From positions 4,899 through 68,898 of the forward strand of contig JBIOTN010000067.1 in the NCBI GenBank assembly GCA_044866005.1: a stretch of DNA of 64,000 nt, in the 5' to 3' direction. Both the position numbers and the translations under genes were made by a program. Within the stretch, counting starts at the first letter, position 1; every line of letters begins with the position of its first letter. The DNA is from Candidatus Rokuibacteriota bacterium (GTDB taxonomy: Bacteria > Methylomirabilota > Methylomirabilia > Rokubacteriales > DASRDR01). The notes under the pieces are model-generated. The model saw nothing but the letters and a program-made list of their open reading frames with translations, had not been told where the DNA came from and made no database searches. This document shows, one piece after another, positions 1-64,000 of the stretch.

Positions 1-160
1 CATCCTCGACGTACAACCGCGTACGCCTGCGGTGGGCGCGGCCCTGCGTCCTGGGGCTGCTCGCGTCTCGGCCCGGCGCGGCGACTAGCGCCGTGCCGCC
101 CCCCTCCGACGGCCCTCCCGCCGAAGCCGGGCCGGTCGCTGGTCGGCGAACGGCTCGGGC

Positions 161-889
161 TTGCCTCCTCCCCGTGCCGGGGCGCGCGCGGGTTGTGGCG
201 GGCGTGGCCAGGCGCCGCCGTTGAGGCGACGAGCGCGCATCGCGCTGAAGCTCGGGGTCTGGGCGATCTGCCTGACGCCGCTCCTGACCCTCGTCTACCA
301 GGTCTTCACCACCGACCTGGGCGCGAACCCGATCAGCTACGTCACGAACACGCTGGGGGACTGGACGTTCCGCCTGCTGCTCGCCAGCCTCGCGATGACG
401 CCGCTCCGCATCCTCTTCGGGCTCTCGTGGCCGGTGACGCTGCGGCGGCTGCTGGGACTGTTCGCCTTCTCGTACGCCTGCCTCCACTTCGCGGTCTGGC
501 TCGTGGTCGATCACTTCTTCGACTGGCCGGAGATGGCGACCGACATCGTCAAGCGCCCCTACATCACTGCCGGCATGGGGGCGCTCCTCATGCTGATCCC
601 GCTGGCCATCACCTCGACCGGCGGCATGGTCAAGCGGCTCGGCGGCGCGGCCTGGCGACGACTCCACCGGCTCGTCTACCTCGCCGGGATCCTGGCCGCG
701 CTCCACTTCCTGTGGCTCGCGAAGGTCGGGCGGGTGGAGCCCTACGTCTACGGGGCCATCCTGACCCTCCTGCTCGGGATCCGCCTCTGGGATGCGGCCC
801 GGCGCTCGGCCCGCGCCCGTCGCCGCCGGGCGGCGGCCGGTCAGGCCGTGTCGGGCGGCCGTCCCTCGGCGCCCGCGGCCAGGATCTGA
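161..889 (+). CDS. msrQ: MsrQ/YedZ-family heme-binding membrane subunit of methionine-sulfoxide reductase. The true start is probably near 239.
   Basis: Translation matches the YedZ ferric-reductase-like membrane domain (conserved His in TM helices, about 200 aa core). The N-terminal 25 aa of the ORF are Arg/Gly-rich junk. Confidence 0.6.
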   Translation: MPPPRAGARAGCGGRGQAPPLRRRARIALKLGVWAICLTPLLTLVYQVFTTDLGANPISYVTNTLGDWTFRLLLASLAMTPLRILFGLSWPVTLRRLLGLFAFSYACLHFAVWLVVDHFFDWPEMATDIVKRPYITAGMGALLMLIPLAITSTGGMVKRLGGAAWRRLHRLVYLAGILAALHFLWLAKVGRVEPYVYGAILTLLLGIRLWDAARRSARARRRRAAAGQAVSGGRPSAPAARI

Positions 890-1029
890 GCAGCCGGACC
901 GGCCAGGCGGAGAGGATTTGACCAGCTTCCCGGGGATCGACCGAGCCGCCTGCGTGTAACCCCGCGCCGCCTCGACCCCGGCCCGGACCGCCCGCCGTGG
1001 CACGGTCTGTGCTCGTCTCGCCCCCGCGT

Positions 1030-1401
1030 ATGCCGGAGACGCCTCGCTATCTCGTGATCGTGCGCCGGGGCGAGAAAACGCTCTTCGAGGCATTGCAGGC
1101 GCAATTCGGCCAGGGCGCCGCCGAGGTGATCTGGGACCGCCGGATCCGCGACCGGCGCGTGATCATCCAGGACGTCGAGGCGAGCACCGAGCGCCGCCGC
1201 GGCGAGCGGCGCGCTCCGCTCGACGCGACCATGTGGAACGACCGTGGCTTCATCGTGGCGCGCGCGGGCGCGTTGCGTAATGGTGGCGCAGGTGCGGGTC
1301 CGGGGCGCTGGGCGACGGCCTGGTCTCGCGTCGCGGGGGTGCCCGTCCGCGGGCACACGACGGGCCGACCCGCGACGGGCCGACCCGAGCTTCCTCTCTG
1401 A
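1030..1401 (+). CDS. Hypothetical small protein (PRYLVIV...DRRxRDRR motif)
   Basis: ORF 997-1401; an ATG at 1030 begins directly at a conserved-looking core. No recognised domain. Confidence 0.35.
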   Translation: MPETPRYLVIVRRGEKTLFEALQAQFGQGAAEVIWDRRIRDRRVIIQDVEASTERRRGERRAPLDATMWNDRGFIVARAGALRNGGAGAGPGRWATAWSRVAGVPVRGHTTGRPATGRPELPL

Positions 1402-1454
1402 GCCGCCGCGCCCTCGCCGCTGCCGGCTCACGCCTCCGAGCCCCGACGCCGGCG

Positions 1455-2048
1455 TCAGGATAGCTCGCGCCAGCAGCAGAGCTCGATCCGGGTGACGGGG
1501 TGGACCTCCCAGGGGGTCGAGCGGCCGCCGTCGCCGTTGTGCGGCGAGTCGTAGAGAAGCCAGCCGGTGACGCGAATCTCCGTCTCGCTCCCGCAGAGCG
1601 CGCGAAGCGCGTCCAGGGTATACGCGGGCTTGCGGGCCCGGATGCCCGGGGTCAGCTCGGTGATCAGCTGATCGGTCGTGTCCTGGCCGAGGCAGCGGCC
1701 GATGGCCGTCTCGGTGATCTGGACGTGATAGTCACCGTCGTCCTTGGGGAGGATCCGGGCCACGAAGCCCCTGACCTGGACGCCCCGGGCCTCCAGCCCG
1801 GCGATCTGCGCGAGATCGCCGCGTGAGTAGGCCCGCGGAATGGTCGGCAGGGCGATGATCTCGGACGCGCCCATCGGGACGACGCGGGGCGGGTCCTGGG
1901 TGCGATCCTTCTGCGACTGCAGATGCTCGGCTCGCTCCGCCGCCGGCACCGCGTCCGGCCCGGTGGGGCTCGAGCCGTGACCGCAGGCGGAGGCGGCGAG
2001 CGACAGGGCGGCGGAGACGGCGCACCCGGCGAGCCGCCGCGCGATCAA
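1455..2048 (-). CDS. Hypothetical lipoprotein
   Basis: The TTG start at 2048 overlaps the TGA stop of the upstream gene (TTGA overlap). Lipobox-like LAASAC signal, 197 aa. Confidence 0.55.
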   Translation of the reverse strand: MIARRLAGCAVSAALSLAASACGHGSSPTGPDAVPAAERAEHLQSQKDRTQDPPRVVPMGASEIIALPTIPRAYSRGDLAQIAGLEARGVQVRGFVARILPKDDGDYHVQITETAIGRCLGQDTTDQLITELTPGIRARKPAYTLDALRALCGSETEIRVTGWLLYDSPHNGDGGRSTPWEVHPVTRIELCCWRELS

Positions 2049-3604
2049 CGGTCGGCCGCCGGCGAGGCCAGATCCTGGAGGATCGCGTGCGCCGCGTTGT
2101 GTCCGGGGGCGCCGGTCACCTCGCCGCCGGGGTGCGTGCCGGCGCCGCAGAGGTAGAGTCCTGGCAACGGTGTCCCGTAGCGCGCCCAGCCGGGGAGCGG
2201 GCGCCGGGCGAAGAGCTGTCCCGGCACGATGTCGAGGTGGCGGATGTTCCCGTCGGTGAGCCCGACGCGGGCTTCGAGGTCCGCGGGCGTGAAGAGCCTC
2301 CAGTCCACCAGCGCCCGCCGGAAGTTCGGCGCATAGGCGGTGAGGACGTCGATGAGGTGCTCGCCGACCCCCCGCCGCGCCGTCTCCCACGACCCCGCGG
2401 CGAGCCGCACCGGCGCCCAGAGCGCCCAGACGGACACGACGTGATGGCCGGGCGGGGCGAGCGTGGGATCGTAGACGGAGGGGATCTGCACCTCCATGAG
2501 CGGCGTCCGCGCGGGCCGGCCGGCCTGAGCGTCCTGCCAGGCCCCCAGGAAGGCCTCCACCGAGGGGCAGATCTTCACCTGGGCGAGGCAGCGCGGGTCG
2601 AACGCCGGCCCCAGGTAGGCGGAGAAGTCGGGCAACTCGCGAAGCGCGGCGTGGAATTTCAGGTACGCGGCGCGCGTGCCCAGGCCCGCCACCCGCGCGC
2701 GGAAGTCGGCGGGGAGGGCGTCGGGGGGGACCAGGCGGAGGAAGGTGCGCTTGGGGTCCGCGTTCGAGACGGTGAGCGCGGCGTCCACGGTCTCGCCGTC
2801 GGCGAGGATCACGCCCGCGGCGCGCCCCGCCTCCACGCGGACCCGTGCGACGGGTGCGCCGGTCCGGATCTCGACCCCGGCCTCGCGGGCGGCGCGCGCC
2901 ATCGCCTGCGTGATCGCGCCCATGCCGCCCTTGACGATGCCGACGGTCCCGGGCGCCGAGCGGAGGTTCACCTTGATGTACGCGTAGCAGAGGGCACTGC
3001 CCGGCGCTCGCGGGTCGCCGATGTCCTGCGCGTTGAGCGCGTGGGCCCGCATCCAGGGAGACTCGAAGTGCTCGTGGGCGAGGTCCCACATCGGCCGCGT
3101 GAGGAGGGTTTCCCAGACCGCTTCGTCCTCGCTGCCGCGGACGCGGGCGGCGATCTCGGCATAGGTCGGCGCGGGCGCGAGAAAGTAGGGATGGAGGAGT
3201 CGCGCGGCCTGCTCCCAGAACTCCATCCAGCGGAGATAGGCGGCCGCGTCGTGCGCGGAGTACGGCTCGATCCCCGCGGCGGTCCGGGCGTGGTCGTCCC
3301 ACACGAAGAGCGCGCGCCCGTCGGGGAAGGGATGGAACCGCGCCGGCTCGAGCGGGTAAACTTCGAACCCGTGCCGGCCGAGCTCGAGGTCGACGATGAC
3401 CTTCTCCTGCAGGAGATGGCAGATGTAGGAGCAGGACGACAGCCGATAGCCGGGGAAGAGCTCCTCGGTGACGCACGCGCCGCCGACGAGCTCCCGGCGC
3501 TCGAGGACGAGCACCCGGAGCCCGCCGCGGGCCAGGTAGGTGGCGGCGACCAGGCCGTTGTGGCCGGCACCGATCACGATCGCGTCATAACGCTCGGCCA
3601 TCAC
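2045..3604 (-). CDS. Phytoene-desaturase (CrtI)-family FAD/NAD(P)-dependent oxidoreductase
   Basis: N-terminal YDAIVIGAGHNGL dinucleotide-binding motif. Full-length 519 aa amine-oxidase/CrtI-like fold. Confidence 0.85.
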   Translation of the reverse strand: MMAERYDAIVIGAGHNGLVAATYLARGGLRVLVLERRELVGGACVTEELFPGYRLSSCSYICHLLQEKVIVDLELGRHGFEVYPLEPARFHPFPDGRALFVWDDHARTAAGIEPYSAHDAAAYLRWMEFWEQAARLLHPYFLAPAPTYAEIAARVRGSEDEAVWETLLTRPMWDLAHEHFESPWMRAHALNAQDIGDPRAPGSALCYAYIKVNLRSAPGTVGIVKGGMGAITQAMARAAREAGVEIRTGAPVARVRVEAGRAAGVILADGETVDAALTVSNADPKRTFLRLVPPDALPADFRARVAGLGTRAAYLKFHAALRELPDFSAYLGPAFDPRCLAQVKICPSVEAFLGAWQDAQAGRPARTPLMEVQIPSVYDPTLAPPGHHVVSVWALWAPVRLAAGSWETARRGVGEHLIDVLTAYAPNFRRALVDWRLFTPADLEARVGLTDGNIRHLDIVPGQLFARRPLPGWARYGTPLPGLYLCGAGTHPGGEVTGAPGHNAAHAILQDLASPAADR

Positions 3605-3781
3605 GCCTGCTCCCCGGCGTCCCGCCGCATGGTCGCGCCGGCGGCCGGCCCTGTCAACCGCCAGCTCCTCGGAGTTGGCCGCCGTGCGTAACTGCCCGCC
3701 GGGTCGAGGCCTCTGCCTCTCTCAAACGGGAGGACCGGAATCCTTGTCCCGCGGCGGCCGTTGCGCTATATAGAGGGAGCC

Positions 3782-4243
3782 GTGACGAAGCCGAGCTTCT
3801 CGGGGTTCCAATCCGTCATCGGGCTGCTGGCCGGGCTCATCTCGATCCTGGGCGGCACCTACTCGGCCGTGCAGCTCTTCGCCAGGCCGGCGCCGAGCTT
3901 CGGCGAGGTGGTGGCCATCGTGCGGGAGGCCCGGACCGAGAAACCGGTGCCCGACGCCACGGTCGAGATCTTCACCACGCAGGACGCGCTCGTCACGACC
4001 GTCACCGCGTACAGCGGCCGCGTCCGGCAACCGCTGAAAGAAGGCGCCTACCGCCTGCGGGTGAGCCACCCCAAGTTCGGACCCGACACGCGGCAGGTCC
4101 AGGTGGTCTCCGGTCAGACGGCGGAGGTGCGCTTCCAGCTGAGCCAGTCCCGCCTGGGGTCCTCGCCGGTCGGCACGGCCACGCGCGCGGTCAGCGAGGG
4201 CGTCGGCGCCGTCAAGCAGTTCATCCGCGGCCTGGGTCTATGA
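3782..4243 (+). CDS. Membrane-anchored hypothetical protein with a carboxypeptidase-regulatory-like beta-sandwich domain
   Basis: GTG start 7 nt after a GAGGGAG RBS; single N-terminal TM segment; motif AYRLRVSHPKFGP...VVSGQTAEVRFQL. Confidence 0.5.
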   Translation: MTKPSFSGFQSVIGLLAGLISILGGTYSAVQLFARPAPSFGEVVAIVREARTEKPVPDATVEIFTTQDALVTTVTAYSGRVRQPLKEGAYRLRVSHPKFGPDTRQVQVVSGQTAEVRFQLSQSRLGSSPVGTATRAVSEGVGAVKQFIRGLGL

Positions 4244-4244
4244 C

Positions 4245-4284
4245 GCTTCGGAGGGGGCCTCGACGGCCCCCTCCGATTCCTCCC
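4245..4284 (+). terminator. Stem-loop immediately after the stop of the 3782-4243 gene
   Basis: Perfect 10-bp GC stem GGAGGGGGCC/GGCCCCCTCC with a 4-5 nt loop; no clear U-tract. Confidence 0.35.
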
Positions 4285-4536
4285 CCCGGGAAGGTTGCGC
4301 CGGCAAAAGCCGGCGCTCGGGCGCTTCGGCCGCCGGGCCCGAACTCGCGAGCGGTCAGCGGCCCCTGCACGGCTCGTCGACTCCGGCCGGGATATACTGA
4401 GGGTGGTCTGCCGGTGCTGCGCCCGCCCGGGCGCCTCGATCTGGCCTCGCCTCCGACGGCTCTTCCGCGGCTCCGGGGCGTGATCCAAAGTTGCGGAAGG
4501 GCGCCCCCCTCCTCGGGGTCGAAAACGGAGGCCCTC

Positions 4537-4881
4537 ATGGCATCCAAGCTCTACGTCGGCGGTCTCGCCTACTCCACCACGTCGGAAAGCCTGCGCGAGT
4601 ACTTCGCGCAGTGCGGGACCGTGGAGTCCGCGACGGTGATCACCGACCGCTACTCCGGCCAGTCCCGTGGCTTCGGCTTCGTGGAGATGGCCACGGAGGC
4701 CGACGCGCAGGCGGCGATCTCCAAGCTCAACGGGCAGTCCTTCGAAGGACGCCGCCTCACGGTGAGCGTCGCGAATTCCGCCGGGGCCGGGCGGCCGGGA
4801 GGCGGCGCCCGAGGCGGCGCCGGGTCGCGGCCAGGCGGCGGCGGCTTCGGCGGAGGGCCGCAGCGCACGCCCCGCTGGTGA
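4537..4881 (+). CDS. RRM-type RNA-binding protein with a Gly/Arg-rich tail
   Basis: RNP motifs LYVGGL and RGFGFVEM; GGAG RBS 7 nt upstream of the ATG. Confidence 0.85.
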   Translation: MASKLYVGGLAYSTTSESLREYFAQCGTVESATVITDRYSGQSRGFGFVEMATEADAQAAISKLNGQSFEGRRLTVSVANSAGAGRPGGGARGGAGSRPGGGGFGGGPQRTPRW

Positions 4882-4919
4882 GCCCCGGACCGTCAGGGGC
4901 GTCGTTTTCGGGGACGCGG

Positions 4920-6911
4920 TCACCAGGGACGGGCGGCCGCCTGGTCGACGATCCGCTGAACGTCCTCCGAGAGGAGATAGCCGCGCTGCTCCAGGGCCGC
5001 GGCCGCCTGGCGGACCCCACCCACGTAGTCGTCCCGGTCCCGGTACCGCTCGGCGAGCGCCGGCCGCGGATCCCCCTTCGCCTCGCGCTCGGCTCGCGTG
5101 CGCGCGAACGGAATGAAGGAGCCGTCCAGGTAGCAGAGCTCGCCCGCCCCGCCGGCGTCGGGGGCGCGCACCGCCCAGCCGGTCGCCGTCCCGACCGGCA
5201 CGGCGATGTCCGGGAGCCGGATGCCGGCGACTTCGTTTCCGTCTGCGTCGACCTTCGGCACCCGGACGCCGTACGCCTCGGCGCGCGGCTCGGGCAACAC
5301 CCGGCCGATGATCCCCCGCTCGTACTCCGCCCCGTAGTCGAGCGGCATGCGGCGACTCGGCCCGGAGGGAAGCGTCACATCCGGGAGTCGGGGGAAGCCG
5401 AGGCCGTCCATCCCGACCAGCGAGCCGTCCGCGATGCGTGGATGCAGGCTGGGCGGCGGTGCGCTGCCGTCCTTCACCCACCGGTCCAGGGCCAGCGCGA
5501 GCGCGCGGAGTGCGGGACGGAGATCGACGGGATTGTGCGGCAGGGCGCAGACGTCCTTCGGCATGGTCGGGAACCCGACGTGCTGCGTGCTGGCCACGAG
5601 GTAGAGCCGAACCGAGTCCGGCGGCGTCCCGTCCCGCTGGCCCAGCGGGTCGGTCGTCGCCAGCGAGCCGCCCGATTGCCAGTGTTCGGTCGAGCTGAGG
5701 GTGTGGATGACCTTCGGGCAGTTGCCGCGCGCCGCGCACCGCGCGAGCAGCCCGTCGACCTTTCCGGTCAGCGGGTCGGTCTGGGTCTCGTACGCGAAGG
5801 GGAAGCTCACGTCCGGGTAGAACATGAAGCCGTGGGCGATGTGGGTCATCCGGTTGGGTTGGGCGAACCGGTGGTTGAGGAACAGCCGCGCCCCGGCGAT
5901 GTGGGGATTGATCCCGTCGAAGACGATGCGGCCGCCCTCGTCTTCGTTGAAGCCGCGGTAGACGAAGTCACGCAGGTAGCGGCCGCTCTGCGAGGTCCCG
6001 TGGGCCAGCGCCCGCTGGATCGCCGGCGCCCCGGCCAGGGCCAGGGGGTTCGGCGCCCCCGCGTCGTCGGACGCCGCCCGACGCAGGAAGGAGACGAGGT
6101 CGCGCGTGGCGGCGAATCCGATGCCGGACACCGGCGGGTCGGCGGCGCGGTAGACGAGCTGGTAGATGGCGCCGATGCGGAACGGGGTGCCGGCGGGCAG
6201 CAGCCGAATCGACTGGGCATCCACGAATTCCCACTGGCTCGGCGCCAGGACGGTGGGGGACGCGGCGTTGCGGTCCCGCACGAGGAGGGTCGCCCGGGCG
6301 GGGTCGGTGCTCGTCGCCCGGAACGTCAGTCGGGCCTGCGTCTCGGTCCGGGTGTTGAAGAGGAACTCGTCCCACACGGTTTCCTCGACGCGCCCGGGCC
6401 CGGCGGTGGCCGCCGGTACGTCGAGCCGGAGGTTGTCGTTCGTCGCCGGCAGGCCCGGGATCCACCCGCTCCACACCACCGTGAAGCCGTGGCGCATCAG
6501 GAAACCGTTCCCCGCATGATCGGCGGTCGTCGGGTCGTTGACGCGCGGCGCGCTGTTGAGCTGTTGGAGGATGATCTTGTTGCCCCGGTTGTTCACGTCG
6601 TAGAAGAGCGCGCCGTTCCCGCGCGCGAGGTCCATCGGCTTGAGGATGTAGAAGTCGGCGGCGTACGCGACCCGTCCGCTCGCGTTCCGGGGCGCGCGGT
6701 CCAGGTCCACGATGTCGCGGTTCAGCGCGTGCGCCGGGTCCAGCTCGCCATGGAAGCGGCCGACGACCTTCTCGTAGGCGCCGGCCGCGCCGAAGACCTG
6801 GCCGGCCGCGAACGGCTCGCGCCGCGTGACCTCGAGTCGGGTCACGCGCGCGTCGGCCTCCATCGCGGCGAGGAGCGTCAGGGCGCAGGCCAGTATCGTG
6901 ATCCGTCTCAC
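4920..6911 (-). CDS. Secreted 663-aa protein of unknown function (possibly the alpha/beta-hydrolase-domain family)
   Basis: Signal peptide; long uninterrupted ORF; first gene downstream of the MBL hydrolase on the same strand. Confidence 0.65.
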   Translation of the reverse strand: MRRITILACALTLLAAMEADARVTRLEVTRREPFAAGQVFGAAGAYEKVVGRFHGELDPAHALNRDIVDLDRAPRNASGRVAYAADFYILKPMDLARGNGALFYDVNNRGNKIILQQLNSAPRVNDPTTADHAGNGFLMRHGFTVVWSGWIPGLPATNDNLRLDVPAATAGPGRVEETVWDEFLFNTRTETQARLTFRATSTDPARATLLVRDRNAASPTVLAPSQWEFVDAQSIRLLPAGTPFRIGAIYQLVYRAADPPVSGIGFAATRDLVSFLRRAASDDAGAPNPLALAGAPAIQRALAHGTSQSGRYLRDFVYRGFNEDEGGRIVFDGINPHIAGARLFLNHRFAQPNRMTHIAHGFMFYPDVSFPFAYETQTDPLTGKVDGLLARCAARGNCPKVIHTLSSTEHWQSGGSLATTDPLGQRDGTPPDSVRLYLVASTQHVGFPTMPKDVCALPHNPVDLRPALRALALALDRWVKDGSAPPPSLHPRIADGSLVGMDGLGFPRLPDVTLPSGPSRRMPLDYGAEYERGIIGRVLPEPRAEAYGVRVPKVDADGNEVAGIRLPDIAVPVGTATGWAVRAPDAGGAGELCYLDGSFIPFARTRAEREAKGDPRPALAERYRDRDDYVGGVRQAAAALEQRGYLLSEDVQRIVDQAAARPW

Positions 6912-6965
6912 GGTCCACCTCCCACTGCCTCGCGCGCCGCTGACTTCGTCGCGAGGACCGCCGTC

Positions 6966-8075
6966 TCAGGCCCCGAAGATGACGCGGGTCCCCGTCGACG
7001 GCATGACGAGCTTCGCCGGCATCTCCCGGTGCACGGCGATGATGGTGTTCAGGCCGGTGCAGTGCATGGGGATGATGTAGTCGGGGTTGATGGCCTTGAA
7101 CGCCGCGACGGTCTTGGCGACGATCTCGTCGGGCGCGGGCGCCAGGTGGAAGCCGCCGACCACGGCGTGGACCTTCTCGAGGCCGGTGACCTTCTGGACG
7201 TGGCGGACCGAGTTGATGACGCCGGCGTGGCCGCAGGACGTGATGACGACGAGGCCGCGGTCCTTCACGTGGTACGCGGTGGCGTGCTCGCCCTGAAAGG
7301 TGTCGGGAACCAGCTCGCCGGGCTTGGCCTCGACCTTCGTGGCGCCGAAATGGGTCGCCGAGCAGGCGCCGTCCATCGGCCCCGCGACGAGGCGAGCGGT
7401 GGCGGGGGGCTTCTCGAACTCCGAGATCCTCGGGATCTGCCCCGAGGTGATGGCGTGACCGGCCACGACCATCGGCTGCTTGGCCAGAACGACCTTGAGG
7501 CCGCGCGCCTCGAGCCCCTCGCGGTCGAGCTGCCCCTGGTCCACTGCCGTGCCGGCCGGCGTGACCACCGTGCGGTGGCAGAAGGTGTCCTCGCCACCCG
7601 CGTACAGGGTCAACCCCGGTTTCCACTTGCCTTGCGCCACGAGAGCGATATCGGGCAGCGCGCCGTAGTGGTCGAGGTGGCCGTGACTCAGGATGAGCGC
7701 GTCGGCATTCACGGGCTCCACCTTGAGTACCGCATAGTTGTGCGTGAGGGTCGGCATCCGGTACGCGAAGTCGAGCAGGACCTCGCGCCGCTCGGCGCCG
7801 CGGATCGATTCGAGATGGTAGGCGAGACCGTGCTCGGCCAGGAGCGGACGGCCACCCGGGGGAGGCGTGCGCTGGACGGTGATCGTGTCGAGCTTGCCGC
7901 CCCTGGCGAAGATGTCGTAGATGTTGTCCACGACGTTGGTCATGACGAGGCGGTCCACGATCGGCACGGCGCTCGTCTGCGCGACCGCGACCCCGCCGCG
8001 CCAGCGGCTGACGCCGCCGAGCGCGAGCGTCCCGCCGGCGACCGCGCCGAGCCTGAGGAGTTCCCGTCGAGTCAT
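6966..8075 (-). CDS. MBL-fold metallo-hydrolase with a Tat signal
   Basis: RRELLRLGA twin-arginine motif; SHGHLDHYG metallo-beta-lactamase motif. Confidence 0.8.
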   Translation of the reverse strand: MTRRELLRLGAVAGGTLALGGVSRWRGGVAVAQTSAVPIVDRLVMTNVVDNIYDIFARGGKLDTITVQRTPPPGGRPLLAEHGLAYHLESIRGAERREVLLDFAYRMPTLTHNYAVLKVEPVNADALILSHGHLDHYGALPDIALVAQGKWKPGLTLYAGGEDTFCHRTVVTPAGTAVDQGQLDREGLEARGLKVVLAKQPMVVAGHAITSGQIPRISEFEKPPATARLVAGPMDGACSATHFGATKVEAKPGELVPDTFQGEHATAYHVKDRGLVVITSCGHAGVINSVRHVQKVTGLEKVHAVVGGFHLAPAPDEIVAKTVAAFKAINPDYIIPMHCTGLNTIIAVHREMPAKLVMPSTGTRVIFGA

Positions 8076-8096
8076 GGTCTTTCCTCCTTGCACGCG

Positions 8097-9674
8097 CTAG
8101 TTCGACCCCAGGAACGCCTTCGCCTCGCGGAGCGCCGGCCGCTCGGTGTCGGCCGCGCTCGCCAGGGCCGTGAGCTTCTCGTAGAACGCGCGGGCCGCTG
8201 TCCGGTCGCCGGCCAGCTCGGCGGCCTTCGCGGCGCCGGCCAGCGCGCCGAAGCGCTGAGGCGAGGCCCGGAGGGCGCTCTCGAACTCGCGGAGCGCCTG
8301 TGCCGGCTCGCCCTGCTCCAGGAGGAGCTCGCCGAGCAGCTCGCGCGCGGGGACGATGGGCCCCGGCGTGACCGGGTGCTTCTCCGTCGAGTCCTCGAGG
8401 TCGGCCGCGGCACGCATGAGCCGGCGCGCCTCGTCGTTCTTCCCCTCCGCGCGCGCGACCCACGCGACGGCCGCGAGGCGCTGGATCTCCACCTGCTCCG
8501 CCCAGTACGTCTGCTTGGCCTGCGTGAGGCCGTCGCGCAGCGACCCGAGCCGTTCCGCCGCGGCGCGGGCGCCCGGCAGGTCGCCCCCGCGCGCGGCGCC
8601 GAGCGCGCGCGCGAAGTGCGTGAGCGCCTCGGCGTAGGTGTAGCGACTCGGGGCGGGCGCGAGCGAGGCGGCCTCGCGCCACTGCCGCCGCTCGAGCGCG
8701 TAACGGGCCGGGATGGCCGCTGCCGCATACGCGGTGGCGAAGGTTTCTTCCCGCTCGGAAACGCCGGCCCTGGAGACGTCGTCGACCAGGCGGGCCGCCG
8801 TCGCGTCCTGCGCCCGCTGGAGGTAGGCATAGGCCATGTAGTCGAGCGCGTGGAAGCGGCCCTGCCCGTCGCCGTGCTGCCGCGCGGCGGTCACGGAGTC
8901 GCGGTTCGTGTCGATCGTCTCCTGCCAGAGCCCGAGGCGGACGAAGATGTGCGAGGGCATGTGGAGGGCGTGAGGCGCCGAGGGCGCGATCCGGGCGTAG
9001 CGCCGCGCCGCGTCCAGGGCGCGCCCGCCGAGCGGCGGGTAATCGTAGCTGTGGATGATGTAGTGCGCGATCCCGGGGTGGTCGGGCTGCTCGGCGAAGA
9101 CCCGCTCCAGCATCTCGCCGGCCTTCCGCTGCTTCTCGTAGCCCTTGTCGGTCGGGAGCACGGTCGCGTTCAGCGCGAGCGCGTAGAAGATGGTCGCCTC
9201 CCGATCAGACGAATAGCGGCGCGCCAGCGCCTCCATCGCGCTCTCGTAGGCGAGCGCGCGCGTCCGGTGGTCCAGCCGGTCCGCGTCGCGGTAGAAGGCC
9301 TCGATGGCGGCGATGTAGTCGCGCTCGCGGTCGTTCGTGCCGCCGAGCGCCTTCGCTTTCTCGACCGCGGCGCGCCCCGCGGCGAGCGCCGCGGTCGACG
9401 GGGGCGCCCAGAGCGGGTACCAGTGACTCATGGCGACGCCCCAGTACGCCATGGCGCAGCCGGGATCCTGCTCTGCCACGCCGGTGAAGGCGCGGACGGC
9501 GTCGCGGTACTCGAAGGAGTGGAGGAGCGCGACGGCGCGGTCGAAGGGCTGCTGAACGGCGGGGGCGCACCCGATGGGGAAGTGGACGCGGCCGAGCGTC
9601 TCCTGGGCGGAGACCGCGGCGCCACCGGCCAGCAGCAGCGCGACGAGAACGGATCCGAGCGTTCGTGACCTCAT
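8097..9674 (-). CDS. Secreted TPR-like repeat protein
   Basis: Signal peptide; helical repeat composition; 525 aa; upstream of the MBL gene in the same orientation. Confidence 0.65.
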   Translation of the reverse strand: MRSRTLGSVLVALLLAGGAAVSAQETLGRVHFPIGCAPAVQQPFDRAVALLHSFEYRDAVRAFTGVAEQDPGCAMAYWGVAMSHWYPLWAPPSTAALAAGRAAVEKAKALGGTNDRERDYIAAIEAFYRDADRLDHRTRALAYESAMEALARRYSSDREATIFYALALNATVLPTDKGYEKQRKAGEMLERVFAEQPDHPGIAHYIIHSYDYPPLGGRALDAARRYARIAPSAPHALHMPSHIFVRLGLWQETIDTNRDSVTAARQHGDGQGRFHALDYMAYAYLQRAQDATAARLVDDVSRAGVSEREETFATAYAAAAIPARYALERRQWREAASLAPAPSRYTYAEALTHFARALGAARGGDLPGARAAAERLGSLRDGLTQAKQTYWAEQVEIQRLAAVAWVARAEGKNDEARRLMRAAADLEDSTEKHPVTPGPIVPARELLGELLLEQGEPAQALREFESALRASPQRFGALAGAAKAAELAGDRTAARAFYEKLTALASAADTERPALREAKAFLGSN

Positions 9675-9847
9675 GACGCACCTCCCGGTCGGCTCGAGGG
9701 CGGGAAGAGGGACGGGAACGACTCTAGGCCCCGCGGCTCCGGCGTGTCAAGCGGCTCGGGGGGAAGCACGGCTGACTCGCCACCGGCTCGGCGCGGGAAC
9801 CCGCCGGCGCCGTTTCTGCAACCCCTTCGCCCTTCCCCTGCGCCCTT

Positions 9848-9882
9848 GTTGACCCTGGCCGGCGCCGCGCCTAAGATGGGCC
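9848..9882 (+). promoter_or_regulatory. Candidate sigma70 promoter for the cyclase gene
   Basis: TTGACC, 17-nt spacer, TAAGAT, about 30 nt upstream of the ATG. Confidence 0.3.
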
Positions 9883-9913
9883 GACTTCGCGTTCCCGTCG
9901 CTGGAGCGCCGGC

Positions 9914-12900
9914 ATGCAGTGTGCCCGCTGTCACGTCGAAAACCGCGAGGGCCGCCGCTTCTGTGCCGAGTGCGGCGCGCCGCTTTCGCTCGCCTGCCCC
10001 GCGTGCGGCTTCACGAACGAAGCGGGCGAGAAGTTCTGTGGCGGCTGCGGCCAGCGCCTGGCCGCGCCCGCCGTCGGCGAGCCCACCGCCGCCCCGGGCC
10101 GCGCCGTTTCCCGCGACGACCACCAGCGGCGCATCACCTCCTACACGCCGAAGCACCTCGCCGAGAAGATCCTGAAGGCGCGCTCGGCCCTGGAAGGTGA
10201 ACGCCGCCACGTGAGCGTCCTGTTCGCCGACCTGGCGGGCTTCACGACGCTCGCGGAGCGGCTGGATCCGGAAGACGTACACCAGATCATCGACCGCTGC
10301 TTCGAGTCGATCACCGCGGAGGTGCACCGCTTCGAAGGGACGATCAACCAGTACACGGGGGACGGGGTGATGGCGCTCTTCGGCGCACCCATCGCCCACG
10401 AGGACGGCCCGCGGCGCGCGGTCCACGCGGCGCTGGCAATCCAGCGCGCCGTGCGGGAGGAGAGCCGGAAACTGCAGGCGGAGCGAGGGCTCACGCTCGA
10501 CCTGCGCGTGGGAGTCCACACGGGGCCGGTGGTCGTCGGTCGCATCGGGGACGACCTGCGCATGGACTACACGGCGGTCGGCGACACGACCAACCTGGCC
10601 GCCCGGCTCCAACAACTCGCGCGCCCGGGAAGCGTGGTGGTGAGCGAGGCCACCCATCGGCTGGTCGGCGGCTTCTTCGAGACGCGGGACCTCGGCGACG
10701 TGGCGGTGAAGGGGCACGACCCGGTCCGCGCGTTCGAGGTCCTGCGGCCGCGGGGCCGGCGAACCCGACTCGACGTGGCCGTCGAGCGCGGCCTCACACC
10801 GCTCGTCGGCCGATCGCGCGAGCTGGCCATTCTCCTCGACCGGTTCGGGGAGGTCAAGGCGGGGCGGGGGCAGGTCGTCTTCGTCGCCGGCGAGGCCGGG
10901 ATCGGGAAGTCCAGACTCGTGCTGGAGTTCCGGCGGGCGCTGGCTCAAGCGGGAGCCGGCGTGACCTGGCTCGAAGGGCGGTGCGTCTCCTTCGGGCAGT
11001 CGATCCCCTTTCTGCCCTTGATCGATCAGCTCCGCGAGAACTTCAGAATCGAAGAGTTCGACGGCGAGCCCGAGATCATCGCCAAGGTCGAGCACGGAAT
11101 GCGCCGGATGGGCGAGCTGGAGGCGCACATCCCGTACGTGCGGTATCTGCTCGCGGTGGACCCGGGCGACCCGGCGATCTCCGCCATGGACGCCGCGGCG
11201 CGGCGGAAGAGGATGTTCGACGCCTGCCGTGCGCTCGCCATCCGTGGCGCGGCGCTCCGGCCCGTCGTCTTCGTCTTCGAGGACCTCCACTGGATCGACA
11301 CGAGCACCGAGGAGTACCTCGGCTCGCTGATGGACTCGGTGGCGGGCGTCCCACTGCTGCTGATCCTCACCTATCGGGTCGGGTACACGCCGCCGTTCGG
11401 CGGCCGGAGCTTCCACACGCCCCTCACCCTCCACAGCCTCTCCGAGACCGAGAGCCTGACGTTGGCCGGGCGGGTCCTCGGCAGCGACGACTTCCCCGAC
11501 GAGCTCAAGACCGCGCTGATGGAGAAGGCCGAAGGGGTGCCGCTCTTCGTCGAAGAGGTCACGAAGACACTCCTCGATCTCGGCGTGCTGCGTCGCGAGG
11601 ACGGCGAGTACCGCATGGTGAAGGGCGTATCCGAGGTGAGCGTTCCGGACACCATTCAGGGGATCATCATGGCCCGGTTGGATCGGCTCGGGGAGGACGG
11701 GAAACGGGCGGTCCAGCTCGCGTCGGTCATCGGGCGGCAGTTCCTGGTCCGGCTTCTGGAGCGGATCGCCGGCCTGAGCGGGCGGCTGGAGGGCCTGCTG
11801 GCGGAGCTCAAAGCGCTGGAGATCATCTACGAGCATGCGCTCTTCCCCGAGCCGGCGTACATCTTCAAGCACGCGGTGATCCAGGACGTCGCCTACAACA
11901 GCCTCCTGGTTCAGCGCCGCAAGGAACTCCACAAGGCCGTCGGGTACGCCATCGAGGAGCTGTACGCCGACCGCCTCGCCGAGCACCACGAGGAGCTGGC
12001 GCACCACTTCGCCCAGGGGGAGGAGTGGCGGAAGGCGATGGAGTACAGCCTGGTGGCCGGGGACAGGGCCGCCCAGAAGTTCGCGAACGCGGAAGCGGCG
12101 AAGCACTACACCCGGACACTGCAGGCGGCCTATGCCGTCTCGCCGGTACCGGAGCCCGAGGTCCTGGCGGGGTTACACGTCAAACACGCGGCGGTGCGCA
12201 CGCTCCTGGCCGACTACGAAGGGGCGGTATCGCAGTACGGCGCGGCCCGGGCCCTGATCCAGCAGACCGGCAACCGGAAGCAGGAAGTCGAGATCCTGAT
12301 GGGGCTCGGCTTCGCCTACAGCTTTTATCACAAGCCGGAGCCGGCCTTGGAGGCCGTGGACGAGGCCCTCGCCATCGCGCGGGAGATCGACGACCGCAGC
12401 TCGCAGGCCGCCTGCCTCGTCACGCGTGCCGAGGCGGTCGCCTCCGGCTACGGGCGGGTCATCGAGGCGGCGTCGAACATCGAGGAAGCGGTCCGGCTGT
12501 CCGAAGAGATCCCGAACCCGCTCCTGCGGGCGCGGGTGCTCGTCTTCACGGGCCGGATCGTCCAGTGGCGGGGGGAATTCGACCGCGCGATCATGGTGCT
12601 GGAGGAAGGGACCGAGTTCGCGCGCCGCGAGCACTTGGGATTCCTCTTCGGGCTCGGTCTCTTCACGCTCGGACACGCCCACCTGGCGAAGGGCGATTTC
12701 GAAGCGGCCCTTCGGCGCTACCACGAGCTCCGCCACTATGCCGAGGGGGCCGGGGACAAGCTCTACATCGTGCGCGCCCCGAACTGTCTCGCGGGCGCCC
12801 ACCTGGAACTCTACGACCTGGACGAGGCGATCCGTCTGAACGAAGAGGGGGACGACGTGGCGAAGCGGCTCTGGCCCTGGCCGGAGCCGCGCGGCCACTC

Positions 12901-13468
12901 GCTGGTGAAGCTCGGACTGGCCCATCTCTGGCGAGGCGACCACGGCCGCGCGCAACAGGCGTTCCAGCAGGCGTGGGGACTGCTGGAGGACGATCCGTGG
13001 GCCCGCTGGCGCTGGCACGTCCCGCTCCTGGCGGCGCTCGGCGAGATGGCGCTCACCGAGCACCGGCTCGAGGAGGCCTGGGGGCATGCCACTCGTTCCC
13101 TGGAGCTGGCCACCGAGTCGGACTCGCGCAAGCACGTGACCCGGGCTCAGCGTCTTCGAGGCCAGATCCTGGCGGCGCAGGGACGGCTCGAGGACGGGGC
13201 ACGCGCGCTCGAGGTGTCGGTCACGCTGGCCGAAGCCCTGGGGACGCCGCGCGAGGTGTGGATGGGGAAAGCGGCGCTCGCGGACGTGCTGGCGCGACTG
13301 GGCCGGGACAGGGACGCCGAGCGGCTCCTCGCCCAGGCCGCCGGAACGATCGACTCGATCGCGGAAAAGCTCACCACGCCGGGCCTGCGCCGGAGCTTCC
13401 TCGGCGGCGGCCCGGTCCTGGACGTCTACCGAGCGCTGGGGCGCCGCCCGCCTCCGAACGCGCCATGA
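9914..13468 (+). CDS. Class III adenylate/guanylate cyclase with N-terminal double zinc-ribbon and C-terminal AAA-ATPase/TPR regulatory region
   Basis: CxxC-x-CxxC ribbons; cyclase catalytic motifs (VLFADLAGFT..GDGVMALFG); Walker A GEAGIGKS; 1184 aa. Confidence 0.9.
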   Translation: MQCARCHVENREGRRFCAECGAPLSLACPACGFTNEAGEKFCGGCGQRLAAPAVGEPTAAPGRAVSRDDHQRRITSYTPKHLAEKILKARSALEGERRHVSVLFADLAGFTTLAERLDPEDVHQIIDRCFESITAEVHRFEGTINQYTGDGVMALFGAPIAHEDGPRRAVHAALAIQRAVREESRKLQAERGLTLDLRVGVHTGPVVVGRIGDDLRMDYTAVGDTTNLAARLQQLARPGSVVVSEATHRLVGGFFETRDLGDVAVKGHDPVRAFEVLRPRGRRTRLDVAVERGLTPLVGRSRELAILLDRFGEVKAGRGQVVFVAGEAGIGKSRLVLEFRRALAQAGAGVTWLEGRCVSFGQSIPFLPLIDQLRENFRIEEFDGEPEIIAKVEHGMRRMGELEAHIPYVRYLLAVDPGDPAISAMDAAARRKRMFDACRALAIRGAALRPVVFVFEDLHWIDTSTEEYLGSLMDSVAGVPLLLILTYRVGYTPPFGGRSFHTPLTLHSLSETESLTLAGRVLGSDDFPDELKTALMEKAEGVPLFVEEVTKTLLDLGVLRREDGEYRMVKGVSEVSVPDTIQGIIMARLDRLGEDGKRAVQLASVIGRQFLVRLLERIAGLSGRLEGLLAELKALEIIYEHALFPEPAYIFKHAVIQDVAYNSLLVQRRKELHKAVGYAIEELYADRLAEHHEELAHHFAQGEEWRKAMEYSLVAGDRAAQKFANAEAAKHYTRTLQAAYAVSPVPEPEVLAGLHVKHAAVRTLLADYEGAVSQYGAARALIQQTGNRKQEVEILMGLGFAYSFYHKPEPALEAVDEALAIAREIDDRSSQAACLVTRAEAVASGYGRVIEAASNIEEAVRLSEEIPNPLLRARVLVFTGRIVQWRGEFDRAIMVLEEGTEFARREHLGFLFGLGLFTLGHAHLAKGDFEAALRRYHELRHYAEGAGDKLYIVRAPNCLAGAHLELYDLDEAIRLNEEGDDVAKRLWPWPEPRGHSLVKLGLAHLWRGDHGRAQQAFQQAWGLLEDDPWARWRWHVPLLAALGEMALTEHRLEEAWGHATRSLELATESDSRKHVTRAQRLRGQILAAQGRLEDGARALEVSVTLAEALGTPREVWMGKAALADVLARLGRDRDAERLLAQAAGTIDSIAEKLTTPGLRRSFLGGGPVLDVYRALGRRPPPNAP

Positions 13469-13686
13469 TCCTCCCGCGGGGAGACCCAGAACAGATCGCC
13501 GGTCCGAGAAGCGAGCAGCCCCAGGCGAAAGGGAAGAGGCTCACCGCAGCGGGAGCGAGCCGGGCCGAGACCCGAGCAGATCAAGGACGCAGGACCGAGC
13601 GCGGCCGAGGCGTATGCCGCATACGTTGAGGCCGCGCGAAGGCCGAGGACGCCGAGATGCGACGGGTATCGGCCCGGCTGGCCCGG

Positions 13687-15534
13687 CTACGCCATGAAGC
13701 GGTCGTAGCGGCCGTAGTCCCGCGCCGCATCCATGAACCACTGGACGATCTCGGGCCGGGAGCGCGGCGGGATCTCGCACGACGTCGACAGGATGAACGC
13801 GGAGTGGCGCGCGGCCGTGTCCACGCAGCGGCGCACCTCGGCCTCGATCTCGGCCCGGGTGGCGCGCTCGAAGAGCGTCGCGTCCACGTTGCCGATCGCC
13901 ACGACGCGCTTCTTCGCCACGTCCATGAACCGGGCGAGCTGGTCGACCTTGAGGGCGGGGTCCCCCTGCTGGTCGAGGTCGAAGGAGATCGTCGTGAAGC
14001 CGCACTGGATCAGGTCGTCGTAGATCGGGTACGTGGTGCCGCAGATGTGGGTCGTGAGCCCGACCTTCTTCGCCTTGAAGTGCTCGACCAGCTCCTTGTG
14101 GTACGGGGCGATGAACTCGCGGTAGTTGTCCGGCGAGATCAGGCTGATGGAGGCGGTGGGCTCCGAGAACGAGAGCCCGATCTTGCTCTGCACGATCTCG
14201 TCGCCCCACCGCTTGCAGAACTCCGTGGTGAAGCGCATCAGCTCGTGGATGAAGCCCGGGTCCTCGAACGTGTCGAGGAGCATCACCTCCGGGTTCCGCA
14301 TCAGCATGGCGATCGTCCACGGGCCGACCGCGACCGCCCCGACGGCCGTGGGGAGCTTCGCCGCCATCAGGCCCTCGCAGACCTCGAGGAAGGCCGGGAG
14401 GCGTCCGTCCCGCCGCGGGTCCGGGATCTCGAGCGTCGCCAGCTTCGCCTTGTCCTCCTGCAGCACGTGGGTCTCGATCGACGGCACGACGTAGTCGGAG
14501 TACTTGACCCGGCAGCCGGTCGCCTCGGCCTCCTTGGCCAGGTCGTTGTAGGCGAGCACGACGTCGGGCTGGTGGCGCTCGTAGTAGTTGAGCATCGCCT
14601 GCACGGCCTTGCCCGGCGTGGTGCAGAACTCTTCGATGGAGAGCCCGTCCAGCGTCCCCGCGTACGAGGCCACGATCGGGTAGACGGGCACGCGGTCGGC
14701 GAACGAGCGCTTGTAGGCGGCGACGACCCGGTCGCGCCCCGTGTACTGCGCCTTGCCCTTCTCCACGTCCCAGAGCTTGTTGACCTCCATGTACTTCGGG
14801 GGAAGCTTCGCCTCGTACTCCATGAACTGGGTGATGGGATAGCGGATCCCGCCCTTGTGGGTGCCTTCCAGCCCCTCGACGATCTCGCCCATCTTCGCCC
14901 ACGGGATGGTGAAGGCCATCTCGTGGTCCTGCGTCTGCCCGAAGATCCGGTCGCCGGAGCAGGGGAGGATCACCTGCGGCTCGCCGGTCTGCATGGTCGT
15001 GACGATGATGTCGGCGCAGACGATCCGGCCCTGGAACGACGAGGCGAGCCGGCCGCCGCGCTTCCACAGCGCCGCCTGCGTGAGCCGCATGACCTGGGCC
15101 GGGTTCGCGTAGACGACGACCAGGTCCGGCTCGAACGTCGTGCGGTCGAGCGGGCTGACGAGGAGACAGCTGTACTCGCCCGGCGCGAACTTGTCCACGG
15201 CCGCTTCGGACCGCGCGCCCGCCTCCTTCGTCTCCGTGTACATTCCCTCGCAGAGCGTGCCCGAGGTGTAGAGGTGGGTCGGTTTCTCGAAGCCGAGCGC
15301 GGTGATCCCGAGCGAGCAGATGTGGTCCTCGCGGGTCAGCGCGATCGTCCAGCCGTAGCGCCGCGCCATGTCGATGACCTGGCAGTTCATGGAGAGCTTG
15401 CCGAAGTCGCGGGCGGGTCGCTTCGCCTTCTCGGGGATCGGCTCGCCCGGGCGCAGCATCCGGACCGCGACCGGGAAGGTCTGCGGCCGGAGGTAGGTCT
15501 GCAGGGCCTGGTCGGCGCTCTTGGGGTCCACCAT
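13687..15534 (-). CDS. Fusion protein: N-terminal DUF169 plus C-terminal uroporphyrinogen-decarboxylase (URO-D/MtaA)-family domain
   Basis: Both halves are recognisable by sequence; 615 aa. Confidence 0.75.
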   Translation of the reverse strand: MVDPKSADQALQTYLRPQTFPVAVRMLRPGEPIPEKAKRPARDFGKLSMNCQVIDMARRYGWTIALTREDHICSLGITALGFEKPTHLYTSGTLCEGMYTETKEAGARSEAAVDKFAPGEYSCLLVSPLDRTTFEPDLVVVYANPAQVMRLTQAALWKRGGRLASSFQGRIVCADIIVTTMQTGEPQVILPCSGDRIFGQTQDHEMAFTIPWAKMGEIVEGLEGTHKGGIRYPITQFMEYEAKLPPKYMEVNKLWDVEKGKAQYTGRDRVVAAYKRSFADRVPVYPIVASYAGTLDGLSIEEFCTTPGKAVQAMLNYYERHQPDVVLAYNDLAKEAEATGCRVKYSDYVVPSIETHVLQEDKAKLATLEIPDPRRDGRLPAFLEVCEGLMAAKLPTAVGAVAVGPWTIAMLMRNPEVMLLDTFEDPGFIHELMRFTTEFCKRWGDEIVQSKIGLSFSEPTASISLISPDNYREFIAPYHKELVEHFKAKKVGLTTHICGTTYPIYDDLIQCGFTTISFDLDQQGDPALKVDQLARFMDVAKKRVVAIGNVDATLFERATRAEIEAEVRRCVDTAARHSAFILSTSCEIPPRSRPEIVQWFMDAARDYGRYDRFMA

Positions 15535-15729
15535 CGACTCTCCTTCGCTTCGCCGCGGCGTCGTTCAAACGCGCGAAATTTCGACTCCGAGCGTACTCGT
15601 CGGCCTCTGCGGTGTCAACCGCGCGCCGCGCTCGAGGCCGCGCACCCGCGCCGGGGAGACCGGTATACTGGGGCGGGGGCGGCCAAGACATCCCGTGCCC
15701 GTTTGCGCGAGCCGGAGAGGAGGAGCGCG

Positions 15730-16197
15730 ATGGCCGAGCTGATCCACGTCTCCCGGGTCAGGATCGTGAAGGACAAGGGGCCGGTGCGGCGCGCCTACAT
15801 CGAGCAGTTCCCGGACCCGGTGCGCTACGGCGTCCACGGCGGCATCAAAGACTTCTACGGGGTGGACCCGGTGGAGGAGCTGCCCACCACCCTCGACCAC
15901 GTGATCGCGGCGGTCGCAGGGTGAATGACCGGGACGCTAGCCGGGGCGCTAGCGGCGCGGAAGATCCCGACCCAGCCCGATCGCCTCTCCTCCGAGGTCG
16001 AGGGATTCATCGAGAACGTGGACGGCAAGCCCTTGATCACCCGGATCAAGGTCCACTACAAGCTCCGGGTCCCTCCGGGCAAGCGCGCAGAAGCGCTGCG
16101 GGCGATCGAGGTGCATGAGCAGGGCTGCCCGGCGTCCCAATCAGTCAGGCGCGGCATCGCGATCGAGTGGGACGGCGACGTGCACGAGGAGGCTTGA
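15730..16197 (+). CDS. OsmC/Ohr-family peroxiredoxin with in-frame TGA (15922-15924) at the peroxidatic Cys position; candidate selenoprotein
   Basis: The two ORFs 15730-15924 and 15925-16197 are in frame. The motif HVIAAVAG-[TGA]-MTGTLAGALAAR matches OsmC AAHAAC-FSMALS, and the second Cys GCPASQS is conserved. A hairpin lies 10 nt after the TGA. GAGGAGGAG RBS. Confidence 0.65.
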
Positions 16198-16314
16198 GCG
16201 CCACTCGGCCCGTCGCCGGCTCGCGGCCGCGCGCGCAGTGTTATCATTGAAGCGTCGAGGAGGCGTCGGGCCGCGTCGCGGGCCCGCAAACCAGTGGTTG
16301 CCCGGAGGTCCGAG

Positions 16315-17196
16315 ATGGACATCGGCACGTTGCGGTTGAAGGTCGGCTTCGCGGAGATGTTGAAGGGCGGCGTCGTCATGGACGTGACGACCGCCGAGCA
16401 GGCCCGGATCGCGGAGGACGCCGGCGCCTGCGCGGTGATGGCGCTGGAGCGGGTCCCCGCCGACATCCGCCGGGAGGGCGGGGTCGCCCGGATGGCCAGC
16501 GTCCGGAAGGTCCGCGAGATCATCGACGCCGTCTCCATCCCCGTCATGGCGAAGTGCCGCATCGGGCACTTCGTCGAGGCCCAGATCCTCCAGGCGCTCG
16601 GCGTGGACTACATCGACGAGTCCGAGGTCCTGACCCCCGCGGACGAGCACTTCCACGTGGACAAGTTCGCCTTCACCGTGCCCTTCGTGTGCGGCGCGCG
16701 GGACCTCGGCGAGGCCCTCCGCCGGATCGGGGAAGGGGCGGCGATGATCCGCACCAAGGGCGAGGCGGGCTCGGGGAACATCGTGGAGGCCGTGCGGCAC
16801 ATCCGAAAGGTCATCGGCCACATCAAGCGGCTCACGACGCTGGGCCCGGAGGAGCTGATGGCCGAGGCCAAGGAGCTCGGGGCGCCCTACGAGCTCGTCC
16901 GGTGGGTCGCGCGCGAGGGCCGGCTGCCGGTGCCGAACTTCGCGGCGGGCGGCGTGGCGACCCCCGCCGACGCGGCGCTCATGATGCAGCTCGGCGCCGA
17001 GGCGATCTTCGTCGGCTCGGGCGTCTTCAAGTCCGCCGACCCCGCCGCGCGCGCCCGCGCCATCGTCCAGGCGACGACCCACTACCGCGACCCGGACGTC
17101 CTGGCGAAGGTCTCGGAGGCGCTCGGCGAGGCGATGCCGGGCATCGAGACCTCCAAGCTGCCGGCGTCCGAACGGCTCGAGACGCGCGGCTGGTGA
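16315..17196 (+). CDS. pdxS: Pyridoxal 5'-phosphate synthase, lyase subunit
   Basis: Highly conserved PdxS sequence. Confidence 0.95.
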
Positions 17197-17279
17197 CCCC
17201 GGGCGCGGGCCCCGCGGCCGACGTCCCGGTCGAGGTGGACCCGGCCGGCCGGCCGTCGCGGGCGCCGGGTCGAGAGGGG

Positions 17280-17867
17280 ATGCGGATCGGGGTCCTGGCG
17301 CTCCAGGGGGACTTCGCCGCGCACACGCGGGCGCTCGGTCGCCTGGGCATCGAGGCGCCGGAAGTCCGGAAACCCGCCGAGCTCGCGCGCCTCGACGGCC
17401 TCGTCCTCCCCGGCGGCGAGAGCACGACCCTGCTCACGCTGATGGGCGAGGAGTTCCCGCCGGCGCTCCGCGCCTTCCACGCGGCCGGCAAGCCGCTCTA
17501 CGGGACCTGCGCGGGATTGATCGTGCTCGCCCGGGAGGTGCTCGGCCCGCGCCAGCCCTCCGTCGGGCTGATCGACCTCACGGTCGAGCGCAACGCGTAC
17601 GGCCGCCAGCGCGAGTCCTTCGAAGCGGAGGGCGAGGCGCGGCTCGGCGGCGCGCCCGCGCCGCTGCGCATGGTCTTCATCCGCGCCCCGCGTATCGTCC
17701 GCGCGGGGCCCGGCGTGACGACGCTCGCCACGTGGAAGGACGAGCCCGTGCTGGTCCGGGAGGGGCCGGTCCTGGCGAGCACGTTCCACCCCGAGTTGAC
17801 GGACGAGCTCGCCATCCACCGGTACCTGGCGCAGATGGTCGTGGCGGCCGGCCGGCCGTCGGGCTGA
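17280..17867 (+). CDS. pdxT: Pyridoxal 5'-phosphate synthase, glutaminase subunit
   Basis: Conserved PdxT with GTCAG catalytic Cys. Confidence 0.95.
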   Translation: MRIGVLALQGDFAAHTRALGRLGIEAPEVRKPAELARLDGLVLPGGESTTLLTLMGEEFPPALRAFHAAGKPLYGTCAGLIVLAREVLGPRQPSVGLIDLTVERNAYGRQRESFEAEGEARLGGAPAPLRMVFIRAPRIVRAGPGVTTLATWKDEPVLVREGPVLASTFHPELTDELAIHRYLAQMVVAAGRPSG

Positions 17868-17908
17868 CCGCCGCCACCTCGGTCCGTGCGAGGGCTCGGG
17901 AGGTGGCC

Positions 17909-19651
17909 GTGAGCCGATCGGGCAAGGCGGCGCGCGGGGCGCGGCGGCGACCGCGGGCGGCCCGGTCCCGGGCCGCGCGGCGGGGCAAGCCGCTCGAGCG
18001 GGGTCTCGCGCGGGGCGCGGCCAACTACGTCCCGCTCACGCCGATCTCGTTCCTCGCCCGCGCCGCCGGCATCTATCCGACCAAGGCGGCGGTGATCCAC
18101 GGCGAGCGGACGTACAGCTATGCCGAGCTCTTCGCCCGCTGCCGCCGGCTCGCCTCGGCCCTCGTCCGGCGCGGCATCGGCCGGGGGGACACCGTCGCGA
18201 TCATGGCCCCGAACGTCCCGGCCATGCTCGAGGCGCACTACGGCGTGCCGATGGCCGGGGCGGTGCTGAACGCGCTGAACTACCGCCTCGACGCCCGATC
18301 CATCGCCTTCATGCTCGAGCACGGCCGGGCCAGGCTCCTGATCACGGACACGGAGTTCTCGGCCACGATCGGCCCGGCGCTCGCCCTGGTGAAGCGTCCG
18401 CTGCCCGTCATCGACATCGACGACCCGCTCGGCGGCGAGGACCGGGCCGGGAAGTTGCTCGGGGAGACGGACTACGAGGCCTTCCTGCGGGAGGGCGATC
18501 CCGAGTTCGCCTGGCCGGCCCCCGCCGACGAGTGGCAGGCGATCTGCCTCCTCTACACCTCGGGGACGACGGGGGACCCCAAAGGCGTCGTCTACCACCA
18601 TCGCGGCGCCTACCTGAACGCCCTCGGCAACGCGCTCGCGTTCGGCCTGTCGCCGCGCACCGTCTATCTCTGGACCCTGCCGATGTTCCACTGTAGCGGC
18701 TGGACCTACACCTGGGCCGTCACGGCGGTCGGCGGGACGCACGTCTGCCTCCGCCGCGTGGATCCGGCGCGGGTCTTCCAGGCGATCCAGGCCCACGGCG
18801 TCACGCACATGTGCGGGGCCCCCGTCGTCATGACCATGCTCGTCCACGCGCCCGCCGAGGCGAAGGTGACATTCGACCACGTCGTGGAGATCGCGACCGG
18901 CGGCGCGGCCCCGCCGTCGGCCGTCATCCGGGCGATGGAGGCGATGGGCTTCCGGGTCACGCACCTCTACGGCCTCACCGAGACCTACGGGCCGGCCACG
19001 CTCTGCGCCTGGCAGGCGGGCTGGGACGGCCTCGGGCTCGCGGAGCGCGCCGCCCTCATGGCGCGCCAGGGGGTGGCCTACCCGACGCTCGGCGCGGTCA
19101 CGGTCGCCGAGCCCCGGACGCTGCGCCCGGTGCCGCGCGACGGCCAGACGATCGGCGAGGTGATGATCCGCGGCAACACCGTGATGAAGGGCTACCTCGG
19201 GAACCCGCGCGCCACGACCGAGGCGTTCCGGGGCGGGTGGTTCCACACCGGCGACCTGGCCGTCTGGCATCCCGACGGCTACATCGAGATCAAGGACCGG
19301 TCGAAGGACATCATCATCTCCGGCGGCGAGAACATCTCCTCGCTGGAGGTCGAGGAGGTCCTCTACCGCCATCCCGCGGTGATGGAGGCCGCCGTCGTCG
19401 CGAAGCCGGACGAGAAGTGGGGAGAGACGCCCTGCGCCTTCGTCACGCCGAAGCCCGGCGCCGGCGAGGTCACCGCCCGGGAGATCGTCGACTGGTGCCG
19501 CGCGAACCTGGCCCGGTTCAAGGTGCCGCGGCACGTCGTGTTCGGGCCGCTCCCCAAGACCTCGACCGGGAAGATCCAGAAGTTCGTCCTGCGCGAGCGG
19601 GCGAAGACGGGGCTCCCGTCGGAGAGCGGAGGCGGCGGGCGCGCGGAGTGA
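17909..19651 (+). CDS. AMP-dependent acyl-CoA synthetase/ligase
   Basis: AMP-binding motifs YTSGTTGDPKG and GWFHTGD; GTG start after GGAGGTGG. The start is uncertain. Confidence 0.85.
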   Translation: MSRSGKAARGARRRPRAARSRAARRGKPLERGLARGAANYVPLTPISFLARAAGIYPTKAAVIHGERTYSYAELFARCRRLASALVRRGIGRGDTVAIMAPNVPAMLEAHYGVPMAGAVLNALNYRLDARSIAFMLEHGRARLLITDTEFSATIGPALALVKRPLPVIDIDDPLGGEDRAGKLLGETDYEAFLREGDPEFAWPAPADEWQAICLLYTSGTTGDPKGVVYHHRGAYLNALGNALAFGLSPRTVYLWTLPMFHCSGWTYTWAVTAVGGTHVCLRRVDPARVFQAIQAHGVTHMCGAPVVMTMLVHAPAEAKVTFDHVVEIATGGAAPPSAVIRAMEAMGFRVTHLYGLTETYGPATLCAWQAGWDGLGLAERAALMARQGVAYPTLGAVTVAEPRTLRPVPRDGQTIGEVMIRGNTVMKGYLGNPRATTEAFRGGWFHTGDLAVWHPDGYIEIKDRSKDIIISGGENISSLEVEEVLYRHPAVMEAAVVAKPDEKWGETPCAFVTPKPGAGEVTAREIVDWCRANLARFKVPRHVVFGPLPKTSTGKIQKFVLRERAKTGLPSESGGGGRAE

Positions 19652-19680
19652 TGCCGCGCCGGCCGGGGGAAGGCCGAGCG

Positions 19681-20550
19681 TCAGGACGGCAGCCCGAACA
19701 GCGAGCTGACCCGCTGCGCCTCGACCATCGCCGCCATCTCCGCGTCGGGAGGACGGCGGCGGACGCGGCTCGCGGCCTCCAGGACCCGGGGAAGCAAGGC
19801 CAGGTCTGCCGGCGTGTCGAGGAAGACATCGGGCAGGCCGAGCGCCCAGTGCACCGCCCGGTCGATGTCGGCCGGCTCCTCGAGCGGCTGGTACCAGGTG
19901 GTGCGCGTCCGGTCTGCCGTGGCCCAGGGCCCGCGCGCGATGGCCTTGATGACCTGGACCGCGACCTGCCGCTCGCGGCAGATGCTCAGCAGTGCCTCGA
20001 CGTCCGCGCGGTAGCGCTCGCTCTGGGCCATCAAGAAGTTATACGGCAGCAGCACCGTGTCGAAGTCGAAGCGCGCGAGGCTGCGCTTGTGCATGGCGGG
20101 GATCGTCCAGCCGTGACCGGTCACCCCGATAAAGCGCGCGAGCCCCTGCTCGCGGGCCTCGATCGCCGCCTCCAGGGCGCCGCCCGGTCCCATGGCCTGC
20201 TCCCACTCGTCGGGGTGGCCCAGCGAGTGCAGCTGGATCAGGTCGACGTGGTCCACCCGGAGCCGGTCGAGCGAGCGGTGAAGCTCCTCGCGGGCGCCGT
20301 CGCGGGTGCGCATGGCGGTCTTCGTCGCGAGGAAGAACTCCTTCCGGTGCCCGGCCATCCACGGGCCGATGCGGAGCTCGGAGTCCCCGTACCGCGCCGC
20401 GGTGTCGATGTGGTTGACGCCGTGCCGCAAGAGCAGGTCCAGGGCGCGGTCGGCCTCCGCCTGCGGGCACCGGGCGAGGGCGGCCGCCCCGAAGATGGTC
20501 ACCGTGCTGAGGTGACCGGTGCGTCCGAAGGGTCGCCGTTCGATCATCAC
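19681..20550 (-). CDS. Aldo/keto reductase
   Basis: AKR-family sequence; 16 nt downstream of copA on the same strand. Confidence 0.85.
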
Positions 20551-20566
20551 GCGGCTCCTCGCGGCC

Positions 20567-23014
20567 CTAGAGCGCCAGCTTCCGCAGGCGGAGGGCGTTG
20601 CCGACGACGGAGACGGAGCTGACGCTCATCGCCGCGCTGGCGACCACCGGGCTCAAGAGCAGACCGAAGACGGGGTAGAGGACGCCGGCGGCGAGCGGGA
20701 CGCCGAGCGAGTTGTAGACGAAGGCGAAGAAGAGGTTCTGCCGGATGTTCCGCATCGTGGCCCGGCTCAGCCGGCGGGCCCGCACGATGCCCCGCAGGTC
20801 GCCCTTGACCAGGGTCACCGCGGCGCTCTCCATGGCGACGTCCGTCCCCGTCCCCATCGCGATCCCCACGTCGGCCTGGGCCAGCGCCGGCGCGTCGTTG
20901 ATGCCGTCACCCGCCATCGCCACCCGCCGGCCCTCGGCCTGGAGGCGCCGGACGACCTCGCCCTTCGCCGCCGGCAGGACCTCCGCCTCGACGCGGTCGA
21001 TCCCGAGCGCGCGGGCGACGGCCTCGGCGGTCGTCCGGCTGTCGCCGGTGAGCATGACGACCTGGAGGCCCTCCTCGCGGAGCAGGCGGATCGCCTCGGC
21101 GCTGGACGGCTTGATGGGGTCGGCGACGCCGAGCAGGCCGGCCGCCCGGCCCTCCACGACGACGAACACGACGGTCTGCCCGTCCTGGCGGAGCTTCTCC
21201 GCCTGACCGGCCAGGACCCCGGGCGCGACGGCCAGCTCGTCCAGCAGCCGCGCGTTCCCGAGCGCCACCGCCCGGCCGTCCACGCGGCCCACCACGCCCT
21301 TGCCGGTGAGCGACCGGAACTCGGTCAGCTCGCCGAGCGCGAGGCCGCGCGCGGTGGCCCCCGCGACGATCGCCGCGGCGAGCGGGTGCTCGCTCCCCCG
21401 CTCGAGCGTCGCGCCGAGGCGCAGGAGCTCCCCGTCGGCGAGGGGCGGCAGGACCACGATGGAAGTCAGGCGCGGCTTGCCCTCCGTGAGGGTGCCGGTC
21501 TTGTCCACCACCACCGTGTCCACCCGCTCCATGATCTCCAGGGCCTCGGCGTGCTTGACGAGCACGCCCGCCGTCGCGCCCCGGCCCGTGGCGACCATGA
21601 TGGACATCGGCGTGGCCAGGCCGAGCGCGCACGGGCAGGCGATGATCAGCACGGCCACCGCGTTCACGAGCGCGTAGGCCAGGCGCGGCTCGGGCCCGAC
21701 GAGCGCCCACGCGGCGAAGGTCAGCCCCGCGATCGCCACGACCGCCGGCACGAAGTACGAGGAGACCACGTCGGCCAGACGCTGGATCGGCGCGCGCGTG
21801 CGCTGGGCTTCGCCGACCATGCGCACGATCTGGGCGAGGAGCGTGTCGCTGCCGACCCGCTCGGCCCGCATGACGAAGCTCCCCGTGCCGTTCACGGTTC
21901 CGCCGGTCACCCGGCTCCCCGGCGTCTTCTCCACGGGGACGGGCTCGCCCGTCAGCATGGACTCGTCGACGGCGCTCGCGCCCTCGAGCACGACGCCGTC
22001 CACGGGGACGCGCTCGCCCGGGCGGACGCGGAGCCGGTCGCCGGGGGCCACCTGCTCGAGCGGCACGTCTTCCTCCGCCCCGGCCTCGCCGAGGCGTCGC
22101 GCCGTCTTCGGCGCCAGCCCCAGCAGCGCGCGGATCGCGCTGCTGGTCCGGCTGCGGGCGCGGAGCTCGAGGACCTGCCCCAGCAGCACCAGCACCGTGA
22201 TGATCGCCGCCGGCTCGAAGTAGACGGGAACCTCGCCGCCGTGGCCGCGGAAGGCGGGCGGGATGAGCCCGGGCGCGAGCGTCGCCGCGACGCTGTACCC
22301 GTACGCCATGCCGATCCCGAGCGCGATGAGCGTGAACATGTTCAGGCTGCGGTTCACGATCGAGGCATAGCCGCGCTGGAAGAGCGGCCAGCCGCCCCAG
22401 AGGACCACCGGCGTGGCGAGGGCCAGCTCGAGCCAGGTCACCGCGCGCATCGACAGCGCGCGCTGGACCGGCTGCCCGGGCCACATGTCCGACATCGCGA
22501 GGACCAGGATGGGGACGGAGAGGAGCAGGCTCACCCGGAAGCGGCGGGACATGTCCACGAGCTCCGGGCTCACCTCGGCCTCGGCCGTCACCGTCCGGGG
22601 CTCGAGCGCCATCCCGCAGATCGGGCAGAGGCCCGGCTCGGGCCGGACGATCTCCGGGTGCATCGGGCAGAAGTACTCGGTCCGGAATGCGGGTGCCGCG
22701 GCGACCGGCGGCTCGAGCGCCATCCCGCACTTCGGGCACGCGCCGGGTCGGGGCTCGCGGACCTCGGGGTCCATCGGGCACGTGTAGCCGCCGGCCGTCG
22801 CCTCCGCCGCCGCGGCGCTCCGGCGCTCGCCGGAGGGCGCCACGTAGCGCCCGGGGTCTGCGCGGAACCGCTCGAGGCAGGAGGGGTGACAGAAGAGGTA
22901 CGTCCGGCCGCCGTAGGCGTGGCGTCCGGCGGCCTCGGCCGGCTCCACCGTCATCCCGCAGACGGGGTCCGTCGCCGCCTGTCCGATCGCCTGCGCCCGC
23001 TCGTCCCCTGTCAT
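20567..23014 (-). CDS. copA: Cu(I)-translocating P1B-type ATPase with N-terminal YHS/TRASH-type metal-binding domains
   Basis: CPC, DKTGT and GDGINDAP motifs; the N-terminus has CGM...FC YHS-like motifs rather than a classical HMA domain; RBS GAGGTGA. Confidence 0.9.
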
Positions 23015-23187
23015 GGCGTCACCTCTACAGAGGGTATACCCGGGCCCGGAGATGCGGGAGCCCCGCGCGGGGGCCGCGCCCGGCCGGCGGAGTGCAAGAC
23101 GCTGCCGGCGCCGGGCGCCGGATGTAGAATGAGCGGGTCCGCGGCGACTGCTGTACTCCGCCTTCGGAGTCTTGGAGGACCACGCGC

Positions 23188-24636
23188 ATGACGACCGCAC
23201 CCAGCGCCAGCTACAGCATGACGATGCGGCTCGAGATCCGGAACCGCCCGGGGATGCTCGGGAAGATCGCCTCCGCGATCGGGAAGGCGGGCGGGGACAT
23301 CGGCGCCGTGGACCTGGTCCAGGTGGGCGCGGGCGTGCTCACGCGCGACATCACGTTCAACGCGCGGGACGAGGAGCACGGCCAGTCGGTCGTCGGGGCG
23401 GTGCGCCGGGTCGCCGGGGTTCGGGTCGTCGCGGTGTCGGACCGCACGTTCCTCATGCACCTGGGCGGCAAGATCGAGGTGCGGGGGAAGGTGCCGGTGA
23501 AGACGCGCGACGACCTGTCGATGGCGTACACGCCGGGGGTGGCGCGCGTCTGCCTGGCCATCCGCGACGAGCCGCAGACGGCCTACGCGCTGACCATCAA
23601 GCAGAACACGGTCGCCGTCGTCACCGACGGCACCGCGGTGCTGGGGCTGGGCGACATCGGGCCGAAGGCCGCCATGCCCGTGATGGAAGGCAAGGCGCTC
23701 CTGTTCAAGGAGTTCGCCGGCGTGGATGCCTTCCCCCTCTGCCTGGCGACCAAGGACGTGGACGAGATCGTCGCGATCGTCCGCGCGGTGTCGCCGGTCT
23801 TCGGGGGCATCAACCTGGAGGACATCGCCGCCCCGCGCTGCTTCGAGATCGAGGAGCGGCTCCGCAAGGAGCTCGACATCCCGGTCTTCCACGACGACCA
23901 GCACGGGACCGCGGTCGTGGTCCTGGCCGCGCTGATCAACGCGCTCAAGGTGGTCAAGAAGAGGCTCGCGGACGTGCGCGTCGTCTTCTCCGGCGCGGGC
24001 GCCTCGGGGATCGCGACGGCGAAGCTCCTCATGGCGGTCGGCTGCCGGCACATCATCGGCTGTGACCGCTCGGGCACGCTCTACCGGGGTCGCCGCGAGA
24101 ACATGAATCCGGTCAAGGCGTGGTTCGCCGAGCACACGAACGAAAAGCGCGTGCGGGGCAGCTGCGGCGACGCCCTCCGCGGCGCCGATGTCTACATCGG
24201 GCTGTCCGGGCCCGGGGTGGTGACGCCGCGGGAGGTGCGGCGGATGGCGCGCCACGCGGTCGTCTTCGCCATGGCGAACCCGGTGCCCGAGATCATGCCG
24301 GAGGACGTCCAGGGGATGGTCCGCGTCATGGCCACGGGCCGGTCGGACTACGCGAACCAGATCAACAACGTGCTCTGCTTCCCGGGCTTCTTCCGCGGCC
24401 TGCTGGACGTGCGGGCGCGGCTGGTGAACGACGAGATGAAGATCGCGGCCGCCCGCGGCATCGCCTCCATCATCGCGGCGAGCGAGCTGGGCGAGGAGTA
24501 CATCATCCCCTCGGTCTTCGACAAGCGCGTGGTCGAGGCGGTGGCGGACGGGGTCGCCCGCGCCGCCGTGCAGACCGGGGTGGCGCGTCGCCGCCGTCGG
24601 CTCCCCGCGGGGGGCGCCGGCCGGAACGGCGCGTAG
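23188..24636 (+). CDS. NAD(P)-dependent malic enzyme with N-terminal ACT domain
   Basis: Malic-enzyme NAD-binding domain; ACT-like N-terminus. Confidence 0.9.
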
Positions 24637-24679
24637 CCGCCCCCGCGGGCGGAGCCGGGCCGGCCGGCGAGGCCACGGG

Positions 24680-25252
24680 ATGCGCCGGCTCGCGGGACCG
24701 TCGATCGTGGCGCTCGCGCTCCTGGCCGGCGTCCCCCGGAGCGGGCCGGCCGCCCCACCGGGCCTCCCGCGACTCGGGGCCGCCCCGAACTTCGCCCTGA
24801 CGACCCACCTGAATGACCGCGTCTGGCTCACCCAGCTCCGCGGCCGCGCCGTCGTCCTCACGTTTACCTGCGCGACATGTGGAGCGTGTCCCACCGTCGT
24901 GCCGACCCTCGCCGAGGTGGCGCGCGGGCTGGGCGAGGCGGCGGGCGGACGGGTCTTCTTCGTCGCGGTGACGGTCGACCCGCGCCATGACAGCGCCGCC
25001 GTCCTCCGGGACTTCGCCCGGGCGCACGGTCTGAGCCCGCTGGCGTGGCTTCTCCTCACCGGGACGCCGGCCGAGGTGGAGGTGGTGGCCCGGCGCTTCG
25101 GCGTGGAGGCCCGGGCCGACGCCTTGTCCGAGGCCGCCTGCCCGGTGGTGCTGATCGACCGCACCGGCACGATCCGCGTGCGCTACCGGGGCCCGGAGCT
25201 CGGCCGCCTCCGCTTCGACCTGGTGCAGCTTCTCGCCGAGCCTGCCGGCTAG
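24680..25252 (+). CDS. SCO1/SenC-family copper chaperone (thioredoxin fold)
   Basis: CxxxC motif FTCATCGAC; signal/anchor sequence. Confidence 0.8.
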   Translation: MRRLAGPSIVALALLAGVPRSGPAAPPGLPRLGAAPNFALTTHLNDRVWLTQLRGRAVVLTFTCATCGACPTVVPTLAEVARGLGEAAGGRVFFVAVTVDPRHDSAAVLRDFARAHGLSPLAWLLLTGTPAEVEVVARRFGVEARADALSEAACPVVLIDRTGTIRVRYRGPELGRLRFDLVQLLAEPAG

Positions 25253-25275
25253 CCGGTCAAAAGACTTGACCTTCC
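25203..25275. repeat. Direct repeat copy 1 (about 73 bp). Covers the 3' end of the SCO1 gene and a TTGACC box.
   Basis: About 92% identical to 25993-26066. Confidence 0.8.
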
Positions 25276-25387
25276 GGTCCTCACAGCACAGAGCTCCAGC
25301 CTTCCTTGGCGCTTGCGGGCGCAAAAGGAAGGGACTGCCGCATGGCGGCGTGGTAGGATATTTCATCATACCCGGGAAGGTTGCCAC

Positions 25388-25630
25388 GTGCCGAAGACCA
25401 AGGTCGCCATCACGCTCGATGCCGAGCTGCTTGATCGGGTCGATGAACTGGTCGCCCGACGAGAGTTCCGCAATCGGAGCCAGGCCATCGAGGCCGCGCT
25501 CGCCGAGAAGCTGGCAAGGGCCCGACGGACGCGCCTGGCGCGGGAGTGCGCAAAGCTCGACCCCGAGGAGGAGAAAGCCCTCGCCGAGGAAGGCCTCGCC
25601 GGGAGCTCTGACTCGTGGCCCGAATACTGA
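25388..25630 (+). CDS. Ribbon-helix-helix (CopG-family) antitoxin
   Basis: GTG start after GGGAAGG; KVAITLDAELLDRVDEL RHH motif; overlaps the mazF start. Confidence 0.7.
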   Translation: MPKTKVAITLDAELLDRVDELVARREFRNRSQAIEAALAEKLARARRTRLARECAKLDPEEEKALAEEGLAGSSDSWPEY

Positions 25631-25950
25631 GGGGCGAGATCCGCTGGGCCGACCTCAATCCAGTTCGCGGCCGGGAACAGGCTGGGCTCCGACCCATTCT
25701 GGTCCTGAGCCATGACGTGTTCAATGAGCGCTCCGCGACGGTCATTGCCGTCGCCCTGACCAGTCGAGAGCCCCGCGCTGGGTTTCCGCTCACGCTCGAG
25801 AGTAACGCCCGGGGTTTGCCGAAGCGATCGTGGATCCGGATCAGCCAAGTCCGGACACTTTCCGTGGAGAGGATCGGGCGGCGTCTGGCGCGCGCCTCTG
25901 AGGAAGAGGTTGATCGCGTCGTGGAGGGCCTCAGCGAGATAATCGGCTGA
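25615..25950 (+). CDS. mazF: MazF/PemK-family toxin endoribonuclease
   Basis: RGEIRWADLNP..GREQAGLRPILVLS motif typical of MazF. Confidence 0.8.
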   Translation: MARILRGEIRWADLNPVRGREQAGLRPILVLSHDVFNERSATVIAVALTSREPRAGFPLTLESNARGLPKRSWIRISQVRTLSVERIGRRLARASEEEVDRVVEGLSEIIG

Positions 25951-25992
25951 CGGCGTGATCCACGGCGGTTCGCGTTGCCCGCACAGTCCGGG

Positions 25993-26066
25993 CCCGCCTC
26001 CGCTTCGACTTGATCCAGCTTCTCGCCGAGCTCGCCGGCTAGCGGGTCAAAAGACTTGACCTTCCC
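25993..26066. repeat. Direct repeat copy 2 (about 73 bp), continuous with the CueR-box promoter
   Basis: About 92% identical to 25203-25275. Confidence 0.8.
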
Positions 26067-26085
26067 CTTCCTGGAAGCCGCACCG
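26055..26085 (+). promoter_or_regulatory. MerR/CueR-type promoter: TTGACC, 19-bp spacer containing CCTTCC-N7-GGAAGC
   Basis: Near-identical to the E. coli copA CueR operator (TTGACCTTCCCCTTGCTGGAAGG). Confidence 0.5.
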
Positions 26086-26167
26086 TGGCATCAATACGTC
26101 GGAGGAGAGGGTGGAGTACCGGGAAGAACACGAGACAGTGGAAACCGGGGGGGCGGAGGGATCGGCT

Positions 26168-26520
26168 ATGGCAGTGGCCAGCCGAGAGCTCATCGAGCGC
26201 TGTGTCGAAGAGTGTCTGAATTGCCTCAAGCTCGCGTCACGTTGCGTGGACTCGTGCCTGGCGGACGACCAGGCCAAGGCGATGGCGCGCTGCATCGGCT
26301 CTGCCTGGACTGCGCGGACCTCTGCCAGGCCTGTATCGCCACGCTCGGCCGGAACTCGGAACACGCGCGCGAGCTCTGCCGGGTGTTGGCGGACGTCTGC
26401 GAGGCGTGCGCGACGGAGTGCGAGAAGTTCGGCGACGGCATCATGCGCCAGTGCGCGGAAGCGTGCCGGCAGTGCGCCGAGGCCTGCCGCCAGGTGGCAC
26501 GGGTGCGGGCCGCCGCCTGA
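26168..26520 (+). pseudogene. Four-helix-bundle copper-binding protein (DUF326/Csp-like, Cys-rich) with a -1 frameshift near 26296
   Basis: The N-terminal half is in the 26111 frame and the C-terminal half in the 26056 frame. Restoring one C in tgcatc(c)ggctc gives ARCIRLCLDCADLC. Confidence 0.6.
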
Positions 26521-26617
26521 GGCCGGCTCCGCGGGGCGGGGCGGTGCGGCGTGCCGTGCCGTCCCGCCGCGCGTTCAGCGCCGGCCGCGCGAAAGCCGAC
26601 CGGCGCAAGGCCGGGGC

Positions 26618-26648
26618 TTGACATTCCAGTTAACTGGAAGGATTACCC
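26618..26648 (+). promoter_or_regulatory. MerR-type promoter: TTGACA, 19-bp spacer with perfect palindrome TTCCAGTTAACTGGAA
   Basis: Upstream of the merR-family gene at 26685. Confidence 0.5.
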
Positions 26649-26684
26649 TGTCTGTGTGAGCGATTCGACCAGGGAGAGCCGAGA

Positions 26685-27122
26685 GTGAGCACGCCCCTGA
26701 AGATCGGCGAGCTGGCCGCCAAGAGCGGGGTCGCGGCGAAGACCATCCGCTTCTATGAAGGGGCGGGCGTGCTTCCGGCCCCCAGCCGGGGGGCGAACGG
26801 CTACCGCCTCTACGGCGCCGACGCCCTGGATCTCCTGCGCTTCGTTCGGCAGGCGCGAGGCCTCGGTCTCACCCTCGGGGAGATCAAGGAGCTGGTCGCG
26901 ATCCGCCGGCGCGGGGAGATCCCCTGCCGGCACGTCTATCGGCTGATCGAGGAGAAGGCCGCGGAGTTCGAGCGCAAGCTGAAGGACCTCGCCGAGCTTC
27001 GGGCGGTCCTTCGCCGGAGCCTCCGGTCGGCGCCGCGGCCGTTCCCCCGCGCCGCCGTCTGTCCCCATATCGAGGCTGGGAGCCAGGGGGCTTTCGCCGT
27101 CTCCCGCCCCCGGAAGGCGTAG
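26685..27122 (+). CDS. MerR-family metal-responsive regulator (CueR-like)
   Basis: HTH KIGELAAKSGVAAKTIRFYE; its stop abuts the start of the ATPase gene. Confidence 0.8.
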   Translation: MSTPLKIGELAAKSGVAAKTIRFYEGAGVLPAPSRGANGYRLYGADALDLLRFVRQARGLGLTLGEIKELVAIRRRGEIPCRHVYRLIEEKAAEFERKLKDLAELRAVLRRSLRSAPRPFPRAAVCPHIEAGSQGAFAVSRPRKA

Positions 27123-29537
27123 ATGGCCCTGGCCAAGCTCCAGCTCAAGATTGGCGGGATGGCGTGCTCCTTCTGTGTCGAGACCATCAAGAAAGGCCTC
27201 GGCCGGATCGATGGGGTGGCCGAGGTCGACGTCAGCCTCGCCCACGAGGAGGCGCTGATCGCCTACGACCCCGCCCGGGTGCCGCCGACGCTCGTCCGCG
27301 ATACGCTCCGCAGCCTCGGCTACACGGTTCGGGACCCCACCAAGGTCCGCACGTTCGAGGACGAAGAGGCCGAGCTGGCCCGTGAGCGGGACCGCCTCAT
27401 CCTGGCGGGGGCGGCTGCATGGTCGGCGTTCATGGCCATGCTGCTCATGTGGGTGGGCCGGCACCACCCCGCGGTCCACTGGTTCATGGCCGCGCTCGGC
27501 GCGGGGATGGTCTTCGGGCCCGGCCTCTACATCCTGAAGATGGCGTGGGCCTCCGCTCGCCGGCGGATCCTCAACCAGCACGTCCTTATGGAGGTCTCGG
27601 CGTTCGGCGGCCTCGCCGGCGGGATCATGGGGCTCGTGAAGCCGGTGTTCCCGAGCTACGAGTTCTTCGGCGTCGCCGTCTTCGTCACGGCCTACCACAT
27701 TCTCGGTGGTTACACCTCGCTGCTCGTTCGGACACGCGCCTCCCAGGCGGTGAAGAAGCTGCTCTCGCTCCAACCGCTGACCGCGCGGGTCGTGCGCGAC
27801 GGCGCGGAGGTCGATGTCCCCATGGCCGAGGTCCGGAAGGGCGACCTCGTGCGGGTGCGGCCGGGCGAGCAGGTGCCAGTCGACGGGACCGTTGTGGAAG
27901 GCGCCTCGGCCGTGAACGAGAGCCTGGTCACTGGCGAGCCCCTGCCGCGCGAGAAGCTACCCGGCCAGGAGGTGATCGGCGGCTCGCTCAACACGTCGGG
28001 GACGCTGCTCGTCCGCGTCACCCGGGTCGGCGAGGAGAGCTTCCTCGAGCAGGTGGCGCGCCACATTCAGGAGGCGCGCGCGCTGAAGCCGGGCATCCTG
28101 CTGCTGCTGGACCGGATCCTGAGGTATTTCGTCCCCGGCGTGCTCGCCGTCGGCCTGGCGGCGTTCGGCTTCTGGTCGCTCGGCGCCTGGACGCTCTGGG
28201 GCGCGCCCGACTGGGACCGTGCCGCGTTCGCGGCGCTGGCGGTGTTCGTGATGGGCTATCCCTGCGCGCTCGGGATGGCCATGCCCCTGGCGATGATCCG
28301 CGGGGGCGGCGAAGCCGCCCGCCAGGGGATCCTCATGCGGAGCGCGGCGTCGTTCCAGGCCTTCAAGGACGTCTCGGTCGTCGTGCTCGACAAGACGGGA
28401 ACCATCACGCATGGCCAGCCTCGCGTCGTGGACATCGTCCCGGCCGGCGGTTGGGAGCCGGACGGCGTACTCCGGCTGGCCGCGGCCGCCGAGCAGCCCT
28501 CCGAGCACCCGCTCGGCCAGGCGGTGGTGAAGGCCGCGGAGGCGCGCGGTCTCCAGGTTCCTCAGGCGGCGGACTTCCAGGCGGTGGCCGGCCACGGTGT
28601 CCGGGCCACGACCGACGGCAAGCGGCTCCTCCTCGGGACGCTCCGCTTTCTCGCCGAAGCCGGCGTCCGGACGGACGGACTTGCTGCCGCCGCCGAGGCC
28701 CAGGAGGCCGGAGCCCGGACCGTGATCGCCCTGGCCGCCGACGGCCACCTCGCCGGCCTCATCGCCCTGGCAGATACCGTCAAGCCGGACGCGGCCGAGG
28801 CAGTCGCCCGCTTCCGCGCGGCCGCGATCGAGCCGGTGATGATCACCGGCGACAACCCGCGGACCGCCCGAGCGGTGGCCGAGCAGGTCGGGATCCGGCA
28901 AGTGCTCGCCCAGGTGCTGCCGCAGGACAAGGCGGCCCGGGTTCGGGAGCTCCAGCGCCAGGGCAAGCGGGTGGCCATGGTCGGGGACGGCATCAACGAC
29001 GCTCCGGCGCTCATGCAGGCCGACGTCGGGCTCGCGATCGGCGCCGGCACTGACATCGCCATCGAGTCGGCCGACGTGGTGCTGGTCGGCGAGCGGCTGA
29101 CCGCGGCGGTCGATGCCTACCACGTCGCGCGCCGGACGTACCGGAAGACGGTCCAGAACCTGACCCTCGCCTTCTCCTTCAACGGGGTCGGCGTCCCGCT
29201 GGCGACTACCGGGCTGTTGGCCCCGGTCTGGGCGATGGCCGCCATGGCGGCGAGCGTGACGGTGGTCCTGCTCAACTCCTTCCTCGGCCGCCTCGTGCCG
29301 CAGTGGCGGAGGCGGCAGCCGGAGGTGCAGCAGTTCGCCTTGACGGTCCCGAGCATCCACTGCGACGGCTGCGTGACGATGATTCGCGAGGAGCTGGTCA
29401 AGCTGCCGATGGTCGTGTCCGTGGACGGCGACCCGGTGTCGAAGCAGGTCGTCGTCACGACGCGCGACGGTCAGGGGCAGCTCGCCGCGGTCGAGGAGGC
29501 GATCGCGCGCCTCGGCCACGTGGTGGGGGAACGCTGA
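27123..29537 (+). CDS. P1B-type heavy-metal ATPase with N-terminal HMA (GMACSFC), atypical YPC TM motif and a C-terminal HMA-like domain (HCDGC)
   Basis: [13 protein letters not shown]; 804 aa. Confidence 0.9.
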   Translation: MALAKLQLKIGGMACSFCVETIKKGLGRIDGVAEVDVSLAHEEALIAYDPARVPPTLVRDTLRSLGYTVRDPTKVRTFEDEEAELARERDRLILAGAAAWSAFMAMLLMWVGRHHPAVHWFMAALGAGMVFGPGLYILKMAWASARRRILNQHVLMEVSAFGGLAGGIMGLVKPVFPSYEFFGVAVFVTAYHILGGYTSLLVRTRASQAVKKLLSLQPLTARVVRDGAEVDVPMAEVRKGDLVRVRPGEQVPVDGTVVEGASAVNESLVTGEPLPREKLPGQEVIGGSLNTSGTLLVRVTRVGEESFLEQVARHIQEARALKPGILLLLDRILRYFVPGVLAVGLAAFGFWSLGAWTLWGAPDWDRAAFAALAVFVMGYPCALGMAMPLAMIRGGGEAARQGILMRSAASFQAFKDVSVVVLDKTGTITHGQPRVVDIVPAGGWEPDGVLRLAAAAEQPSEHPLGQAVVKAAEARGLQVPQAADFQAVAGHGVRATTDGKRLLLGTLRFLAEAGVRTDGLAAAAEAQEAGARTVIALAADGHLAGLIALADTVKPDAAEAVARFRAAAIEPVMITGDNPRTARAVAEQVGIRQVLAQVLPQDKAARVRELQRQGKRVAMVGDGINDAPALMQADVGLAIGAGTDIAIESADVVLVGERLTAAVDAYHVARRTYRKTVQNLTLAFSFNGVGVPLATTGLLAPVWAMAAMAASVTVVLLNSFLGRLVPQWRRRQPEVQQFALTVPSIHCDGCVTMIREELVKLPMVVSVDGDPVSKQVVVTTRDGQGQLAAVEEAIARLGHVVGER

Positions 29538-29538
29538 G

Positions 29539-30045
29539 ATGCGGAAATGGGTATGGGTCGCGGTCCTCGCCGCGGCGCTCGTGACCGGGTACGCCGTCGG
29601 GTACTTCTTCAACCCCGCCGGCGTCCCGCCGGTCAAGGGCTACCTGGACGGGCGCGAGGTCAAGTTCCTCCACACCGAGGCCTCGGACCCGAAGGTGGCC
29701 GCGCTCCTGACGGAGATGATGCGCTCGCCCGTCCTGGTCGTCCCGGCGCTCGCCCGGGCCCCCGAGGCCATGGTGGCGCCCGTCTACGTGTTCACGAACG
29801 GCGTGAGGAAGGGGGAGGGGCCGTTCAGGTATCAGTCCGACGTCTTCGAGCGGCCGCCGGGCCAGGATGGCTACAGCCCGCTGCGCGCGGTCCACCTCGT
29901 GAAGTGGAAGAACGAGGGCGCCGCCCGTGAGCTCCGATCGGCCGGGGAAGTGAAAGAGGCGGAGGCGAAGGGCGAGCTGACGATCGAGCGGCCGGGCGTC
30001 GTCGTCAACATGCCGTTCCTCACGTGGCCCGGCGGACGGCGGTGA
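29539..30045 (+). CDS. Membrane-anchored hypothetical protein
   Basis: ATG overlaps the ATPase stop; N-terminal TM segment; no recognised domain. Confidence 0.5.
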   Translation: MRKWVWVAVLAAALVTGYAVGYFFNPAGVPPVKGYLDGREVKFLHTEASDPKVAALLTEMMRSPVLVVPALARAPEAMVAPVYVFTNGVRKGEGPFRYQSDVFERPPGQDGYSPLRAVHLVKWKNEGAARELRSAGEVKEAEAKGELTIERPGVVVNMPFLTWPGGRR

Positions 30046-30085
30046 CGATCAGGGGCGTGAACCGAAAGGAGCTTCACGGAGAGAG

Positions 30086-30292
30086 ATGACCACGGTGCGG
30101 TTGAGGGTCCCTACGATCAAGTGCGAAGGATGCGTCGAGAGGATCAGGAGCACGCTCGTCACGAGGGCGGGAGTCCACCGGGTCGAAGGCGACCCGGAGC
30201 GGAAGGAGCTCAGCGTGACGTTCAACCCTGAGCAGTTGAGCGATCAAGACATCCGAGCCGCGGTGTGGAATGCCGGGTTCATGGTCGGCTGA
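30086..30292 (+). CDS. Small HMA-like metallochaperone with CEGC motif
   Basis: LRVPTIKCEGCVERI; resembles the ATPase C-terminal domain. Confidence 0.6.
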   Translation: MTTVRLRVPTIKCEGCVERIRSTLVTRAGVHRVEGDPERKELSVTFNPEQLSDQDIRAAVWNAGFMVG

Positions 30293-30346
30293 GGCGCTGT
30301 CACAGCTCATGACGGGCTCAACCGGACGCACGGAGACGGCCGTGGA

Positions 30347-31546
30347 ATGCCGATGGGCGCGATCCAGCGGGGCGTGAGGAATCCGTTCCGAAACGTGGCC
30401 AGGACCCTGGTCGCCGTCTGCCTCCTGGCCCTGGTCCTGGGACTCCTCGCGCTCATGGTCCAGGCGGCGCGGCTCAGCCGCGAGCAGCTCGGGAGGCTGG
30501 AGGCCCGGGTCCGGACGCTGATCGAGCTGCGGGAGGCGGGCGCGTTCGGCACCGGCGGCTTTGGCGGCGACAAGCCGGTGGGTGAGGCGGACTTCTCCGT
30601 CGACACGCTGGACAAGGTCAGGCAGATCCCCCACGCCCGCCACATCGTCCGGATCGAGGAGTACATCTACACCCCTCACATCGATCCGAGCCGGGGCAAC
30701 GCCTACGCCATGATCATCGGCCTCCCTCCCGGAGCGGCGATGCGCGCGATCGGGGAGGTCGATTACGAAAACGCCCGGCTCATCGCGGGGCGGCCGCTCG
30801 GGCCGGACGACACCGAGGCCCCGGTGGCCGTGGTCGGCAAGCTCTACGCGAAGGAGCGGCTGGCTCTGCCGACTCCGACCGAGGCCGCCCTGGCCGGCCG
30901 GGCGCTCGTCCTGAACGGCCGGCCGTTCCGGATCGCCGGCGTCTACACCACGGACAACGACTTCGGCGACAACCACGTCTTCGTCCCGCTCGAGGCGTTC
31001 CGGGCGACGTTTCGTCCCGGGAGAAAGCTCGGGAAGATCTTCGTCTCCGTAGACTCGGTGGCGAACGTCGATGCCGTCGTCCAGGACCTCAAGCGCATCC
31101 CGGAGACGGACGTGGTCACGACGCCCGAGGCCGTCTCGACCGCGCGCAGGACGCTCAGCGCGATGGCGGCGACGAGCGGGGTGGGCTCCATCGTGCTCTT
31201 CGCGGTCGGCGGTGTCCTGGTCGCCTTCGTCATGGTGCTCGTGACCAAGGAGCGGGTCCGAGAGATCGGGACCCTGAAGGCGATCGGCGCCGGCGACAGC
31301 GAGGTCCTCGGCCAGTTCCTGGCCGAGGTCTTTGCCCTCACGCTGATGGGAGCTCTCCTGGCCGTCCCGCTCGCCTACCTGGGCACGCCCGTGCTCCGCC
31401 ACGCCCTCGGCGTGACCCTCGAGGTCGACCGGACGGTCTTTCTCCTCATCCTGGCGGGCGGCTTGCTGTTCGGGGCGCTGGGCAGCCTGTACCCGATCGT
31501 GAAGGGCCTCCGACTGAGCCCGGTCGAGGCCACGACGAAGGCCTGA
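30347..31546 (+). CDS. FtsX-family ABC transporter permease (LolC/E- or MacB-like)
   Basis: N-terminal TM segment, periplasmic domain, 3 C-terminal TM segments, TKERVREIGTLKAIGA motif. Confidence 0.8.
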   Translation: MPMGAIQRGVRNPFRNVARTLVAVCLLALVLGLLALMVQAARLSREQLGRLEARVRTLIELREAGAFGTGGFGGDKPVGEADFSVDTLDKVRQIPHARHIVRIEEYIYTPHIDPSRGNAYAMIIGLPPGAAMRAIGEVDYENARLIAGRPLGPDDTEAPVAVVGKLYAKERLALPTPTEAALAGRALVLNGRPFRIAGVYTTDNDFGDNHVFVPLEAFRATFRPGRKLGKIFVSVDSVANVDAVVQDLKRIPETDVVTTPEAVSTARRTLSAMAATSGVGSIVLFAVGGVLVAFVMVLVTKERVREIGTLKAIGAGDSEVLGQFLAEVFALTLMGALLAVPLAYLGTPVLRHALGVTLEVDRTVFLLILAGGLLFGALGSLYPIVKGLRLSPVEATTKA

Positions 31547-31557
31547 GGATACCCGGC

Positions 31558-32815
31558 ATGCGCATGGTCGTCCTCGGCGTCCGCAACCTCGGCCGGAACA
31601 AGCTCCGGCTGGCCCTCGGCGCCGGGCTGATCGGCGTGCCCGTCTTCCTGCTGCTCGTGTTCCAGGCGATGGGGGCGGCCGTGCGGGCGCAGACGGAGCT
31701 GCTCAAGCAGGGCGTCGACACGCACCTCCAGCTCCGGGCGAAAGGCTCGATGGGCCACGTGAACATGGTGGGCAGCTCCCGGCTGCTGCCCGGAGAGGCC
31801 CTCCAAAGGGCGCGCGGGATCGAGCGCGTGGCGAAGGTCGAGCCGTACCTGCTCGCCATGAATCCGACCGAGGGCCACAACTTCGCGATGCACGTCGGCC
31901 TGCAGGTCGGGGACGCCAAGCGGCTGGAGTCCCATGGGGAAGCCGGGAATCCCCGGATCGTTGCCGGGCGCGACCTGACGGCGGCCGACGCCGGCCGGGA
32001 TGTCGCCCTGATCGGCCAGGGCTATGCCCGGTGGGCGGGCCTCACACCGGACCGGCTCCCCGCGCCGTTCGTGGTCGACCCCGCCCGGTCGAACCCCGTG
32101 ATCTTCCGCCTCGACCGGCCACGCCACGAGCTGACGGTCGTGGGCATCTACGCGAGCGGCTATGTCTTCGGGGATCTGCAGCTCTTCATGCCGATCGAGA
32201 CCTTCCGCCGCATCTACGGCGCGGACCAGGGCTTCTCCTGGCTGTTCGTCACGGTCGAGTCGGTCGACCACGTGGCGGCCGTGGAACGGCGACTCCGCGA
32301 GGCGCTGGGGGGCGTGGCCGACATCATCGCGCCCACGGCAGCGGCCGCCTTCGCCAGCACGGCCACGCACGCCGTGGAGCGGGTGACTGGCGCGGTGACG
32401 CTGTTCGCGGCCGCGCTGATGGTCGTGGTCGTCTTCTTCGTCATGCTGGTGATCGTCCGCGAGCGCGCTCGCGAGATCGGGACGCTGAAAGCGATCGGCG
32501 CCTCCGACGGGGACCTCGTCCTCGAGTTCCTGTCCGAGGCCGTCGCGCTCACCGCGACGGGCGGTCTCCTCGGGCTCCTGCTCTTTCAGGCGCTCGGCGG
32601 GGTCCTGGCTGGGCGGCTGTTCGCCCTCGGTGTCGCCCCGTTCCTGCCGGCCCCGTACAGGGAGACGCTCTTCGACGCGCTGGGCGGCGTCGGCGCCGCC
32701 ATGACCCCCGCCACCGTCGGCCTCGTCGGGCTGATCGCCCTCGTCGTCGCGTCGGTGGGCAGCGGCTACGGCGTCTGGCAGGTCACGCGGCTCTCCCCCG
32801 TAGAGGCGATGCGCC

Positions 32816-32823
<8 letters not shown>
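31558..32823 (+). CDS. FtsX-family ABC transporter permease (paralogue)
   Basis: Same architecture; VRERAREIGTLKAIGA. Confidence 0.8.
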
Positions 32824-33493
<670 letters not shown>

Positions 33494-33510
33494 CGATTGG
33501 GGGGCTTCCC

Positions 33511-34194
33511 GTGCTGAGAGGCCGAGCCTGCAGGCTCCTGCTCATCGCGGCCGTGGTCCTCGCGGGCCCGGCGCCCGGCGGGGGCCAGCCCATGCCGGCG
33601 TCCACCGCGCCCACGGAGGCGGTCATTTCCGTTCGGGCCGCGGCCGGCGGGACCCTGCCGCAAGTGACCCGCGACCGGATCCGCGCCGTGCCGAACATCA
33701 CGGCCATCGAGCCGTTCCTCGAAGGCAAGACGGCCGACGGGGTGAGGGTGATCGGGGTGGAACCCGCGCCGGCCCTCCACCTCCGGTCGGGCACCGGCAT
33801 ACGGCCCATCGGCATCGTCCAGGGCCGCGGCATCGAGGCCGGCGACGCGCCGGAGGCGATCGTCGTCGGGAGGACGTTTTCGCAGAAGAACAAGACGGCG
33901 CTGGGGCTGAGCATCCCGGCCATGCTGACGAAGGATCATTTTCCCCCGCTCCTCGTCGGCGGCCAGGGCTTCGCGATCATCGGGATCTACACGACCGGCG
34001 ACGCCGCGACCGACGACCAGGTGCTCGTGCTGCTGCCGACCGCCCAGAAGCTCCTCAACCAACCCGGCCGGCTGAGCGGGCTCTATGTCACGGTCACGCC
34101 GGCGTCGCCCCGCACGGTCGAAGACGTCGCCGGCAGGCTGCGCCGCGCGCTCGGGGGCTCCGCCGAGGTGGTGGCGCTGCCGGGCCCGCGCTGA
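33511..34194 (+). CDS. Secreted protein resembling a stand-alone MacB/FtsX periplasmic core domain
   Basis: GTG start; signal peptide; FAIIGIYTTGDAATDDQVLV parallels the periplasmic loops of the two permeases. Confidence 0.55.
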   Translation: MLRGRACRLLLIAAVVLAGPAPGGGQPMPASTAPTEAVISVRAAAGGTLPQVTRDRIRAVPNITAIEPFLEGKTADGVRVIGVEPAPALHLRSGTGIRPIGIVQGRGIEAGDAPEAIVVGRTFSQKNKTALGLSIPAMLTKDHFPPLLVGGQGFAIIGIYTTGDAATDDQVLVLLPTAQKLLNQPGRLSGLYVTVTPASPRTVEDVAGRLRRALGGSAEVVALPGPR

Positions 34195-34219
34195 GCGACG
34201 TCATGCACGGGAGCACGTC

Positions 34220-35083
34220 GTGAGGGACTCTCGAGGCGCGGCTCGGGAGGGACGCGTCGTCGAGGACGCGGCCGCGACGAAACCGGGCGGCACCCTCTCG
34301 CCCCTTCGCGGTCTGTGGGTGCCGAGCCTCGCCCTTCTCGGGGTCGCGCTCGTCGGCTGGACGGCCTGGACCTACGGCGCCTTGAGGGGCCTCGAGTCCG
34401 CTGGCTTCGATGCGCCGTGGGCGCTCGCGGGCCTCGGATTCCTCGCCGGGGTCGGCGCCTTCTTCGCCCCGTGCGCGTTCGCGCTGTTCCCAGCCTATGT
34501 CTCGTACTACCTGAGCCTATCCGGCGAAGGCCGCACCGTCGGCCGGTCGCTCGGCCTGGGGCTCGCCTGCGCCGCGGGCAGTGCGCTGTTCTTCGGGCTG
34601 GTGGGGGGCGTGATTGCGCTGGCCGGCGGGGCGATCTCCACCTACTTGATCGCCGCGAAGCCCTTCGTGGCCCTCGGGGTTGTCGTGCTCGGTGCCGTGC
34701 AGCTTGCTGACGTCCGGATGCCGTCCCTGGCCCTGCCTTTTCCCCTGGACACCGGAGGCGCTCGCTCGGCGGGGGTCGCCGTGTTCCTCTACGGCTTCGG
34801 GTACGCGCTCGCGTCCACCGGCTGCACCTTGCCGATCTACGTCTCGATCACCGTCCTGCCGCTCACGACCGGCTTCTCCGGGTCGGCTCTCTTGACCTTT
34901 ACGGCCTTCGCCGTCGCGATGGCGAGCTTGATGCTCGTCACCACCGTCTTGGTGGGGCTCGCCAAGCGGAGGATCCTGGCCGCGCTTCAAGGGTCCACGG
35001 TCTGGATCAAGCGCGCTAGCGGCATCGTGCTCATCGCCGCGGGCCTCTACCTCGGCTACTACTACGTGAGAGCCGGAATGTGA
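34220..35083 (+). CDS. CcdA/DsbD-like transmembrane thiol-disulfide transporter (two conserved Cys). The start is uncertain.
   Basis: Polytopic; Cys in FFAPCAF and ASTGCTLP helices. Confidence 0.65.
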   Translation: MRDSRGAAREGRVVEDAAATKPGGTLSPLRGLWVPSLALLGVALVGWTAWTYGALRGLESAGFDAPWALAGLGFLAGVGAFFAPCAFALFPAYVSYYLSLSGEGRTVGRSLGLGLACAAGSALFFGLVGGVIALAGGAISTYLIAAKPFVALGVVVLGAVQLADVRMPSLALPFPLDTGGARSAGVAVFLYGFGYALASTGCTLPIYVSITVLPLTTGFSGSALLTFTAFAVAMASLMLVTTVLVGLAKRRILAALQGSTVWIKRASGIVLIAAGLYLGYYYVRAGM

Positions 35084-35105
35084 GCCGCCTCACAGGGAGA
35101 CGACG

Positions 35106-35410
35106 CATGCGACGTGTCGCCGGACTCATGGCGGTGCTGCTTCTGATGGCGTGGCTCACCGTGCCTGTCACCGCCTTCGCGGCGACCAAGGTCGCCGTGA
35201 TCGAGGTCAAGGGGATGGTCTGTCAGGCCTGACCCTTCTCGGTCAAGACAGCCTTGGAGAGGCTGCCGGGGGTGAGCCGAGCTGACGTGAGCCTCGAGAA
35301 GGCGGAGGCTCGGGTCGAGTTCGACGACGCGAAGATCTCGGCCGACAAGCTGGCCGCGGCCGTCGACCGGCTGGGCTTCCGCGCTCGGGTGCTCGCCGTC
35401 GAGCCAGGGG
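35106..35410 (+). CDS. MerP/CopZ-like periplasmic HMA-domain protein with GMVCQA-[TGA]-P (CxxU). The signal peptide is in a different frame (+1 indel near 35160). Candidate selenoprotein or pseudogene.
   Basis: ATG 35106 with AGGGAGA RBS encodes MRRVAGLMAVLLLMAWLT. The HMA domain is in the next frame from 35161. TGA at 35230-35232; hairpin 16 nt downstream. Confidence 0.5.
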
Positions 35411-35416
35411 GGTAGC

Positions 35417-35683
35417 GTGCCGGTCGAGATCGAGCTCTTGACCGCGCCCGGCTGAGGGAAATGCGAGGCCGCCAAGGCGTTGGCGCTCGACGTGATCGAC
35501 TCGGTCCGAGCGGAGTGCCATGATGTGTGGCTCACGGTCGTCGACGTCACGGAGCAGCCTGCCGTGGCGGTGAAGTACCGCGTGACGGCGACGCCCGCCA
35601 TCGCGATCGACGGAGTCCTCGCCTTCCGCGGCGTCCCCCCAGCCCACGTCCTCCGCGACCGAATCTTGCAGGCGAAGGCGTGA
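35417..35683 (+). CDS. Small thioredoxin-fold protein with G-[TGA]-GKC (UxxC); candidate selenoprotein
   Basis: GTG start after AGGGGGG; the C-terminal TATPAIAIDG..FRGVPP motif matches small Trx/Grx-like proteins. TGA at 35453-35455; hairpin 14 nt downstream. Confidence 0.55.
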
Positions 35684-35737
35684 CTCGGTCTCGAAGAGCG
35701 GAGCCACAGCCCCCCTTTGGCTTGGCCACGATTTCAC

Positions 35738-35768
35738 TTGACTCTCCTCCCAGGAGGAGGGTTTAGCC
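35738..35768 (+). promoter_or_regulatory. MerR-type promoter: TTGACT, 19-bp spacer with dyad CTCCTCC-CA-GGAGGAG
   Basis: 20 nt upstream of the merR-family ATG. Confidence 0.45.
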
Positions 35769-35787
35769 TCGGGTCAGGACGGGACAC

Positions 35788-36249
35788 ATGAGCGAGTTGA
35801 AGATCGGGGCGCTGGCCCGGCTCGCGGGCTGCACGGTCAAGGCCATTCGATTCTACGAGGCGAACGGCCTCCTTTTCGCCGCTGCGCGCAGCCCGGCCCG
35901 GTACCGGCTCTATACCGAGCGCGACCTCAGACAACTCCAATTCATCCAGCGTGCGAAGCTGATCGGGCTCCCGCTCACCAAGATCAAGAGTCTGGTCGTT
36001 CACGTGAGCGAGGAGCAGTGCGGGTGTCCCACGATCCGGCCTCAGCTGGAGCAGCTGATCCGCGAGCAGCTCAAGGAAGTGGGGGACAAGCTCGACCAGC
36101 TGGCGCTCCTCAAGCACGAGCTGGAGGGCTTGCTGGCAAAGATGCGTGGCGCCGTGCGACCACTTCCCCAAGAGCTCTGCGTGTGCGGCGCACAGCATCA
36201 CTCGGGGTTTGTCGGACTCGTGAAGCTCAAGCAAGGAGGACGGCGATGA
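35788..36249 (+). CDS. MerR-family heavy-metal-responsive regulator (Cys-rich effector domain)
   Basis: HTH IGALARLAGCTVKAIRFYE; C-terminal CGC and CVC. Confidence 0.8.
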   Translation: MSELKIGALARLAGCTVKAIRFYEANGLLFAAARSPARYRLYTERDLRQLQFIQRAKLIGLPLTKIKSLVVHVSEEQCGCPTIRPQLEQLIREQLKEVGDKLDQLALLKHELEGLLAKMRGAVRPLPQELCVCGAQHHSGFVGLVKLKQGGRR

Positions 36250-36581
36250 ACAAGAGTCGGAAGTCACCGGGCCTGCCGGTCCTGCCCGCCCCGCGCACCG
36301 ACTGCGGGGACGGCAGCTGCGGCTGTGGCTGCGGGATTCCGCTGGCCACGCCCAAGCCCACAAAGACCGGCAAGCAACGTACACGCCCGACCGGGGAAGG
36401 AGGAGCGAACATGGAGCCGGTGAGAATGTCGCTGTGCCATGAAGGTGCGGAGTGTCCGGAGGTGGTCGTCGAGCGAGACGAGGTTCGCATCGGCGAAGCC
36501 GGCAACCTGGCCGTGCTCAAGAAGGACGAGTGGAACATCCTCGTCGAGCTGATCCGATCGGGACAGCTGACGCAGCTGTAG
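36246..36581 (+). CDS. Cys-rich hypothetical protein (CGDGSCGCGCG N-terminus)
   Basis: ATGA overlap with the merR stop; 111 aa. Confidence 0.5.
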   Translation: MNKSRKSPGLPVLPAPRTDCGDGSCGCGCGIPLATPKPTKTGKQRTRPTGEGGANMEPVRMSLCHEGAECPEVVVERDEVRIGEAGNLAVLKKDEWNILVELIRSGQLTQL

Positions 36582-36603
36582 AGTCGCGCGACGGAGAGCT
36601 CTC

Positions 36604-36747
36604 ATGGCACTGAAGAAGGGAGAGCGCTACCGCTGCCCGGATCCGAAGTGCGGCTGCGAGATCGAGGTCACCAAGGGCGCCGCGCCGGGCCAGGGCGGCG
36701 ATCTGAACCCGCGTTGCTGCTGCGGCAAGGAGATGCAGCGCGTGTGA
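36604..36747 (+). CDS. Small (47 aa) Cys-rich metallothionein-like peptide
   Basis: CPDPKCGCEIE...NPRCCCGKEM; the ATG follows the previous gene. Confidence 0.35.
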   Translation: MALKKGERYRCPDPKCGCEIEVTKGAAPGQGGDLNPRCCCGKEMQRV

Positions 36748-36807
36748 CGGGACGGGGTGCGGGACAATGGCCCCGCCCCCCGGTGCTCCGGGCAGAGGGA
36801 CGCAGCA

Positions 36808-38250
36808 TCAGCGTCGTACGCGCCTCGTAGGCAGCAGGGCCCGACTCAGGTGGCGATTCCAGCTCCCGTAGCGCTCTCGGATCGCGCCCCGGGGGAGCGC
36901 CAGGAGGATCACGGCGGCGCCGATGATCATGTCGTTCGACGTCGCACCGACATTCGAGCCGGCGAGCACCCAGGGCGCGACGACGAGCCAGGCCCCGACA
37001 ACGACGTTGACGAGGCGCAAGGGGCGGGCCACTTCCGCCGTCACGATGATGGCCAAAGTCAGGATCAACGCCCCTCCGATGTGGTCGCTGTCCGCAGCCG
37101 GGCCCTCGGCCTGGACCACGGCGGGCGCCGCCATCAGCCAGACGCCAAGCGCCGCGCTGACCAGGAGAGTCCAGGGAGCGCCGATCCCCCACAGCATGGC
37201 CGGGACGATCCGGGAGATCGGTGACCCGTAGCGCGGGGTTCGGAGATCCTTGCCCTCGCGCTCGGTCGTGCCGCCCACCCAGAACGTCCACCAGAAGGGC
37301 TTCCCCTCCCGGACACTCTGGGCGAGGAACTGTCCCATCGCGACGACCTCGTCGAGCGTCAGGGGAATCATCAACAACATGAGGAAGGCCGCCGCCAGAC
37401 AGAGGGTGCACCACTGACCGACGATGACGGGCTGGAGAATGACCAGCACGATGTGGGTGATGCCGAGCGGGACGACGAGGATCCCGAAGAACGTCACCAT
37501 CCATGGCATCGTGCGCCACCGAGTCTGGCCGCCCATGTAGCCCATGAGGGCTTCGAACGTATAGGCCGCCGCGCCCAGCCCCGCGTCCGAGATCGGCCAG
37601 GCACGCGAGACCTCCGAGTGGAGGACGCGCATGGTGCCTTCACCGAAGAACGGTTCCCAGGCGACGTCGACATAGCCGAGCTGGACGGCGGCCAGATAGC
37701 GGGAGATGAACCAGCCGGCGAAGGCGAGCGCGATGATGGGCGTCCGCTGGAGCCAGGAAGACGGATTGTACGTCCATCCGGGCGGGATCTCCGGGCCGGG
37801 CTTCATCATGACCAGATGATGGGCCGCGCCCGGCATCATGGGCACGAGCACCGAGAAGGTGATTGCCAGCGCCCCGACCAGGGTATCGTTGACGTAGGCG
37901 ACCGGGCGTGGCGCCCAGAAGAGGAGCGGCGCAAACTGCAGCCACACGCCGACGAGACACACCGCCCAGCGCCCCGCGAAATCCAGGCGCGGCAAGAGCG
38001 ACAGCGCGCCGAAGCACGCGAGCAGCGCCCCGCTGATCGTGTCGCTCCACGCGGTCGCCGCGCTTTCGTAGCCGAACGTGGCGGGACTACCGATCAGCCA
38101 TACGCCCAGCACCGCGTTCGTCACGTTGGTCCAGAGCCATTTCGCGCGCTGCTGCCGGATCATCTCCAGATGGTCTCGAGCGTGTTCCTGCACCCCGTCC
38201 CGCGGGAGTGGCGCGGCAGGGGCGGCGTGCTCGGGACCTCGCCGGCTCAT
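36808..38250 (-). CDS. Vitamin K epoxide reductase (VKOR)-family membrane protein
   Basis: Polytopic; GQWCTLCLAAAF CxxC in a TM helix. Confidence 0.65.
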   Translation of the reverse strand: MSRRGPEHAAPAAPLPRDGVQEHARDHLEMIRQQRAKWLWTNVTNAVLGVWLIGSPATFGYESAATAWSDTISGALLACFGALSLLPRLDFAGRWAVCLVGVWLQFAPLLFWAPRPVAYVNDTLVGALAITFSVLVPMMPGAAHHLVMMKPGPEIPPGWTYNPSSWLQRTPIIALAFAGWFISRYLAAVQLGYVDVAWEPFFGEGTMRVLHSEVSRAWPISDAGLGAAAYTFEALMGYMGGQTRWRTMPWMVTFFGILVVPLGITHIVLVILQPVIVGQWCTLCLAAAFLMLLMIPLTLDEVVAMGQFLAQSVREGKPFWWTFWVGGTTEREGKDLRTPRYGSPISRIVPAMLWGIGAPWTLLVSAALGVWLMAAPAVVQAEGPAADSDHIGGALILTLAIIVTAEVARPLRLVNVVVGAWLVVAPWVLAGSNVGATSNDMIIGAAVILLALPRGAIRERYGSWNRHLSRALLPTRRVRR

Positions 38251-38265
38251 CGGGCTCTCGCGGCT

Positions 38266-39345
38266 CTAAGCGGCCGTCCGGTCGAGCGATGACGGCGGCT
38301 CGAGCTTGTTCGCGCGATACCAGCCGAGGGGGTCGGCCTCGAGCGCGGCGATCATCTTGGGGAGCGTGCCTCCGAGCGAACGCTTCGGCTCCCAGCCGAG
38401 CAGGGTGCGCGCCCGGGTGATGTCGAGGGCGTAATGGTCGTCGGCGAGGTCGATCATCCACGGCTTGATGAACGGCTCGTCGCCCAGGGGCATCTGATCC
38501 TGGACCCAGGCGCCGGCCTTGGCCAGGGCCTTCGGGATCTCGCGCGTCTCCCACTCTTCCCCGTGGATCAGCCGACCGAGCGTGTGTTGCAGCTCGTCGT
38601 AGCTGAGCGTCGCCGGCTCTCCCACGAGCAGCGGCAGCTCCGGCGGCAGCTCGGCCCGGCGCTCGACGACCCTGAGGAAGGCCTCCACCAGATCCTCGAG
38701 GTGGACGAACGCCTGTCCGTGCGAGATGGCGCCGGGAAAGACGCGACTCGTGACCCGGCGCTCGTAGATCCGCTGAATCTGGCGCGCGAGCGGGATCGAG
38801 TGGCACCGGTCATCGTAGACGCCGGCGATCCGCAGGAGCACCGCGGGGATGTCACCGCGCTCGGCGCGGATGAGTCGCTCGGTCGTGACTTTCGACTCGG
38901 GGTAGTCCCACTTGGGCTCGAGCGGCCAATCTTCGTTGATGCGCTGACCGGGTGCGCAAGGCGCATGGACGAGCATGGTGCTGGAGAACACGAACTGCTC
39001 GACCTGGAAGCGCTTGACGGCCCGAAGCAGCCGCTCGGTTCCTCGGATCGTAATCTCCTCGTATTTCGGGCTCGGCTCGCCGGAGAAGTCGTAGTACGCG
39101 GCGAGGTGGATGATCGAGGCGACGCGCTCGCCGTGGCGGGCGCGGACGCCGGCGAGGGCGCGGTCGACGCTCTCGTCCGAGGTGAGGTCGACGCGCACGC
39201 AGCCGGCGGTAGGTGGCGGCTCGGGCGGGTCGTCACGGTCGAAGCCCACGGTCGTGACGCGTTCGGTGAGCCTCTTGGCCGCCGCATAGCCGATGAGTCC
39301 GCTGCTCCCCGTGACGATCACGACCCCCGGCGATCGCGAGTCCAT
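38266..39345 (-). CDS. NAD-dependent epimerase/dehydratase (SDR family)
   Basis: VVIVTGSSGLIGY Rossmann motif. Confidence 0.85.
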   Translation of the reverse strand: MDSRSPGVVIVTGSSGLIGYAAAKRLTERVTTVGFDRDDPPEPPPTAGCVRVDLTSDESVDRALAGVRARHGERVASIIHLAAYYDFSGEPSPKYEEITIRGTERLLRAVKRFQVEQFVFSSTMLVHAPCAPGQRINEDWPLEPKWDYPESKVTTERLIRAERGDIPAVLLRIAGVYDDRCHSIPLARQIQRIYERRVTSRVFPGAISHGQAFVHLEDLVEAFLRVVERRAELPPELPLLVGEPATLSYDELQHTLGRLIHGEEWETREIPKALAKAGAWVQDQMPLGDEPFIKPWMIDLADDHYALDITRARTLLGWEPKRSLGGTLPKMIAALEADPLGWYRANKLEPPSSLDRTAA

Positions 39346-39370
39346 GTGGCCTCCACCCGCTGACGGATGG

Positions 39371-39712
39371 CTACGGTTTGGGCGGCTGCTTGCCCGGGCT
39401 CATCATTCCGCCCGTCATGCCCCCCGAGCCCATGCGGCCCATCATCTCCATCATCCGGGTCATGCCGGCCATGACGTCGCCGTTTCCCATCTGGCGGGCC
39501 ATGCGCATCATCCCGTCCATCAGCTTGGCCGCGCGGCCGGACTGCAAGAGGTCCTGCATGGCGCGCCGGCCTTCCTCGCTCATGCCCCCGCCCTGCATCA
39601 TCTCGACGCAGGCCGCCTGGGGGTCGGCCGGCGCCTGTTGAGCGCGAGCGGTGGGGACGGCGAGCAGGGCCAGGAGCGCGGGTCCCAGGATCGTCACTGT
39701 CCGCAGTGTCAT
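39371..39712 (-). CDS. Secreted Met-rich protein (MxxM/MM repeats), likely a periplasmic Cu(I)/Ag(I) binder
   Basis: Signal peptide; 23 Met in 113 aa. Confidence 0.6.
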   Translation of the reverse strand: MTLRTVTILGPALLALLAVPTARAQQAPADPQAACVEMMQGGGMSEEGRRAMQDLLQSGRAAKLMDGMMRMARQMGNGDVMAGMTRMMEMMGRMGSGGMTGGMMSPGKQPPKP

Positions 39713-39826
39713 GGTCGATCCTCCTGTCGACGCCGGTGCGTGCGGTCCGTAACCCTGCAAAGCGGGTACCGCCGATCGCCCGGTTTGCGTGCGCCGGGAC
39801 GCGAAGGATGGTAAGCTACCGGCCAG

Positions 39827-40156
39827 ATGGGGAAGCGGAGTCACCCCGCCGTTCCGATGACCCCGGCTCTCGCCGCCGTGCTGGCGGTCGTGGTCGCCGG
39901 CTTCTGCCTCGCCATCGAGGCCGGGACGGCCCACGCCGCAGGCGACGGGTGTCCGGCCTCGGAGTCCTCGCCCCGGTTCTGCGCGCAGGCCGGTCCCGGC
40001 GATCAGGCGGTTCCGGGGCTGACCGTGGCGGCACTGGTGCCGCCGCCGGGGCCCGAGCTGGGCGACTGGCTGCCCGTCTCGGCCGCGCCGCCGCCGGCCG
40101 TCCGCTTCCACGCGGACGTCTCCCGCCCCCGCGCGCCCCCGCTCCTTCCCGCCTAG
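39827..40156 (+). CDS. Hypothetical secreted protein
   Basis: Signal peptide and two Cys; the opposite strand carries only a composition-driven ORF. Confidence 0.3.
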   Translation: MGKRSHPAVPMTPALAAVLAVVVAGFCLAIEAGTAHAAGDGCPASESSPRFCAQAGPGDQAVPGLTVAALVPPPGPELGDWLPVSAAPPPAVRFHADVSRPRAPPLLPA

Positions 40157-40271
40157 TCGCTCGATCTCGCTCGTTGGGATACCGGCCGCCGCGGACGGCG
40201 GCCAGGCTCGAGACTCGTCGCTCGACGTCATCGGACGACGTGTCCGTGGGCGCGTGGCGGAGGCGTGAACT

Positions 40272-40820
40272 GTGCGCGTGCAGCGGATTGCAGGCGGTCG
40301 GCCACACGTGGGGCTCGTCCTCGCGTTGCTCGTCTCCGTCTCGCCCGCGACGGTGTCGGATGCGACCGACGTCCGGCCGGCCGTCGGGCATCGCGCGCCC
40401 GATTTCGTCCTCCGCGATCCGGACGGCCAGCCGGTCGAGCTCTCCCGGATCCTCGGCGAGCACGCCGTCCTCCTCAACTTCTGGGCGACCTGGTGTCCGC
40501 CGTGCCGCGAGGAGATGCCGACGATGGAGCGGGCGTACCGCGACTACAAGGCGCGCGGGCTCACGGTCCTGGCCGTGAGCATCGACGCCGGCAGTGAAGC
40601 ATCCGTCAGGGCGAAAGTGAAGGCGTTCATGAAGGAGCTGAAGCTCACGTTCCCGGCCGTGCTGGACGTCGAGGGCGAGGTCGTGCGCCGCTACCGGCTG
40701 CGCGGCCTCCCCACGACGTTCCTGATCGACCGGACGGGCATGATTCGATCGGAGGAGCTCGGGTTCCGGGACTGGAGCGATGCCGCGGCGCGAAGGAAGC
40801 TGGACGCCCTGCTGAAATGA
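40272..40820 (+). CDS. TlpA/ResA-family periplasmic thiol:disulfide oxidoreductase (Cys form, WCPPC)
   Basis: GTG start; signal/anchor; [13 protein letters not shown]. Confidence 0.8.
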   Translation: [182 protein letters not shown]

Positions 40821-40830
40821 GTCCCCGCCC

Positions 40831-41598
40831 ATGGCGCTGATTCACGAGCTGATGCGGAGCTGGTACCTGGTGCTGAGCCGGTTGAGCGCCGCGCTCACCG
40901 TCCCGGTGAGCGACCTCGCCGACCGGATCGAGCTCCCGCTCCTCACGGTGCTGCTCTTCGGCGTGGTCGGCGCGATGGCGCCCTGTCAGCTCACGACGAA
41001 CCTCTCGGCGATGGCCTACGTCGGGAGCCGCGCCGGCGAGGGCCGGCCCTGGCGCGAGACGCTCGCCTACCTCGCGGGGAAGGCCCTCGTCTACACGCTG
41101 GTCGGCGCCGCCGTCTTCGCGGTCGGCCGGGAGCTCCAGGCGGCGGCCATTCCCGTGGCCATGGCGGCGCGAAAGGCGCTCGGGCCCCTCATGATCCTCA
41201 TCGGCCTGGGGCTGCTGGGGCTCTACCGGCTGCGCGGCTCGCTCGGCGGTCGGCTCTCCGCCTGGCTGCGGACCCGGGCACCGCAGCGCGGCGCGTGGGG
41301 CGCCTTCCTGCTCGGCGTGGCCTTTGCCGGGAGCTTCTGTCCCACGCTCTTCTGGCTCTTCTTCGGCCTGACGATCCCGCTGGCCCTGCGGAGCGCGGCC
41401 GGGTGGAGCTTCCCGGCGGTCTTCGCGGCCGGCACCACGCTGCCCCTCGTCGCGTTCGCCGGGCTGCTCGCGCTGGGGCGCGAGGCCGGCGGGCTGGTCG
41501 AGCGCCTCCAGCGCTCCCACGGGCTCGTGCACCGGATGGCGGGGGTGGTGATCATCCTGGCGGGGATCAACGACACGCTGACGTACTGGGCGCTCTGA
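40831..41598 (+). CDS. CcdA/DsbD-family transmembrane electron transporter
   Basis: Two conserved Cys (MAPCQL, SFCPT). Confidence 0.8.
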   Translation: MALIHELMRSWYLVLSRLSAALTVPVSDLADRIELPLLTVLLFGVVGAMAPCQLTTNLSAMAYVGSRAGEGRPWRETLAYLAGKALVYTLVGAAVFAVGRELQAAAIPVAMAARKALGPLMILIGLGLLGLYRLRGSLGGRLSAWLRTRAPQRGAWGAFLLGVAFAGSFCPTLFWLFFGLTIPLALRSAAGWSFPAVFAAGTTLPLVAFAGLLALGREAGGLVERLQRSHGLVHRMAGVVIILAGINDTLTYWAL

Positions 41599-41628
41599 GA
41601 CACGGCACGCTGAAACGGAGGATCTGAC

Positions 41629-42132
41629 ATGTCGAGGATCGAGCGAGAGCGAATCGGGGCGGCGGGCGGGGAGAACGGCGCGGGGACGGCCGGCCCGGGT
41701 GGCGGCGCGCGCTACTGTGCCGTGTGCGGGACGGCGGTGGGCGGCGAGAGTCCCCCGATCGAGCGCTTCGGCGAGCCGTTCTGCTCCGAGGCGCACGCGG
41801 CGGAGTTCGTCGACCGGGTGCGGGGCGCCCGGGTCCAGGCCGCGGCGAGGCCGCCGGCCGCGGGCAGCGCGTGTGCCATGGGTGCAGGCGACGCCGCCGC
41901 GCCGGGACAGCGCGGGAAGGCGACCCTCGGGCGGGCGCTCTGCTGGGGCGCGCCGCTCCTGGTCCTCGGCGTGCTGCTGGTCGGCGGCACCGGCGCGCTG
42001 GCGGGGGCGGCCGGCGCCCTCCTGCCCGCGCTCGCGATCCTGGCCTGCCCGCTCGGGATGTACCTGATGATGCGCTCGATGTCGAAGATGGGCCACCAGG
42101 ACGACCGCGGCGACACGGATGGCCGGAAGTAG
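41629..42132 (+). CDS. YHS-like metal-binding domain protein with C-terminal Met-rich TM segment (DUF2933-like)
   Basis: YCAVCG...EPFCSEAHAAEF; C-terminal ACPLGMYLMMRSM. Confidence 0.5.
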   Translation: MSRIERERIGAAGGENGAGTAGPGGGARYCAVCGTAVGGESPPIERFGEPFCSEAHAAEFVDRVRGARVQAAARPPAAGSACAMGAGDAAAPGQRGKATLGRALCWGAPLLVLGVLLVGGTGALAGAAGALLPALAILACPLGMYLMMRSMSKMGHQDDRGDTDGRK

Positions 42133-42199
42133 CGCCGGCCGTGCGCCGGGCGCGAGCGCTCGCCCTGACGGCACGGTCGAGTAAAAAGGGGCGCGACGC

Positions 42200-42820
42200 G
42201 TGAAGCTCTACGAGCGGTACGTGTTGCCGTGGCTGATCCACCTGGCCATGCAGACCCGCGTGCACACCGCGGAGCGGGCGCGGTTCGTCCCCATCGCCAC
42301 CGGGCTGGTCCTCGAGGTCGGGGTCGGCTCGGGGCTCAACCTGCCCTTCTATGGCCCGAAGGTCGCGCGGCTCTACGCGCTCGACCCCTCACGAGAGCTC
42401 TGGCGGCTGGCGCGCCGGCGGCTGCGAGCGGTCGCGTTCCCGGTCGACTATCTCGCGGCCTCGGCGGAGCAGATTCCCCTGGACGACGGGAGCGTGGACT
42501 CCGTCGTGAGCACGTGGACCCTCTGCACGATCCCGGATCCCGCCAGCGCGCTCGGCGAGATCAAGCGCGTCCTGAAGCCGGACGGGCGCTTCGTCTTCGT
42601 CGAGCACGGACGGGCGCCCGAGCCGGGCGTGCGCCGCTGGCAGCAGCGGCTCGACCGGGTCTGGCCGCGGATCGCGGGGGGCTGCCACCTCGGCCGCCAG
42701 ATCGACGACGTGATCGCCGGAGCCGGGTTCCGCGTGGCGCAGATCGAGCGCGGGTACACGCCGGGCTTGCCCCGGCCGTTCGGATACCGGTTCAAGGGGC
42801 TCGCCCAGCGCCCCGACTGA
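42200..42820 (+). CDS. Class I SAM-dependent methyltransferase
   Basis: VLEVGVGSG motif; paralogue at 50453. Confidence 0.8.
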   Translation: MKLYERYVLPWLIHLAMQTRVHTAERARFVPIATGLVLEVGVGSGLNLPFYGPKVARLYALDPSRELWRLARRRLRAVAFPVDYLAASAEQIPLDDGSVDSVVSTWTLCTIPDPASALGEIKRVLKPDGRFVFVEHGRAPEPGVRRWQQRLDRVWPRIAGGCHLGRQIDDVIAGAGFRVAQIERGYTPGLPRPFGYRFKGLAQRPD

Positions 42821-42836
42821 CCAACGGGAGGAAGAC

Positions 42837-43739
42837 GTGCGAAGACGCATACTGAGCTGGTTTCGGGTCGTAGGAGCGGGGGCGGCGCTGCTCGGGGCGA
42901 CAGGGCTTGCGTCCGCCGCCTCGCAGCATCCTGGCACGGCGAGCTCGACGTTCGAGCATGTCCACGCCCTGGCGATGGACGCCGAGGGCCGGACGCTCTG
43001 GCTCGGGACTCACGCCGGGCTCTTCCGGACCGAAGGCGGGGGACGGTCGTGGGAGCCGGTGGCGCTGCCTGTGCCGGCGGGCCACGCCGACATCATGACG
43101 GTGACCACCGACCCGGGCGATTCCCGGGTGCTCTACGCCGCCACGCACGATGCCGGGGTCTTCAAGAGCGTGGACGGCGGGGCGACGTGGAAAGCCGTGA
43201 ACGCCGGCCTCGGCGGGCTGGACGTCCACGGGCTCGCCGTCGACCCGAACACGCCGTCGAAGCTCCACGCCGCCGTGCGGGACAAGGGCGAGGGGATCTA
43301 TCGGAGCACCGATGGCGGCGGCAAGTGGACGCGCGTGGACGATGGACCCGGCGGCGAGGTCAAGGTCCTGGCCTCGGTCAACATGCCGACGGGGATGGGC
43401 GGCATCTGGCTGTACGCGGGCACGGCCGAGGGGCTTCAGCGGAACCCCGACTGTTTCTGAGGGTGGAAGCTCATGGCGGGCGGTCTGCCCGCCGGAAAGA
43501 CGGTGAACGGCTTCGCGGTGGATCCCACCAATCCGCGCCTGATGTACGTCGCGATGCGGGACGGCCTCTTCCGCAGCACGGATGGCGGCGAGAGCTGGAA
43601 GCCGGTAGGTAAGGGGCTCCGGGACATGGCGGTCGTGGTCGTGAACCCGAAGCGGCCGGCCGAGGTCTACGCGGCGACGACCGATGGGATGATCTACCGG
43701 AGCGCCGACGGAGGAACCACGTGGGAACGCCGGAAGTGA
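42837..43739 (+). CDS. Secreted BNR/Ycf48-like beta-propeller protein interrupted by an in-frame TGA (43458-43460)
   Basis: ORFs 42837-43460 and 43473-43739 are in the same frame. SxDGGxxW repeats lie on both sides of the TGA, and a 7-bp hairpin with a GGUCU loop sits 15 nt after it. Confidence 0.5.
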
Positions 43740-45265
43740 CGACGCTGTCGCGGCGGGACTTCCTCCGCCTGTCGGGCGGGGCCGGGGTCGGCGCCGTGGC
43801 CTTCTCGCTCGGCGGCGGCGTGCTCTCCCGCGCGGGCGCCGCGCCGGCCGGCGGGCGGGGCGTCCGGGAGATCCGGCTCGAGGCGAGCGACCTCACGTGG
43901 GAGCTCGCACCGGGGAAGCGCGTCAAGGCCATGGCCTACGGCGGCCAGGTCCCGGGGCCGGAGCTGCGGGTCAAGGAAGGCGAGCGCGTGCGCGTCATCC
44001 TGACGAACCGCCTCGCCGAGCCGACGACGATCCACTGGCACGGGGTGGACGTCCCGAACGCCATGGATGGCGTGCCGGCGGTCACGCAGAAGCCGGTGCC
44101 GCCCGGCGAGAGCTTCGTCTACGAGTTCGAGGCGCGGCCCGCCGGGACGCGCTGGTACCACACGCACGCCGACGAGCATCGGCAGCTGGACCTCGGTCTC
44201 GCGGCGCCGTTGATCATCGAGCCGGCGACCGCCGAGCCCTTCCCCTTCGACCGCGAGTACACGCTCGTCCTCGACGACTGGGCGACCGGGACGGGTCCGG
44301 CATTGCCGCCGACGCGCGAGGGGATCGCCGGCGCGCGCGGCGGCATGGGCGGGATGATGGGCCGAATGGGCGGCGGCATGGGCCGCATGATGGAAGGGAT
44401 GATGGGCCGGGGCGGCATGGGCGGGATGATGGGCGGCCAGATGTCGGGACGCGGGCACGAGCCGGCCTACGACACGATGACGATCAACGGCAAGGCCTAC
44501 CCGGCGACGACCCCGCTCACCGTGCGGAAGGGCGAGCGGGTCCGCCTGCGGCTGATCAACGCCAGCGCCGACCACACGCACGTGATCCGGCTCGCCGGCC
44601 ACCGCCTCCGGGTCACCCACACCGACGGCAATCCGCTCGTCCAGCCGGTCGAGGTGGACGCGATCCCGATCGCGCCCAGCGAGCGCTACGACGTCCTGTT
44701 CGTGGCCGATCGGCCGGGCGCGTGGTTCCTCCACTGTGTGCAGACCGGTCACCCGGGCGCGGGCGAGCAGGTCGCCGTGGTGTACGAGGGGCACGAGGGC
44801 GAGAGACCCGACCCGCCGGCCGGGGGCGTGGCCGGGCTCGACCTCTGGCAGTACGGGCTCGGCCGGGGCCGGGACGTGCTGCCGCGCGCGTGGGGGGGCG
44901 AGCGCGCGTTCGACCTCCTGCTGAGCGGCGGCATGATGGGCTCGGACGCCTGGACGATCAACGGCAAGCAGTACCCGCGCACGGATCCACTGCGCGTCCG
45001 GAAGGGCGACCGGGTCCGCGTCCGGTTCGAGAACCACAGCATGGAGGCGCACCCGATGCACCTCCACGGGCAGTCGTTCAAGGTCCTCGCCGTCAACGGC
45101 GCCCGGTACGCGGCCCCCATCGTGAAGGACAGCGTGGACGTGGACGCTCACATGGGCTCGGTCGTCGTCGAGTTCACCGCCCACAACCCCGGCGACTGGT
45201 TCCTCCACTGCCACAAGCCCATGCACATGGAGGGCGGCATGATCACCCTCGCCCAGATCGCCTGA
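43721..45265 (+). CDS. Multicopper oxidase (CopA/CueO-like) with Tat signal and Met/Gly-rich insert
   Basis: RRDFL; HWHG, HTH, HCH..H copper ligands. Confidence 0.9.
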   Translation: MGTPEVTTLSRRDFLRLSGGAGVGAVAFSLGGGVLSRAGAAPAGGRGVREIRLEASDLTWELAPGKRVKAMAYGGQVPGPELRVKEGERVRVILTNRLAEPTTIHWHGVDVPNAMDGVPAVTQKPVPPGESFVYEFEARPAGTRWYHTHADEHRQLDLGLAAPLIIEPATAEPFPFDREYTLVLDDWATGTGPALPPTREGIAGARGGMGGMMGRMGGGMGRMMEGMMGRGGMGGMMGGQMSGRGHEPAYDTMTINGKAYPATTPLTVRKGERVRLRLINASADHTHVIRLAGHRLRVTHTDGNPLVQPVEVDAIPIAPSERYDVLFVADRPGAWFLHCVQTGHPGAGEQVAVVYEGHEGERPDPPAGGVAGLDLWQYGLGRGRDVLPRAWGGERAFDLLLSGGMMGSDAWTINGKQYPRTDPLRVRKGDRVRVRFENHSMEAHPMHLHGQSFKVLAVNGARYAAPIVKDSVDVDAHMGSVVVEFTAHNPGDWFLHCHKPMHMEGGMITLAQIA

Positions 45266-45338
45266 CGATGTCGGACGGACGGCGAGGAGGCGAGGGCGGG
45301 AAGTCGCCGCATGGGCCGCTCGGGAGGAGGCCGACACC

Positions 45339-45914
45339 GTGAACCTGTCACGCTGGGGTTGGGGTTCCCGCGCCTCCCGGCTCGGATTGTTGGTGCTGGT
45401 GGGCCTGGCGGCGCCGGCGCTCGCGGCCTCGGGGCCCGGCGACGCGCCCAGGGACCCCTTCGACACCATGGGCGTGCACCGTCCGGCGGAGCCGGCGCCG
45501 GCTCCGGATCTGGCCTTCCGGTCGCTGGACGGTCGCGAGGCGCGCCTGCGCGACCTCCGGGGCAAGGTGGTCCTCCTCGGTTTGTTCCGGACCGACTGAC
45601 CCAACTGCCGGCGGGAGGCTCCCGCCAAGGCGGCGCTGTATCGGGCGTTCCGGGCAAAGGGACTGGAAGTCGTGGGACTCGACCTGGGGGAATCGGCGGA
45701 GATGGTCCGAGCCTTCGCGAGAGAGTTCCAGGTGACGTTCCCCATGTGGCTCGACCCCGCGGGCCAGAGTCCGGCGGCCCTCGGCGTCTACGGGCATCCC
45801 AACACGATCGTCATCGACCGCGAGGGCCGCATCGTCGGCCGCGTCCGGGGCGAGCGTGACTGGGGCACCGACGACGCCCGACGTCTGGTCGAGGTCCTGT
45901 TGAGCCGCCGATGA
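45339..45914 (+). CDS. TlpA/redoxin-family periplasmic oxidoreductase with D-[TGA]-PNC (UxxC); candidate selenoprotein
   Basis: ORFs 45339-45599 and 45672-45914 are in the same frame. GKVVLLGLFRTD-U-PNCRREAP aligns with [21 protein letters not shown] of the Cys paralogue at 40272. Hairpin 10 nt after the TGA. Confidence 0.6.
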
Positions 45915-46651
45915 CCCGGAAAACGGGGCTGGCCAGAATGCCGCGAGCGGCGTGGCTCGCCGGCCTCGTCGTCCTGCACGCCGCCGTCGCCGCCGTGGCG
46001 ACGTGGATGGCGGTCACCGGGCAATGGCCCCGCGCGCTGGGGCTCGGAGCGGCCGGCGAGTCCACGCCGGCGACCCTGGAGACGCTCGGCCGGTACGGCG
46101 AACTGCCGGACTTCCGGCTGACCGAGCGGAGCGGCGACAGTGTGAGCCGGGCCGACCTGCTCGGGAAGGTCTGGGTGGCGAACTTCGTCTACACGCAGTG
46201 CACCGAGACGTGCCCGCTGCAGACGGCCGAGATCGCGCGACTCCAGGCCGAGTTCGTGGGGGAGGCGGACTTCCGGCTCGTCTCGATCACCGTGGACCCC
46301 GAGCGGGATGACACGGCGGCCCTGTCGCGCTACGCGGAGCGCTACGGAGCGGACAGGCAGCGCTGGCTGTTCCTCACCGGGGACAAACGCGCGATCTACC
46401 GCCTCGCCAAGGACGGCTTCCGCCTGGGCGTCGTCGATCCCGACGACCCCGGAGCGAGCCAGACGAGCCTTCTCCACTCCTTCTCACCGGCCGCGGCGTG
46501 GGCGACCCACGGCTCCCAGGGCCTGATCATGCACAGCTCCCGGTTGGTGGTCGTGGACCGGACCGCGACGATCCGCGCCTATCACCTCCCCGACGACCCG
46601 CAATCGCTCGCTCGTCTCCGGCGGAACGTGCGGAGCGTGCTCCACCCGTGA
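45911..46651 (+). CDS. SCO1/SenC-family copper chaperone
   Basis: YTQCTETCP CxxxC; ATGA overlap with the previous gene. Confidence 0.8.
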   Translation: MTRKTGLARMPRAAWLAGLVVLHAAVAAVATWMAVTGQWPRALGLGAAGESTPATLETLGRYGELPDFRLTERSGDSVSRADLLGKVWVANFVYTQCTETCPLQTAEIARLQAEFVGEADFRLVSITVDPERDDTAALSRYAERYGADRQRWLFLTGDKRAIYRLAKDGFRLGVVDPDDPGASQTSLLHSFSPAAAWATHGSQGLIMHSSRLVVVDRTATIRAYHLPDDPQSLARLRRNVRSVLHP

Positions 46652-46784
46652 ACCAGCTCTGGAGGCTCGGCCGCTGGGCGGCCGCTGGCCTGGTCGTCGC
46701 CGTCGTGGCCAAGGTCAGCCTGGAGATCATGCGCGGCGGCCCGGGCCGCCACAACGTCGAGGCGGTGCGCGACGCGCGCGGCGG

Positions 46785-47369
46785 ATGAGGTCGCCGATGC
46801 CTCGCCTCGGAAAGTACGCCATGGTGCTCGTCCCGGCCGTCGGCCTGATCGGGCTCCTCGCCTATGGCTTTAGCCGGGACCCCCGCGACATCCGCTCGCC
46901 GCTCCTCGGGCGCCCCGCCCCGCCGCTGTCGCTGACGCTCTTCGACGGCAGCCGGTTCGTCCTGGCCCAGCAGGCGGACAAGGTCGTCGTCGTGAACTTC
47001 TGGGCGTCCTGGTGCCTGCCGTGCCGGGACGAGGCGCCGCTCCTCGAGGCCGCCTGGGTCGCCTACCGGGAGCGCGGGGTCGTCGTGGTCGGGGTAAACT
47101 TTCAGGACGCGGAGCCCGCCGCGCGCGCCTTCCTCGGTGAGTTCGGCCTGACGTACCCGAACGGGCCCGACGCCGGTGGGCGGATCGCGATCGGCTACGG
47201 CGTCTACGGGATCCCCGAGCTGTTCGTCATCGGGCGGGACGGGCGGATCGCGTACAAGCACATCGGCGCGATCGGGGGGACTGTGCTCGTGGCGAAGGTC
47301 GAAGAGGCCCTCCGCGGCACGGTCAGCGCGAGCGAGGGGCGGAGCGGGCGCTATCAACCGATCCGGTGA
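46785..47369 (+). CDS. DsbE/CcmG-like thiol:disulfide oxidoreductase
   Basis: NFWASWCLPCRDE. Confidence 0.8.
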   Translation: MRSPMPRLGKYAMVLVPAVGLIGLLAYGFSRDPRDIRSPLLGRPAPPLSLTLFDGSRFVLAQQADKVVVVNFWASWCLPCRDEAPLLEAAWVAYRERGVVVVGVNFQDAEPAARAFLGEFGLTYPNGPDAGGRIAIGYGVYGIPELFVIGRDGRIAYKHIGAIGGTVLVAKVEEALRGTVSASEGRSGRYQPIR

Positions 47370-47386
47370 CCGAAAGGAGCCACTCG

Positions 47387-47875
47387 GTGTCGCAGGACGA
47401 TCGGAACGTCGAGCGATCGCGCATCACGCTGCTGGCCGGAGGCCTCGCCCTGGCGCTCACCCTGGCGACCCGGCGGGAATCTCGCGCGGCGCCAACGCCC
47501 TTTCCCGAGGTCATGGTCTACAAGACCCCGACCTGACGCTGCTGCGACGCGTGGGTGGGGCACCTGCGCCAGCACGGGTTTTCGGTGACGGTCGAGAATC
47601 GCACGGACCTCCGGCCGATCAAGGCGAAGCACGCGGTGCCGGCCGAGCTCCAGACCTGTCACACGGCGCTCGTCGGCGGCTACGTCGTGGAAGGGCACGT
47701 GCCGGCCGACCTGATCGTCCGCCTGCTCCGCGAGCGGTCGCCGGTGGCCGGCCTCGCCGTCCCCGGGATGCCGGTCGGGTCGCCCGGGATGGAAGTGCCG
47801 GGGAGCCCGGCGGCCAAATATCAGGTCTTCAGCTTCGACCGGAGCGGCAAGACGACGGTGTTCGCGAGCCGGTGA
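47387..47875 (+). CDS. DUF411/CopG-family periplasmic copper-binding protein with T-[TGA]-RCC (UxCC in place of CxCC); candidate selenoprotein
   Basis: GTG start after AAAGGAG. Signal peptide, then MVYKTPT-U-RCCDAW. The C-terminal half (ORF 47555-47875) is in frame. A 9-bp hairpin lies 12 nt after the TGA. Confidence 0.6.
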
Positions 47876-47881
47876 GACGGC

Positions 47882-48235
47882 ATGGCGGGAGCCGGTCGCC
47901 GCGGCGTGCTGGTCGGTTTCGGTCTCGCGGCCCAGGTCCTGGGCGCGGTGGGCCCCGCCGGGGCGACGCCGCTCCAGAACCTGGCCGACGACCAGGTCGT
48001 CCGGACGATCCGCTACTGCCGCGGCGAGTACCGGCTCACCATGGCGAGCGGCGCGCGCCGGCGCTTCCCCGAGTTCAACCTGCGCTTCAAGACCGATGGC
48101 AGCCGGGAAGGCCCGGAGCGCGGCCGGCCGGTGTTACTGCCGGCCGGGATGCAAGGGGACCGCGGGCAGGTGATCTTCAGCGGCCCGGAGGAGCTCAGGC
48201 GCTTCCTCGTCGAGGGGTGTGACGGCACGCCGTAG
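47882..48235 (+). CDS. Hypothetical secreted protein
   Basis: Signal peptide; compact spacing in the operon. Confidence 0.4.
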   Translation: MAGAGRRGVLVGFGLAAQVLGAVGPAGATPLQNLADDQVVRTIRYCRGEYRLTMASGARRRFPEFNLRFKTDGSREGPERGRPVLLPAGMQGDRGQVIFSGPEELRRFLVEGCDGTP

Positions 48236-49127
48236 CGGGGGTGCCGCGGCCCTTCTCATCCTTCTGCTGGCCTCCGCGCCGCCGGCGCCGTCCCACGAAC
48301 TGCCGACCTTCCCGCGGGTCCGCCTCCTCTCGGCCTCGCCGCATCGGTGGGACCCTGGGATTCGCATCGTGACCGTCGAGGTGCGCGACCCGAGCGGGCG
48401 CGAGCCGGTGGCGGGCGCGGAGGTGGTCGTCTCGGGGCTCGAGCGGGAGCGTGGCTCGGCCGTCCGCCTGCGCGACCACTGGCTCGCGCCGACCCCGCAG
48501 GCCGGCGTCTACCAGGGAGCCGTGGAGTTCCCGGGACCCGGCCTGTGGGACTTGACGGTCACCGTGAAAGGTCGCTACGTCGGCGAGGCGCACTTCACGC
48601 TCGAGGTCACCGGCGCCGGGCCGCGGGCGGCCTCGCGAGGCGGTCAGCCGGAGCTTGCCTTCGGCTGGCAGGGCTGGCGGTTGCTCGTGCTGAACTGGGG
48701 CCACCTCCTCGGCTTTGGTCTCTGGCTCGGCATCACGGCGCTCGCGCTCGCGCGGCGGGACCCCGCGCCCCGGGCGACGGTGCGCCTGACCTGGCTTGCG
48801 CTCGCCATCGGCGTCGCCACCGGCTTCAACAAGATGGAATACGGGACTCCGTTTCCCCGCGGCCTGCGCCTCCTCGACTGGGACGTGCCGCGGATCTTCT
48901 TCGGCCGGGAGTACCTCTACACCCTGACGGCGAAGCATCTCTTGATCGTCGCGGCCTTCGCCGTGACGGCCTGGATGACGCGCCTCGTCTGGCGCGCCGA
49001 GCCGAGCGCCGCGGGTGGCCGGCGGTTCCGGCAGCTCCTCCTCGTGAACCTGCTGCTCGCCCTGGCCATCGGCGGCGCAGCCGCGATCCTCGGACTGCTC
49101 CACGCGATCGTTCTCCACTTCGCCTGA
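48219..49127 (+). CDS. Membrane protein with a periplasmic Ig-like N-domain and four or more C-terminal TM helices (CopC/CopD-like?)
   Basis: Signal peptide, then a hydrophobic C-terminal half. Confidence 0.5.
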   Translation: MTARRSGGAAALLILLLASAPPAPSHELPTFPRVRLLSASPHRWDPGIRIVTVEVRDPSGREPVAGAEVVVSGLERERGSAVRLRDHWLAPTPQAGVYQGAVEFPGPGLWDLTVTVKGRYVGEAHFTLEVTGAGPRAASRGGQPELAFGWQGWRLLVLNWGHLLGFGLWLGITALALARRDPAPRATVRLTWLALAIGVATGFNKMEYGTPFPRGLRLLDWDVPRIFFGREYLYTLTAKHLLIVAAFAVTAWMTRLVWRAEPSAAGGRRFRQLLLVNLLLALAIGGAAAILGLLHAIVLHFA

Positions 49128-49154
49128 GCCGGCCGGCACGGCGGAATGAATCCT

Positions 49155-49197
49155 CTTGACAGGAGTAGACTGGCAGTCTTTTAATGACCCGAAGTCA
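49155..49197 (+). promoter_or_regulatory. AT-rich sigma70-like promoter (TTGACA-N17-TTTTAAT) with embedded palindrome AGACTGGCAGTCT, a candidate TetR operator
   Basis: Stands out as AT-rich in a GC-rich context, immediately upstream of the TetR gene. Confidence 0.45.
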
Positions 49198-49827
49198 GTG
49201 GGTACGAGAGAGCGCCGGGCCCGTGAGAGAATCGCCCGTCGAGAGACGATCCTCGACGCGGCCCGGGCGATCTTCGCCGATCGGGGCTTGCTGGCGAGCA
49301 CGATCGACGAGATCGCCGAGCGCGCGGAAGTCGCCAAGGGGACGATCTACCTCTACTTCAAGTCCAAGGAGGAGATGCTGATGGCTCTCCTCGAGGAGGC
49401 CGCCACACTGCTCGCCCATCGGATGACGAAGGCCACCGACCTCGCCCGTCCCGCCGACGAGAATCTGCGGCGGATCGCCGAGGTCTACTGCCGCTTTGCC
49501 CGTGAGGAGCCCCAGTACTTCAAGCTCGTCGCTCTCTTCTGCCAGAGCGAGATCAAAGCGAAGGTCGGCGGCGGAGCCATGGCTCCAGGCGGAACGTGCC
49601 TCGAGGGGCTCGCATCGCTCATCGAGAAGGGCATCCACGAAGGGACCTTCGCTCCGTCGACCGATCCCTGGAAAGCCGCCGCCGTGGGATGGGCCTCCAC
49701 GAATGGGATCCTGCTGCTCTTCGAGCAGCATCCCGAGCAAGGCGAGAGGCTACCGGTTGCCGTCGATGATCTCCTGCGGGAGTCGACCGAGCTCTTCATC
49801 CGCGGGTTGAAGGCGGGCAAAGTCTAA
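49198..49827 (+). CDS. TetR/AcrR-family transcriptional regulator
   Basis: N-terminal HTH ILDAARAIFADRGLLASTIDEIAERAEVAKGTIYLYF. Confidence 0.8.
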   Translation: MGTRERRARERIARRETILDAARAIFADRGLLASTIDEIAERAEVAKGTIYLYFKSKEEMLMALLEEAATLLAHRMTKATDLARPADENLRRIAEVYCRFAREEPQYFKLVALFCQSEIKAKVGGGAMAPGGTCLEGLASLIEKGIHEGTFAPSTDPWKAAAVGWASTNGILLLFEQHPEQGERLPVAVDDLLRESTELFIRGLKAGKV

Positions 49828-49893
49828 ATTTTTTTCCAAGTCGCTGACCGCCGGTCATCGAATGACGAACGGGCCACCGGGGGAGGACGGCGC

Positions 49894-50456
49894 ATGCGAC
49901 AGCTGACCTTCATCAGGCCGGGCACGCTCGAGTGGCGCGAGGTCGCCGAGCCTGGACTGGAGGGGCCTCAGGAGGCGATCGTGCGGCCGATCGCGGTCGG
50001 GCGCTGCGACCTGGATGGTGCGATCGTCGGAGGACGCGCCCCCTTCGAGGGCCCCTTTGCAATCGGTCACGAGTTTGTGGCCGAGATCGTCGCGCTCGGA
50101 GAGGGCGTCGCTGGCTTCCAGCCCGGCCAGCGCGTCATCGTCCCGTACCACATTTGCTGCGGGCGCTGCCCGCGCTTCGCTCGCTGGAGCCGGGCGGCGT
50201 CTGCACGAGCGTCGGGATCTACTTCGGTCGCCACGTACGGGTTCCGCTCCTCGAGATGTACGACACCGGGGTGACCTTCAAGACCGGTCGTGCCCACGCG
50301 CGCACGATCGTTCCTCGGGTCCTGGATCTGGTCAGGAGCCGGCGCCTGCAGCCCGACCGTCTGGTGACGCGATGGGCGAGCTGGGACGACGCCCCTGAGG
50401 CCCTCGGCGACCCTTCCGCGAAAGTCGTCGTCCTCGCATCGGAGCCTGACGCATGA
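49894..50456 (+). pseudogene. Zn-dependent alcohol dehydrogenase remnant (internal deletion plus frame change)
   Basis: N-terminal catalytic-domain start (GHEFVAE...CGRCPR) joined directly to the C-terminal tail (SLEPGG...KVVVL) in another frame. The Rossmann domain is missing. Confidence 0.55.
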
Positions 50457-51070
50457 GCCTCTACGCGCGCTACGTCCTGCCCCGCCTCACCGACCTCGTC
50501 ATGCGGAACCGGGCCGACGCGGAGGAGCGGGCCAAGCTGCTGCCGCTCGCCACCGGCGTCGTCGTCGAGGTGGGAATCGGCTCCGCGCTCAACCTTCCCT
50601 GCTACGGGCCGGCCGTCGAGGCGCTCTACGGGGTCGACCCGTCGGTCGCGCTCTGGCGGATCGGGCGGCGCCGGGTGGCGGCCGCGCGGTTCCCCGTCCA
50701 GTTCGTGGCCGGCTCGGCGGAGCGTATCCCGCTCCCGGCGGCGCTCGCCGACACGGTGGTCAGCACGTGGACCTTGTGCACCATTCCCGACCCGCGCGCG
50801 GCGCTGGCGGAGATGCGGCGGGTCCTGAAGCCGGACGGACGCCTGCTCTTCATCGAGCACGGCCGCGCGCCCGACCCCGGCGTCCGGGCCTGGCAGGATC
50901 GTCTCACGCCGGTCTGGAAGCGGGTGGCGGGGGGCTGCCACATGAATCGGCCGATCGACGCGCTGATCGGCGGCGCCGGCTTCGAGTTCGCGAAGATCGA
51001 GGTCGGCTACGCGAGCGGGCCGAAGGTGCTGGCCTATCTCTACCGGGGCGTGGCATGGCGCACGGCATGA
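50453..51070 (+). CDS. Class I SAM-dependent methyltransferase (paralogue of 42200-42820)
   Basis: Nearly collinear with the other copy. Confidence 0.8.
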   Translation: MSLYARYVLPRLTDLVMRNRADAEERAKLLPLATGVVVEVGIGSALNLPCYGPAVEALYGVDPSVALWRIGRRRVAAARFPVQFVAGSAERIPLPAALADTVVSTWTLCTIPDPRAALAEMRRVLKPDGRLLFIEHGRAPDPGVRAWQDRLTPVWKRVAGGCHMNRPIDALIGGAGFEFAKIEVGYASGPKVLAYLYRGVAWRTA

Positions 51071-51086
51071 GGAGGAGGAGGGGGCC

Positions 51087-52190
51087 ATGACTGTCGCGAC
51101 GGCTGTCGAGACCCCGAGAGACCGGGCGCTGACCGCGAGCCGACTCCTGTGGCTGACCCTCGGGCTCGCCCTGATGTCGGACATCGGCGCGCACGTGGAC
51201 GCCTGGTACCACGTGCGTTGGGGGTTCGCGGTCGAGTCGTTCTTCACGTGGCCGCACGCGCTCTTCTATGCCGGGCGACTCGGCTTCGGGCTCGCCGCCG
51301 CGCTCGCCTTCGCCGAGGGTCGCCGAGCCGGCGTCCCCACTCGACGCACGCTGTTCGGCGGCTATGGCCTCGTCCTGGGCGGCTCGGTCCTCTTCCTCCT
51401 GGGAGGCATGTTCGACTTCGCGTGGCATGACTGGTTCGGGTTCGAGGCCAACCTGGAGGCGCTCCTGAGCCCCTCGCACCTGTGGCTCGTGACGGCGGAT
51501 CTCGTCTCGTACGTGGGGTTGCTCCAGGTTGCCGCGGAGCATCGTGCGCTCGATTCGCCGCGCTACCGGCTCCGCGGAAGCGACCTGCCCGTTCTCCTCG
51601 CGTTCAGCCTCCTCCTCCGTCTGGCGCTGTGGAGCCTTGCCTACGCCGATCCGCTCGCCGTCGATTACGCCTCCCGCGGGATCACGGTCAGCCGGCTCGC
51701 CAGCGGCGCGGGTGCCGCCTGGCCGAGCGCGGCGACGGAGGTGGCCGGGACGACGGGCATCGTCCTGCACGCGGTCCTCCTGGCTCTCTTCCTCGTCGGC
51801 CCGCTTCGACAGCTACGCCTGCCGGTGGGCGCGGTGGCGGGCATGATGCTGTGGAACGCCTGGCTCACGGCCGCCGTCAGCGGCATGTGGCTCTACCTCC
51901 CCGCCGCGGTGAGCGGCGCGGCCGTGGGCGAGCTGCTCTGGCTGTCGCTGTGGCGGGGCGGTCTGGGCGGCCTGAACGCGGAGCGGGGCTACTGGATGCT
52001 CGCTGCCGTCGTGCCCCTCGTGCAGTTCGCCGTGTATTTCGGCCTCATGGCGGCCTTCGGCGGCGGCATCGCCTGGACGACCCACCTCTGGGCCGGGGCG
52101 CCGATCATGGCCGGGTTCTTCGGCCTGATCACGGGGCTGCTCGCCGTGCCGCCGCGGTTCTGCCGGGCGCCCGTCGGCGCGGCGCGATGA
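51087..52190 (+). CDS. Polytopic integral membrane protein of unknown function
   Basis: 367 aa, 8-10 hydrophobic segments. Confidence 0.55.
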   Translation: MTVATAVETPRDRALTASRLLWLTLGLALMSDIGAHVDAWYHVRWGFAVESFFTWPHALFYAGRLGFGLAAALAFAEGRRAGVPTRRTLFGGYGLVLGGSVLFLLGGMFDFAWHDWFGFEANLEALLSPSHLWLVTADLVSYVGLLQVAAEHRALDSPRYRLRGSDLPVLLAFSLLLRLALWSLAYADPLAVDYASRGITVSRLASGAGAAWPSAATEVAGTTGIVLHAVLLALFLVGPLRQLRLPVGAVAGMMLWNAWLTAAVSGMWLYLPAAVSGAAVGELLWLSLWRGGLGGLNAERGYWMLAAVVPLVQFAVYFGLMAAFGGGIAWTTHLWAGAPIMAGFFGLITGLLAVPPRFCRAPVGAAR

Positions 52191-52292
52191 CGCGGCGTGA
52201 ACGCGCCTCATCCCCGCGTCACCGCCACGGTCACGTCGGCGCCGTCGGCCTCGCGGGCAGGTCGGCGGCGCGCGATTCCCTGGCAGACGCGC

Positions 52293-52577
52293 TCAGACCA
52301 GCTCGCGCACCTTGTCGCCGAGGACCGTGAGCGCGATCTGCCCGCGGTTCGGCTCGCCCCGGGCCAGCGATTCGGCGAACTTCGCGCTCTGGCTCAGCGT
52401 GACCTTCGGCGGCATGGGCGGGGTGAACGGGTCCACGACCGCCTCCACCACGACGGGGCCCGGGGTGGCCAGCGCCTCGTCGAGGACGCGGCCGCCGTGG
52501 CGAACTCGGCCATGAGCATGGAGAAGCCGCCGTCGCCGACGAACGCCACGCACTGGCGGTCGGGGTAGGCGATCTGC
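52293..52577 (-). pseudogene. C-terminal fragment of a thiamine-pyrophosphate enzyme (acetolactate synthase/pyruvate oxidase family), frameshifted
   Basis: YPDRQCVAFVGDGGFSM (TPP-binding) and the C-terminal tail are in two frames; there is no N-terminal part. Confidence 0.45.
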
Positions 52578-52601
52578 GCGCCGTCGCTCCTTCGTCTCCG
52601 C

Positions 52602-53588
52602 TCACGCGGCGCGCGCCGCCGGCGTGGCCGGGTCGCGGAACTTCGGAATGATCTCCCGCTCGTAGAACCGAAAGAAGCCGTCCTGATCGGGCCCCACCTG
52701 GTGGATCCAGACGTGGTCGTACCCGGCGTCGGCGTACCGGCGGATGGCGGCGAGGTGCCGCTCGGGGTCCGGCCCGCAGGCCACGGCCTGCGCGACGTCC
52801 TCTTCGCCGACCATCCGGCCGGCCTGCTCGAAGTGCGCCGGGAGGCGGAGCTCGGCGGGCAGCTCGCCCGGCATCGCCGCGAGCGACCACCACTCGTGCG
52901 CGGTCCGCCGCGCCTCCGCCTCGCTCGCCGCCCAGCAGACCGTCGCCTCGCCGTAGCACGGCTTTCCCGCCCCCCCGGCGATCTGGAACGCCCGCACGAG
53001 CCCGGCATCCGGCGTCACGCCGATCAGCCCGTCCCCGATCCGGCCGGCGAGCTCGGCGGCACGGCGCCCGCTCGCCGCCACCAGGATCGGCGGCAACGCC
53101 TCCGGCAGCGTGTAGATGCGCGCCTTCTCCACCGTGTAGTGCCGGCCGCGGTGGCTGTGAACCCCGCCCCGCCAGAGCAGCCGGATGACCGCGATCGCCT
53201 CCTCGAGCATCTCCCGCCGCACCTCGGCGGGCGGCCAGTGCTGCCCCAGGATGTGCTCGTTCAGGTTCTCGCCCGCGCCCACTCCGAAGAGGAACCGCCC
53301 CGGCAACATGGCCGCCGCCGTGGCCGCGGCCTGGGCCGCGAGGGCCGGGTGGAGCCGCATCGTCGGGCAGGTCACCCCGGTGCCGATGCCGAGGCGCCGC
53401 GTGGCCTGGGCCACCGCGCCGATCACGGGCCACACGAACGGACTGTGGCCCTGCCGGTCCACCCAGGGATGGTAGTGGTCGGAGACCATCGCGAAGGCGA
53501 AGCCGACCTCTTCGGCCCGCTGCGCGTGGCGGACCAGGTCGGTCGGGCCGTGCTCTTCGCTCGAGAGCTTGTAGCCGAGCGCGATCAT
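52602..53588 (-). CDS. LLM-class F420-dependent oxidoreductase (G6PDH-like subfamily)
   Basis: N-terminal MIALGYKLSSEEHGPTDL; luciferase-like fold. Confidence 0.8.
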   Translation of the reverse strand: MIALGYKLSSEEHGPTDLVRHAQRAEEVGFAFAMVSDHYHPWVDRQGHSPFVWPVIGAVAQATRRLGIGTGVTCPTMRLHPALAAQAAATAAAMLPGRFLFGVGAGENLNEHILGQHWPPAEVRREMLEEAIAVIRLLWRGGVHSHRGRHYTVEKARIYTLPEALPPILVAASGRRAAELAGRIGDGLIGVTPDAGLVRAFQIAGGAGKPCYGEATVCWAASEAEARRTAHEWWSLAAMPGELPAELRLPAHFEQAGRMVGEEDVAQAVACGPDPERHLAAIRRYADAGYDHVWIHQVGPDQDGFFRFYEREIIPKFRDPATPAARAA

Positions 53589-53764
53589 CAGAAAGACGAA
53601 AGACCACGCGGTCTTCCCGGGCCCGGGGGTGCAAGGTGGATGCCGGACCCTCGCAGGCGCGAGACGGAGCGCGCTCACCGCGGCCGGGGGAGCGGGGCCG
53701 GGCGGCGGGAGCCGTCGGCTGGGCGGCGGCACGATTGCATGCCCCGAGCGGCAGGAGGTGGACC

Positions 53765-54610
53765 ATGCGACAGAGCGCACACGGCCTCTTGAGCTACACG
53801 ATCGGCGCCACCGACGGCGACATCGGCGGCGTCTACGACCTCTACTTCGACGATCAGCGGTGGACGATCCGCTACCTCGTGGTCGACACCGGCACCTGGC
53901 TGCCGGGACGCCGCGTGCTGATCTCACCGATGGCCGTGCGCGAGCCGAGCTGGAGTGCGCAGCGGCTCGCCGTCGCGCTGACGAAGGCGCAGGTCGAGGG
54001 GAGCCCGTCCTTCGACGCGGCGAAGCCCGTCTCGCGGCAGCACGAGATCGAGTTCGCCGGCTACTACGGCTATCCGCTCTACTGGGCCGGCCCGTACCTC
54101 TGGGGCCCGGTGCCTTACCCGATGCCGGTCGCGGGCCGCGAGGTCGAGCCGGAGACCGCCGAGGCGCTCCGCCGCGAAGGCTGGGCGCAGGTCGGCCCGG
54201 AACACCGGGAGCGCGGCTCCCTGGCCTCGGGGCGGGTCGAGCGGGAGGAGGGCGACCCGCACCTCCGGAGCGTCCGCGAGGTCCTGGGCTACGCCATCCA
54301 GGCGGCGGACGGCGAGATCGGCCACGTGGAGGACTTCATCCTCGACGACGAGACCTGGACCGTCCGCTATCTGGTCGTGGACACGCGGAACTGGTGGCCG
54401 GGGAAGAAGGTGCTCGTCTCACCCGAGTGGATCGACTACGTGAGCTGGGCCGACTCGAAGGTCCACGTGAACCTCACGCGCCACGAGATCCGGGACGCGC
54501 CCGAGTACGACCCGGCCCGGCCCATCGAGCGGGCGGACGAGAGCCGGCTCTACGAGCATTACCAGCGGCCGAAGTACTGGGAGGCCGGAGACCGCGACCG
54601 CGCCGCCTGA
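53765..54610 (+). CDS. Tandem PRC-barrel domain protein
   Basis: Two repeats of GxVxDxxxDDxTWTVRYLVVD. Confidence 0.75.
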   Translation: MRQSAHGLLSYTIGATDGDIGGVYDLYFDDQRWTIRYLVVDTGTWLPGRRVLISPMAVREPSWSAQRLAVALTKAQVEGSPSFDAAKPVSRQHEIEFAGYYGYPLYWAGPYLWGPVPYPMPVAGREVEPETAEALRREGWAQVGPEHRERGSLASGRVEREEGDPHLRSVREVLGYAIQAADGEIGHVEDFILDDETWTVRYLVVDTRNWWPGKKVLVSPEWIDYVSWADSKVHVNLTRHEIRDAPEYDPARPIERADESRLYEHYQRPKYWEAGDRDRAA

Positions 54611-54717
54611 CTGCCGGGCCGATAAGCGTCGCATCTCGGCGTCCGGCATCACGGCCAGGACGCGATCTGCTCGCTTCTCGGCCCGGCCAAGCGGCGAGAT
54701 CGGCCTGCGACGGGCGC

Positions 54718-55368
54718 TCAGGCTGCGGGGCGGACCGCGGCCTCTTCGTGGAGCCGCCGCTCCACCATCTGCCAGTCGATGTTCCGGAAGAACGCCTGGA
54801 TGTACTTGCCGCGCTCCGTCGCCTTGTAGTCCCGCATGAACGCGTGCTCCCAGACGTCCATGACGAGGATCGGCTTGAACCCGGCCGGCACCCCGTCCTG
54901 GTGGAGCGTGATCCAGTGGTCGGTGAGCCGGTCGGTGGCGGGGTCCTGGAAGAGGATCACCCAGCCGACACCGCGCATCTCGCCGATGGCCTGGAAATCC
55001 GCCTTCCACTGCTCCACGGAGGCGAAGGACTGGGTGAGGGCCTGCGCGAGTCCGGACCCCGACGGGGGCTGCGGCTCCGCGGCCGAGCGGAGGTTTTCGA
55101 AGTAGTACTCGTGCAGGATCATCCCGTTGTACTCGAAGCCGAGCCGGCGCGTGAGCTCGGCGAACTCCGGGCTCTTGCCGGAGGCCTGGCCCCGGCCTAT
55201 TAGCCCCGCCAGCTCCTCGTTGAGCAGGTTGACCTGCTTCACGTACCCCGCGTAGAGGGCGAGGTGCTCCGCGATCTGTGGGTCGGAGATGCCGTCGAGT
55301 TCCTTCAGGTCGAACTCTTGCGCCTTGTAGCTCTTCGGCTTGTAGGACTTCGCCTGGTACGTCGCCAC
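54718..55368 (-). CDS. Fe/Mn-family superoxide dismutase
   Basis: C-terminal DVWEHAFMRDY and NIDW; GTG start after AAAGGAG. Confidence 0.8.
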   Translation of the reverse strand: MATYQAKSYKPKSYKAQEFDLKELDGISDPQIAEHLALYAGYVKQVNLLNEELAGLIGRGQASGKSPEFAELTRRLGFEYNGMILHEYYFENLRSAAEPQPPSGSGLAQALTQSFASVEQWKADFQAIGEMRGVGWVILFQDPATDRLTDHWITLHQDGVPAGFKPILVMDVWEHAFMRDYKATERGKYIQAFFRNIDWQMVERRLHEEAAVRPAA

Positions 55369-55441
55369 GGCGGAGACTCCTTTCTGCCCTCCTCTCCTCA
55401 GTGTATCCCAATCTCGGTCGGCGGACGCCGTCCGCCGAGCG

Positions 55442-55470
55442 CGCGGTTGAAAATCGGTCGGGCCGAGCCC
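55442..55470 (+). promoter_or_regulatory. Candidate sigma70 promoter TTGAAA-N17-CATAAT for the gcv operon
   Basis: About 75 nt upstream of gcvT. Confidence 0.35.
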
Positions 55471-55547
55471 ATAATAGCGCTCGCTGCGCGCCCCGCGGCG
55501 CGCGCCCGCAACGCGACGTCCCCCCCGAGCGACGAGGAGCACGCAGG

Positions 55548-56666
55548 ATGGCCGAGTCGGCGACGCCCAGTCTGAAGCGGACGCCCCTCTACGCCGCGCA
55601 CGTGCGGCGGGGGGCGCGGCTGATCGGGTTCGGGGGCTGGGAGATGCCGGTGCAGTACACGGGGATCGTGGAGGAGCACCGAACCGTGCGCTCGGCCGTC
55701 GGCTGCTTCGACGTGAGCCACATGGGCGAGTTCGAGTTCCGCGGCCGTGACGCGACCCGCGCGCTCCAGCGGCTGACCACCAACGACGTCGCCGCGCTCG
55801 AGGTCGGCCAGGTCCAGTACTCGCTGCTCTGCTACGAGGACGGCGGGATCGTCGACGACCTCACCCTCTACCGGCTCGGCGACGACCACTACATGATGAC
55901 CGTGAACGCCGCCAACATCGACAAGGACTGGGCGTGGGTCACGCAGCACCTGGACGGCCAGGTCGAGGCGAAGAACGCGAGCGCGGAGACCGGGCTCATC
56001 GCCGTGCAAGGGCCGCGGGCCGAGGCCCTCGTGGGCCGACTCGCGGACGTCGACGTGACAGGCATCGCCTACTACCGATGTGTGCGCGGGCGCGTGGCAG
56101 GCCGGCGCGCGCTGATCTCCCGGACGGGGTACACGGGGGAGGACGGCTTCGAGCTCTACCTGGCAGCGGGCGACACCGAGGCGGTGTGGGAGGCGCTCCT
56201 CGCCGAGGGCACGCGGGAGGGCGCCGCGCCGATCGGGCTCGGCGCGCGCGATACCCTGCGGCTGGAGATGAAGTACGCGCTCTACGGCAACGACATCGAC
56301 CAGAGCACGAACCCCCTCGAGGCGGGGCTGGGGTGGGTGGTGAAGCCCGGCAAGGGGGAGTTCATCGGAAAGCCGGCCGTCGAGCGCGTCAAGGCCGAGG
56401 GCGCCAGGCGCCGGCTGATCGGCTTCGAGATGGTGGACCGGGCGGTGGCGCGCCACGGCTACCGGGTGCTCCACGGGGGCCGGGTCGTGGGCCAGGTGAC
56501 GTCGGGCTCGTACGGCCCCTCCGTCGATCGGTACATCGGGATGGCCTACGTGGAGGCGCCGCTCGCCGGCGTCGGCTCCGAGATCGACGTGGACGTGCGG
56601 GAGCGACCCCAGCGGGCGCGGGTCGTCAAGACGCCCTTTCAGCCGCCGCGGGTGAAAAAGTCCTAG
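55548..56666 (+). CDS. gcvT: Glycine cleavage system T protein (aminomethyltransferase)
   Basis: Conserved GcvT sequence. Confidence 0.9.
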   Translation: MAESATPSLKRTPLYAAHVRRGARLIGFGGWEMPVQYTGIVEEHRTVRSAVGCFDVSHMGEFEFRGRDATRALQRLTTNDVAALEVGQVQYSLLCYEDGGIVDDLTLYRLGDDHYMMTVNAANIDKDWAWVTQHLDGQVEAKNASAETGLIAVQGPRAEALVGRLADVDVTGIAYYRCVRGRVAGRRALISRTGYTGEDGFELYLAAGDTEAVWEALLAEGTREGAAPIGLGARDTLRLEMKYALYGNDIDQSTNPLEAGLGWVVKPGKGEFIGKPAVERVKAEGARRRLIGFEMVDRAVARHGYRVLHGGRVVGQVTSGSYGPSVDRYIGMAYVEAPLAGVGSEIDVDVRERPQRARVVKTPFQPPRVKKS

Positions 56667-56737
56667 GGGCTGCGAGGGAGGCGCTCTCGAGCGCGGCGGA
56701 ATTCGAGGCGTATCTGAAGACGACGGAGGCGACTGAC

Positions 56738-58099
56738 GTGCAGCCCGTGGGACCGATGCGGTACCTGCCGACGACCCCGGCGCAGCGGGCGGCGATGCTC
56801 GAGACGATCGGGGTGGGGGAGCTGGAGGCGCTGCTCACAGGGATTCCGGCGAAGGCGCGGCTGGACCGGGGGCTCGAGCTGCCGTCGGCGTTGGCGGAGG
56901 CCGAGCTGGTGGCGGCGCTCCGATCGCTCGCGGCCGAGAACGCCCACGCGGCCGACTACGTCTCGTTTCTCGGCGCCGGGGCCTACGACCGCTACATCCC
57001 GAGCGTGATCAATCATCTCCTCCTGCGCGCGGAGTTCTTCACGGCGTATACCCCGTATCAGCCGGAGGCGAGCCAGGGGACGCTGCGGACGATCTACGAG
57101 TACCAGACGATGCTGTGCGAGCTGACGGGGATGGACGTCGCGAACGCCTCGCTCTACGACGGGGGCTCGGCGCTGGCGGAGGCGGCCCTGATGGCGCATG
57201 GGGTGACGGACCGGGAGGAGGTCGTCATCTCGGGGGCGGTGTCGCCGCTGGGGCGGCGGGTCGTCGCGACGTACTGCGCGGGGCCCCGGCTGCCGCTCAA
57301 GGCGGTGCCGTGGGTGGACGGGGTGACGGATCTCGAGGCCCTCCGGAAGGCCGTCACCGACAAGACGGCGGCGGTCATGGTCCAGTACCCGAACTTCTTC
57401 GGCTGCCTGGAGGACCTCGAGGCGGTGGCGGCGATCGCGCACGGGCGGGGGGCGCTGCTGGTGGTGTCCGTGGACCCGGTCGCGCTCGGACTCCTGCGGC
57501 CGCCCGGGGAGGCGGGGGCGGACATCGTGGTGGGCGAGGGGCAGGGGCTCGGGAACCCGCTGAATGGGGGGGGGCCGTACCTGGGCCTGTTCGCGTGCCG
57601 GCAGGCCCTGGTGCGTCGGATGCCGGGGCGGCTGGTGGGGGCGACCCTCGACACCAAGGGCCGCCGCGGGTTTGTCCTCACCCTGCAGACGCGGGAGCAG
57701 CACATTCGGCGGGAGAAGGCGACCTCGAACATCTGCACGAACGTGGCACTGGTAGCGCTGGGGGCGACGATGTACCTGGCGCTGATGGGGCCGGAGGGGT
57801 TGCGGCGAGTGGCGAGCCTGTCCACCGCGAAGGCCCACTACGCAGCGGAGGTGCTCGGCCGGGTCCCCGGGGTCAGCCGCCGCTTCGCGGCGCCGTTTTT
57901 CCACGAGTTCGTCCTCCGGCTGCCGAAGTCACCGGAGCGCGTCCTCCGGGCGCTGCGGAAGCGCCGGATCCTGGGCGGCGTCGCGCTGGGCGGGTTCGAC
58001 CGCGCTCTCAAGGACTGCGTCATGGTGGCGGTGACAGAGCGGCGGACGCGGGCGGAGATCGACGGCTACGCCGCGGCGCTGGCGGCGGTGGTGGCATGA
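56738..58099 (+). CDS. gcvPA: Glycine dehydrogenase (decarboxylating) subunit 1
   Basis: Conserved GcvPA; GTG start after GGAGG (an ATG at 56756 is the alternative). Confidence 0.9.
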
Positions 58100-58109
58100 G
58101 AGGCCGGGC

Positions 58110-59600
58110 ATGCACGACTACGACCAGCTGATCTTCGAGCTATCCGTACCGGGGCGGGTGGGCTATTCGCTGGCGGAGCCGGACGTCCCCGAGGCGGACC
58201 CCGGGCGACTCTTGCCGGCGCCGCACCTGCGGCGGCGGCCCCCGGCGCTGCCGGAGGTCAGCGAGTTCGACGTGGTGCGCCACTACACGCGCCTCTCCCG
58301 GATGAACTACGCGGTGGACACGCACTTCTATCCGCTTGGCTCGTGCACGATGAAGTACAACCCCAAGATCAACGAGGACATGGCGCGGCTGCCGGGCTTT
58401 GCCCACCTCCACCCCCTGACGCCGGACGAGGCGATGCCCGGGCTGCTGAAGCTGATGGTCCGGCTCGGGGAGGCGCTCGCCGAGATCGTGGGGATGGACG
58501 CGGTCTCGCTCCAGCCCGCGGCGGGGGCACAGGGGGAGCTGGCAGGGATCCTGATGATCCGGGCGTACCACCTCGACCGGGAGGGGCGGGCACGCACGAA
58601 GGTGCTGGTGCCCGATTCGGCCCACGGGACGAACCCGGCGTCGACGACGATCGCGGGGTACCAGACGATCCAGCTGAAGTCGGACGCGCAGGGGGAGGTG
58701 GACCTGCTCGACCTCGAGCGCCACCTCGACGAGGACGTCGCGGCCTTCATGATCACGGTGCCGAACACGCTGGGGCTCTTCGAGTCGAAGATTCTCGAGA
58801 TCACGGAGATGTGCCACGCCAAAGGGGTGCAGGTGTACATGGACGGGGCGAACCTGAACGCCCTGCTGGGGCTCACCCGGCCGGGCGACCTGGGGTTCGA
58901 CGTGGTGCACATGAACCTGCACAAGACCTTCACGACGCCACACGGGGGCGGGGGCCCGGGGGCGGGGCCGGTGGCGGTGAAGGCGCACCTGGCGCCCTTC
59001 CTGCCGGTGCCCCTGCCCGTGCGGGAGGCTGACCGGTATCGCCTGGACTGGAAGCGGCCCAAGTCGATCGGGAAGCTGCAGGCGTTCTGGGGGAACGTCG
59101 GGATGCTGGTGCGCGCGTACACGTACATCCGGACGATGGGCCCCGATGGCCTCCGAGCCGTCTCCGAGGACGCCATCCTCAACGCGAACTACATCAAGGC
59201 GCGGCTCGGGCCTGCCTACGACCTGCCGTACCCCGGCCCCTCGATGCACGAGGTGGTCTTCTCCGCGCGGCGGCAGAAGCGGCAGGGGGTGACGGCGACG
59301 GATATCGCCAAGCGACTCCTGGATCTCGGGTTCTACGCCCCCTCCATCTACTTTCCGCTGGTCGTCGAGGAGGCGCTGATGATCGAGCCGACGGAGACGG
59401 AGTCGAAGGAGACGCTCGACGAGTTCTGCGACGCCATGCTCCAGATCGCGCGGGAGGCGGAGACGGAGCCGGCGACGGTGCAGGGGGCGCCGGTGACGAC
59501 GCCGGTCGGGCGATTGGACCAGACGCGGGCCGCGCGGCAGCCGAACCTCCGCTGGCCACACAGCGCGAGCCCGGGGCCGGAGACGCCGCGCGGCCAGTAG
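58110..59600 (+). CDS. gcvPB: Glycine dehydrogenase (decarboxylating) subunit 2
   Basis: Conserved GcvPB, PLP-binding region. Confidence 0.9.
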
Positions 59601-59769
59601 CACCCGCCCGGGACCTCGGACTCCCCTCCCAGGACGTCACGCCGGCGGAGCACGGCGTCCCGCCACCACACCTCCTCGACGGCGTCCGCGGCAGGAGCAG
59701 GCGGAGCCAACCCTTGGGCCTTGACGGCCTCCGCCGGCCCCGCATAGACTGACCGCCATTCAGCGCTGC

Positions 59770-59890
59770 CGAGAAGCGCGAGATCGGTCCGGGCGCTCGT
59801 GACCGGACACGCGGGGGCGTTGCGGGGTACCATGGTGGCGCCCCTGCGGGACACGACGCCGAGCGATTGCCTCCGGGTGACGACAGGAGA
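59770..59890 (+). ncRNA. Candidate ZTP (pfl) riboswitch-like leader upstream of glyA
   Basis: Segments UCGUGACCGGAC and GCCUCCGGGUG resemble the conserved 5' (UCGUGACUGGCG) and 3' (CCGCCUGGGCA) blocks of pfl. The match is weak. Confidence 0.2.
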
Positions 59891-59901
59891 GGCGGACGGC
59901 G

Positions 59902-61230
59902 ATGAGACTGCGTGAATCCGATCCCGACGTATCCCGCATCCTCGAGCGGGAACGCGAACGCCAGCGCGAAGGCGTGGAGTTGATCCCCTCCGAGAACTAT
60001 GTGTCCGAGCCCGTGTTGGAGGCGATGGGGAGCATCTTCACGAACAAGTACTCGGAGGGATACCCCGGCCGGCGGTACTACGGCGGCAACGAGAACGTCG
60101 ATGACGTCGAGCGGCTGGCGCAGGAACGGGCGAAGACCCTCTTCGGCGTGCCCCACGCCAACGTGCAGCCCTACTCCGGGAGCCCCGCGAACCTCGCCGT
60201 GTACCTCGCGACCTGCCAGCCCGGGGACCCGATCATGGGGCAGAACCTCCCCGACGGTGGGCATCTCACGCACGGCTGGAAGGTGAGCGTCACGGGGATC
60301 TACTACCGCAGCGTCCCCTACCACGTGACGAAGGAAGGTTACATCGATTTCGACGAGGTCTGGCGGCTCGCCCGCGAGCACCGGCCGCGGCTCATCTGGT
60401 GCGGCGCGACGGCCTACGTGCGGGAGTTCCCGTTCGAGAAGTTCGCCGAGGTGGCTCAGGAAGTCGGCGCTTTCTTCGCCGCGGACATCGCGCACATCGC
60501 GGGGCTCGTGGTCGCCGAGGCGCACAAGAGCCCGGTGCCGTACGCGGACGTGATCACCACCACCACCCACAAGACGCTGCGCGGGCCGCGTGGGGCGATG
60601 ATCATGGTCACGCAGAAGGGGCTCAAGAAGGACCCGGAGCTCGCCGACCGGATCGACCGGGCGATCTTCCCGGGGCTGCAGGGCGGCCCGCACGACCACA
60701 CGACGGCCGGGATCGCGGCGGCGCTGGGCGAAGCGTCGCAGCCGTCGTTCCGGGAGTACGGCCGGCAGATCGTCGCGAATGCCAAGGTCCTCGCCGCCGG
60801 GCTGCTCCAGCGGGGCGTCCGGCTGGTGACCGGCGGGACGGACAACCACATGATCCTGATCGATCTCACCCCGGACGGACCGGGCCGCGGCGTGTTCCTG
60901 CAGGAGGCCCTCGATCGGATCGGGATCACGGTCAACAAGAACACGATCCCCGGCGAGCCGTCCTCGGCGTTCTACCCGTCGGGCGTCAGGCTCGGCACGC
61001 CGGCGGCGACGACGCGCGGCATGCGCGAGGCGGAGATGGATCAGATCGCGGCCTGGATCGCCGCGGTGGCGGACGAGATCAAGGCGTTTCAGCTGCCGGA
61101 GGGACGCGAGGAGCGGACGGCCCGGTTCCAACTGTTCCGTCGGGCGATCGAGGAGAATGCCCGGCTGGCGGCGTTGCGAGAGGCCGTGCGGAAGTTCTGT
61201 CTGAAGTTCCCGGTTCCCGGCACGACGTGA
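59902..61230 (+). CDS. glyA: Serine hydroxymethyltransferase
   Basis: Conserved SHMT sequence, TTTTHKTLRGPRG. Confidence 0.95.
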   Translation: MRLRESDPDVSRILERERERQREGVELIPSENYVSEPVLEAMGSIFTNKYSEGYPGRRYYGGNENVDDVERLAQERAKTLFGVPHANVQPYSGSPANLAVYLATCQPGDPIMGQNLPDGGHLTHGWKVSVTGIYYRSVPYHVTKEGYIDFDEVWRLAREHRPRLIWCGATAYVREFPFEKFAEVAQEVGAFFAADIAHIAGLVVAEAHKSPVPYADVITTTTHKTLRGPRGAMIMVTQKGLKKDPELADRIDRAIFPGLQGGPHDHTTAGIAAALGEASQPSFREYGRQIVANAKVLAAGLLQRGVRLVTGGTDNHMILIDLTPDGPGRGVFLQEALDRIGITVNKNTIPGEPSSAFYPSGVRLGTPAATTRGMREAEMDQIAAWIAAVADEIKAFQLPEGREERTARFQLFRRAIEENARLAALREAVRKFCLKFPVPGTT

Positions 61231-61268
61231 GCACGGTGGAGCCGACGGGACAGCCTAGGGAGGCACCG

Positions 61269-62381
61269 ATGACGACGGAGCTGCTGTCGCCCGGGGGGTC
61301 GATGGAGATGGTCCGGGACGCCCTGCAGGCCGGGACGAACGCGGTCTACGTGGGTCCCCTGGGGTGGAGCCGCCGTGAGGCGAGCTACGAGTTGCGGCAC
61401 GACCAGATCGGGGAGGCGGTGGAGCGGGCCCACGATCGGGGGGCGAAGCTGCGGGTGGCGCTGAACACGGACATCGACCCCGCCGACCATGCAGAACTGA
61501 TGCGGAAGGTCGAGTGCTACGCGGGGTGGGGGGTGGACGGCTTCATCGTCAAGTCACCCCAGGCCATGCGCGAGATCCACGCGCGCTTTCCGGAGATCAC
61601 GATTCACGCGAGCGTGGCCTGCAACATCCGCGACCGGGCGTCGATGGAGCGGGCCAAGGCGGCGGGGGCGAGCCAGTTCGTCGCGTCCACGGCGTTGAGC
61701 ACCTACGAGCGCATCGCCGCGCTGAAGCAGACGGCGGACGAGGTGGGGCTCGGCGTAGAGCTGCTGATCCACTCGAACCGGTGCGTGACGGGGGTGGGAG
61801 GGTGCCGGCTCTACGATTACTTCGCGCCGTACTTCGAGGCACAGGCGGTGGAGGACGTGGACGGCAGCCGGCGGACGAAGCTGGTCGGGAACCCGGACAA
61901 GGGGGGGGTGTGCTACCGGCCGTGCCTGGGGACCGGGGTGCCGGCGATCGCGGCGAAGTTTCCGGGGCGGGTGCTCGAGTACCTGGCGCGGTCGAACAAC
62001 GAGATCTACCACCTGCTGGAGGACGTGCCGCGCTACATGGCGCTGGGGGTGAAGACGCTGAAGATCCAGGGGCGGGAGTATCCGGCGGGGCTGATCGGGG
62101 AACTGACGCGGATCTACCGGCGGCTGATGGATCAGACGGCGGGCGGGGGGACAGCGGACGTGGCGGGGGCGCGCACGGCCCTGGAGCCGGTGCTGGCGGC
62201 GCGGGACGACTGCCGGCGGGCGAAGACGGAAAGCCTGCACCAGCGACTGCTGGCGCGGATGGGGGAGGCGCAGCCGGGGCCCACGACCGACTGGGACCCG
62301 GGCACCGAGGAAGCGCGGCTACGAGGAGCCGAGCGGCCCCTCGAGCTCCCCGGAGGGCCACCGCCGCACGGAGGGGCTTGA
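61269..62381 (+). CDS. Peptidase U32-family protein
   Basis: N-terminal ELLSPGGSMEMVRDALQAGTNAVYVG typical of the U32 family; GGGAGG RBS. Confidence 0.8.
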   Translation: MTTELLSPGGSMEMVRDALQAGTNAVYVGPLGWSRREASYELRHDQIGEAVERAHDRGAKLRVALNTDIDPADHAELMRKVECYAGWGVDGFIVKSPQAMREIHARFPEITIHASVACNIRDRASMERAKAAGASQFVASTALSTYERIAALKQTADEVGLGVELLIHSNRCVTGVGGCRLYDYFAPYFEAQAVEDVDGSRRTKLVGNPDKGGVCYRPCLGTGVPAIAAKFPGRVLEYLARSNNEIYHLLEDVPRYMALGVKTLKIQGREYPAGLIGELTRIYRRLMDQTAGGGTADVAGARTALEPVLAARDDCRRAKTESLHQRLLARMGEAQPGPTTDWDPGTEEARLRGAERPLELPGGPPPHGGA

Positions 62382-62705
62382 CAACCCTTCGACGCGCGTG
62401 CTATGCGATACACTCGGGTTACGCATCGCTCGACGAGCAACCCCGCACTAGATAGCTGAAATCAGCGATCTCCCGTAGCGTCCGTCCCGCCGGGCGAAGG
62501 AGGCGAGACAGGCCCAACAACATCGATTCCCTTCCGCGGCTCGGGCCACCCCGATTCCCGGGGACGTCGGACGCCGCGAATGCGATAGCCCGAACGGCGC
62601 TTCAGTCGAGCCCCTATTCCAGGTCGCGAGGAGGCGACGCGAGAGCAGAGGACGTCCCGCCCAGAGATTCAACGGCTCTGGTCTAGTGCAGAGAGGGAGG
62701 TCAGC

Positions 62706-64000
62706 ATGGCGAAAACCTATCCGGTGTTGTCCTGGCCCGCCGTACCGACGCCGACCCCCGACGACGTCTACAAGGGGGAGAGCGACAAGGCGAAGGAGTA
62801 CGCCCTGTGGCTGGAGGACAACCTCCGCCAGAGCAAGAACTTCGAGAAGCCCGAGGCGCTCAACAACATCCGCGTCCTGGACTGCACTTCCACGATGATC
62901 ATCGGCCACTGGTGCTCGTCGCTCTTCGCCGAGCTGGGGGCCGAGGTGATCATGGTCGAGCCGCCCGGTGGGGATCCTCTCCGCAAGCTCACCCCCTTCG
63001 GCCGGAAGGAGTACATGTTCAAGGACACCGCCAGCGGTGAGGAGGTGGGTGCGCGCTTCCTCGCGGAGGCCCGCAGCAAGCAGTCGATCACGCTGGACGT
63101 GGCCAAGCCAGACGGGCGCGAGATCCTCAAGAAGCTCGCCGCCCACGCCGACGTGATCATCGAGAACGCGCCCCCGGGGCAGTGGGACGAGTGGGGGATC
63201 GGTTATCGCCAGCTTTCCCAGATCAACCCCCGCCTGGTCTACTGCTGGGTCGGGCAGCTCGGCCAGTGGGGGCCGCTGAAGGACAAGCCCGGCAATCTCG
63301 ACCCCACCGCCCAGGCCGCCTGCGGCTTCGTTCACGGGACCGGCGCGCCCGTCGCGTTCGGGGGCACCCCCACCCGCTCCGGCTGGTGGATGTGCGACCA
63401 GGTCGGCGGAACCGGCGCGGCGATCGGGATCATGACCGCGCTCAACTACCGGGAGAAGGTCTCGGGCCGCGGCCAGTTCGTCGAGGCGACCGGCGCCGCG
63501 GGCGTCATCCGCATCCTGGACTACAACTGGGGCTGGTACGGGATCGACGGCAGCATCCGGCCCCGGTACGGCAACTGGGACCTCGCCATCTGCATCTACG
63601 CCGTGAACCCCTGCAAGGACGGCCAGATCATGGTGGGCGGCGGCCATGACCGGCTCTGGTATCGGATCTGGCGGACGGCGGGGAAGGATCGGCCGGAGAT
63701 CGAGCAGCACATCGTCGAAGACCCGAAGATGAAAGAGGTGACCAACCGGCTGCCGCACTACGCGCAAGTGGAGACCTACACCTCGCTCTGCGAGTGGATG
63801 AAGGACAACACCCGGTCCGAGGCCGAGACCAAGCTCCAGGCCGAAGAGGTGGCGTCGGGCGGCGTGTCCTTCATCGACGAGGTCTCCGAGTTTCCCCACT
63901 ACAAGTACCGGGGCCACCTGGAGGTCATCGACGACGTCTTCTACGGGAAGGTTCTGATCGGGGCCTCTGCCTTCATCGGCCAGCGGACGCCGGGCCGGGT
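62706..64000 (+). CDS. CoA-transferase family III (CaiB/BaiF-like), 3'-partial at the window end
   Basis: IRVLDCTSTMIIGHWCSSLFAELGAEVIMVEPPGGD motif. Confidence 0.75.
   Translation, partial: MAKTYPVLSWPAVPTPTPDDVYKGESDKAKEYALWLEDNLRQSKNFEKPEALNNIRVLDCTSTMIIGHWCSSLFAELGAEVIMVEPPGGDPLRKLTPFGRKEYMFKDTASGEEVGARFLAEARSKQSITLDVAKPDGREILKKLAAHADVIIENAPPGQWDEWGIGYRQLSQINPRLVYCWVGQLGQWGPLKDKPGNLDPTAQAACGFVHGTGAPVAFGGTPTRSGWWMCDQVGGTGAAIGIMTALNYREKVSGRGQFVEATGAAGVIRILDYNWGWYGIDGSIRPRYGNWDLAICIYAVNPCKDGQIMVGGGHDRLWYRIWRTAGKDRPEIEQHIVEDPKMKEVTNRLPHYAQVETYTSLCEWMKDNTRSEAETKLQAEEVASGGVSFIDEVSEFPHYKYRGHLEVIDDVFYGKVLIGASAFIGQRTPGR

What the first reader, a model, noticed from the sequence alone, without database searches (positions are those of the whole stretch)
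42837..43739. BNR/Ycf48-like beta-propeller protein split by an in-frame TGA followed by a strong fdhF-like hairpin
The two ORFs carry three plus two SxDGGxxW blades and sit in the same frame, separated only by TGA (...GLQRNPDCF-[TGA]-GWKLMAGG...). Together they make a normal-sized (about 300 aa) propeller.

Fifteen nucleotides after the TGA there is a perfect 7-bp stem GGCGGGC/GCCCGCC with loop GGUCU, the same loop sequence as the E. coli fdhF SECIS apex.

No redox motif is known in this family apart from the adjacent Cys (C-F-U), so Sec insertion is less certain than for the other five genes. It may be plain readthrough or a disrupted gene.
Basis: partly seen in the sequence, partly recalled or inferred. 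Interest (0 to 1): 0.5.

Follow-up and report, generated by a model that had tools for sequence, protein, structure and literature searches.

The report
Uncatalogued selenocysteine beta-propeller in copper island
The "split" gene is one intact gene for an exported six-bladed propeller protein whose in-frame TGA almost certainly encodes selenocysteine; this protein family is widespread in soil and groundwater bacteria, sits in copper-handling gene clusters, and is absent from the current catalogue of bacterial selenoproteins.

Summary
ORF 42837-43460 and its same-frame continuation to 43739 are separated only by TGA (43458-60), and a 7-bp hairpin with loop GGUCU follows at 43475-43493.

The cautious reading (readthrough or disrupted gene) is replaced by a much stronger one: a conserved selenoprotein gene.
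- All 39 close homologous loci from genome bins labelled with 10 or more lineages, plus 53 metagenome contigs, carry TGA at exactly this codon (D-C-F-TGA-G-W).
- Each locus that can be read to the end continues for 89-95 in-frame codons.
- Two loci have TGA at the Cys codon as well (U-F-U).
- Homologues on alphaproteobacterial metal-resistance plasmids have Cys there (D-C-F-C-G-W) and no such hairpin.
- The hairpin is kept in 86 sequences with compensatory changes. Its five degenerate codons are frozen at synonymous sites.
- It meets all four geometric criteria of the bacterial SECIS model.

Sec lies in the remodelled fourth Asp-box of a six-bladed BNR propeller with a signal peptide. The gene is translationally coupled to a Tat-exported multicopper oxidase and sits among SCO1, TlpA-like redoxins and DsbD_2. 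Three neighbouring genes (TlpA-like, HMA, DUF411) also carry conserved in-frame TGA.

The biochemical role (Cu(I) ligand or redox pair) is inferred. The family is not among the 119 families of a 2026 review, and no NCBIfam model reaches its cut-off.

The parts
42826..42832 (+). Shine-Dalgarno-like GGGAGGA, 4 nt upstream of the GTG start
   Evidence: Read directly from the sequence.
42837..43739 (+). Complete selenoprotein CDS: 300 residues plus stop, a six-bladed BNR/Asp-box beta-propeller with Sec at residue 208
   Evidence: Translation. Pfam BNR, Sortilin-Vps10 and PSII_BNR. The same open frame with TGA at the same codon in 39 genome loci.
42837..42917 (+). Predicted Sec-type signal peptide (MRRRILSWFRVVGAGAALLGATGLASA|AS), implying a periplasmic product
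   Evidence: Inference from the sequence (basic n-region, hydrophobic core, A-S-A). Homologues have equivalent N-termini. AF2 models the N-terminus of P0002 as a lone helix outside the propeller. No signal-peptide predictor was available.
43386..43403 (+). P-T-G-M-G-G loop (strand 1-2 loop of blade 4), highly conserved in both Sec and Cys forms; candidate partner of the C-x-U site
   Evidence: Alignments A1 and A5. Location on the same face as the Asp-box is inferred from beta-meander topology, not measured.
43443..43466 (+). Remodelled fourth Asp-box N-P-D-C-F-U-G-W (aa 203-210)
   Evidence: Lies at the periodic Asp-box position. DSSP pattern (strand, 6-residue turn, short strand) is identical to the canonical Asp-boxes in the AF2 model.
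43452..43454 (+). Cys206 codon (TGT), partner of Sec; it is itself TGA in L035 and L038 (U-F-U)
43458..43460 (+). Sec codon TGA (residue 208)
   Evidence: TGA in 40 of 40 genome-derived sequences and 53 metagenome contigs. TGC/TGT in the Cys-form homologues.
43475..43493 (+). Bacterial SECIS upper stem-loop: 7-bp stem, 5-nt loop GGUCU, loop starting 21 nt after UGA
   Evidence: MFE -16.4; covariation; synonymous-site freezing; model criteria.
43721..45265 (+). Multicopper oxidase with Tat signal (SRRDFLR) and Met-rich insert; its start overlaps the end of the propeller gene by 19 nt
   Evidence: Pfam Cu-oxidase, Cu-oxidase_2 and Cu-oxidase_3. Present in 19 of 39 Sec loci and immediately downstream in 15 of the 31 loci with enough sequence.
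45339..45914 (+). TlpA/redoxin-like gene with in-frame TGA at 45597-99 (U-P-N-C) and hairpin GGCGGGA-GGC-UCCCGCC downstream
   Evidence: N- and C-terminal parts lie adjacent in the same frame in related loci.
45911..46651 (+). SCO1/SenC copper chaperone
   Evidence: Pfam. Present in 17 of 39 Sec loci.
40272..40820 (+). TlpA-like thiol:disulfide reductase (WCPPC)
   Evidence: Pfam AhpC-TSA and Redoxin.
40831..41598 (+). DsbD_2/CcdA-like membrane electron transporter
   Evidence: Pfam DsbD_2. Present in 16 of 39 Sec loci.
46785..47369 (+). Second TlpA/CcmG-like redoxin (WCLPC)
   Evidence: Pfam.

Best explanation
SHOWN BY COMPARATIVE SEQUENCE EVIDENCE: window 42837-43739 is a single functional gene. 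Its UGA at 43458-60 is recoded as selenocysteine by the standard bacterial mechanism, in which SelB with Sec-tRNA(Sec) is recruited by a SECIS hairpin inside the coding sequence, here at 43475-93.

The product is a roughly 300-aa protein, about 270 aa mature, exported to the periplasm. It is a six-bladed BNR/Asp-box beta-propeller. The turn of the fourth Asp-box has been rebuilt from S-x-D-G-G-x-x-W into N-P-D-C-F-U-G-W. This places a Cys and a Sec two residues apart on an exposed hairpin turn.

INFERRED FROM CONSERVED GENE CONTEXT AND MOTIF CHEMISTRY: the C-x-U pair is the working site of a periplasmic copper-handling or thiol-redox module. It is kept reduced by the neighbouring TlpA-like reductases with electrons from the DsbD_2/CcdA membrane protein. 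It either binds Cu(I) as a thiolate-selenolate chelate, possibly with the conserved Met of the adjacent P-T-G-M-G-G loop, and passes it to the co-translated multicopper oxidase or to SCO1, or it cycles through a selenenylsulfide. Sec rather than Cys would give a lower pKa, tighter binding of soft metals and resistance to irreversible over-oxidation in a copper-stressed periplasm.
For: (1) Codon conservation.
- TGA sits at exactly this codon in all 39 close loci (55-74% identity), from bins labelled Rokuibacteriota, Binatia, Tectomicrobia, Deltaproteobacteria, Nitrospinota, Acidiferrales, Limnocylindria, Vicinamibacterales and others.
- It is also there in 53 of the first 120 metagenome pattern matches.
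- 115 of the 120 best database proteins end in ...DCF. 53 separate ORFs of about 87 aa start at the following V/M-GGLP. Gene callers therefore split this gene systematically.

(2) Translation continues past the TGA.
- In every locus that can be read to the end, 89-95 further in-frame codons end just after the last Asp-box.
- The Gly and Trp codons between the UGA and the only possible restart codon are conserved as amino acids while varying synonymously (GGG 28, GGC 6, GGA 2, GGT 1; W replaced by F in two).

(3) Sec/Cys pair. Cys-form homologues carry D-C-F-C-G-W.
- Examples: Sinorhizobium sp. M14 pSinB WP_173238108, Jiella pelagia WP_139802388, Chelativorans alearense, P0272 and P0377.
- Two lineages (L035, L038) have TGA at the Cys codon as well, giving U-F-U.

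(4) SECIS.
- The six inner pairs are 95-100% paired in 86 distinct sequences.
- 5 of 7 pairs show compensatory double changes.
- Covariation exceeds 500 of 500 shuffles, and shifted registers fall to about 40% paired.
- Codon entropy of the five 4/6-fold codons in the hairpin (V, G, G, L, P) is 0-0.41 bit. The 61 other conserved degenerate codons of the same gene average 1.52 bit, minimum 0.72. This includes the unpaired loop position GGT.
- All four criteria of the bSECIS model quoted in PMC13188914 are met: 5-nt loop, 7-bp stem, GG at the loop start, spacing 21 nt (18 in the family consensus, as in fdhF), MFE -16.4 kcal/mol.
- Cys-form genes have no such hairpin.
- A TTA variant (P0002) keeps an intact hairpin on a 1.8-kb contig, so it is an error or a very recent change.

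(5) Sec use in the same organisms. The same island holds three more conserved in-frame TGA genes with classic motifs.
- TlpA-like U-x-x-C at 45597.
- HMA C-x-x-U at 35230.
- DUF411 U-x-C-C at 47534.
- The HMA and DUF411 stops recur at the same site in related loci. For the TlpA-like gene the N- and C-terminal parts lie adjacent in the same frame in related loci.

(6) Function context.
- 35 of 39 Sec loci have a multicopper oxidase, SCO1, a TlpA-like redoxin or DsbD_2 within 4 kb.
- The oxidase lies immediately downstream in 15 of 31.
- The Cys forms lie in DsbE-TlpA-[propeller]-DUF1573-SCO-[second propeller]-DsbA-CcdA clusters. These are next to a multicopper oxidase, PCuAC, a P-type ATPase and CusA.

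(7) Fold. AF2 model of the 63%-identical P0002: pLDDT 87, six blades of four strands. The best structural matches are BNR propellers.
Against: - No direct evidence of selenium in the protein.
- No selA, selB, selC or selD was found in the window: no tRNA at all and no Rfam hit.
- Hairpin potential is partly intrinsic to the peptide, because Gly GGN and Pro CCN codons are complementary. One motif-less homologue (L056, P-F-R) has an even stronger hairpin with a different loop at the same place. The hairpin alone is therefore not diagnostic.
- The stem is so conserved that covariation rests on few independent events.
- The function is inferred only from neighbours and motif chemistry. No coordinates were available to measure Cys-Sec-Met distances.
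- About half of the loci show no oxidase within reach, and many are short contigs.
- In Jiella the Cys-form cluster also adjoins mer genes, so the metal could be another soft metal.
- Taxon labels of the bins may include mis-binned contigs.
Confidence: 0.87

Rival explanations
1. Split gene. Translation stops at UGA and restarts at the GUG/AUG four to five codons downstream, giving a 207-aa and an 88-aa polypeptide that assemble into a split propeller.
For: - Gene callers do call both halves. 53 ORFs of about 87 aa start at V/M-GGLP.
- The purine-rich GGGUGGAAG between the stop and GUG could act as a weak ribosome-binding site (read from the sequence).
Against: - The Gly-Trp residues between the stop and the restart codon are under amino-acid-level selection.
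- The Trp is the structural Trp of the Asp-box, and its Asp lies before the stop.
- Cys-form homologues are continuous proteins with Cys at the stop position.
- The putative restart codon is buried in the 5' arm of the conserved hairpin.
- U-F-U variants would need two stops.
Confidence: 0.04
2. Hairpin-stimulated readthrough by a near-cognate or suppressor tRNA inserts Trp, Cys or Arg rather than selenocysteine.
For: Downstream structures can promote UGA readthrough. No Sec machinery was seen in the 64-kb window.
Against: - The element matches the SelB-type bSECIS in geometry and even in loop sequence and spacing to E. coli fdhF.
- The unpaired loop bases are frozen at synonymous sites.
- The position alternates with Cys, the hallmark of Sec.
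- Three other genes in the island have UGA in U-x-x-C, C-x-x-U or U-x-C-C motifs.
- UGA is the ordinary stop of this and neighbouring genes.
Confidence: 0.05
3. Pseudogene or assembly artefact: a disrupted BNR gene.
For: Two adjacent same-frame ORFs are what a nonsense mutation would produce. One homologue (P0002) has TTA instead of TGA.
Against: - The identical 'mutation' is present in 39 of 39 loci across many lineages and in 53 metagenome contigs.
- There is no further stop or frameshift, and protein-level conservation is comparable on both sides.
Confidence: 0.01
4. A genuine selenoprotein, but the C-x-U is a catalytic redox centre rather than a copper ligand. Candidate roles are a periplasmic thiol-disulfide or selenenylsulfide oxidoreductase or isomerase, a peroxide or persulfide reductase, or a Cu(II)-to-Cu(I) reductase acting on partner proteins.
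For: - The flanking genes are dominated by TlpA/DsbE/DsbA/CcdA-type redox proteins.
- From general knowledge, C-x-C motifs form strained, reactive disulfides.
- Most catalogued selenoproteins are redox enzymes (PMC13188914).
Against: - The fold is not thioredoxin-like.
- The tightest linkage is translational coupling to a multicopper oxidase and to SCO1.
- Co-resident Sec proteins are metal binders (HMA, DUF411).
- The two roles are not mutually exclusive.
Confidence: 0.3

Closest known systems
Bacterial selenoprotein genes with an intragenic SECIS (prototype E. coli fdhF)
   Same: - In-frame UGA followed by a coding-region stem-loop.
- Loop string GGUCU.
- 18 nt between UGA and that string in the family consensus, as in fdhF.
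- Meets all the bSECIS model criteria.
- Cys homologues exist.
   Different: - The protein is unrelated to formate dehydrogenase.
- The stem is a short GC-rich 6-7 bp helix without the bulged U and long lower helix known for fdhF (from my own knowledge, not tested).
- Sec is not at a Mo/W cofactor.
BNR/Asp-box beta-propellers (GH74 xyloglucanase domains, Reut_B4987 PDB 3b7f, Ycf48 PDB 5ojr, DAIP)
   Same: - Repeated S-x-D-x-G-x-x-W Asp-boxes, four-stranded blades and propeller fold.
- Foldseek probability 1.0, TM 0.5-0.57 normalised to a query that includes about 60 non-propeller residues.
   Different: - Six blades, not the seven of Ycf48 or the tandem propellers of GH74.
- One Asp-box is converted into a C-x-U site.
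- The gene context is copper and thiol redox, not carbohydrate degradation or photosystem assembly.
- Sequence identity is 15-21%.
Cys-form homologues on alphaproteobacterial metal-resistance plasmids (annotated 'hypothetical protein', 'YCF48-related protein' or 'exo-alpha-sialidase')
   Same: - Same length and same six Asp-box periodicity.
- Same conserved block ...RVDDGP...SVN-PTGMGGIWLYAG...PDCF-[C/U]-GW.
- Same neighbours: TlpA, SCO, CcdA, multicopper oxidase.
   Different: - Cys (TGC/TGT) instead of Sec.
- No SECIS hairpin.
- Only about 42% identical.
- Several blade histidines of the Sec form are not conserved.
- Function equally uncharacterised.
C-x-C / C-x-U metal or redox motifs in known proteins
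   Same: Two chalcogen ligands two residues apart. The review lists C-x-U in rhodanese form 3, UshA-like protein, ferredoxin-thioredoxin reductase and thioredoxin-like Sec.1.
   Different: - None of those is a beta-propeller or periplasmic copper-cluster protein.
- The analogy to the Cu(I)-transferring C-x-C of the eukaryotic SOD1 chaperone CCS is from my own knowledge and is only a lead.

Membership tests
Bacterial selenoprotein gene (Sec-UGA + bSECIS) | In-frame UGA conserved at the same codon in homologues, with conserved coding sequence downstream | tested here: met
   TGA in 40 of 40 genome-derived sequences and 53 metagenome contigs. In every locus that can be read to the end, 89-95 further in-frame codons follow.
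Bacterial selenoprotein gene (Sec-UGA + bSECIS) | Homologues with Cys aligned to the UGA | tested here: met
   D-C-F-C-G-W in pSinB, Jiella, Chelativorans, P0272 and P0377.
Bacterial selenoprotein gene (Sec-UGA + bSECIS) | bSECIS geometry: 3-9 nt apical loop, 4-16 bp upper stem, G in the first two loop positions, 16-37 nt between UGA and loop, MFE <= -7.5 kcal/mol (PMC13188914, Fig. 2A legend) | tested here: met
   5-nt loop GGUCU, 7-bp stem, spacing 21 nt (18 in the consensus), MFE -16.4.
Bacterial selenoprotein gene (Sec-UGA + bSECIS) | RNA-level selection on the hairpin, independent of the protein | tested here: met
   Synonymous codon entropy 0-0.41 bit in the hairpin versus a mean of 1.52 elsewhere. 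5 of 7 pairs carry compensatory changes, and covariation exceeds 500 of 500 shuffles. The hairpin is absent in Cys forms. Caveat: a motif-less homologue also has a hairpin here.
Bacterial selenoprotein gene (Sec-UGA + bSECIS) | Host encodes SelA, SelB, SelD and tRNA-Sec | not testable with these tools
   No tRNA or Rfam hit in the 64-kb window, and the rest of the genome is not available. Indirect support: three other conserved UGA-containing genes lie in the same island and in related loci.
Bacterial selenoprotein gene (Sec-UGA + bSECIS) | Selenium demonstrated in the polypeptide | not testable with these tools
   Needs 75Se labelling or mass spectrometry.
Catalogued prokaryotic selenoprotein families (119 entries, Table 1 of PMC13188914, May 2026) | Family or domain listed in the catalogue | tested here: not met
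   No BNR, propeller, Ycf48, WD40, sialidase or F510_1955 entry in the text or table. None in the deep-Sep paper or its supplements. No NCBIfam model above cut-off.
BNR/Asp-box beta-propeller superfamily | Repeated S-x-D-x-G-x-T-W Asp-boxes on a propeller fold | tested here: met
   Five canonical boxes plus one modified box at regular spacing of 42-46 residues. Pfam BNR 41 bits against a cut-off of 27. AF2 gives six four-stranded blades. Foldseek hits BNR propellers.
Ycf48/HCF136 photosystem II assembly factor | Full-length match to the family model; seven-bladed propeller; photosynthetic host | tested here: not met
   NCBIfam PRK13684 scores 33 bits against a cut-off of 326. Pfam PSII_BNR scores 30.7 against 27, with its best stretch covering profile positions 26-146 of 303. 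The model has six blades. The context is copper and redox.
F510_1955 family glycosylhydrolase (NF045728) | Score at or above the curated cut-off | tested here: not met
   129 bits against a cut-off of 175.
Periplasmic copper chaperone or copper-resistance accessory protein (functional class) | Binds Cu(I) and transfers it to a partner; copper phenotype on deletion | not testable with these tools
   Only guilt by association is available: translational coupling to the multicopper oxidase and conserved SCO1, TlpA and DsbD_2 neighbours.

The most novel reading that the evidence does not exclude
This is a previously undescribed, environmentally widespread selenoprotein family, and as far as the catalogue shows the first on a beta-propeller. 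An Asp-box turn has been converted into a Cys-x-Sec (sometimes Sec-x-Sec) site that binds Cu(I) and hands it to a co-translated multicopper oxidase or to SCO1. It belongs to a 'selenium-upgraded' periplasmic copper-defence island in which four unrelated copper- or thiol-handling proteins have each replaced a key Cys by Sec: the BNR propeller, an HMA/CopZ-like protein, DUF411/CopG-like protein and a TlpA-like redoxin. That would point to a general selective advantage of selenolate over thiolate chemistry under copper stress in soil and groundwater bacteria such as Rokubacteria.
Probability: 0.35. Interest if true: 0.75.

Novelty: new member of a known kind. Interest (0 to 1): 0.6.

Why it matters
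- **Annotation.** Public databases truncate or split this gene throughout. 115 of the 120 best protein hits end at ...DCF, and NCBI names such as 'WD40/YVTN/BNR-like repeat-containing protein' sit on the roughly 200-aa fragments. Recognising the Sec codon repairs many gene models and adds a family to the bacterial selenoproteome.
- **Biology.** Most known selenoproteins are thioredoxin-fold redox enzymes. A propeller with Sec in a remodelled Asp-box, exported to the periplasm and tied to a multicopper oxidase, SCO1 and TlpA, links selenium use to copper homeostasis.
- **Testability.** The Cys-form homologues sit on plasmids of cultured alphaproteobacteria (Sinorhizobium sp. M14 pSinB, Jiella pelagia). 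The function of this uncharacterised but conserved component of copper-resistance clusters can therefore be tested genetically and biochemically.
- **Natural experiment.** The co-occurrence of four different Sec-for-Cys substitutions in one island shows when selenium is preferred over sulfur.

Tried and rejected
- **Rfam** gathering-threshold scan of the window: no hit, including no bacterial SECIS families. **ARAGORN**: no tRNA, so no tRNA-Sec in the window.
- **Folding the hairpin in a 56-nt context** is not significant against shuffles (z = -1.05). The single-sequence hairpin argument was therefore dropped in favour of comparative tests.
- **Exhaustive representative search with P0002** was swamped by giant multi-repeat BNR proteins. 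It gave only two further single-propeller homologues (P0184, P0193, both without Cys or Sec). It was not useful for finding Cys forms.
- **Model coordinates are not exposed**, so Cys-Sec-Met distances could not be measured.
- **Six-frame scan treating TGA as sense** was useless in this GC-rich genome. It was replaced by a GC3-based scan.
- **P0271 has no contig on record**. Its context was obtained through the plasmid collection instead.
- **Literature searches** for a propeller/BNR selenoprotein, for BNR proteins in copper clusters and for F510_1955 gave nothing relevant.
- **Rejected readings:** pseudogene, a genome-wide UGA sense code (UGA ends this and neighbouring genes), and Ycf48 membership.
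Full report
**1. The observation**

- A GTG at 42837, preceded by GGGAGGA, opens a frame that reaches TGA at 43458-60 after ...GLQRNPDCF.
- The same frame continues GWKLMAGGLPAGK... to TGA at 43737-39, giving 301 codons.
- Five canonical Asp-boxes lie at residues 65-72, 111-118, 157-164, 247-254 and 289-296.
- The hairpin GGCGGGC-GGUCU-GCCCGCC is real, but its coordinates are 43475-81 / 43482-86 / 43487-93.
- The string GGUCU is at the apex of the E. coli fdhF SECIS. I checked my recalled fdhF sequence and it matched 100% under fdhF in 5419 genomes.

On its own the hairpin is weak evidence in this GC-rich DNA.
- In a 56-nt context z = -1.05.
- For the 23-nt element z = -3.3.
- 17 of 1270 TGA triplets in the window are followed by a stem of 7 bp or more with bSECIS-like geometry.

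**2. Homologues settle the coding question**

A protein search returned more than 1700 relatives. Of the best 120, 115 end in exactly ...DCF. A second search found 53 ORFs of about 87 aa starting at the V/M of V-G-G-L-P. Gene callers therefore cut this gene in two everywhere.

One scan of one-genome-per-species contigs gave 49 loci.
- All 39 close ones (55-74% identity) have TGA at the same codon, D-C-F-TGA-G-W. They come from bins labelled Rokuibacteriota, Binatia, Tectomicrobia, Deltaproteobacteria, Syntrophobacteraceae, Nitrospinota, Acidiferrales, Limnocylindria, Vicinamibacterales, Beta- and Gammaproteobacteria and Actinomycetota.
- In every locus that can be read to the end, 89-95 further in-frame codons follow, ending just after the last Asp-box.
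- In L035 (Tectomicrobia) and L038 (Nitrospinota) the Cys codon is TGA too, giving D-U-F-U-G-F.

- 53 of those stretches are this family; the rest are chance matches.
- They include a second, divergent Sec subfamily...GSMNTGWLYAATP..YLSM-DCF-U-GWRxxGSLP....

The one 'full-length' close homologue, P0002, has TTA in place of TGA, with the hairpin intact, on a 1.8-kb contig. It is an error or a very recent change.

**3. Sec/Cys pair**

Homologues at about 42% identity carry Cys at the TGA position, D-C-F-C-G-W.
- They are pSinB of Sinorhizobium sp. M14 (WP_173238108), a Jiella pelagia plasmid (WP_139802388), Chelativorans alearense (WP_343036339), P0272 and P0377.
- A second propeller gene in the Jiella cluster has D-C-F-C-L-W and corresponds to the second Sec subfamily.
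- Their codons are TGC or TGT. The downstream RNA has no conserved hairpin (z > 0).

A few homologues at 49-57% identity (P0005, P0010, P0013, P0017, P0184, P0193) have lost Cys and Sec together (YSR, SLG, SSR, PFR). Where context could be read, they sit next to unrelated genes. Distant BNR relatives (36% identity or less) have an ordinary Asp-box there.

**4. The hairpin is under RNA-level selection**

In 86 distinct sequences:
- the six inner pairs are 95-100% paired;
- 5 of 7 pairs show double compensatory changes. Examples are U-A to C-G in this window, C-G to G-C in L001, and G-C to C-G or A-U in the second subfamily;
- covariation exceeds all 500 shuffles;
- shifting the 3' arm by 1-3 columns drops pairing to about 40%.

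More telling is a synonymous-site test across 37 full genes.
- The five 4/6-fold degenerate codons that build the hairpin (GTG GGC GGT CTG CCC) have codon entropies of 0-0.41 bit.
- The 61 other equally conserved degenerate codons in the same gene average 1.52 bit, with a minimum of 0.72.
- The five lowest values of 66 are therefore exactly the hairpin codons.
- The freeze includes the unpaired third base of GGT in the loop. This argues for sequence-specific recognition and not only stability.

The element meets every criterion of the bacterial SECIS model as quoted in PMC13188914.
- Loop of 3-9 nt: 5 nt here.
- Stem of 4-16 bp: 7 bp here.
- G in the first two loop positions: GG here.
- 16-37 nt from UGA to the loop: 21 nt here, and 18 nt in the family consensus, the same as fdhF.
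- MFE of -7.5 kcal/mol or lower: -16.4 here.

One caveat. Gly (GGN) and Pro (CCN) codons are complementary, so V-G-G-L-P-A/T has built-in hairpin potential. The motif-less homologue L056 has an even stronger stem with a CUA loop at the same place, possibly a SECIS relic. The hairpin alone is thus not diagnostic. The diagnostic combination is TGA, the frozen loop and stem, and the Cys alternation.

**5. Rival readings**

- *Pseudogene:* excluded by the conservation described above.
- *Genome-wide UGA sense code:* excluded, because UGA terminates this gene and its neighbours.
- *Stop and restart (split propeller):* unlikely.
  - The Gly and Trp between the stop and the restart codon are conserved as amino acids with synonymous variation (GGG 28, GGC 6, GGA 2, GGT 1).
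  - This Trp is the structural Trp of an Asp-box whose Asp lies before the stop.
  - The restart codon lies inside the stem.
  - Cys forms are continuous.
- *Non-Sec readthrough:* cannot be excluded without protein data. It does not explain the Cys alternation or the SelB-type element.

The same island holds three more conserved UGA genes.
- A TlpA/redoxin-like U-P-N-C at 45597.
- An exported HMA protein, G-M-V-C-Q-A-U, at 35230.
- A DUF411/CopG-like T-U-R-C-C at 47534.

The domains were confirmed. The HMA and DUF411 stops recur at the same site in related loci. For the TlpA-like gene, the N- and C-terminal parts lie adjacent in the same frame in related loci. These organisms evidently decode UGA as Sec.

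**6. What the protein is**

The AF2 model of P0002 (pLDDT 87, pTM 0.78) shows six blades of four strands. Foldseek finds BNR propellers: GH74 domains, Reut_B4987 (3b7f), Ycf48 and DAIP.

The six Asp-box positions are evenly spaced. The fourth, residues 203-210, reads N-P-D-C-F-U-G-W instead of S-x-D-G-G-x-x-W. It has the same strand-turn-strand pattern as the others. Cys and Sec therefore replace the two residues flanking the turn apex.

The strand 1-2 loop of the same blade, P-T-G-M-G-G, together with the segment RVDDGP...SVN, is the part best conserved between Sec and Cys forms. By beta-meander topology it lies on the same face as the Asp-box. This is an inference.

The N-terminus looks like a Sec-type signal peptide (RRR, hydrophobic core, A-S-A), so the product should be periplasmic. 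This is also an inference.

It is not a Ycf48 family member: six blades rather than seven, and 33 bits against a 326-bit cut-off. It does not reach the cut-off of the nearest NCBIfam model, F510_1955 (129 vs 175).

**7. Context and likely role**

The propeller gene overlaps by 19 nt the start of a multicopper oxidase that has a Tat signal and a Met-rich insert. Around them lie:
- two TlpA-like redoxins and a DsbD_2 transporter;
- a methyltransferase;
- the Sec-containing TlpA-like gene and SCO1/SenC;
- the Sec-containing DUF411.

Among the 39 Sec loci, 35 have at least one of oxidase, SCO1, TlpA-like or DsbD_2 within 4 kb. The oxidase is immediately downstream in 15 of the 31 loci with enough sequence.

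The Cys forms lie in DsbE-TlpA-[propeller]-DUF1573-SCO-[second propeller]-DsbA-CcdA clusters. These are beside a multicopper oxidase, PCuAC, a P-type ATPase and CusA. In Jiella they also lie beside mer genes.

The best-supported mechanism is therefore a periplasmic C-x-U site, kept reduced by TlpA with DsbD_2/CcdA, that either chelates Cu(I) for the oxidase or SCO1 or cycles as a selenenylsulfide. I rate copper binding and transfer at about 0.4-0.5 and a purely redox role at about 0.3. Neither is shown.

**8. Novelty**

The May 2026 catalogue of 119 prokaryotic selenoprotein families has no BNR, propeller, Ycf48 or sialidase-like entry. The deep-Sep paper and its supplements have none either. 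Full-text searches found no report.

NCBI-derived records name the truncated fragments 'WD40/YVTN/BNR-like repeat-containing protein'. The annotation pipeline therefore does not recognise the family.

The recoding mechanism is standard. The protein family and the structural setting of Sec are new to the catalogue, so I class it as a new member of a known kind. Unindexed literature could still hold a prior description.

**9. Verdict**

| Claim | Confidence |
|---|---|
| Observation confirmed | - |
| Genuine selenoprotein gene | about 0.87-0.9 |
| Previously uncatalogued | about 0.7 |
| Copper-related function | plausible but unproven |

Interest: 0.6.

Noticed in passing
window 45339-45914 (TGA at 45597-45599): A TlpA/redoxin-like gene is split by an in-frame TGA, giving LLGLFRTD-U-PNC (U-x-x-C) at the usual CxxC position. 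The hairpin GGCGGGA-GGC-UCCCGCC starts 10 nt downstream. In L005, L023, L024 and L039 the N- and C-terminal parts lie adjacent in the same frame, as expected for a single intervening TGA. This matches the known selenoprotein type 'redoxin / Prx-like thiol:disulfide oxidoreductase'.
   Followed up: partly
window ~47400-47875 (TGA at 47534-47536): A DUF411/CopG-like periplasmic protein has TGA in the metal-binding motif (VYKTPT-U-RCC instead of C-x-C-C). A stop occupies the same position in L025, L032 and L035 (codon identity not checked). DUF411 is not in the 2026 selenoprotein catalogue table that I read, so this may be a second uncatalogued family.
   Followed up: partly
window ~35100-35415 (TGA at 35230-35232): An exported HMA (heavy-metal-associated, MerP/CopZ-like) protein has G-M-V-C-Q-A-U (C-x-x-U). 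A stop occupies the same position in L013 and L025 (codon identity not checked). Pfam HMA confirmed.
   Followed up: partly
L059, L066, L090, L094, L108, L125, L126, L169 (metagenome contigs): A second, divergent Sec-containing propeller subfamily reads ...GSMNTGWLYAATP..YLSM-DCF-U-GWRxxGSLP... Its SECIS loop is AGUUU or AGUCU. L125 has an unrelated longer hairpin at the same place. The Cys counterpart is the second BNR gene of the Jiella cluster (L053 10728-11612, D-C-F-C-L-W).
   Followed up: partly
L035 4499-4510 and L038 4592-4603: Tectomicrobia- and Nitrospinota-labelled loci have TGA at both the Cys and the Sec codon (D-U-F-U-G-F). This implies two Sec residues served by a single downstream hairpin.
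   Followed up: partly
L056 ~1340-1400 (motif-less homologue P0184): A 12-bp perfect hairpin, CCGGUGGGCGGG-CUA-CCCGCCCACCGG, lies at the position of the SECIS in a homologue that has P-F-R instead of C-F-U. It may be a relic of a lost SECIS or a by-product of complementary Gly and Pro codons.
   Followed up: no
window 43721-45265: The multicopper oxidase carries a long Met/Gly-rich insert (GGMGGMMGRMGGGMGRMMEGMMGRGGMGGMMGGQM) and a Tat signal (SRRDFLR). This is typical of CueO/PcoA-type copper-resistance oxidases.
   Followed up: no
L052 8632-9198 and L053 8572-9177: In the Cys-form plasmid clusters the propeller gene is followed by a DUF1573 protein. DUF1573 is itself listed as a selenoprotein family (UGC motif) in the 2026 review. 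I did not check whether the Sec-form loci hold a Sec-containing DUF1573.
   Followed up: no

What the first reader, a model, noticed from the sequence alone, without database searches (positions are those of the whole stretch)
45339..45914. TlpA-like redoxin with UPNC active site next to a Cys paralogue and SCO1
GKVVLLGLFRTD-[TGA]-PNCRREAP aligns residue-for-residue with the WCPPC active site of the TlpA at 40272 ([22 protein letters not shown]).

The gene has a signal peptide and a GGGAGGAGG RBS. A 7-bp stem GGCGGGA/UCCCGCC lies 10 nt after the TGA.

It is directly upstream of, and translationally coupled to (ATGA overlap), a SCO1 copper chaperone. TlpA reduces SCO1 in other bacteria, so a Sec-TlpA/SCO1 pair is a plausible variant of a known redox couple.
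Basis: partly seen in the sequence, partly recalled or inferred. Interest (0 to 1): 0.72.

Follow-up and report, generated by a model that had tools for sequence, protein, structure and literature searches.

The report
Selenocysteine TlpA-like redoxin in copper cluster
The in-frame TGA is real and almost certainly encodes selenocysteine in an exported thioredoxin-like redox enzyme of an uncultured Rokubacteria-type bacterium; this is a known kind of selenoprotein, unannotated here, and it sits in a copper-handling gene cluster with two more apparent selenoproteins.

Summary
Window 45339-45914 (+) is one AhpC-TSA/Redoxin domain interrupted by TGA at 45597-45599, exactly where its paralogue at 40272 has the first Cys of WCPPC.

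Comparative data make selenocysteine the only reasonable reading:
- The same TGA is present in 49 of 51 related Rokubacteria-type loci (50-70% amino-acid identity) and in 7 of 7 distant Acidimicrobiia relatives.
- The reading frame stays conserved after the TGA.
- The hairpin after the TGA meets all four criteria of the bacterial SECIS model. It shows strong suppression of synonymous change and one compensatory swap.
- TGA is otherwise the normal stop codon in this window.

The protein belongs to the TlpA/ResA superfamily but to no curated equivalog, and public gene calls split it into two fragments. UxxC thioredoxin-fold selenoproteins have been known since 2005, so this is a new member of a known kind.

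The SCO1 overlap is particular to this genome. The conserved setting is a shuffled copper/thiol-redox cluster: CcdA, a Cys paralogue, SCO1, a multicopper oxidase, and two further conserved in-frame-TGA genes (a CopG/DUF411 protein and a BNR beta-propeller). The reductase role and its substrates are inferred, not shown.

The parts
45322..45330 (+). Shine-Dalgarno-like GGGAGGAGG, 8 nt before the GTG start
   Evidence: read directly from the sequence
45339..45914 (+). Sec-redoxin gene: 191 codons including the UGA, TlpA/ResA-like thioredoxin fold
   Evidence: public gene calls split it into 86-aa and 80-aa fragments
45339..45428 (+). putative Sec-type signal peptide (MNLSRWGWGSRASRLGLLVLVGLAAPALAA)
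   Evidence: read by eye; relatives have comparable N-termini; no predictor was run
45597..45599 (+). UGA read as selenocysteine (U87), first position of U-P-N-C
   Evidence: TGA at the same site in 49 of 51 Rokubacteria-type loci and 7 of 7 Acidimicrobiia loci
45606..45608 (+). TGC for Cys90, the presumed resolving residue of U-P-N-C
   Evidence: invariant in the family alignment
45605..45633 (+). bSECIS hairpin: 12 bp with a 2-nt bulge; core 7-bp stem 45610-45626; apical loop GGC at 45617-45619
   Evidence: meets the four constraints of the bSECIS model quoted in PMC13188914
45795..45800 (+). His153-Pro154; Pro154 aligns with the cis-Pro of ResA; the family motif is G-H-P-[NS]-T
   Evidence: His is conserved in all Rokubacteria-type members aligned
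45911..46651 (+). SCO1/SenC (CTETC motif plus His), start overlaps the redoxin stop (ATGA)
40831..41598 (+). CcdA/DsbD-type membrane electron transporter; its orthologue lies directly downstream of the Sec-redoxin in 8 of 31 informative loci
43721..45265 (+). multicopper oxidase (CopA/PcoA-like, Met/Gly-rich insert), directly upstream
46785..47369 (+). Cys paralogue (WCLPC), DsbE/CcmG-like redoxin
40272..40820 (+). Cys paralogue (WCPPC), ResA/TlpA-like, followed 11 nt later by CcdA

Best explanation
The gene encodes an exported selenoprotein of the TlpA/ResA thioredoxin-fold superfamily.

UGA-87 is decoded as selenocysteine by SelB bound to Sec-tRNA. SelB is recruited by the hairpin that begins 10 nt downstream, inside the codons for R-R-E-A-P-A. 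This gives a U87-P-N-C90 active site in place of the usual C-x-P-C.

The protein most likely works outside the cytoplasm as a thiol/selenol-disulfide reductase. The selenolate of U87 attacks an oxidised Cys-Cys (or Cys-Sec) pair in a client protein. Cys90 resolves the mixed intermediate. The resulting Se-S bond is re-reduced by a CcdA/DsbD-type membrane electron shuttle encoded in the cluster.

The likely clients are the copper-binding Cys or Sec sites of neighbouring gene products: SCO1 (CxxxC), CopG/DUF411 (UxCC here) and the CxU beta-propeller.

What is shown: a conserved Sec codon, a conserved SECIS, the fold family, and the cluster context. What is inferred: export, the direction of electron flow, and the identity of the clients.

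My confidence by part: genuine selenoprotein about 0.93; CcdA-fed reductase about 0.55; SCO1 specifically as a client about 0.3.
For: - Domain and alignment. The Pfam domain spans the TGA, and U aligns with the first Cys of CxxC in the paralogue and in ResA.
- Conserved TGA. It is at the same site in 49 of 51 Rokubacteria-type loci and 7 of 7 Acidimicrobiia loci. The C-terminal half stays in frame at 50-70% identity.
- No Cys form. None of these loci has Cys at the site. All 120 closest Cys homologues are CxPC types at 50% identity or less.
- SECIS geometry. Loop GGC, 7-bp upper stem, 17 nt between UGA and loop, -20.7 kcal/mol: all four constraints of the published model are met.
- RNA-level constraint. 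Codon entropy at codons 91-96 is 0.17 bits, against 1.16 bits at 57 other conserved codons (Mann-Whitney p = 1.5e-4). The rare GCT codon is fixed in 39 of 40 sequences.
- Covariation. A G:C to C:G swap in two distinct sequences forces an Ala-to-Gly change.
- Control. The Cys paralogues have no comparable hairpin at the same position.
- TGA is a normal stop. It ends 27 of 37 genes in the window.
- Three other genes in the window have in-frame TGAs followed by hairpins of the same geometry with G-rich loops. One is an OsmC-like protein, a known selenoprotein kind.
- Lineage. The relatives are Candidatus Rokuibacteriota MAGs. The review PMC13188914 reports 63 predicted selenoprotein genes in a Methylomirabilota MAG. 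That Rokubacteria belong to this phylum in GTDB is my own knowledge.
- Reductase role. CcdA or a Cys redoxin is the immediate downstream gene in 15 of 31 informative loci. The closest solved structures are ResA and TlpA. TlpA is known to reduce ScoI and CoxB (Abicht 2014, as cited in PMC7558416).
Against: - No selA, selB, selC or selD gene and no tRNA-Sec was found in the window or in 30 related loci. The rest of the genome could not be read.
- The hairpin alone is not significant against shuffles in this 71% GC sequence: z = -0.6 for 64 nt and -1.8 for 40 nt.
- The upper stem is nearly invariant, so covariation rests on one swap.
- Two relatives carry CGA (Arg, L001) and TCA (Ser, L022) instead of TGA.
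- A C-P-x-C-type dipeptide is more typical of oxidising family members such as DsbA and glutaredoxin (my own knowledge), so the reductase direction rests only on the CcdA linkage.
- SCO1 adjacency is not conserved.
- The Acidimicrobiia clade has no copper context.
Confidence: 0.72

Rival explanations
1. The protein is a genuine selenoprotein, but it works as a copper(I)-binding protein or chaperone rather than as a reductase. Copper would be bound by the selenolate of U87, the thiolate of C90 and the invariant His153 next to the cis-Pro loop. This would resemble the CxxxC + His site of Sco.
For: - His at the position before the cis-Pro (G-H-P-[NS]-T) is conserved in all Rokubacteria-type members and most Acidimicrobiia members. 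The Cys paralogues have Leu or Ile there.
- In thioredoxin folds this residue packs against the first active-site residue (my own knowledge).
- The gene sits among copper genes: a multicopper oxidase, SCO1, CopG and P-type ATPases.
- Sec in predicted metal-binding proteins has precedent (PMC13188914).
Against: - The Acidimicrobiia clade keeps U-P-N-C without any copper context, and three of its members have Gln instead of His.
- Linkage to CcdA points to redox cycling.
- No geometry could be measured, because the structure tool returns no coordinates.
Confidence: 0.12
2. The protein is a genuine selenoprotein that acts as an oxidase or isomerase (DsbA-like direction), forming or shuffling disulfide or selenylsulfide bonds in exported cluster proteins.
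For: - The U-P-N-C motif has Pro in the second position, as in CPHC and CPYC proteins, unlike the CxPC of its reducing relatives (for the motifs; redox trend from my own knowledge).
- A VKOR-family oxidant gene lies in the window at 36811-38265.
Against: - The VKOR gene is on the other strand, 7 kb away, and is not part of the conserved cluster.
- CcdA, a supplier of reducing power, is the recurrent neighbour.
- The nearest characterised relatives, ResA and TlpA, are reductases.
Confidence: 0.08
3. The UGA is recoded, but not as Sec. It might be read as Cys by a SelB-dependent non-canonical tRNA, or by generic readthrough.
For: SelB-dependent UGA-to-Cys recoding has been described (Vargas-Rodriguez 2018, listed in the references of PMC13582414). 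No Sec machinery could be examined here.
Against: - Such systems are rare.
- The lineage is reported to be rich in selenoproteins.
- If Cys were inserted, TGC or TGT variants would be expected among about 50 relatives. None was seen.
Confidence: 0.03
4. This is not a coding feature: a pseudogene with a nonsense mutation, a sequencing error, or two separate small genes.
For: Public gene callers report two fragments of 86 and 80 aa. L001 and L022 show that the codon can change by one base.
Against: - The TGA is conserved in about 50 diverged loci, with purifying selection on both halves.
- Two other assemblies carry the same TGA, although both are essentially the same sequence as the window and so add little independent weight.
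- Neither half is a complete thioredoxin fold.
Confidence: 0.01

Closest known systems
[quoted passage not shown] Sources: Zhang et al. 2005 (PMC1088965) and Table 1 of PMC13188914.
   Same: AhpC-TSA/Redoxin fold, Sec in the first position of a UxxC motif, a bSECIS inside the coding sequence, and widespread Cys homologues.
   Different: I could not obtain the representative sequences, so identity with any of these families is untested. This clade has a fixed U-P-N-C-R-R-E-A-P motif and no Cys-form orthologues among about 58 loci. It occurs in Rokubacteria (plus an Acidimicrobiia branch) and lies in a copper cluster. The earlier families came from marine metagenomes and deltaproteobacteria.
TlpA of Bradyrhizobium (PDB 1jfu, 4txo), the periplasmic reductase of ScoI and CoxB.
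   Same: Same superfamily (phmmer E 1.8e-16), extracytoplasmic, genetically linked to a Sco protein, and a plausible common job of keeping copper-binding cysteines reduced (PMC7558416).
   Different: 71.8 bits against a cutoff of 230 for the TlpA equivalog. UPNC rather than CVPC. Sec instead of Cys. A cleavable-looking signal peptide rather than a membrane anchor (the anchor is from my own knowledge).
ResA of Bacillus subtilis (PDB 3c71, 1st9), the CcdA-dependent reductase of apocytochrome c.
   Same: The best solved relative (E 3e-20 over 122 residues). Linkage to a CcdA-type transporter.
   Different: 85.9 bits against a cutoff of 170 for the ResA subfamily. No cytochrome c maturation genes in the cluster. 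Sec active site.
[quoted passage not shown]
   Same: Selenoproteins of the ResA/TlpA superfamily.
   Different: 48.8 bits against a cutoff of 300. Motif U-G-C rather than U-P-N-C. The NF041054 model is much longer (354 positions).
ScsD, the TlpA-like member of the Salmonella Scs copper-tolerance system (recalled from memory, not tested here).
   Same: A TlpA-like periplasmic redoxin encoded in a copper-tolerance cluster together with a DsbD-like membrane reductase.
   Different: A Cys protein. No sequence comparison was made here.

Membership tests
Bacterial selenoprotein (Sec-UGA plus bSECIS) | In-frame UGA conserved among diverged orthologues, with the frame conserved downstream | tested here: met
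   TGA in 49 of 51 Rokubacteria-type loci and 7 of 7 Acidimicrobiia loci; the C-terminal half is 50-70% identical
Bacterial selenoprotein (Sec-UGA plus bSECIS) | Homologues carry Cys at the position aligned with U | tested here: met
   U87 aligns with the first Cys of WCPPC in the window paralogue and with the active-site Cys of ResA. The 120 best database hits are CxPC proteins.
Bacterial selenoprotein (Sec-UGA plus bSECIS) | bSECIS consensus: 3-9 nt apical loop, 4-16 bp upper stem, G in the first two loop positions, 16-37 nt from UGA to loop, MFE at or below -7.5 kcal/mol (PMC13188914 Fig. 2 legend) | tested here: met
   Loop GGC, 7-bp upper stem (12 bp in all), 17 nt spacing, -20.7 kcal/mol. 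Synonymous-site suppression p = 1.5e-4. One compensatory swap.
Bacterial selenoprotein (Sec-UGA plus bSECIS) | selA, selB, selC (tRNA-Sec) and selD present in the same genome | not testable with these tools
   None in the 64-kb window or in 30 loci. The rest of the MAG could not be reached. The only support is indirect: three other TGA-plus-hairpin genes in the window and literature on the phylum.
Bacterial selenoprotein (Sec-UGA plus bSECIS) | Selenium physically incorporated at the UGA position | not testable with these tools
   Needs 75Se labelling or mass spectrometry.
TlpA-like / redoxin thioredoxin-fold superfamily (Pfam PF00578, PF08534) | Score above the Pfam gathering threshold across the domain | tested here: met
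   AhpC-TSA 77.8 bits (cutoff 26), Redoxin 64.1 bits (cutoff 26.6)
TlpA-like / redoxin thioredoxin-fold superfamily (Pfam PF00578, PF08534) | xCxxC-type active site and a cis-Pro loop at the aligned positions | tested here: met
   UPNC aligns with CPHC/CEPC of ResA, and Pro154 with the ResA cis-Pro (L-P-T-T)
TlpA proper (NCBIfam NF047696 equivalog) | Score at or above the curated cutoff of 230 bits | tested here: not met
   71.8 bits
ResA (NCBIfam NF002854 subfamily) | Score at or above the curated cutoff of 170 bits | tested here: not met
   85.9 bits
ResA-like WAxxUGC selenoprotein (NCBIfam NF041054) | Score at or above 300 bits, and the WAxxUGC motif | tested here: not met
   48.8 bits; the motif here is [WTSAD]-U-P-N-C
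Peroxiredoxin (including Sec-Prx, TxxU) | PxxxTxxC/U motif, with the peroxidatic residue in the second position of the CxxC equivalent | tested here: not met
   Sec is in the first position (UxxC). There is no Pro at -7. Thr at -3 is absent in the window and in L006 (R-T-D-U).

The most novel reading that the evidence does not exclude
The redoxin is one component of a previously undescribed periplasmic copper-handling module in Rokubacteria that contains three selenoproteins. The three are the Sec-redoxin (UPNC), a Sec form of CopG/DUF411 in which Sec replaces the first Cys of the copper-cluster CxCC motif, and a BNR/Ycf48-like beta-propeller with a C-F-U motif. In this reading, selenolates are used both as copper ligands and as the dedicated reductant that keeps those Se/S sites reduced in a copper-rich oxidising compartment. 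Neither CopG nor a BNR propeller appears among the 119 prokaryotic selenoprotein families catalogued in 2026 (PMC13188914 Table 1).
Probability: 0.3. Interest if true: 0.7.

Novelty: new member of a known kind. Interest (0 to 1): 0.45.

Why it matters
The gene is mis-annotated as two fragments in public gene calls, as are its roughly 50 relatives held here that carry the TGA. Recognising it restores a complete exported redox enzyme.

It also shows that this copper-homeostasis cluster of soil and groundwater Rokubacteria depends on selenium at three positions. This links two trace-element economies (Se and Cu). It offers a natural system, in which no Cys form of this redoxin was found, for asking what selenium buys an extracytoplasmic thiol-disulfide oxidoreductase, for example resistance to copper-catalysed over-oxidation or the ability to reduce Se-S bonds.

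On its own, another UxxC redoxin selenoprotein would not surprise a specialist.

Tried and rejected
- Rfam scan of the whole window at gathering thresholds: no hits. Rfam appears to have no model that captures this bSECIS.
- ARAGORN on the window and on 30 related loci: no tRNA at all, so no tRNA-Sec.
- Hairpin stability against shuffles: not significant for the 64-nt stretch (z = -0.6) and marginal for 40 nt (z = -1.8). In 71% GC sequence, stability alone cannot carry the argument, so I used synonymous-site and covariation tests instead.
- Search for a formate dehydrogenase or sel genes among the larger window ORFs: none. The same-frame neighbours at 26634/27123 are a MerR regulator and a copper P-type ATPase, not a split selenoprotein.
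- Attempts to extend beyond the window through exact look-ups of two window proteins: not on record with those start codons.
- Copper context for the Acidimicrobiia clade: absent. Its neighbours are trpC, LigT, glyoxalase and transporters.
- Peroxiredoxin reading: rejected on motif position.
- Genetic-code reassignment: rejected, because TGA ends 27 of 37 genes.
- Structure prediction was not run. The tool returns no coordinates, so it could not test the U87/C90/H153 geometry, and the fold is already clear from sequence.
- Haft and Tolstoy 2025 (PMC12013261) could not be read.

Full report
**1. What is in the sequence**

Window 45339-45914 (+) translates to a 191-codon frame with a single internal stop, TGA at 45597-45599...GKVVLLGLFRTD*PNCRREAPAK....

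With the stop replaced by Cys, Pfam AhpC-TSA (E 8.9e-22, residues 54-166) and Redoxin (E 1.6e-17) cover both sides of the TGA. Neither the 86-aa piece nor the 80-aa piece is therefore a complete domain.

BLASTP against the paralogue at 40272-40820 gives 37% identity (E 3e-27) and places the TGA exactly on the first Cys of WCPPC.

- GGGAGGAGG lies at 45322-45330, 8 nt before the GTG start.
- The N-terminus looks like a signal peptide ending in A-L-A.
- A 7-bp stem GGCGGGA/UCCCGCC starts 10 nt after the TGA.
- An ATGA overlap joins the gene to a SCO1/SenC gene at 45911-46651 (Pfam E 6.5e-25).

Two Logan assemblies from other sequencing runs carry the identical TGA. They are 99-100% identical to the window and probably the same population, so they exclude an error in one assembly but do not count as independent lineages.

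**2. Is the TGA a sense codon?**

A protein search found one full-length close relative, P0001 (66% identity), plus C-terminal fragments. At the DNA level P0001 has CGA (Arg) at the site. The fragment P0004 turned out to start just after an in-frame TGA at the same site.

An unbiased locus search used one peptide pattern on either side of the gene. It returned 46 metagenomic and 13 genomic loci. Reading the codon in each gave these results:

| Group | Codon at the site |
|---|---|
| Rokubacteria-type loci (50-70% aa identity) | TGA in 49 of 51; CGA in L001; TCA in L022 |
| Distinct 54-nt sequences within that group | TGA in 35 of 37 (plus L031) |
| Distant Acidimicrobiia / 'Ca. Poriferisodalis' loci (29-42% identity; WFWAPW-U-PNCRREAP) | TGA in 7 of 7 |

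No locus has TGC or TGT. The C-terminal half is conserved in frame everywhere.

TGA is otherwise the usual stop in this window, ending 27 of 37 gene ends, including this gene's own stop. The recoding is therefore site-specific and not a change of genetic code.

**3. The RNA element**

The 40 nt from the UGA fold into a 12-bp hairpin with a 2-nt bulge and a GGC loop (-20.7 kcal/mol). The published bacterial SECIS model has four constraints (Fig. 2 legend of PMC13188914), and all are met:

| Constraint | Model | Here |
|---|---|---|
| Apical loop | 3-9 nt | 3 nt |
| Upper stem | 4-16 bp | 7 bp |
| G in the first two loop positions | required | GG |
| UGA-to-loop spacing | 16-37 nt | 17 nt |
| MFE | at or below -7.5 kcal/mol | -20.7 kcal/mol |

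Stability against shuffles is unimpressive in this 71% GC DNA (z = -0.6 and -1.8), so I tested for evolutionary constraint instead.

- In a codon alignment of 40 family members, the six codons forming the upper stem and loop (R91-A96) have a mean codon entropy of 0.17 bits. The 57 other amino-acid-conserved codons average 1.16 bits (Mann-Whitney p = 1.5e-4).
- The T-ending Ala codon GCT, which supplies the U that closes the loop, is fixed in 39 of 40 sequences although GC3 is about 0.9.
- Two distinct sequences (four loci) carry a G:C to C:G swap at one stem pair, and it costs an Ala-to-Gly replacement.
- The Ser variant L022 is the only sequence with a mismatch at that pair (G15 to A).
- The Cys paralogues have no comparable hairpin at the equivalent position: -12.1 and -14.5 kcal/mol, with different shapes.
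- In the Acidimicrobiia clade the conserved element is a different hairpin, GCGCC-UGC-GGUC-GCA-GCGC, with a GGUC loop 26 nt from the UGA. The peptide PNCRREAP is kept nonetheless. That motif is therefore constrained at the protein level as well.

**4. Does this organism use Sec?**

No sel gene or tRNA-Sec is present in the held sequence, and I could not reach the rest of the genome. Indirect evidence is good.

A scan for in-frame TGAs flanked by coding-like sequence found three more sites in the window:

| Gene | TGA position | Motif |
|---|---|---|
| OsmC-like | 15922 | VAG-U-MTG, with the second-Cys CP motif downstream |
| BNR/Ycf48-like beta-propeller | 43458 | DCF-U-GW |
| CopG/DUF411 | 47534 | PT-U-RCC |

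- OsmC-like proteins are a known selenoprotein kind.
- The propeller and CopG TGAs are conserved in 17 of 17 and 6 of 6 related genes held.
- All three sites are followed by GC-rich hairpins with G-rich loops, 17-21 nt from the UGA.

The relatives are Candidatus Rokuibacteriota MAGs. A 2026 review reports a Methylomirabilota MAG with 63 predicted selenoprotein genes, and Sec-type hydrogenases are reported in that phylum. That GTDB places Rokubacteria in this phylum is my own knowledge.

**5. What kind of protein**

The closest solved structures by sequence are B. subtilis ResA (E 3e-20) and Bradyrhizobium TlpA (E 1.8e-16). The alignment covers the active site and the cis-Pro loop.

NCBIfam places the protein in no curated equivalog:

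| Model | Score (bits) | Cutoff (bits) |
|---|---|---|
| ResA subfamily | 85.9 | 170 |
| TlpA equivalog | 71.8 | 230 |
| ResA-like WAxxUGC selenoprotein | 48.8 | 300 |

The active-site dipeptide is P-N, whereas all 120 nearest Cys homologues are CxPC.

An invariant His precedes the cis-Pro (G-H-P-[NS]-T). The Cys paralogues have Leu or Ile at that position.

It is not a peroxiredoxin. Sec is in the first, not the second, position of the CxxC equivalent, and the PxxxT element is missing.

**6. Context and likely function**

In the window the gene lies in a run of same-strand genes, several with overlapping stop and start codons:

1. multicopper oxidase (CopA/PcoA-like, Met-rich)
2. Sec-redoxin
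3. SCO1
4. DsbE-like Cys redoxin
5. CopG (Sec)
6. orf117
7. YtkA/CopD-like membrane protein

Upstream of this run are a ResA-like Cys redoxin, CcdA, a metal-ribbon/DUF2933 protein, a methyltransferase and the Sec beta-propeller. Farther away are two copper-type P-type ATPases and a MerR regulator.

Across relatives the same gene set recurs, but in shuffled order:

| Position relative to the Sec-redoxin | Gene | Count (informative loci) |
|---|---|---|
| Immediately upstream | beta-propeller | 9 of 27 |
| Immediately upstream | SCO1 | 3 of 27 |
| Immediately downstream | CcdA | 8 of 31 |
| Immediately downstream | Cys redoxin | 7 of 31 |
| Immediately downstream | SCO1 | this window and L041 only |
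| Anywhere in the held locus | SCO1 | 15 of 45 |
| Anywhere in the held locus | CcdA | 14 of 45 |
| Anywhere in the held locus | multicopper oxidase | 8 of 45 |

The recurrent CcdA linkage and the ResA/TlpA relationship point to a CcdA-fed extracytoplasmic reductase. TlpA reduces ScoI and CoxB before metallation (Abicht 2014, via PMC7558416). CopG binds a tetranuclear copper cluster through its CxCC motif (Hausrath 2020, via the same review). The copper-site cysteines or selenocysteines of SCO1, CopG and the propeller are therefore the obvious candidate clients.

This step is inference. The rivals are direct Cu(I) binding through U87, C90 and H153, and an oxidase or isomerase role suggested by the C-P-x-C-like motif.

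The Acidimicrobiia branch has no copper context. The chemistry of the UPNC site is therefore probably general, and the copper link specific to the Rokubacteria clade.

**7. Comparison with what is known, and novelty**

UxxC selenoproteins of the AhpC-TSA/Redoxin/TlpA-like fold have been predicted since 2005. Examples are 'Prx-like', 'thiol-disulfide isomerase-like cd02966', 'Redoxin family PF08534' and 'UGC-containing TlpA family'.

This gene is another member of that kind. It is unrecognised by public gene calls, which list 86-aa and 80-aa fragments, and by curated models. I could not test whether it coincides with one of the catalogued families.

The less ordinary aspect is the company it keeps. 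Two neighbouring genes with conserved TGAs belong to families (CopG/DUF411 and BNR propeller) that are absent from the 119-family catalogue. No paper in the library pairs DUF411 with selenocysteine.

**Verdict**

- The Sec interpretation is supported (about 0.93).
- The specific SCO1 partnership is plausible but not conserved.
- Novelty: new member of a known kind.
- Interest is moderate. It would be higher if the three-selenoprotein copper module holds up.

Noticed in passing
window 42837-43739 (+), TGA at 43458-43460: A BNR/Ycf48-like beta-propeller gene is split by an in-frame TGA in the motif NPDCF-U-GWK. It scores below the cutoff for NCBIfam F510_1955 (129 bits against 175). The same TGA is present in 17 of 17 related genes held. 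It is followed by a conserved hairpin with a GGUCU loop. This is a candidate CxU selenoprotein that is not in the 2026 catalogue. It is the most frequent upstream neighbour of the Sec-redoxin.
   Followed up: partly
window 47366-47875 (+), TGA at 47534-47536: A CopG/DUF411 gene has TGA in place of the first Cys of the copper-cluster CxCC motif (VYKTPT-U-RCC). The TGA is conserved in all 6 related DUF411 genes held (L001, L006, L023, L026, L054, L055). It is followed by a 9-bp hairpin with a GGG loop. The family is not in the selenoprotein catalogue, and no paper pairs DUF411 with selenocysteine.
   Followed up: partly
window about 15750-16197 (+), TGA at 15922-15924: An OsmC-like gene has an in-frame TGA at the first catalytic Cys position (VIAAVAG-U-MTGT), a downstream CP motif and a hairpin. 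This is a known selenoprotein kind (OsmC-like) and supports Sec decoding in this genome.
   Followed up: partly
L001 1003-1005 and L022 4202-4204: Two relatives carry CGA (Arg) and TCA (Ser) at the Sec position. Each is one base away from TGA, and neither is Cys. L022 also has a mismatch in the SECIS stem. These may be real losses of Sec or assembly errors; this is unresolved.
   Followed up: no
L057-L063, about 10001-10400: A distant UPNC redoxin clade in Acidimicrobiia ('Ca. Poriferisodalis', 29-42% identity) keeps the TGA and the peptide UPNCRREAP. It uses a different, more distal hairpin (GGUC loop) and has no copper genes nearby.
   Followed up: partly
window 20570-23338 (-), 26634-29537 (+), 36811-38265 (-): The wider window is a metal/redox island. 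It holds two heavy-metal P-type ATPases (one with YHS and HMBD domains, one with HMA domains preceded by a MerR regulator) and an SPW-VKOR fusion that could be a periplasmic thiol oxidant.
   Followed up: no
L026 4630-5174, L027 552-1090, L036 502-1040, L054 1523-2070, L055 5034-5356: In several related loci the tblastn hits to the Cys redoxin or the Sec-redoxin are split into two adjacent pieces. This suggests frameshifts or assembly errors in those contigs. L054 clearly loses the frame just after the hairpin.
   Followed up: no

What the first reader, a model, noticed from the sequence alone, without database searches (positions are those of the whole stretch)
47387..47875. DUF411/CopG-family copper-cluster protein with UxCC instead of CxCC
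A signal peptide is followed by EVMVYKTPT-[TGA]-RCCDAWVGHL. CopG/DUF411 proteins have a conserved CxCC motif forming a Cys-bridged tetranuclear Cu cluster, and here the first Cys is TGA.

A 9-bp stem GCGUGGGUG/CACCUGCGC with loop GGG lies 12 nt downstream. The rest of the domain (ORF 47555-47875) is intact and in frame.

A Sec in this cluster would be a new metal-site chemistry. I am not aware of DUF411 among reported selenoprotein families.
Basis: partly seen in the sequence, partly recalled or inferred. Interest (0 to 1): 0.8.

Follow-up and report, generated by a model that had tools for sequence, protein, structure and literature searches.

The report
Selenocysteine form of copper protein CopG
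A secreted copper-cluster protein (CopG/DUF411) in this high-GC, probably Rokubacteria/Methylomirabilota genome has the first of its copper-binding cysteines encoded by a UGA selenocysteine codon, a recoding shared by 33 relatives from four phyla and absent from the current catalogue of selenoprotein families.

Summary
Gene 47387-47875 (+) has a Shine-Dalgarno site, a signal peptide and an in-frame TGA at 47534-47536. A 9-bp hairpin with a GGG loop starts 12 nt downstream, and the rest of the DUF411 domain is intact. The TGA aligns with the first Cys of the C-x-C-C copper-cluster motif of the solved CopG structure (6WIS, E=1.6e-29).

Among 157 homologous loci this column is TGC/TGT in 124 and TGA in 33, and never TAA or TAG. 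The TGA forms fall in about 11 clades across four phyla. All keep the signal peptide and every invariant ligand residue.

The downstream hairpin is selected specifically in TGA loci. Helix-compatible synonymous codons occur in 16/20 versus 7/45 loci (p=1e-6). The published bacterial SECIS criteria are met by 18/34 versus 6/124 loci (p=7e-10). Six independent run assemblies carry the identical TGA.

The window holds three more TGA-at-Cys genes in the same copper island, so this organism almost certainly decodes Sec. DUF411 is absent from a 2026 catalogue of 119 prokaryotic selenoprotein families and has no NCBIfam model.

Verdict: a genuine, apparently unreported selenoprotein family. Not shown: Sec machinery in this genome, and any Se-Cu chemistry.

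The parts
47373..47379 (+). Shine-Dalgarno-like AAAGGAG, 7 nt before the GTG start
   Evidence: Read directly from the sequence.
47387..47875 (+). Complete Sec-CopG (DUF411) gene: 162 codons including one UGA = Sec at residue 50; the true stop is TGA 47873-47875
   Evidence: Translation. PF04214 at 86.7 bits. PDB 6WIS at E=1.6e-29. Identical in six run assemblies.
47387..47491 (+). N-terminal export signal (approximately residues 1-35: charged n-region, hydrophobic ITLLAGGLALALTLA, then ...SRAA); the boundary is approximate
   Evidence: Hydrophobic 12-mer score 2.28. An equivalent signal is present in 33/34 Sec-form loci. Cleavage site and export pathway are inferred.
47534..47536 (+). In-frame UGA read as selenocysteine (U50), at the first Cys of the C-x-C-C copper-cluster motif
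   Evidence: Aligned to the first Cys of CopG C-G-C-C. The column is TGC 107, TGT 17, TGA 33, TAA/TAG 0 in 157 loci, and 124/124 Cys in Cys forms.
47540..47545 (+). Codons for C52 and C53, the remaining cysteines of the U-x-C-C motif
   Evidence: 100% conserved in both Sec and Cys forms.
47549..47569 (+). Bacterial SECIS-type hairpin: 9-bp stem (47549-47557 / 47561-47569), apical loop GGG (47558-47560), 21 nt between UGA and loop, -12.3 kcal/mol
   Evidence: Meets all four published bSECIS criteria. Helix paired in 72.5% of cells versus 29-49% for slid controls. Codon-choice and pair enrichment relative to Cys loci.
47657..47665 (+). Invariant C91-H92-T93 motif
   Evidence: 100% conserved in Sec and Cys forms. 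Role inferred from conservation only.
47768..47791 (+). M128-x6-M135 (MPVGSPGM), the methionine pair that ligates a further Cu in CopG/CutG
   Evidence: 100% conserved. Ligand role taken from PMC8456105 and PMC7558416.
43721..45265 (+). Upstream operon gene: TAT-signal multicopper oxidase with a Met/Gly-rich insert (CueO/CutO type)
   Evidence: Pfam Cu-oxidase, Cu-oxidase_2, Cu-oxidase_3 and TAT_signal. The MCO-CopG linkage is known from cutFOG.
45339..45914 (+). Operon gene: TlpA/ResA-like thioredoxin-fold protein with its own in-frame TGA (45597-45599) giving U-P-N-C; a candidate reductant partner
   Evidence: bSECIS-type hairpin at -12.2 kcal/mol. The same TGA is present in Rokubacteria locus L001.
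45911..46651 (+). Operon gene: SCO1/SenC copper chaperone
   Evidence: Pfam PF02630, E=6.5e-25.
46785..47369 (+). Operon gene: second TlpA/redoxin-type thiol-disulfide oxidoreductase (Cys form, WCLPC); its stop lies 18 nt before the CopG start
   Evidence: Pfam Redoxin and AhpC-TSA.
47882..48235 (+). Operon gene: 117-aa secreted protein of unknown family, found next to Sec-CopG in close relatives
   Evidence: No Pfam or NCBIfam hit. Adjacent in L001, L081, L084 and L161-L166.
48219..49127 (+). Operon gene: membrane protein with weak YtkA and CopD-like matches
   Evidence: Pfam hits below the gathering cut-offs.

Best explanation
The gene encodes a full-length, exported CopG/DUF411 copper protein. 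UGA at codon 50 is decoded as selenocysteine by the standard bacterial route: SelB with Sec-tRNA(Sec), recruited by the hairpin immediately downstream.

Sec takes the place of the first cysteine of the C-x-C-C motif. In CopG these cysteines bridge a tetranuclear copper cluster on a thioredoxin-like fold. C1 and C4 of C-x-C-C also form a CxxC, so the Sec sits at the N-terminal position of that CxxC. That is the usual Sec position in thioredoxin-fold selenoproteins (UxxC).

The protein most likely works as CopG is proposed to work: a periplasmic copper oxidoreductase or copper-transfer protein that balances Cu(I)/Cu(II) and supports the neighbouring multicopper oxidase. A selenolate would replace a thiolate as Cu ligand and/or redox-active nucleophile. 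The Sec-containing TlpA-like protein and the second redoxin in the operon plausibly keep the U-x-C-C site reduced.

Shown: the recoding signature, its conservation, the hairpin selection, family membership and the copper-gene context. Inferred: actual Sec insertion, Se-Cu ligation, and the partner roles.
For: (1) The TGA is at the first Cys of CopG's C-G-C-C. The column is invariant Cys in 124/124 Cys-form loci.

(2) 33 of 157 related loci have a stop at this column, and all 33 are TGA. They form about 11 clades with about 9 Cys/Sec switches, in Rokuibacteriota, Chloroflexota, 'delta proteobacterium' and Gemmatimonadota records.

(3) 33/34 Sec forms keep an upstream start and a signal peptide. 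The residues before the TGA are conserved through synonymous codon changes. All invariant ligand residues downstream are retained.

(4) The hairpin meets the published bSECIS criteria and is selected only where TGA is present:
- GTG/CAC/YTR codon set: 16/20 versus 7/45, p=1e-6.
- Pair 17-33: 82% versus 30%, p=4e-8.
- Contiguous helix of at least 7 bp: 17/34 versus 4/124.
- bSECIS criteria passed: 18/34 versus 6/124, p=7e-10.
- Two-sided changes: 17 cells versus 7.4 expected.

(5) Sequencing error is excluded, because six run assemblies are identical.

(6) TGA is also this genome's main true stop (38 of 48 ORFs, including this gene's own stop), so the recoding is context-specific.

(7) Three more TGA-at-Cys genes with bSECIS-type hairpins lie in the same copper island. 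One is conserved in L001.

(8) The nearest named relatives are Methylomirabilota/Rokuibacteriota, a phylum reported to include a MAG with 63 predicted selenoprotein genes.

(9) The copper context includes the MCO, two SCO1 genes, two P1B-ATPases, a MerR regulator and an HMA protein. The MCO-CopG pairing is known from cutFOG.
Against: - No selA, selB, selC or selD was found in the 64-kb window or in 1.24 Mb of fetched flanks, so Sec competence of this genome is not shown directly.
- The window's hairpin alone is not significant against shuffles (z=-1.16).
- The nine Chloroflexota TGA loci mostly fail the simple bSECIS model and have no consensus fold.
- Rfam gave no SECIS match.
- There are no protein-level or selenium data.
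- In R. capsulatus the Cys and Met motifs of CutG were dispensable for MCO activity, so the functional importance of the site is itself not settled.
Confidence: 0.86

Rival explanations
1. This is the same selenoprotein, but the Sec is not mainly a copper-cluster ligand. It acts as the attacking nucleophile of a UxxC redox motif, forming a transient selenenylsulfide. It would be a thiol/selenol-disulfide or Cu-thiol oxidoreductase relay with the TlpA-like partners.
For: CopG has a thioredoxin-like fold and is called a Cu-thiol oxidoreductase. U-x-C-C contains a UxxC, the commonest motif of Trx-fold selenoproteins. Three TlpA/redoxin genes, DsbD-like proteins and VKOR surround it.
Against: The homologous cysteines ligate Cu in the solved CopG structure, as reported. 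The Met pair and the C-H-T and E-G-H motifs are invariant in Sec forms, which argues that the metal site is kept. The two roles are not mutually exclusive.
Confidence: 0.3
2. The TGA is a real stop. The locus makes a 49-residue peptide, and possibly a separate 106-residue DUF411 fragment started at GTG 47555, as gene callers annotate it.
For: Public gene calls split it this way. TGA is the normal stop here.
Against: The fragment would lack both the signal peptide and the CxCC motif. There is no Shine-Dalgarno site before 47555, which lies inside the hairpin stem. The downstream start position is not conserved among Sec loci. Protein-level conservation continues across the TGA in 33 loci. Stops at this column are exclusively TGA.
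Confidence: 0.04
3. This is a pseudogene, or a sequencing or assembly error in a normal Cys-CopG gene.
For: A single TGC-to-TGA change would produce it.
Against: Six independent run assemblies are identical over all 489 nt. 33 diverged loci share the TGA, with intact frames and invariant functional residues. The hairpin has co-evolved with the TGA.
Confidence: 0.01
4. UGA is read through as a standard amino acid (Trp, Cys or Gly), by near-cognate decoding or by a reassigned genetic code, rather than as Sec.
For: UGA-C is a leaky stop context (own knowledge). No Sec machinery was seen in the window.
Against: TGA terminates most genes in the window, including this one, so there is no code reassignment. 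Every candidate site is a Cys-motif position followed by a hairpin meeting the bSECIS criteria, which is the signature of Sec and not of leaky read-through. In 33 of 34 loci the next base is G, not C.
Confidence: 0.04

Closest known systems
CopG of Pseudomonas aeruginosa (PDB 6WIS/6WJE) and CutG of Rhodobacter capsulatus (DUF411, PF04214)
   Same: Same family (E=1.6e-29 over 118 residues; PF04214). Same secreted thioredoxin-like domain. Same C-C, C-H-T, E-G-H and M-x6-M residues. Same linkage to a multicopper oxidase and other copper-resistance genes.
   Different: The first Cys of C-x-C-C is encoded by UGA with a SECIS hairpin. No characterised or catalogued CopG has Sec. The operon also carries a Sec-containing TlpA-like protein and SCO1 instead of cutF.
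Thioredoxin-fold UxxC bacterial selenoproteins (thioredoxin, TlpA/thiol-disulfide isomerase-like cd02966, redoxin PF08534, DsbA-like and others)
   Same: Cys homologues exist. Sec is at the N-terminal position of a CxxC-type motif on a Trx-like fold. The bSECIS lies inside the coding region just after the UGA. Sec and Cys forms have a patchy distribution.
   Different: The motif is U-x-C-C within a multinuclear copper site, not a simple dithiol/disulfide centre. The family is not in the 119-family catalogue.
Predicted Sec-containing metal-handling proteins: NF041115 UxxU metal-binding (seleno)protein, the HMA domain of the cation-transporting ATPase (UxxC), the SO_0444 Cu/Zn efflux transporter (UxC)
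   Same: Sec replaces a metal-ligating Cys in heavy-metal or copper homeostasis proteins. One such HMA protein (CxxU) lies in this same window.
   Different: Those are mononuclear HMA-type or transporter sites of unrelated folds. Here the Sec sits in a tetranuclear cluster site of a different family.
FdhA and [NiFeSe] hydrogenases (Sec as a direct ligand of Mo/W or Ni)
   Same: Experimentally established precedent that a selenolate can replace a thiolate as a catalytic metal ligand and change redox behaviour and oxygen tolerance.
   Different: Different metals, folds and reactions. No natural Se-ligated copper centre has been demonstrated (own knowledge).

Membership tests
CopG / DUF411 (PF04214) | Significant match to the PF04214 domain model | tested here: met
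   86.7 bits against a cut-off of 27, covering the full 48-position model.
CopG / DUF411 (PF04214) | Full-length similarity to the solved thioredoxin-like CopG structure | tested here: met
   phmmer against PDB: 6wis_A at E=1.6e-29, query 43-160 aligned to chain 6-121. This is a sequence-level result; no 3D model was built.
CopG / DUF411 (PF04214) | Conserved C-x-C-C motif | tested here: inconclusive
   The motif reads U-R-C-C. Positions 3 and 4 are Cys and position 1 is UGA. The feature is met only if UGA is read as Sec, the selenium analogue of Cys.
CopG / DUF411 (PF04214) | Conserved M-x6-M methionine pair | tested here: met
   M128-PVGSPG-M135, 100% conserved across 158 sequences.
CopG / DUF411 (PF04214) | Export signal (periplasmic protein) | tested here: met
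   Hydrophobic N-terminal segment after a charged n-region, present in 33/34 Sec forms. Judged by hydropathy only; no dedicated signal-peptide predictor was run.
CopG / DUF411 (PF04214) | Genomic association with copper resistance genes (MCO, CopA, Cus) | tested here: met
   MCO, SCO1, P1B-ATPases, MerR and HMA genes lie in the same island.
CopG / DUF411 (PF04214) | Binds a tetranuclear Cu cluster and has Cu oxidoreductase activity | not testable with these tools
   Requires the purified protein.
Bacterial selenoprotein gene | In-frame UGA aligned with Cys in homologues | tested here: met
   124/124 Cys-form loci have Cys at this column.
Bacterial selenoprotein gene | UGA conserved in independent orthologues, with coding conservation on both sides | tested here: met
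   33 further loci, all TGA, in about 11 clades. Synonymous variation upstream and invariant residues downstream.
Bacterial selenoprotein gene | [quoted passage not shown] | tested here: met
   Window element: loop GGG, 9 bp, 21 nt, -12.3 kcal/mol. 18/34 Sec loci pass versus 6/124 Cys loci. The Chloroflexota clade mostly does not pass.
Bacterial selenoprotein gene | Sec machinery (selA, selB, selC, selD) in the same genome | not testable with these tools
   Absent from the 64-kb window and from the fetched flanks. The rest of the genome could not be reached. Indirect support: three other Sec-type genes in the window, and a Methylomirabilota MAG reported with 63 selenoprotein genes.
Bacterial selenoprotein gene | Selenium demonstrated in the protein | not testable with these tools
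   Needs 75Se labelling or mass spectrometry.

The most novel reading that the evidence does not exclude
Sec-CopG carries a natural selenolate-bridged multinuclear copper cluster, which would be the first biological Cu-Se centre. It would be one component of a selenium-dependent periplasmic copper-handling system in Rokubacteria/Methylomirabilota. In that system at least four proteins of one copper island use Sec at their metal-binding or redox cysteine: an HMA metal binder, a small thioredoxin, a TlpA-like reductase and CopG. Copper tolerance or cuproenzyme maturation would then depend on selenium supply.
Probability: 0.4. Interest if true: 0.75.

Novelty: new member of a known kind. Interest (0 to 1): 0.62.

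Why it matters
It adds a widespread family, found in four phyla in soil, sediment and wastewater-type metagenomes, to the list of bacterial selenoproteins. Current annotation truncates these genes to 106-residue fragments that lack both the signal peptide and the metal motif.

It places selenium in the ligand set of a multinuclear copper site. This offers a natural system for asking what a selenolate does to copper-cluster redox potential, copper exchange rates and resistance to over-oxidation. So far that question has been approached only with engineered proteins (own knowledge).

Together with three neighbouring Sec genes, it points to a link between selenium use and periplasmic copper homeostasis in a phylum with an unusually large predicted selenoproteome.

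Tried and rejected
PDB 6WIS and homologues were used instead.
- Rfam scan of 34900-48300 at E<=10: no SECIS family, only chance-level hits.
- Single-sequence folding z-scores: not significant in this GC-rich genome. They were replaced by Sec-versus-Cys comparisons.
- RNAalifold on the nine Chloroflexota Sec loci: no consensus structure. A short GGCGAU/AUCGCC hairpin seen by eye in some of them falls just outside the model's spacing rule.
- Search for SelA/SelB/SelD with E. coli probes in the window and 1.24 Mb of flanks: only generic GTPase matches, all in Cys-form loci. ARAGORN found one tRNA-Sec, in L018, which is also a Cys-form locus.
- Synteny of the operon beyond close relatives: not conserved.
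- Primary CopG paper (PMC7415965), Deng et al. 2026 (the Methylomirabilota MAG with 63 selenoprotein genes), Haft & Tolstoy 2025, and the BSepDB supplementary family list: none is held. A prior mention in those sources cannot be excluded.
- Cluster look-up of P0006 and P0088 for organism names: none recorded.
- Structure prediction: not run, because the sequence match to a solved structure already settles the fold and the tool returns no coordinates for ligand geometry.
- TGA at 43458 in a BNR/F510_1955-like gene: considered as a fifth Sec site but left open, because the two halves map to overlapping model positions.

Full report
**1. The observation**

The region reads exactly as described.
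- A GTG start at 47387 follows an AAAGGAG Shine-Dalgarno site (47373-47379).
- The first ~35 residues have a charged n-region and a hydrophobic core (ITLLAGGLALALTLA).
- The frame then reads EVMVYKTPT-TGA-RCCDAWVGHL, with the TGA at 47534-47536 (residue 50).
- It continues without interruption to a true stop, also TGA, at 47873-47875.
- Twelve nucleotides after the in-frame TGA lies the hairpin GCGUGGGUG / GGG / CACCUGCGC (47549-47569).
- The ORF that gene callers report (47555-47875, 106 aa) starts inside that stem. It matches PF04214/DUF411 at 87.9 bits.

**2. Is the TGA at the CxCC cysteine?**

Pfam cannot answer this, because its DUF411 model has only 48 positions and ends well downstream of the motif. 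A phmmer search of the PDB can. The read-through protein matches P. aeruginosa CopG (6WIS) at E=1.6e-29 over 118 residues, and residue 50 aligns with the first Cys of C-G-C-C.

In an alignment of 158 homologous domains the column is Cys in all 124 Cys-form sequences. The other invariant residues are all retained in the TGA forms: C52, C53, W, C-H-T, E-G-H and M-P-x-G-S-P-G-M. The cysteines ligate Cu ions of the tetranuclear cluster and the Met pair ligates a further Cu. These ligand roles come from secondary accounts of the CopG structure (PMC7558416; PMC8456105); the primary paper was not available.

**3. Recurrence**

The nearest database relatives already hinted at a clade. Eighteen of the top 120 hits are 106-107-residue 'truncated' proteins at 76-99% identity, whereas full-length Cys forms reach at most 70%.

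I fetched 160 related loci from genomes and metagenomes and read the codon at the column. It is TGC in 107, TGT in 17 and TGA in 33, with no TAA or TAG.

The TGA loci come from records labelled Rokuibacteriota, Chloroflexota (seven), 'delta proteobacterium' (two) and Gemmatimonadota, plus 22 metagenome contigs. On a neighbour-joining tree they form about 11 clades, with about 9 Cys/Sec switches and a Cys root. This is the patchy pattern typical of selenoprotein families.

In 33 of 34 TGA loci the upstream frame has a start codon and a signal peptide. These are lipobox-like in Chloroflexota and RR-containing in several Rokubacteria relatives. The eight residues before the TGA are conserved through synonymous changes; for example, Pro is encoded by CCG, CCC, CCT and CCA. 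Both sides of the TGA are therefore translated as one protein.

**4. Error and pseudogene**

Six contigs assembled independently from six sequencing runs are 100% identical to the window over the whole 489-nt gene, TGA included. Together with section 3, this excludes sequencing error and decay.

**5. The hairpin**

On its own the window's hairpin is unremarkable for 71%-GC RNA (z=-1.16). Its core is encoded by the conserved W-V-x-H-L (TGG GTG nnn CAC CTG), so amino-acid conservation could mimic structure. The Cys-form loci provide the control.
- GC-corrected folding energy is lower in Sec loci (p=2.5e-4).
- Among loci encoding W-V-x-H-L, the helix-compatible synonymous set GTG/CAC/YTR is used in 16/20 Sec loci and 7/45 Cys loci (p=1e-6).
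- Pair 17-33, outside the conserved residues, is formed in 82% versus 30% (p=4e-8).
- A contiguous helix of 7 bp or more occurs in 17/34 versus 4/124 loci.
- Counting pairs on the ungapped alignment gives 72.5% paired versus 29-49% for slid registers, and 17 two-sided changes versus 7.4 expected.
- Other clades have different sequences folding at the same place (L153, L023, L035, L117).

[quoted passage not shown] The window element passes (GGG loop, 9 bp, 21 nt, -12.3 kcal/mol). So do 18/34 Sec loci, against 6/124 Cys loci (p=7e-10).

One caveat remains. The Chloroflexota clade mostly fails, and RNAalifold finds no consensus for it. It may use a different SECIS class, as the review notes for some genes.

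**6. Does this organism decode Sec?**

No tRNA and no SelA/B/D gene lies in the window or in the fetched flanks, so direct proof is missing. The indirect evidence is strong.
- TGA is the normal stop here (38 of 48 ORFs), so read-through must be site-specific.
- The window contains three more genes interrupted by TGA exactly at a Cys-motif position, each followed by a bSECIS-type hairpin:
  - a periplasmic HMA protein, G-M-V-C-Q-A-U (TGA 35230), whose best NCBIfam match is the 'metal-binding (seleno)protein' NF041115;
  - a small Thioredoxin_3 protein, U-G-K-C (TGA 35453);
  - a TlpA/ResA-like protein, U-P-N-C (TGA 45597), in the same operon as CopG. Its TGA is conserved in the Rokubacteria genome L001.
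- The nearest named relatives are Methylomirabilota/Rokuibacteriota. A 2026 review reports a Methylomirabilota MAG with 63 predicted selenoprotein genes.

**7. Context and likely mechanism**

The window is a copper and heavy-metal island.
- Transport and regulation: two P1B-ATPases, a MerR-type regulator and a MacB-type ABC exporter.
- Redox maintenance: two DsbD-like proteins, VKOR and three TlpA-like redoxins.
- Copper chaperones: two SCO1/SenC genes.
- The operon: TAT-MCO, Sec-TlpA, SCO1, TlpA2, Sec-CopG, a 117-aa unknown, a YtkA/CopD-like protein, then TetR.

CopG is described as a Cu-thiol oxidoreductase that helps copper resistance, especially without oxygen, and may pass Cu to the MCO. 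CutG loss halves MCO activity in R. capsulatus.

The most economical reading is that Sec-CopG does the same job, with a selenolate in place of one bridging thiolate. C1 and C4 of C-x-C-C form a CxxC on a thioredoxin-like fold, and Sec occupies the N-terminal position, as in most Trx-fold selenoproteins. A role as redox nucleophile, reduced by the adjacent Sec-TlpA-like protein, is therefore an overlapping alternative. Neither the chemistry nor the partner roles are shown here.

**8. Known or new?**

A full-text search for DUF411 or COG3019 together with selenocysteine or selenoprotein found nothing, and 'CopG' plus selenoprotein gave only unrelated hits.

The May 2026 catalogue of 119 prokaryotic selenoprotein families and subfamilies lists no DUF411, PF04214 or UxCC entry. 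NCBIfam, which holds the curated selenoprotein models used for annotation, has no model matching this protein at all. Several relevant sources could not be read, so a prior mention in a supplement cannot be ruled out.

The kind of thing is thoroughly familiar: a Cys-to-Sec version of a Trx-fold, metal-binding protein with an in-ORF bSECIS. Sec in copper-handling proteins is already predicted for other families. I therefore class it as a new member of a known kind. Its particular interest is that the Sec sits in a multinuclear copper site.

**9. Verdict**

Confidence that this is a genuine selenoprotein gene is about 0.86. Confidence that the Se directly ligates copper is roughly half that. Interest is 0.62.

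Noticed in passing
window 45339-45914 (+), TGA at 45597-45599: A TlpA/ResA-like thioredoxin-fold gene in the same operon is interrupted by TGA at the first Cys of its CxxC ('LFRTD-U-PNC'). A 7-bp hairpin with a GGC loop has its loop 17 nt after the TGA (-12.2 kcal/mol). The same TGA occurs in the Rokubacteria genome locus L001. This is a known kind of selenoprotein (TlpA-like UxxC).
   Followed up: partly
window 35107-35415 (+), TGA at 35230-35232: A periplasmic MerP/CopZ-like HMA protein has its GMxCxxC motif written G-M-V-C-Q-A-TGA (CxxU). Its best NCBIfam match is NF041115 'metal-binding (seleno)protein' (85.6 bits, just under the cut-off of 95), which is described as UxxU. This may therefore be a CxxU variant of that family.
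   Followed up: partly
window 35417-35683 (+), TGA at 35453-35455: A small Thioredoxin_3 (PF13192) gene begins GTG and reads MPVEIELLTAPG-TGA-GKC (UxxC). Gene callers would keep only the 67-residue C-terminal part. It lies 2 nt after the HMA gene's stop.
   Followed up: partly
window 42837-43739 (+), TGA at 43458-43460: Two same-frame ORFs both match a BNR/Sortilin-like F510_1955 family and are separated by one TGA ('NPDCF-TGA-GW'). A strong hairpin follows (z=-2.2). This could be a fifth Sec site (CxU) or simply two adjacent genes, because the halves map to overlapping model positions.
   Followed up: partly
window 47882-48235 (+); also L001 2903-3229, L081 839-1117, L084 1637-1894: A 117-residue secreted protein with no Pfam or NCBIfam match and two conserved-looking Cys regions (YCRGEY, EGCDG) sits next to Sec-CopG in the window and in close relatives. 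It may be a dedicated partner.
   Followed up: no
window 20567-49827: About 30 kb forms a copper and heavy-metal homeostasis island: two P1B-ATPases (one with YHS and HMBD domains), MerR, two SCO1/SenC genes, DUF7482, a MacB-type ABC exporter, two DsbD-like proteins, a VKOR+SPW membrane protein, three TlpA-like redoxins, the MCO and TetR. It contains all four clear Sec-type TGA sites.
   Followed up: partly
L018 10797-10890 (- strand): A tRNA-Sec (anticodon tca) lies about 5.5 kb from a Cys-form DUF411 gene in a Chloroflexota MAG. Sec-utilising Chloroflexota therefore carry both Cys and Sec forms of this family.
   Followed up: no
alignment of 34 Sec loci (A1): Sec forms have Thr immediately before the Sec in 94% of cases, against 48% in Cys forms. 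The base after UGA is G in 33 of 34 loci; the window's UGA-C is the exception. This may be a context preference for Sec insertion.
   Followed up: no
L004, L005, L010, L034, L047, L048, L065, L095, L111: The Chloroflexota Sec-form clade keeps the TGA but has no consensus downstream structure and mostly fails the standard bSECIS model. It may use a different SECIS class.
   Followed up: partly
window 43721-45265 (+): The multicopper oxidase carries a long Met/Gly-rich insert (GGMGGMMGRMGGGMGRMMEGMMGRGGMGGMMGG) and a TAT signal, like CueO/CutO-type cuprous oxidases.
   Followed up: no
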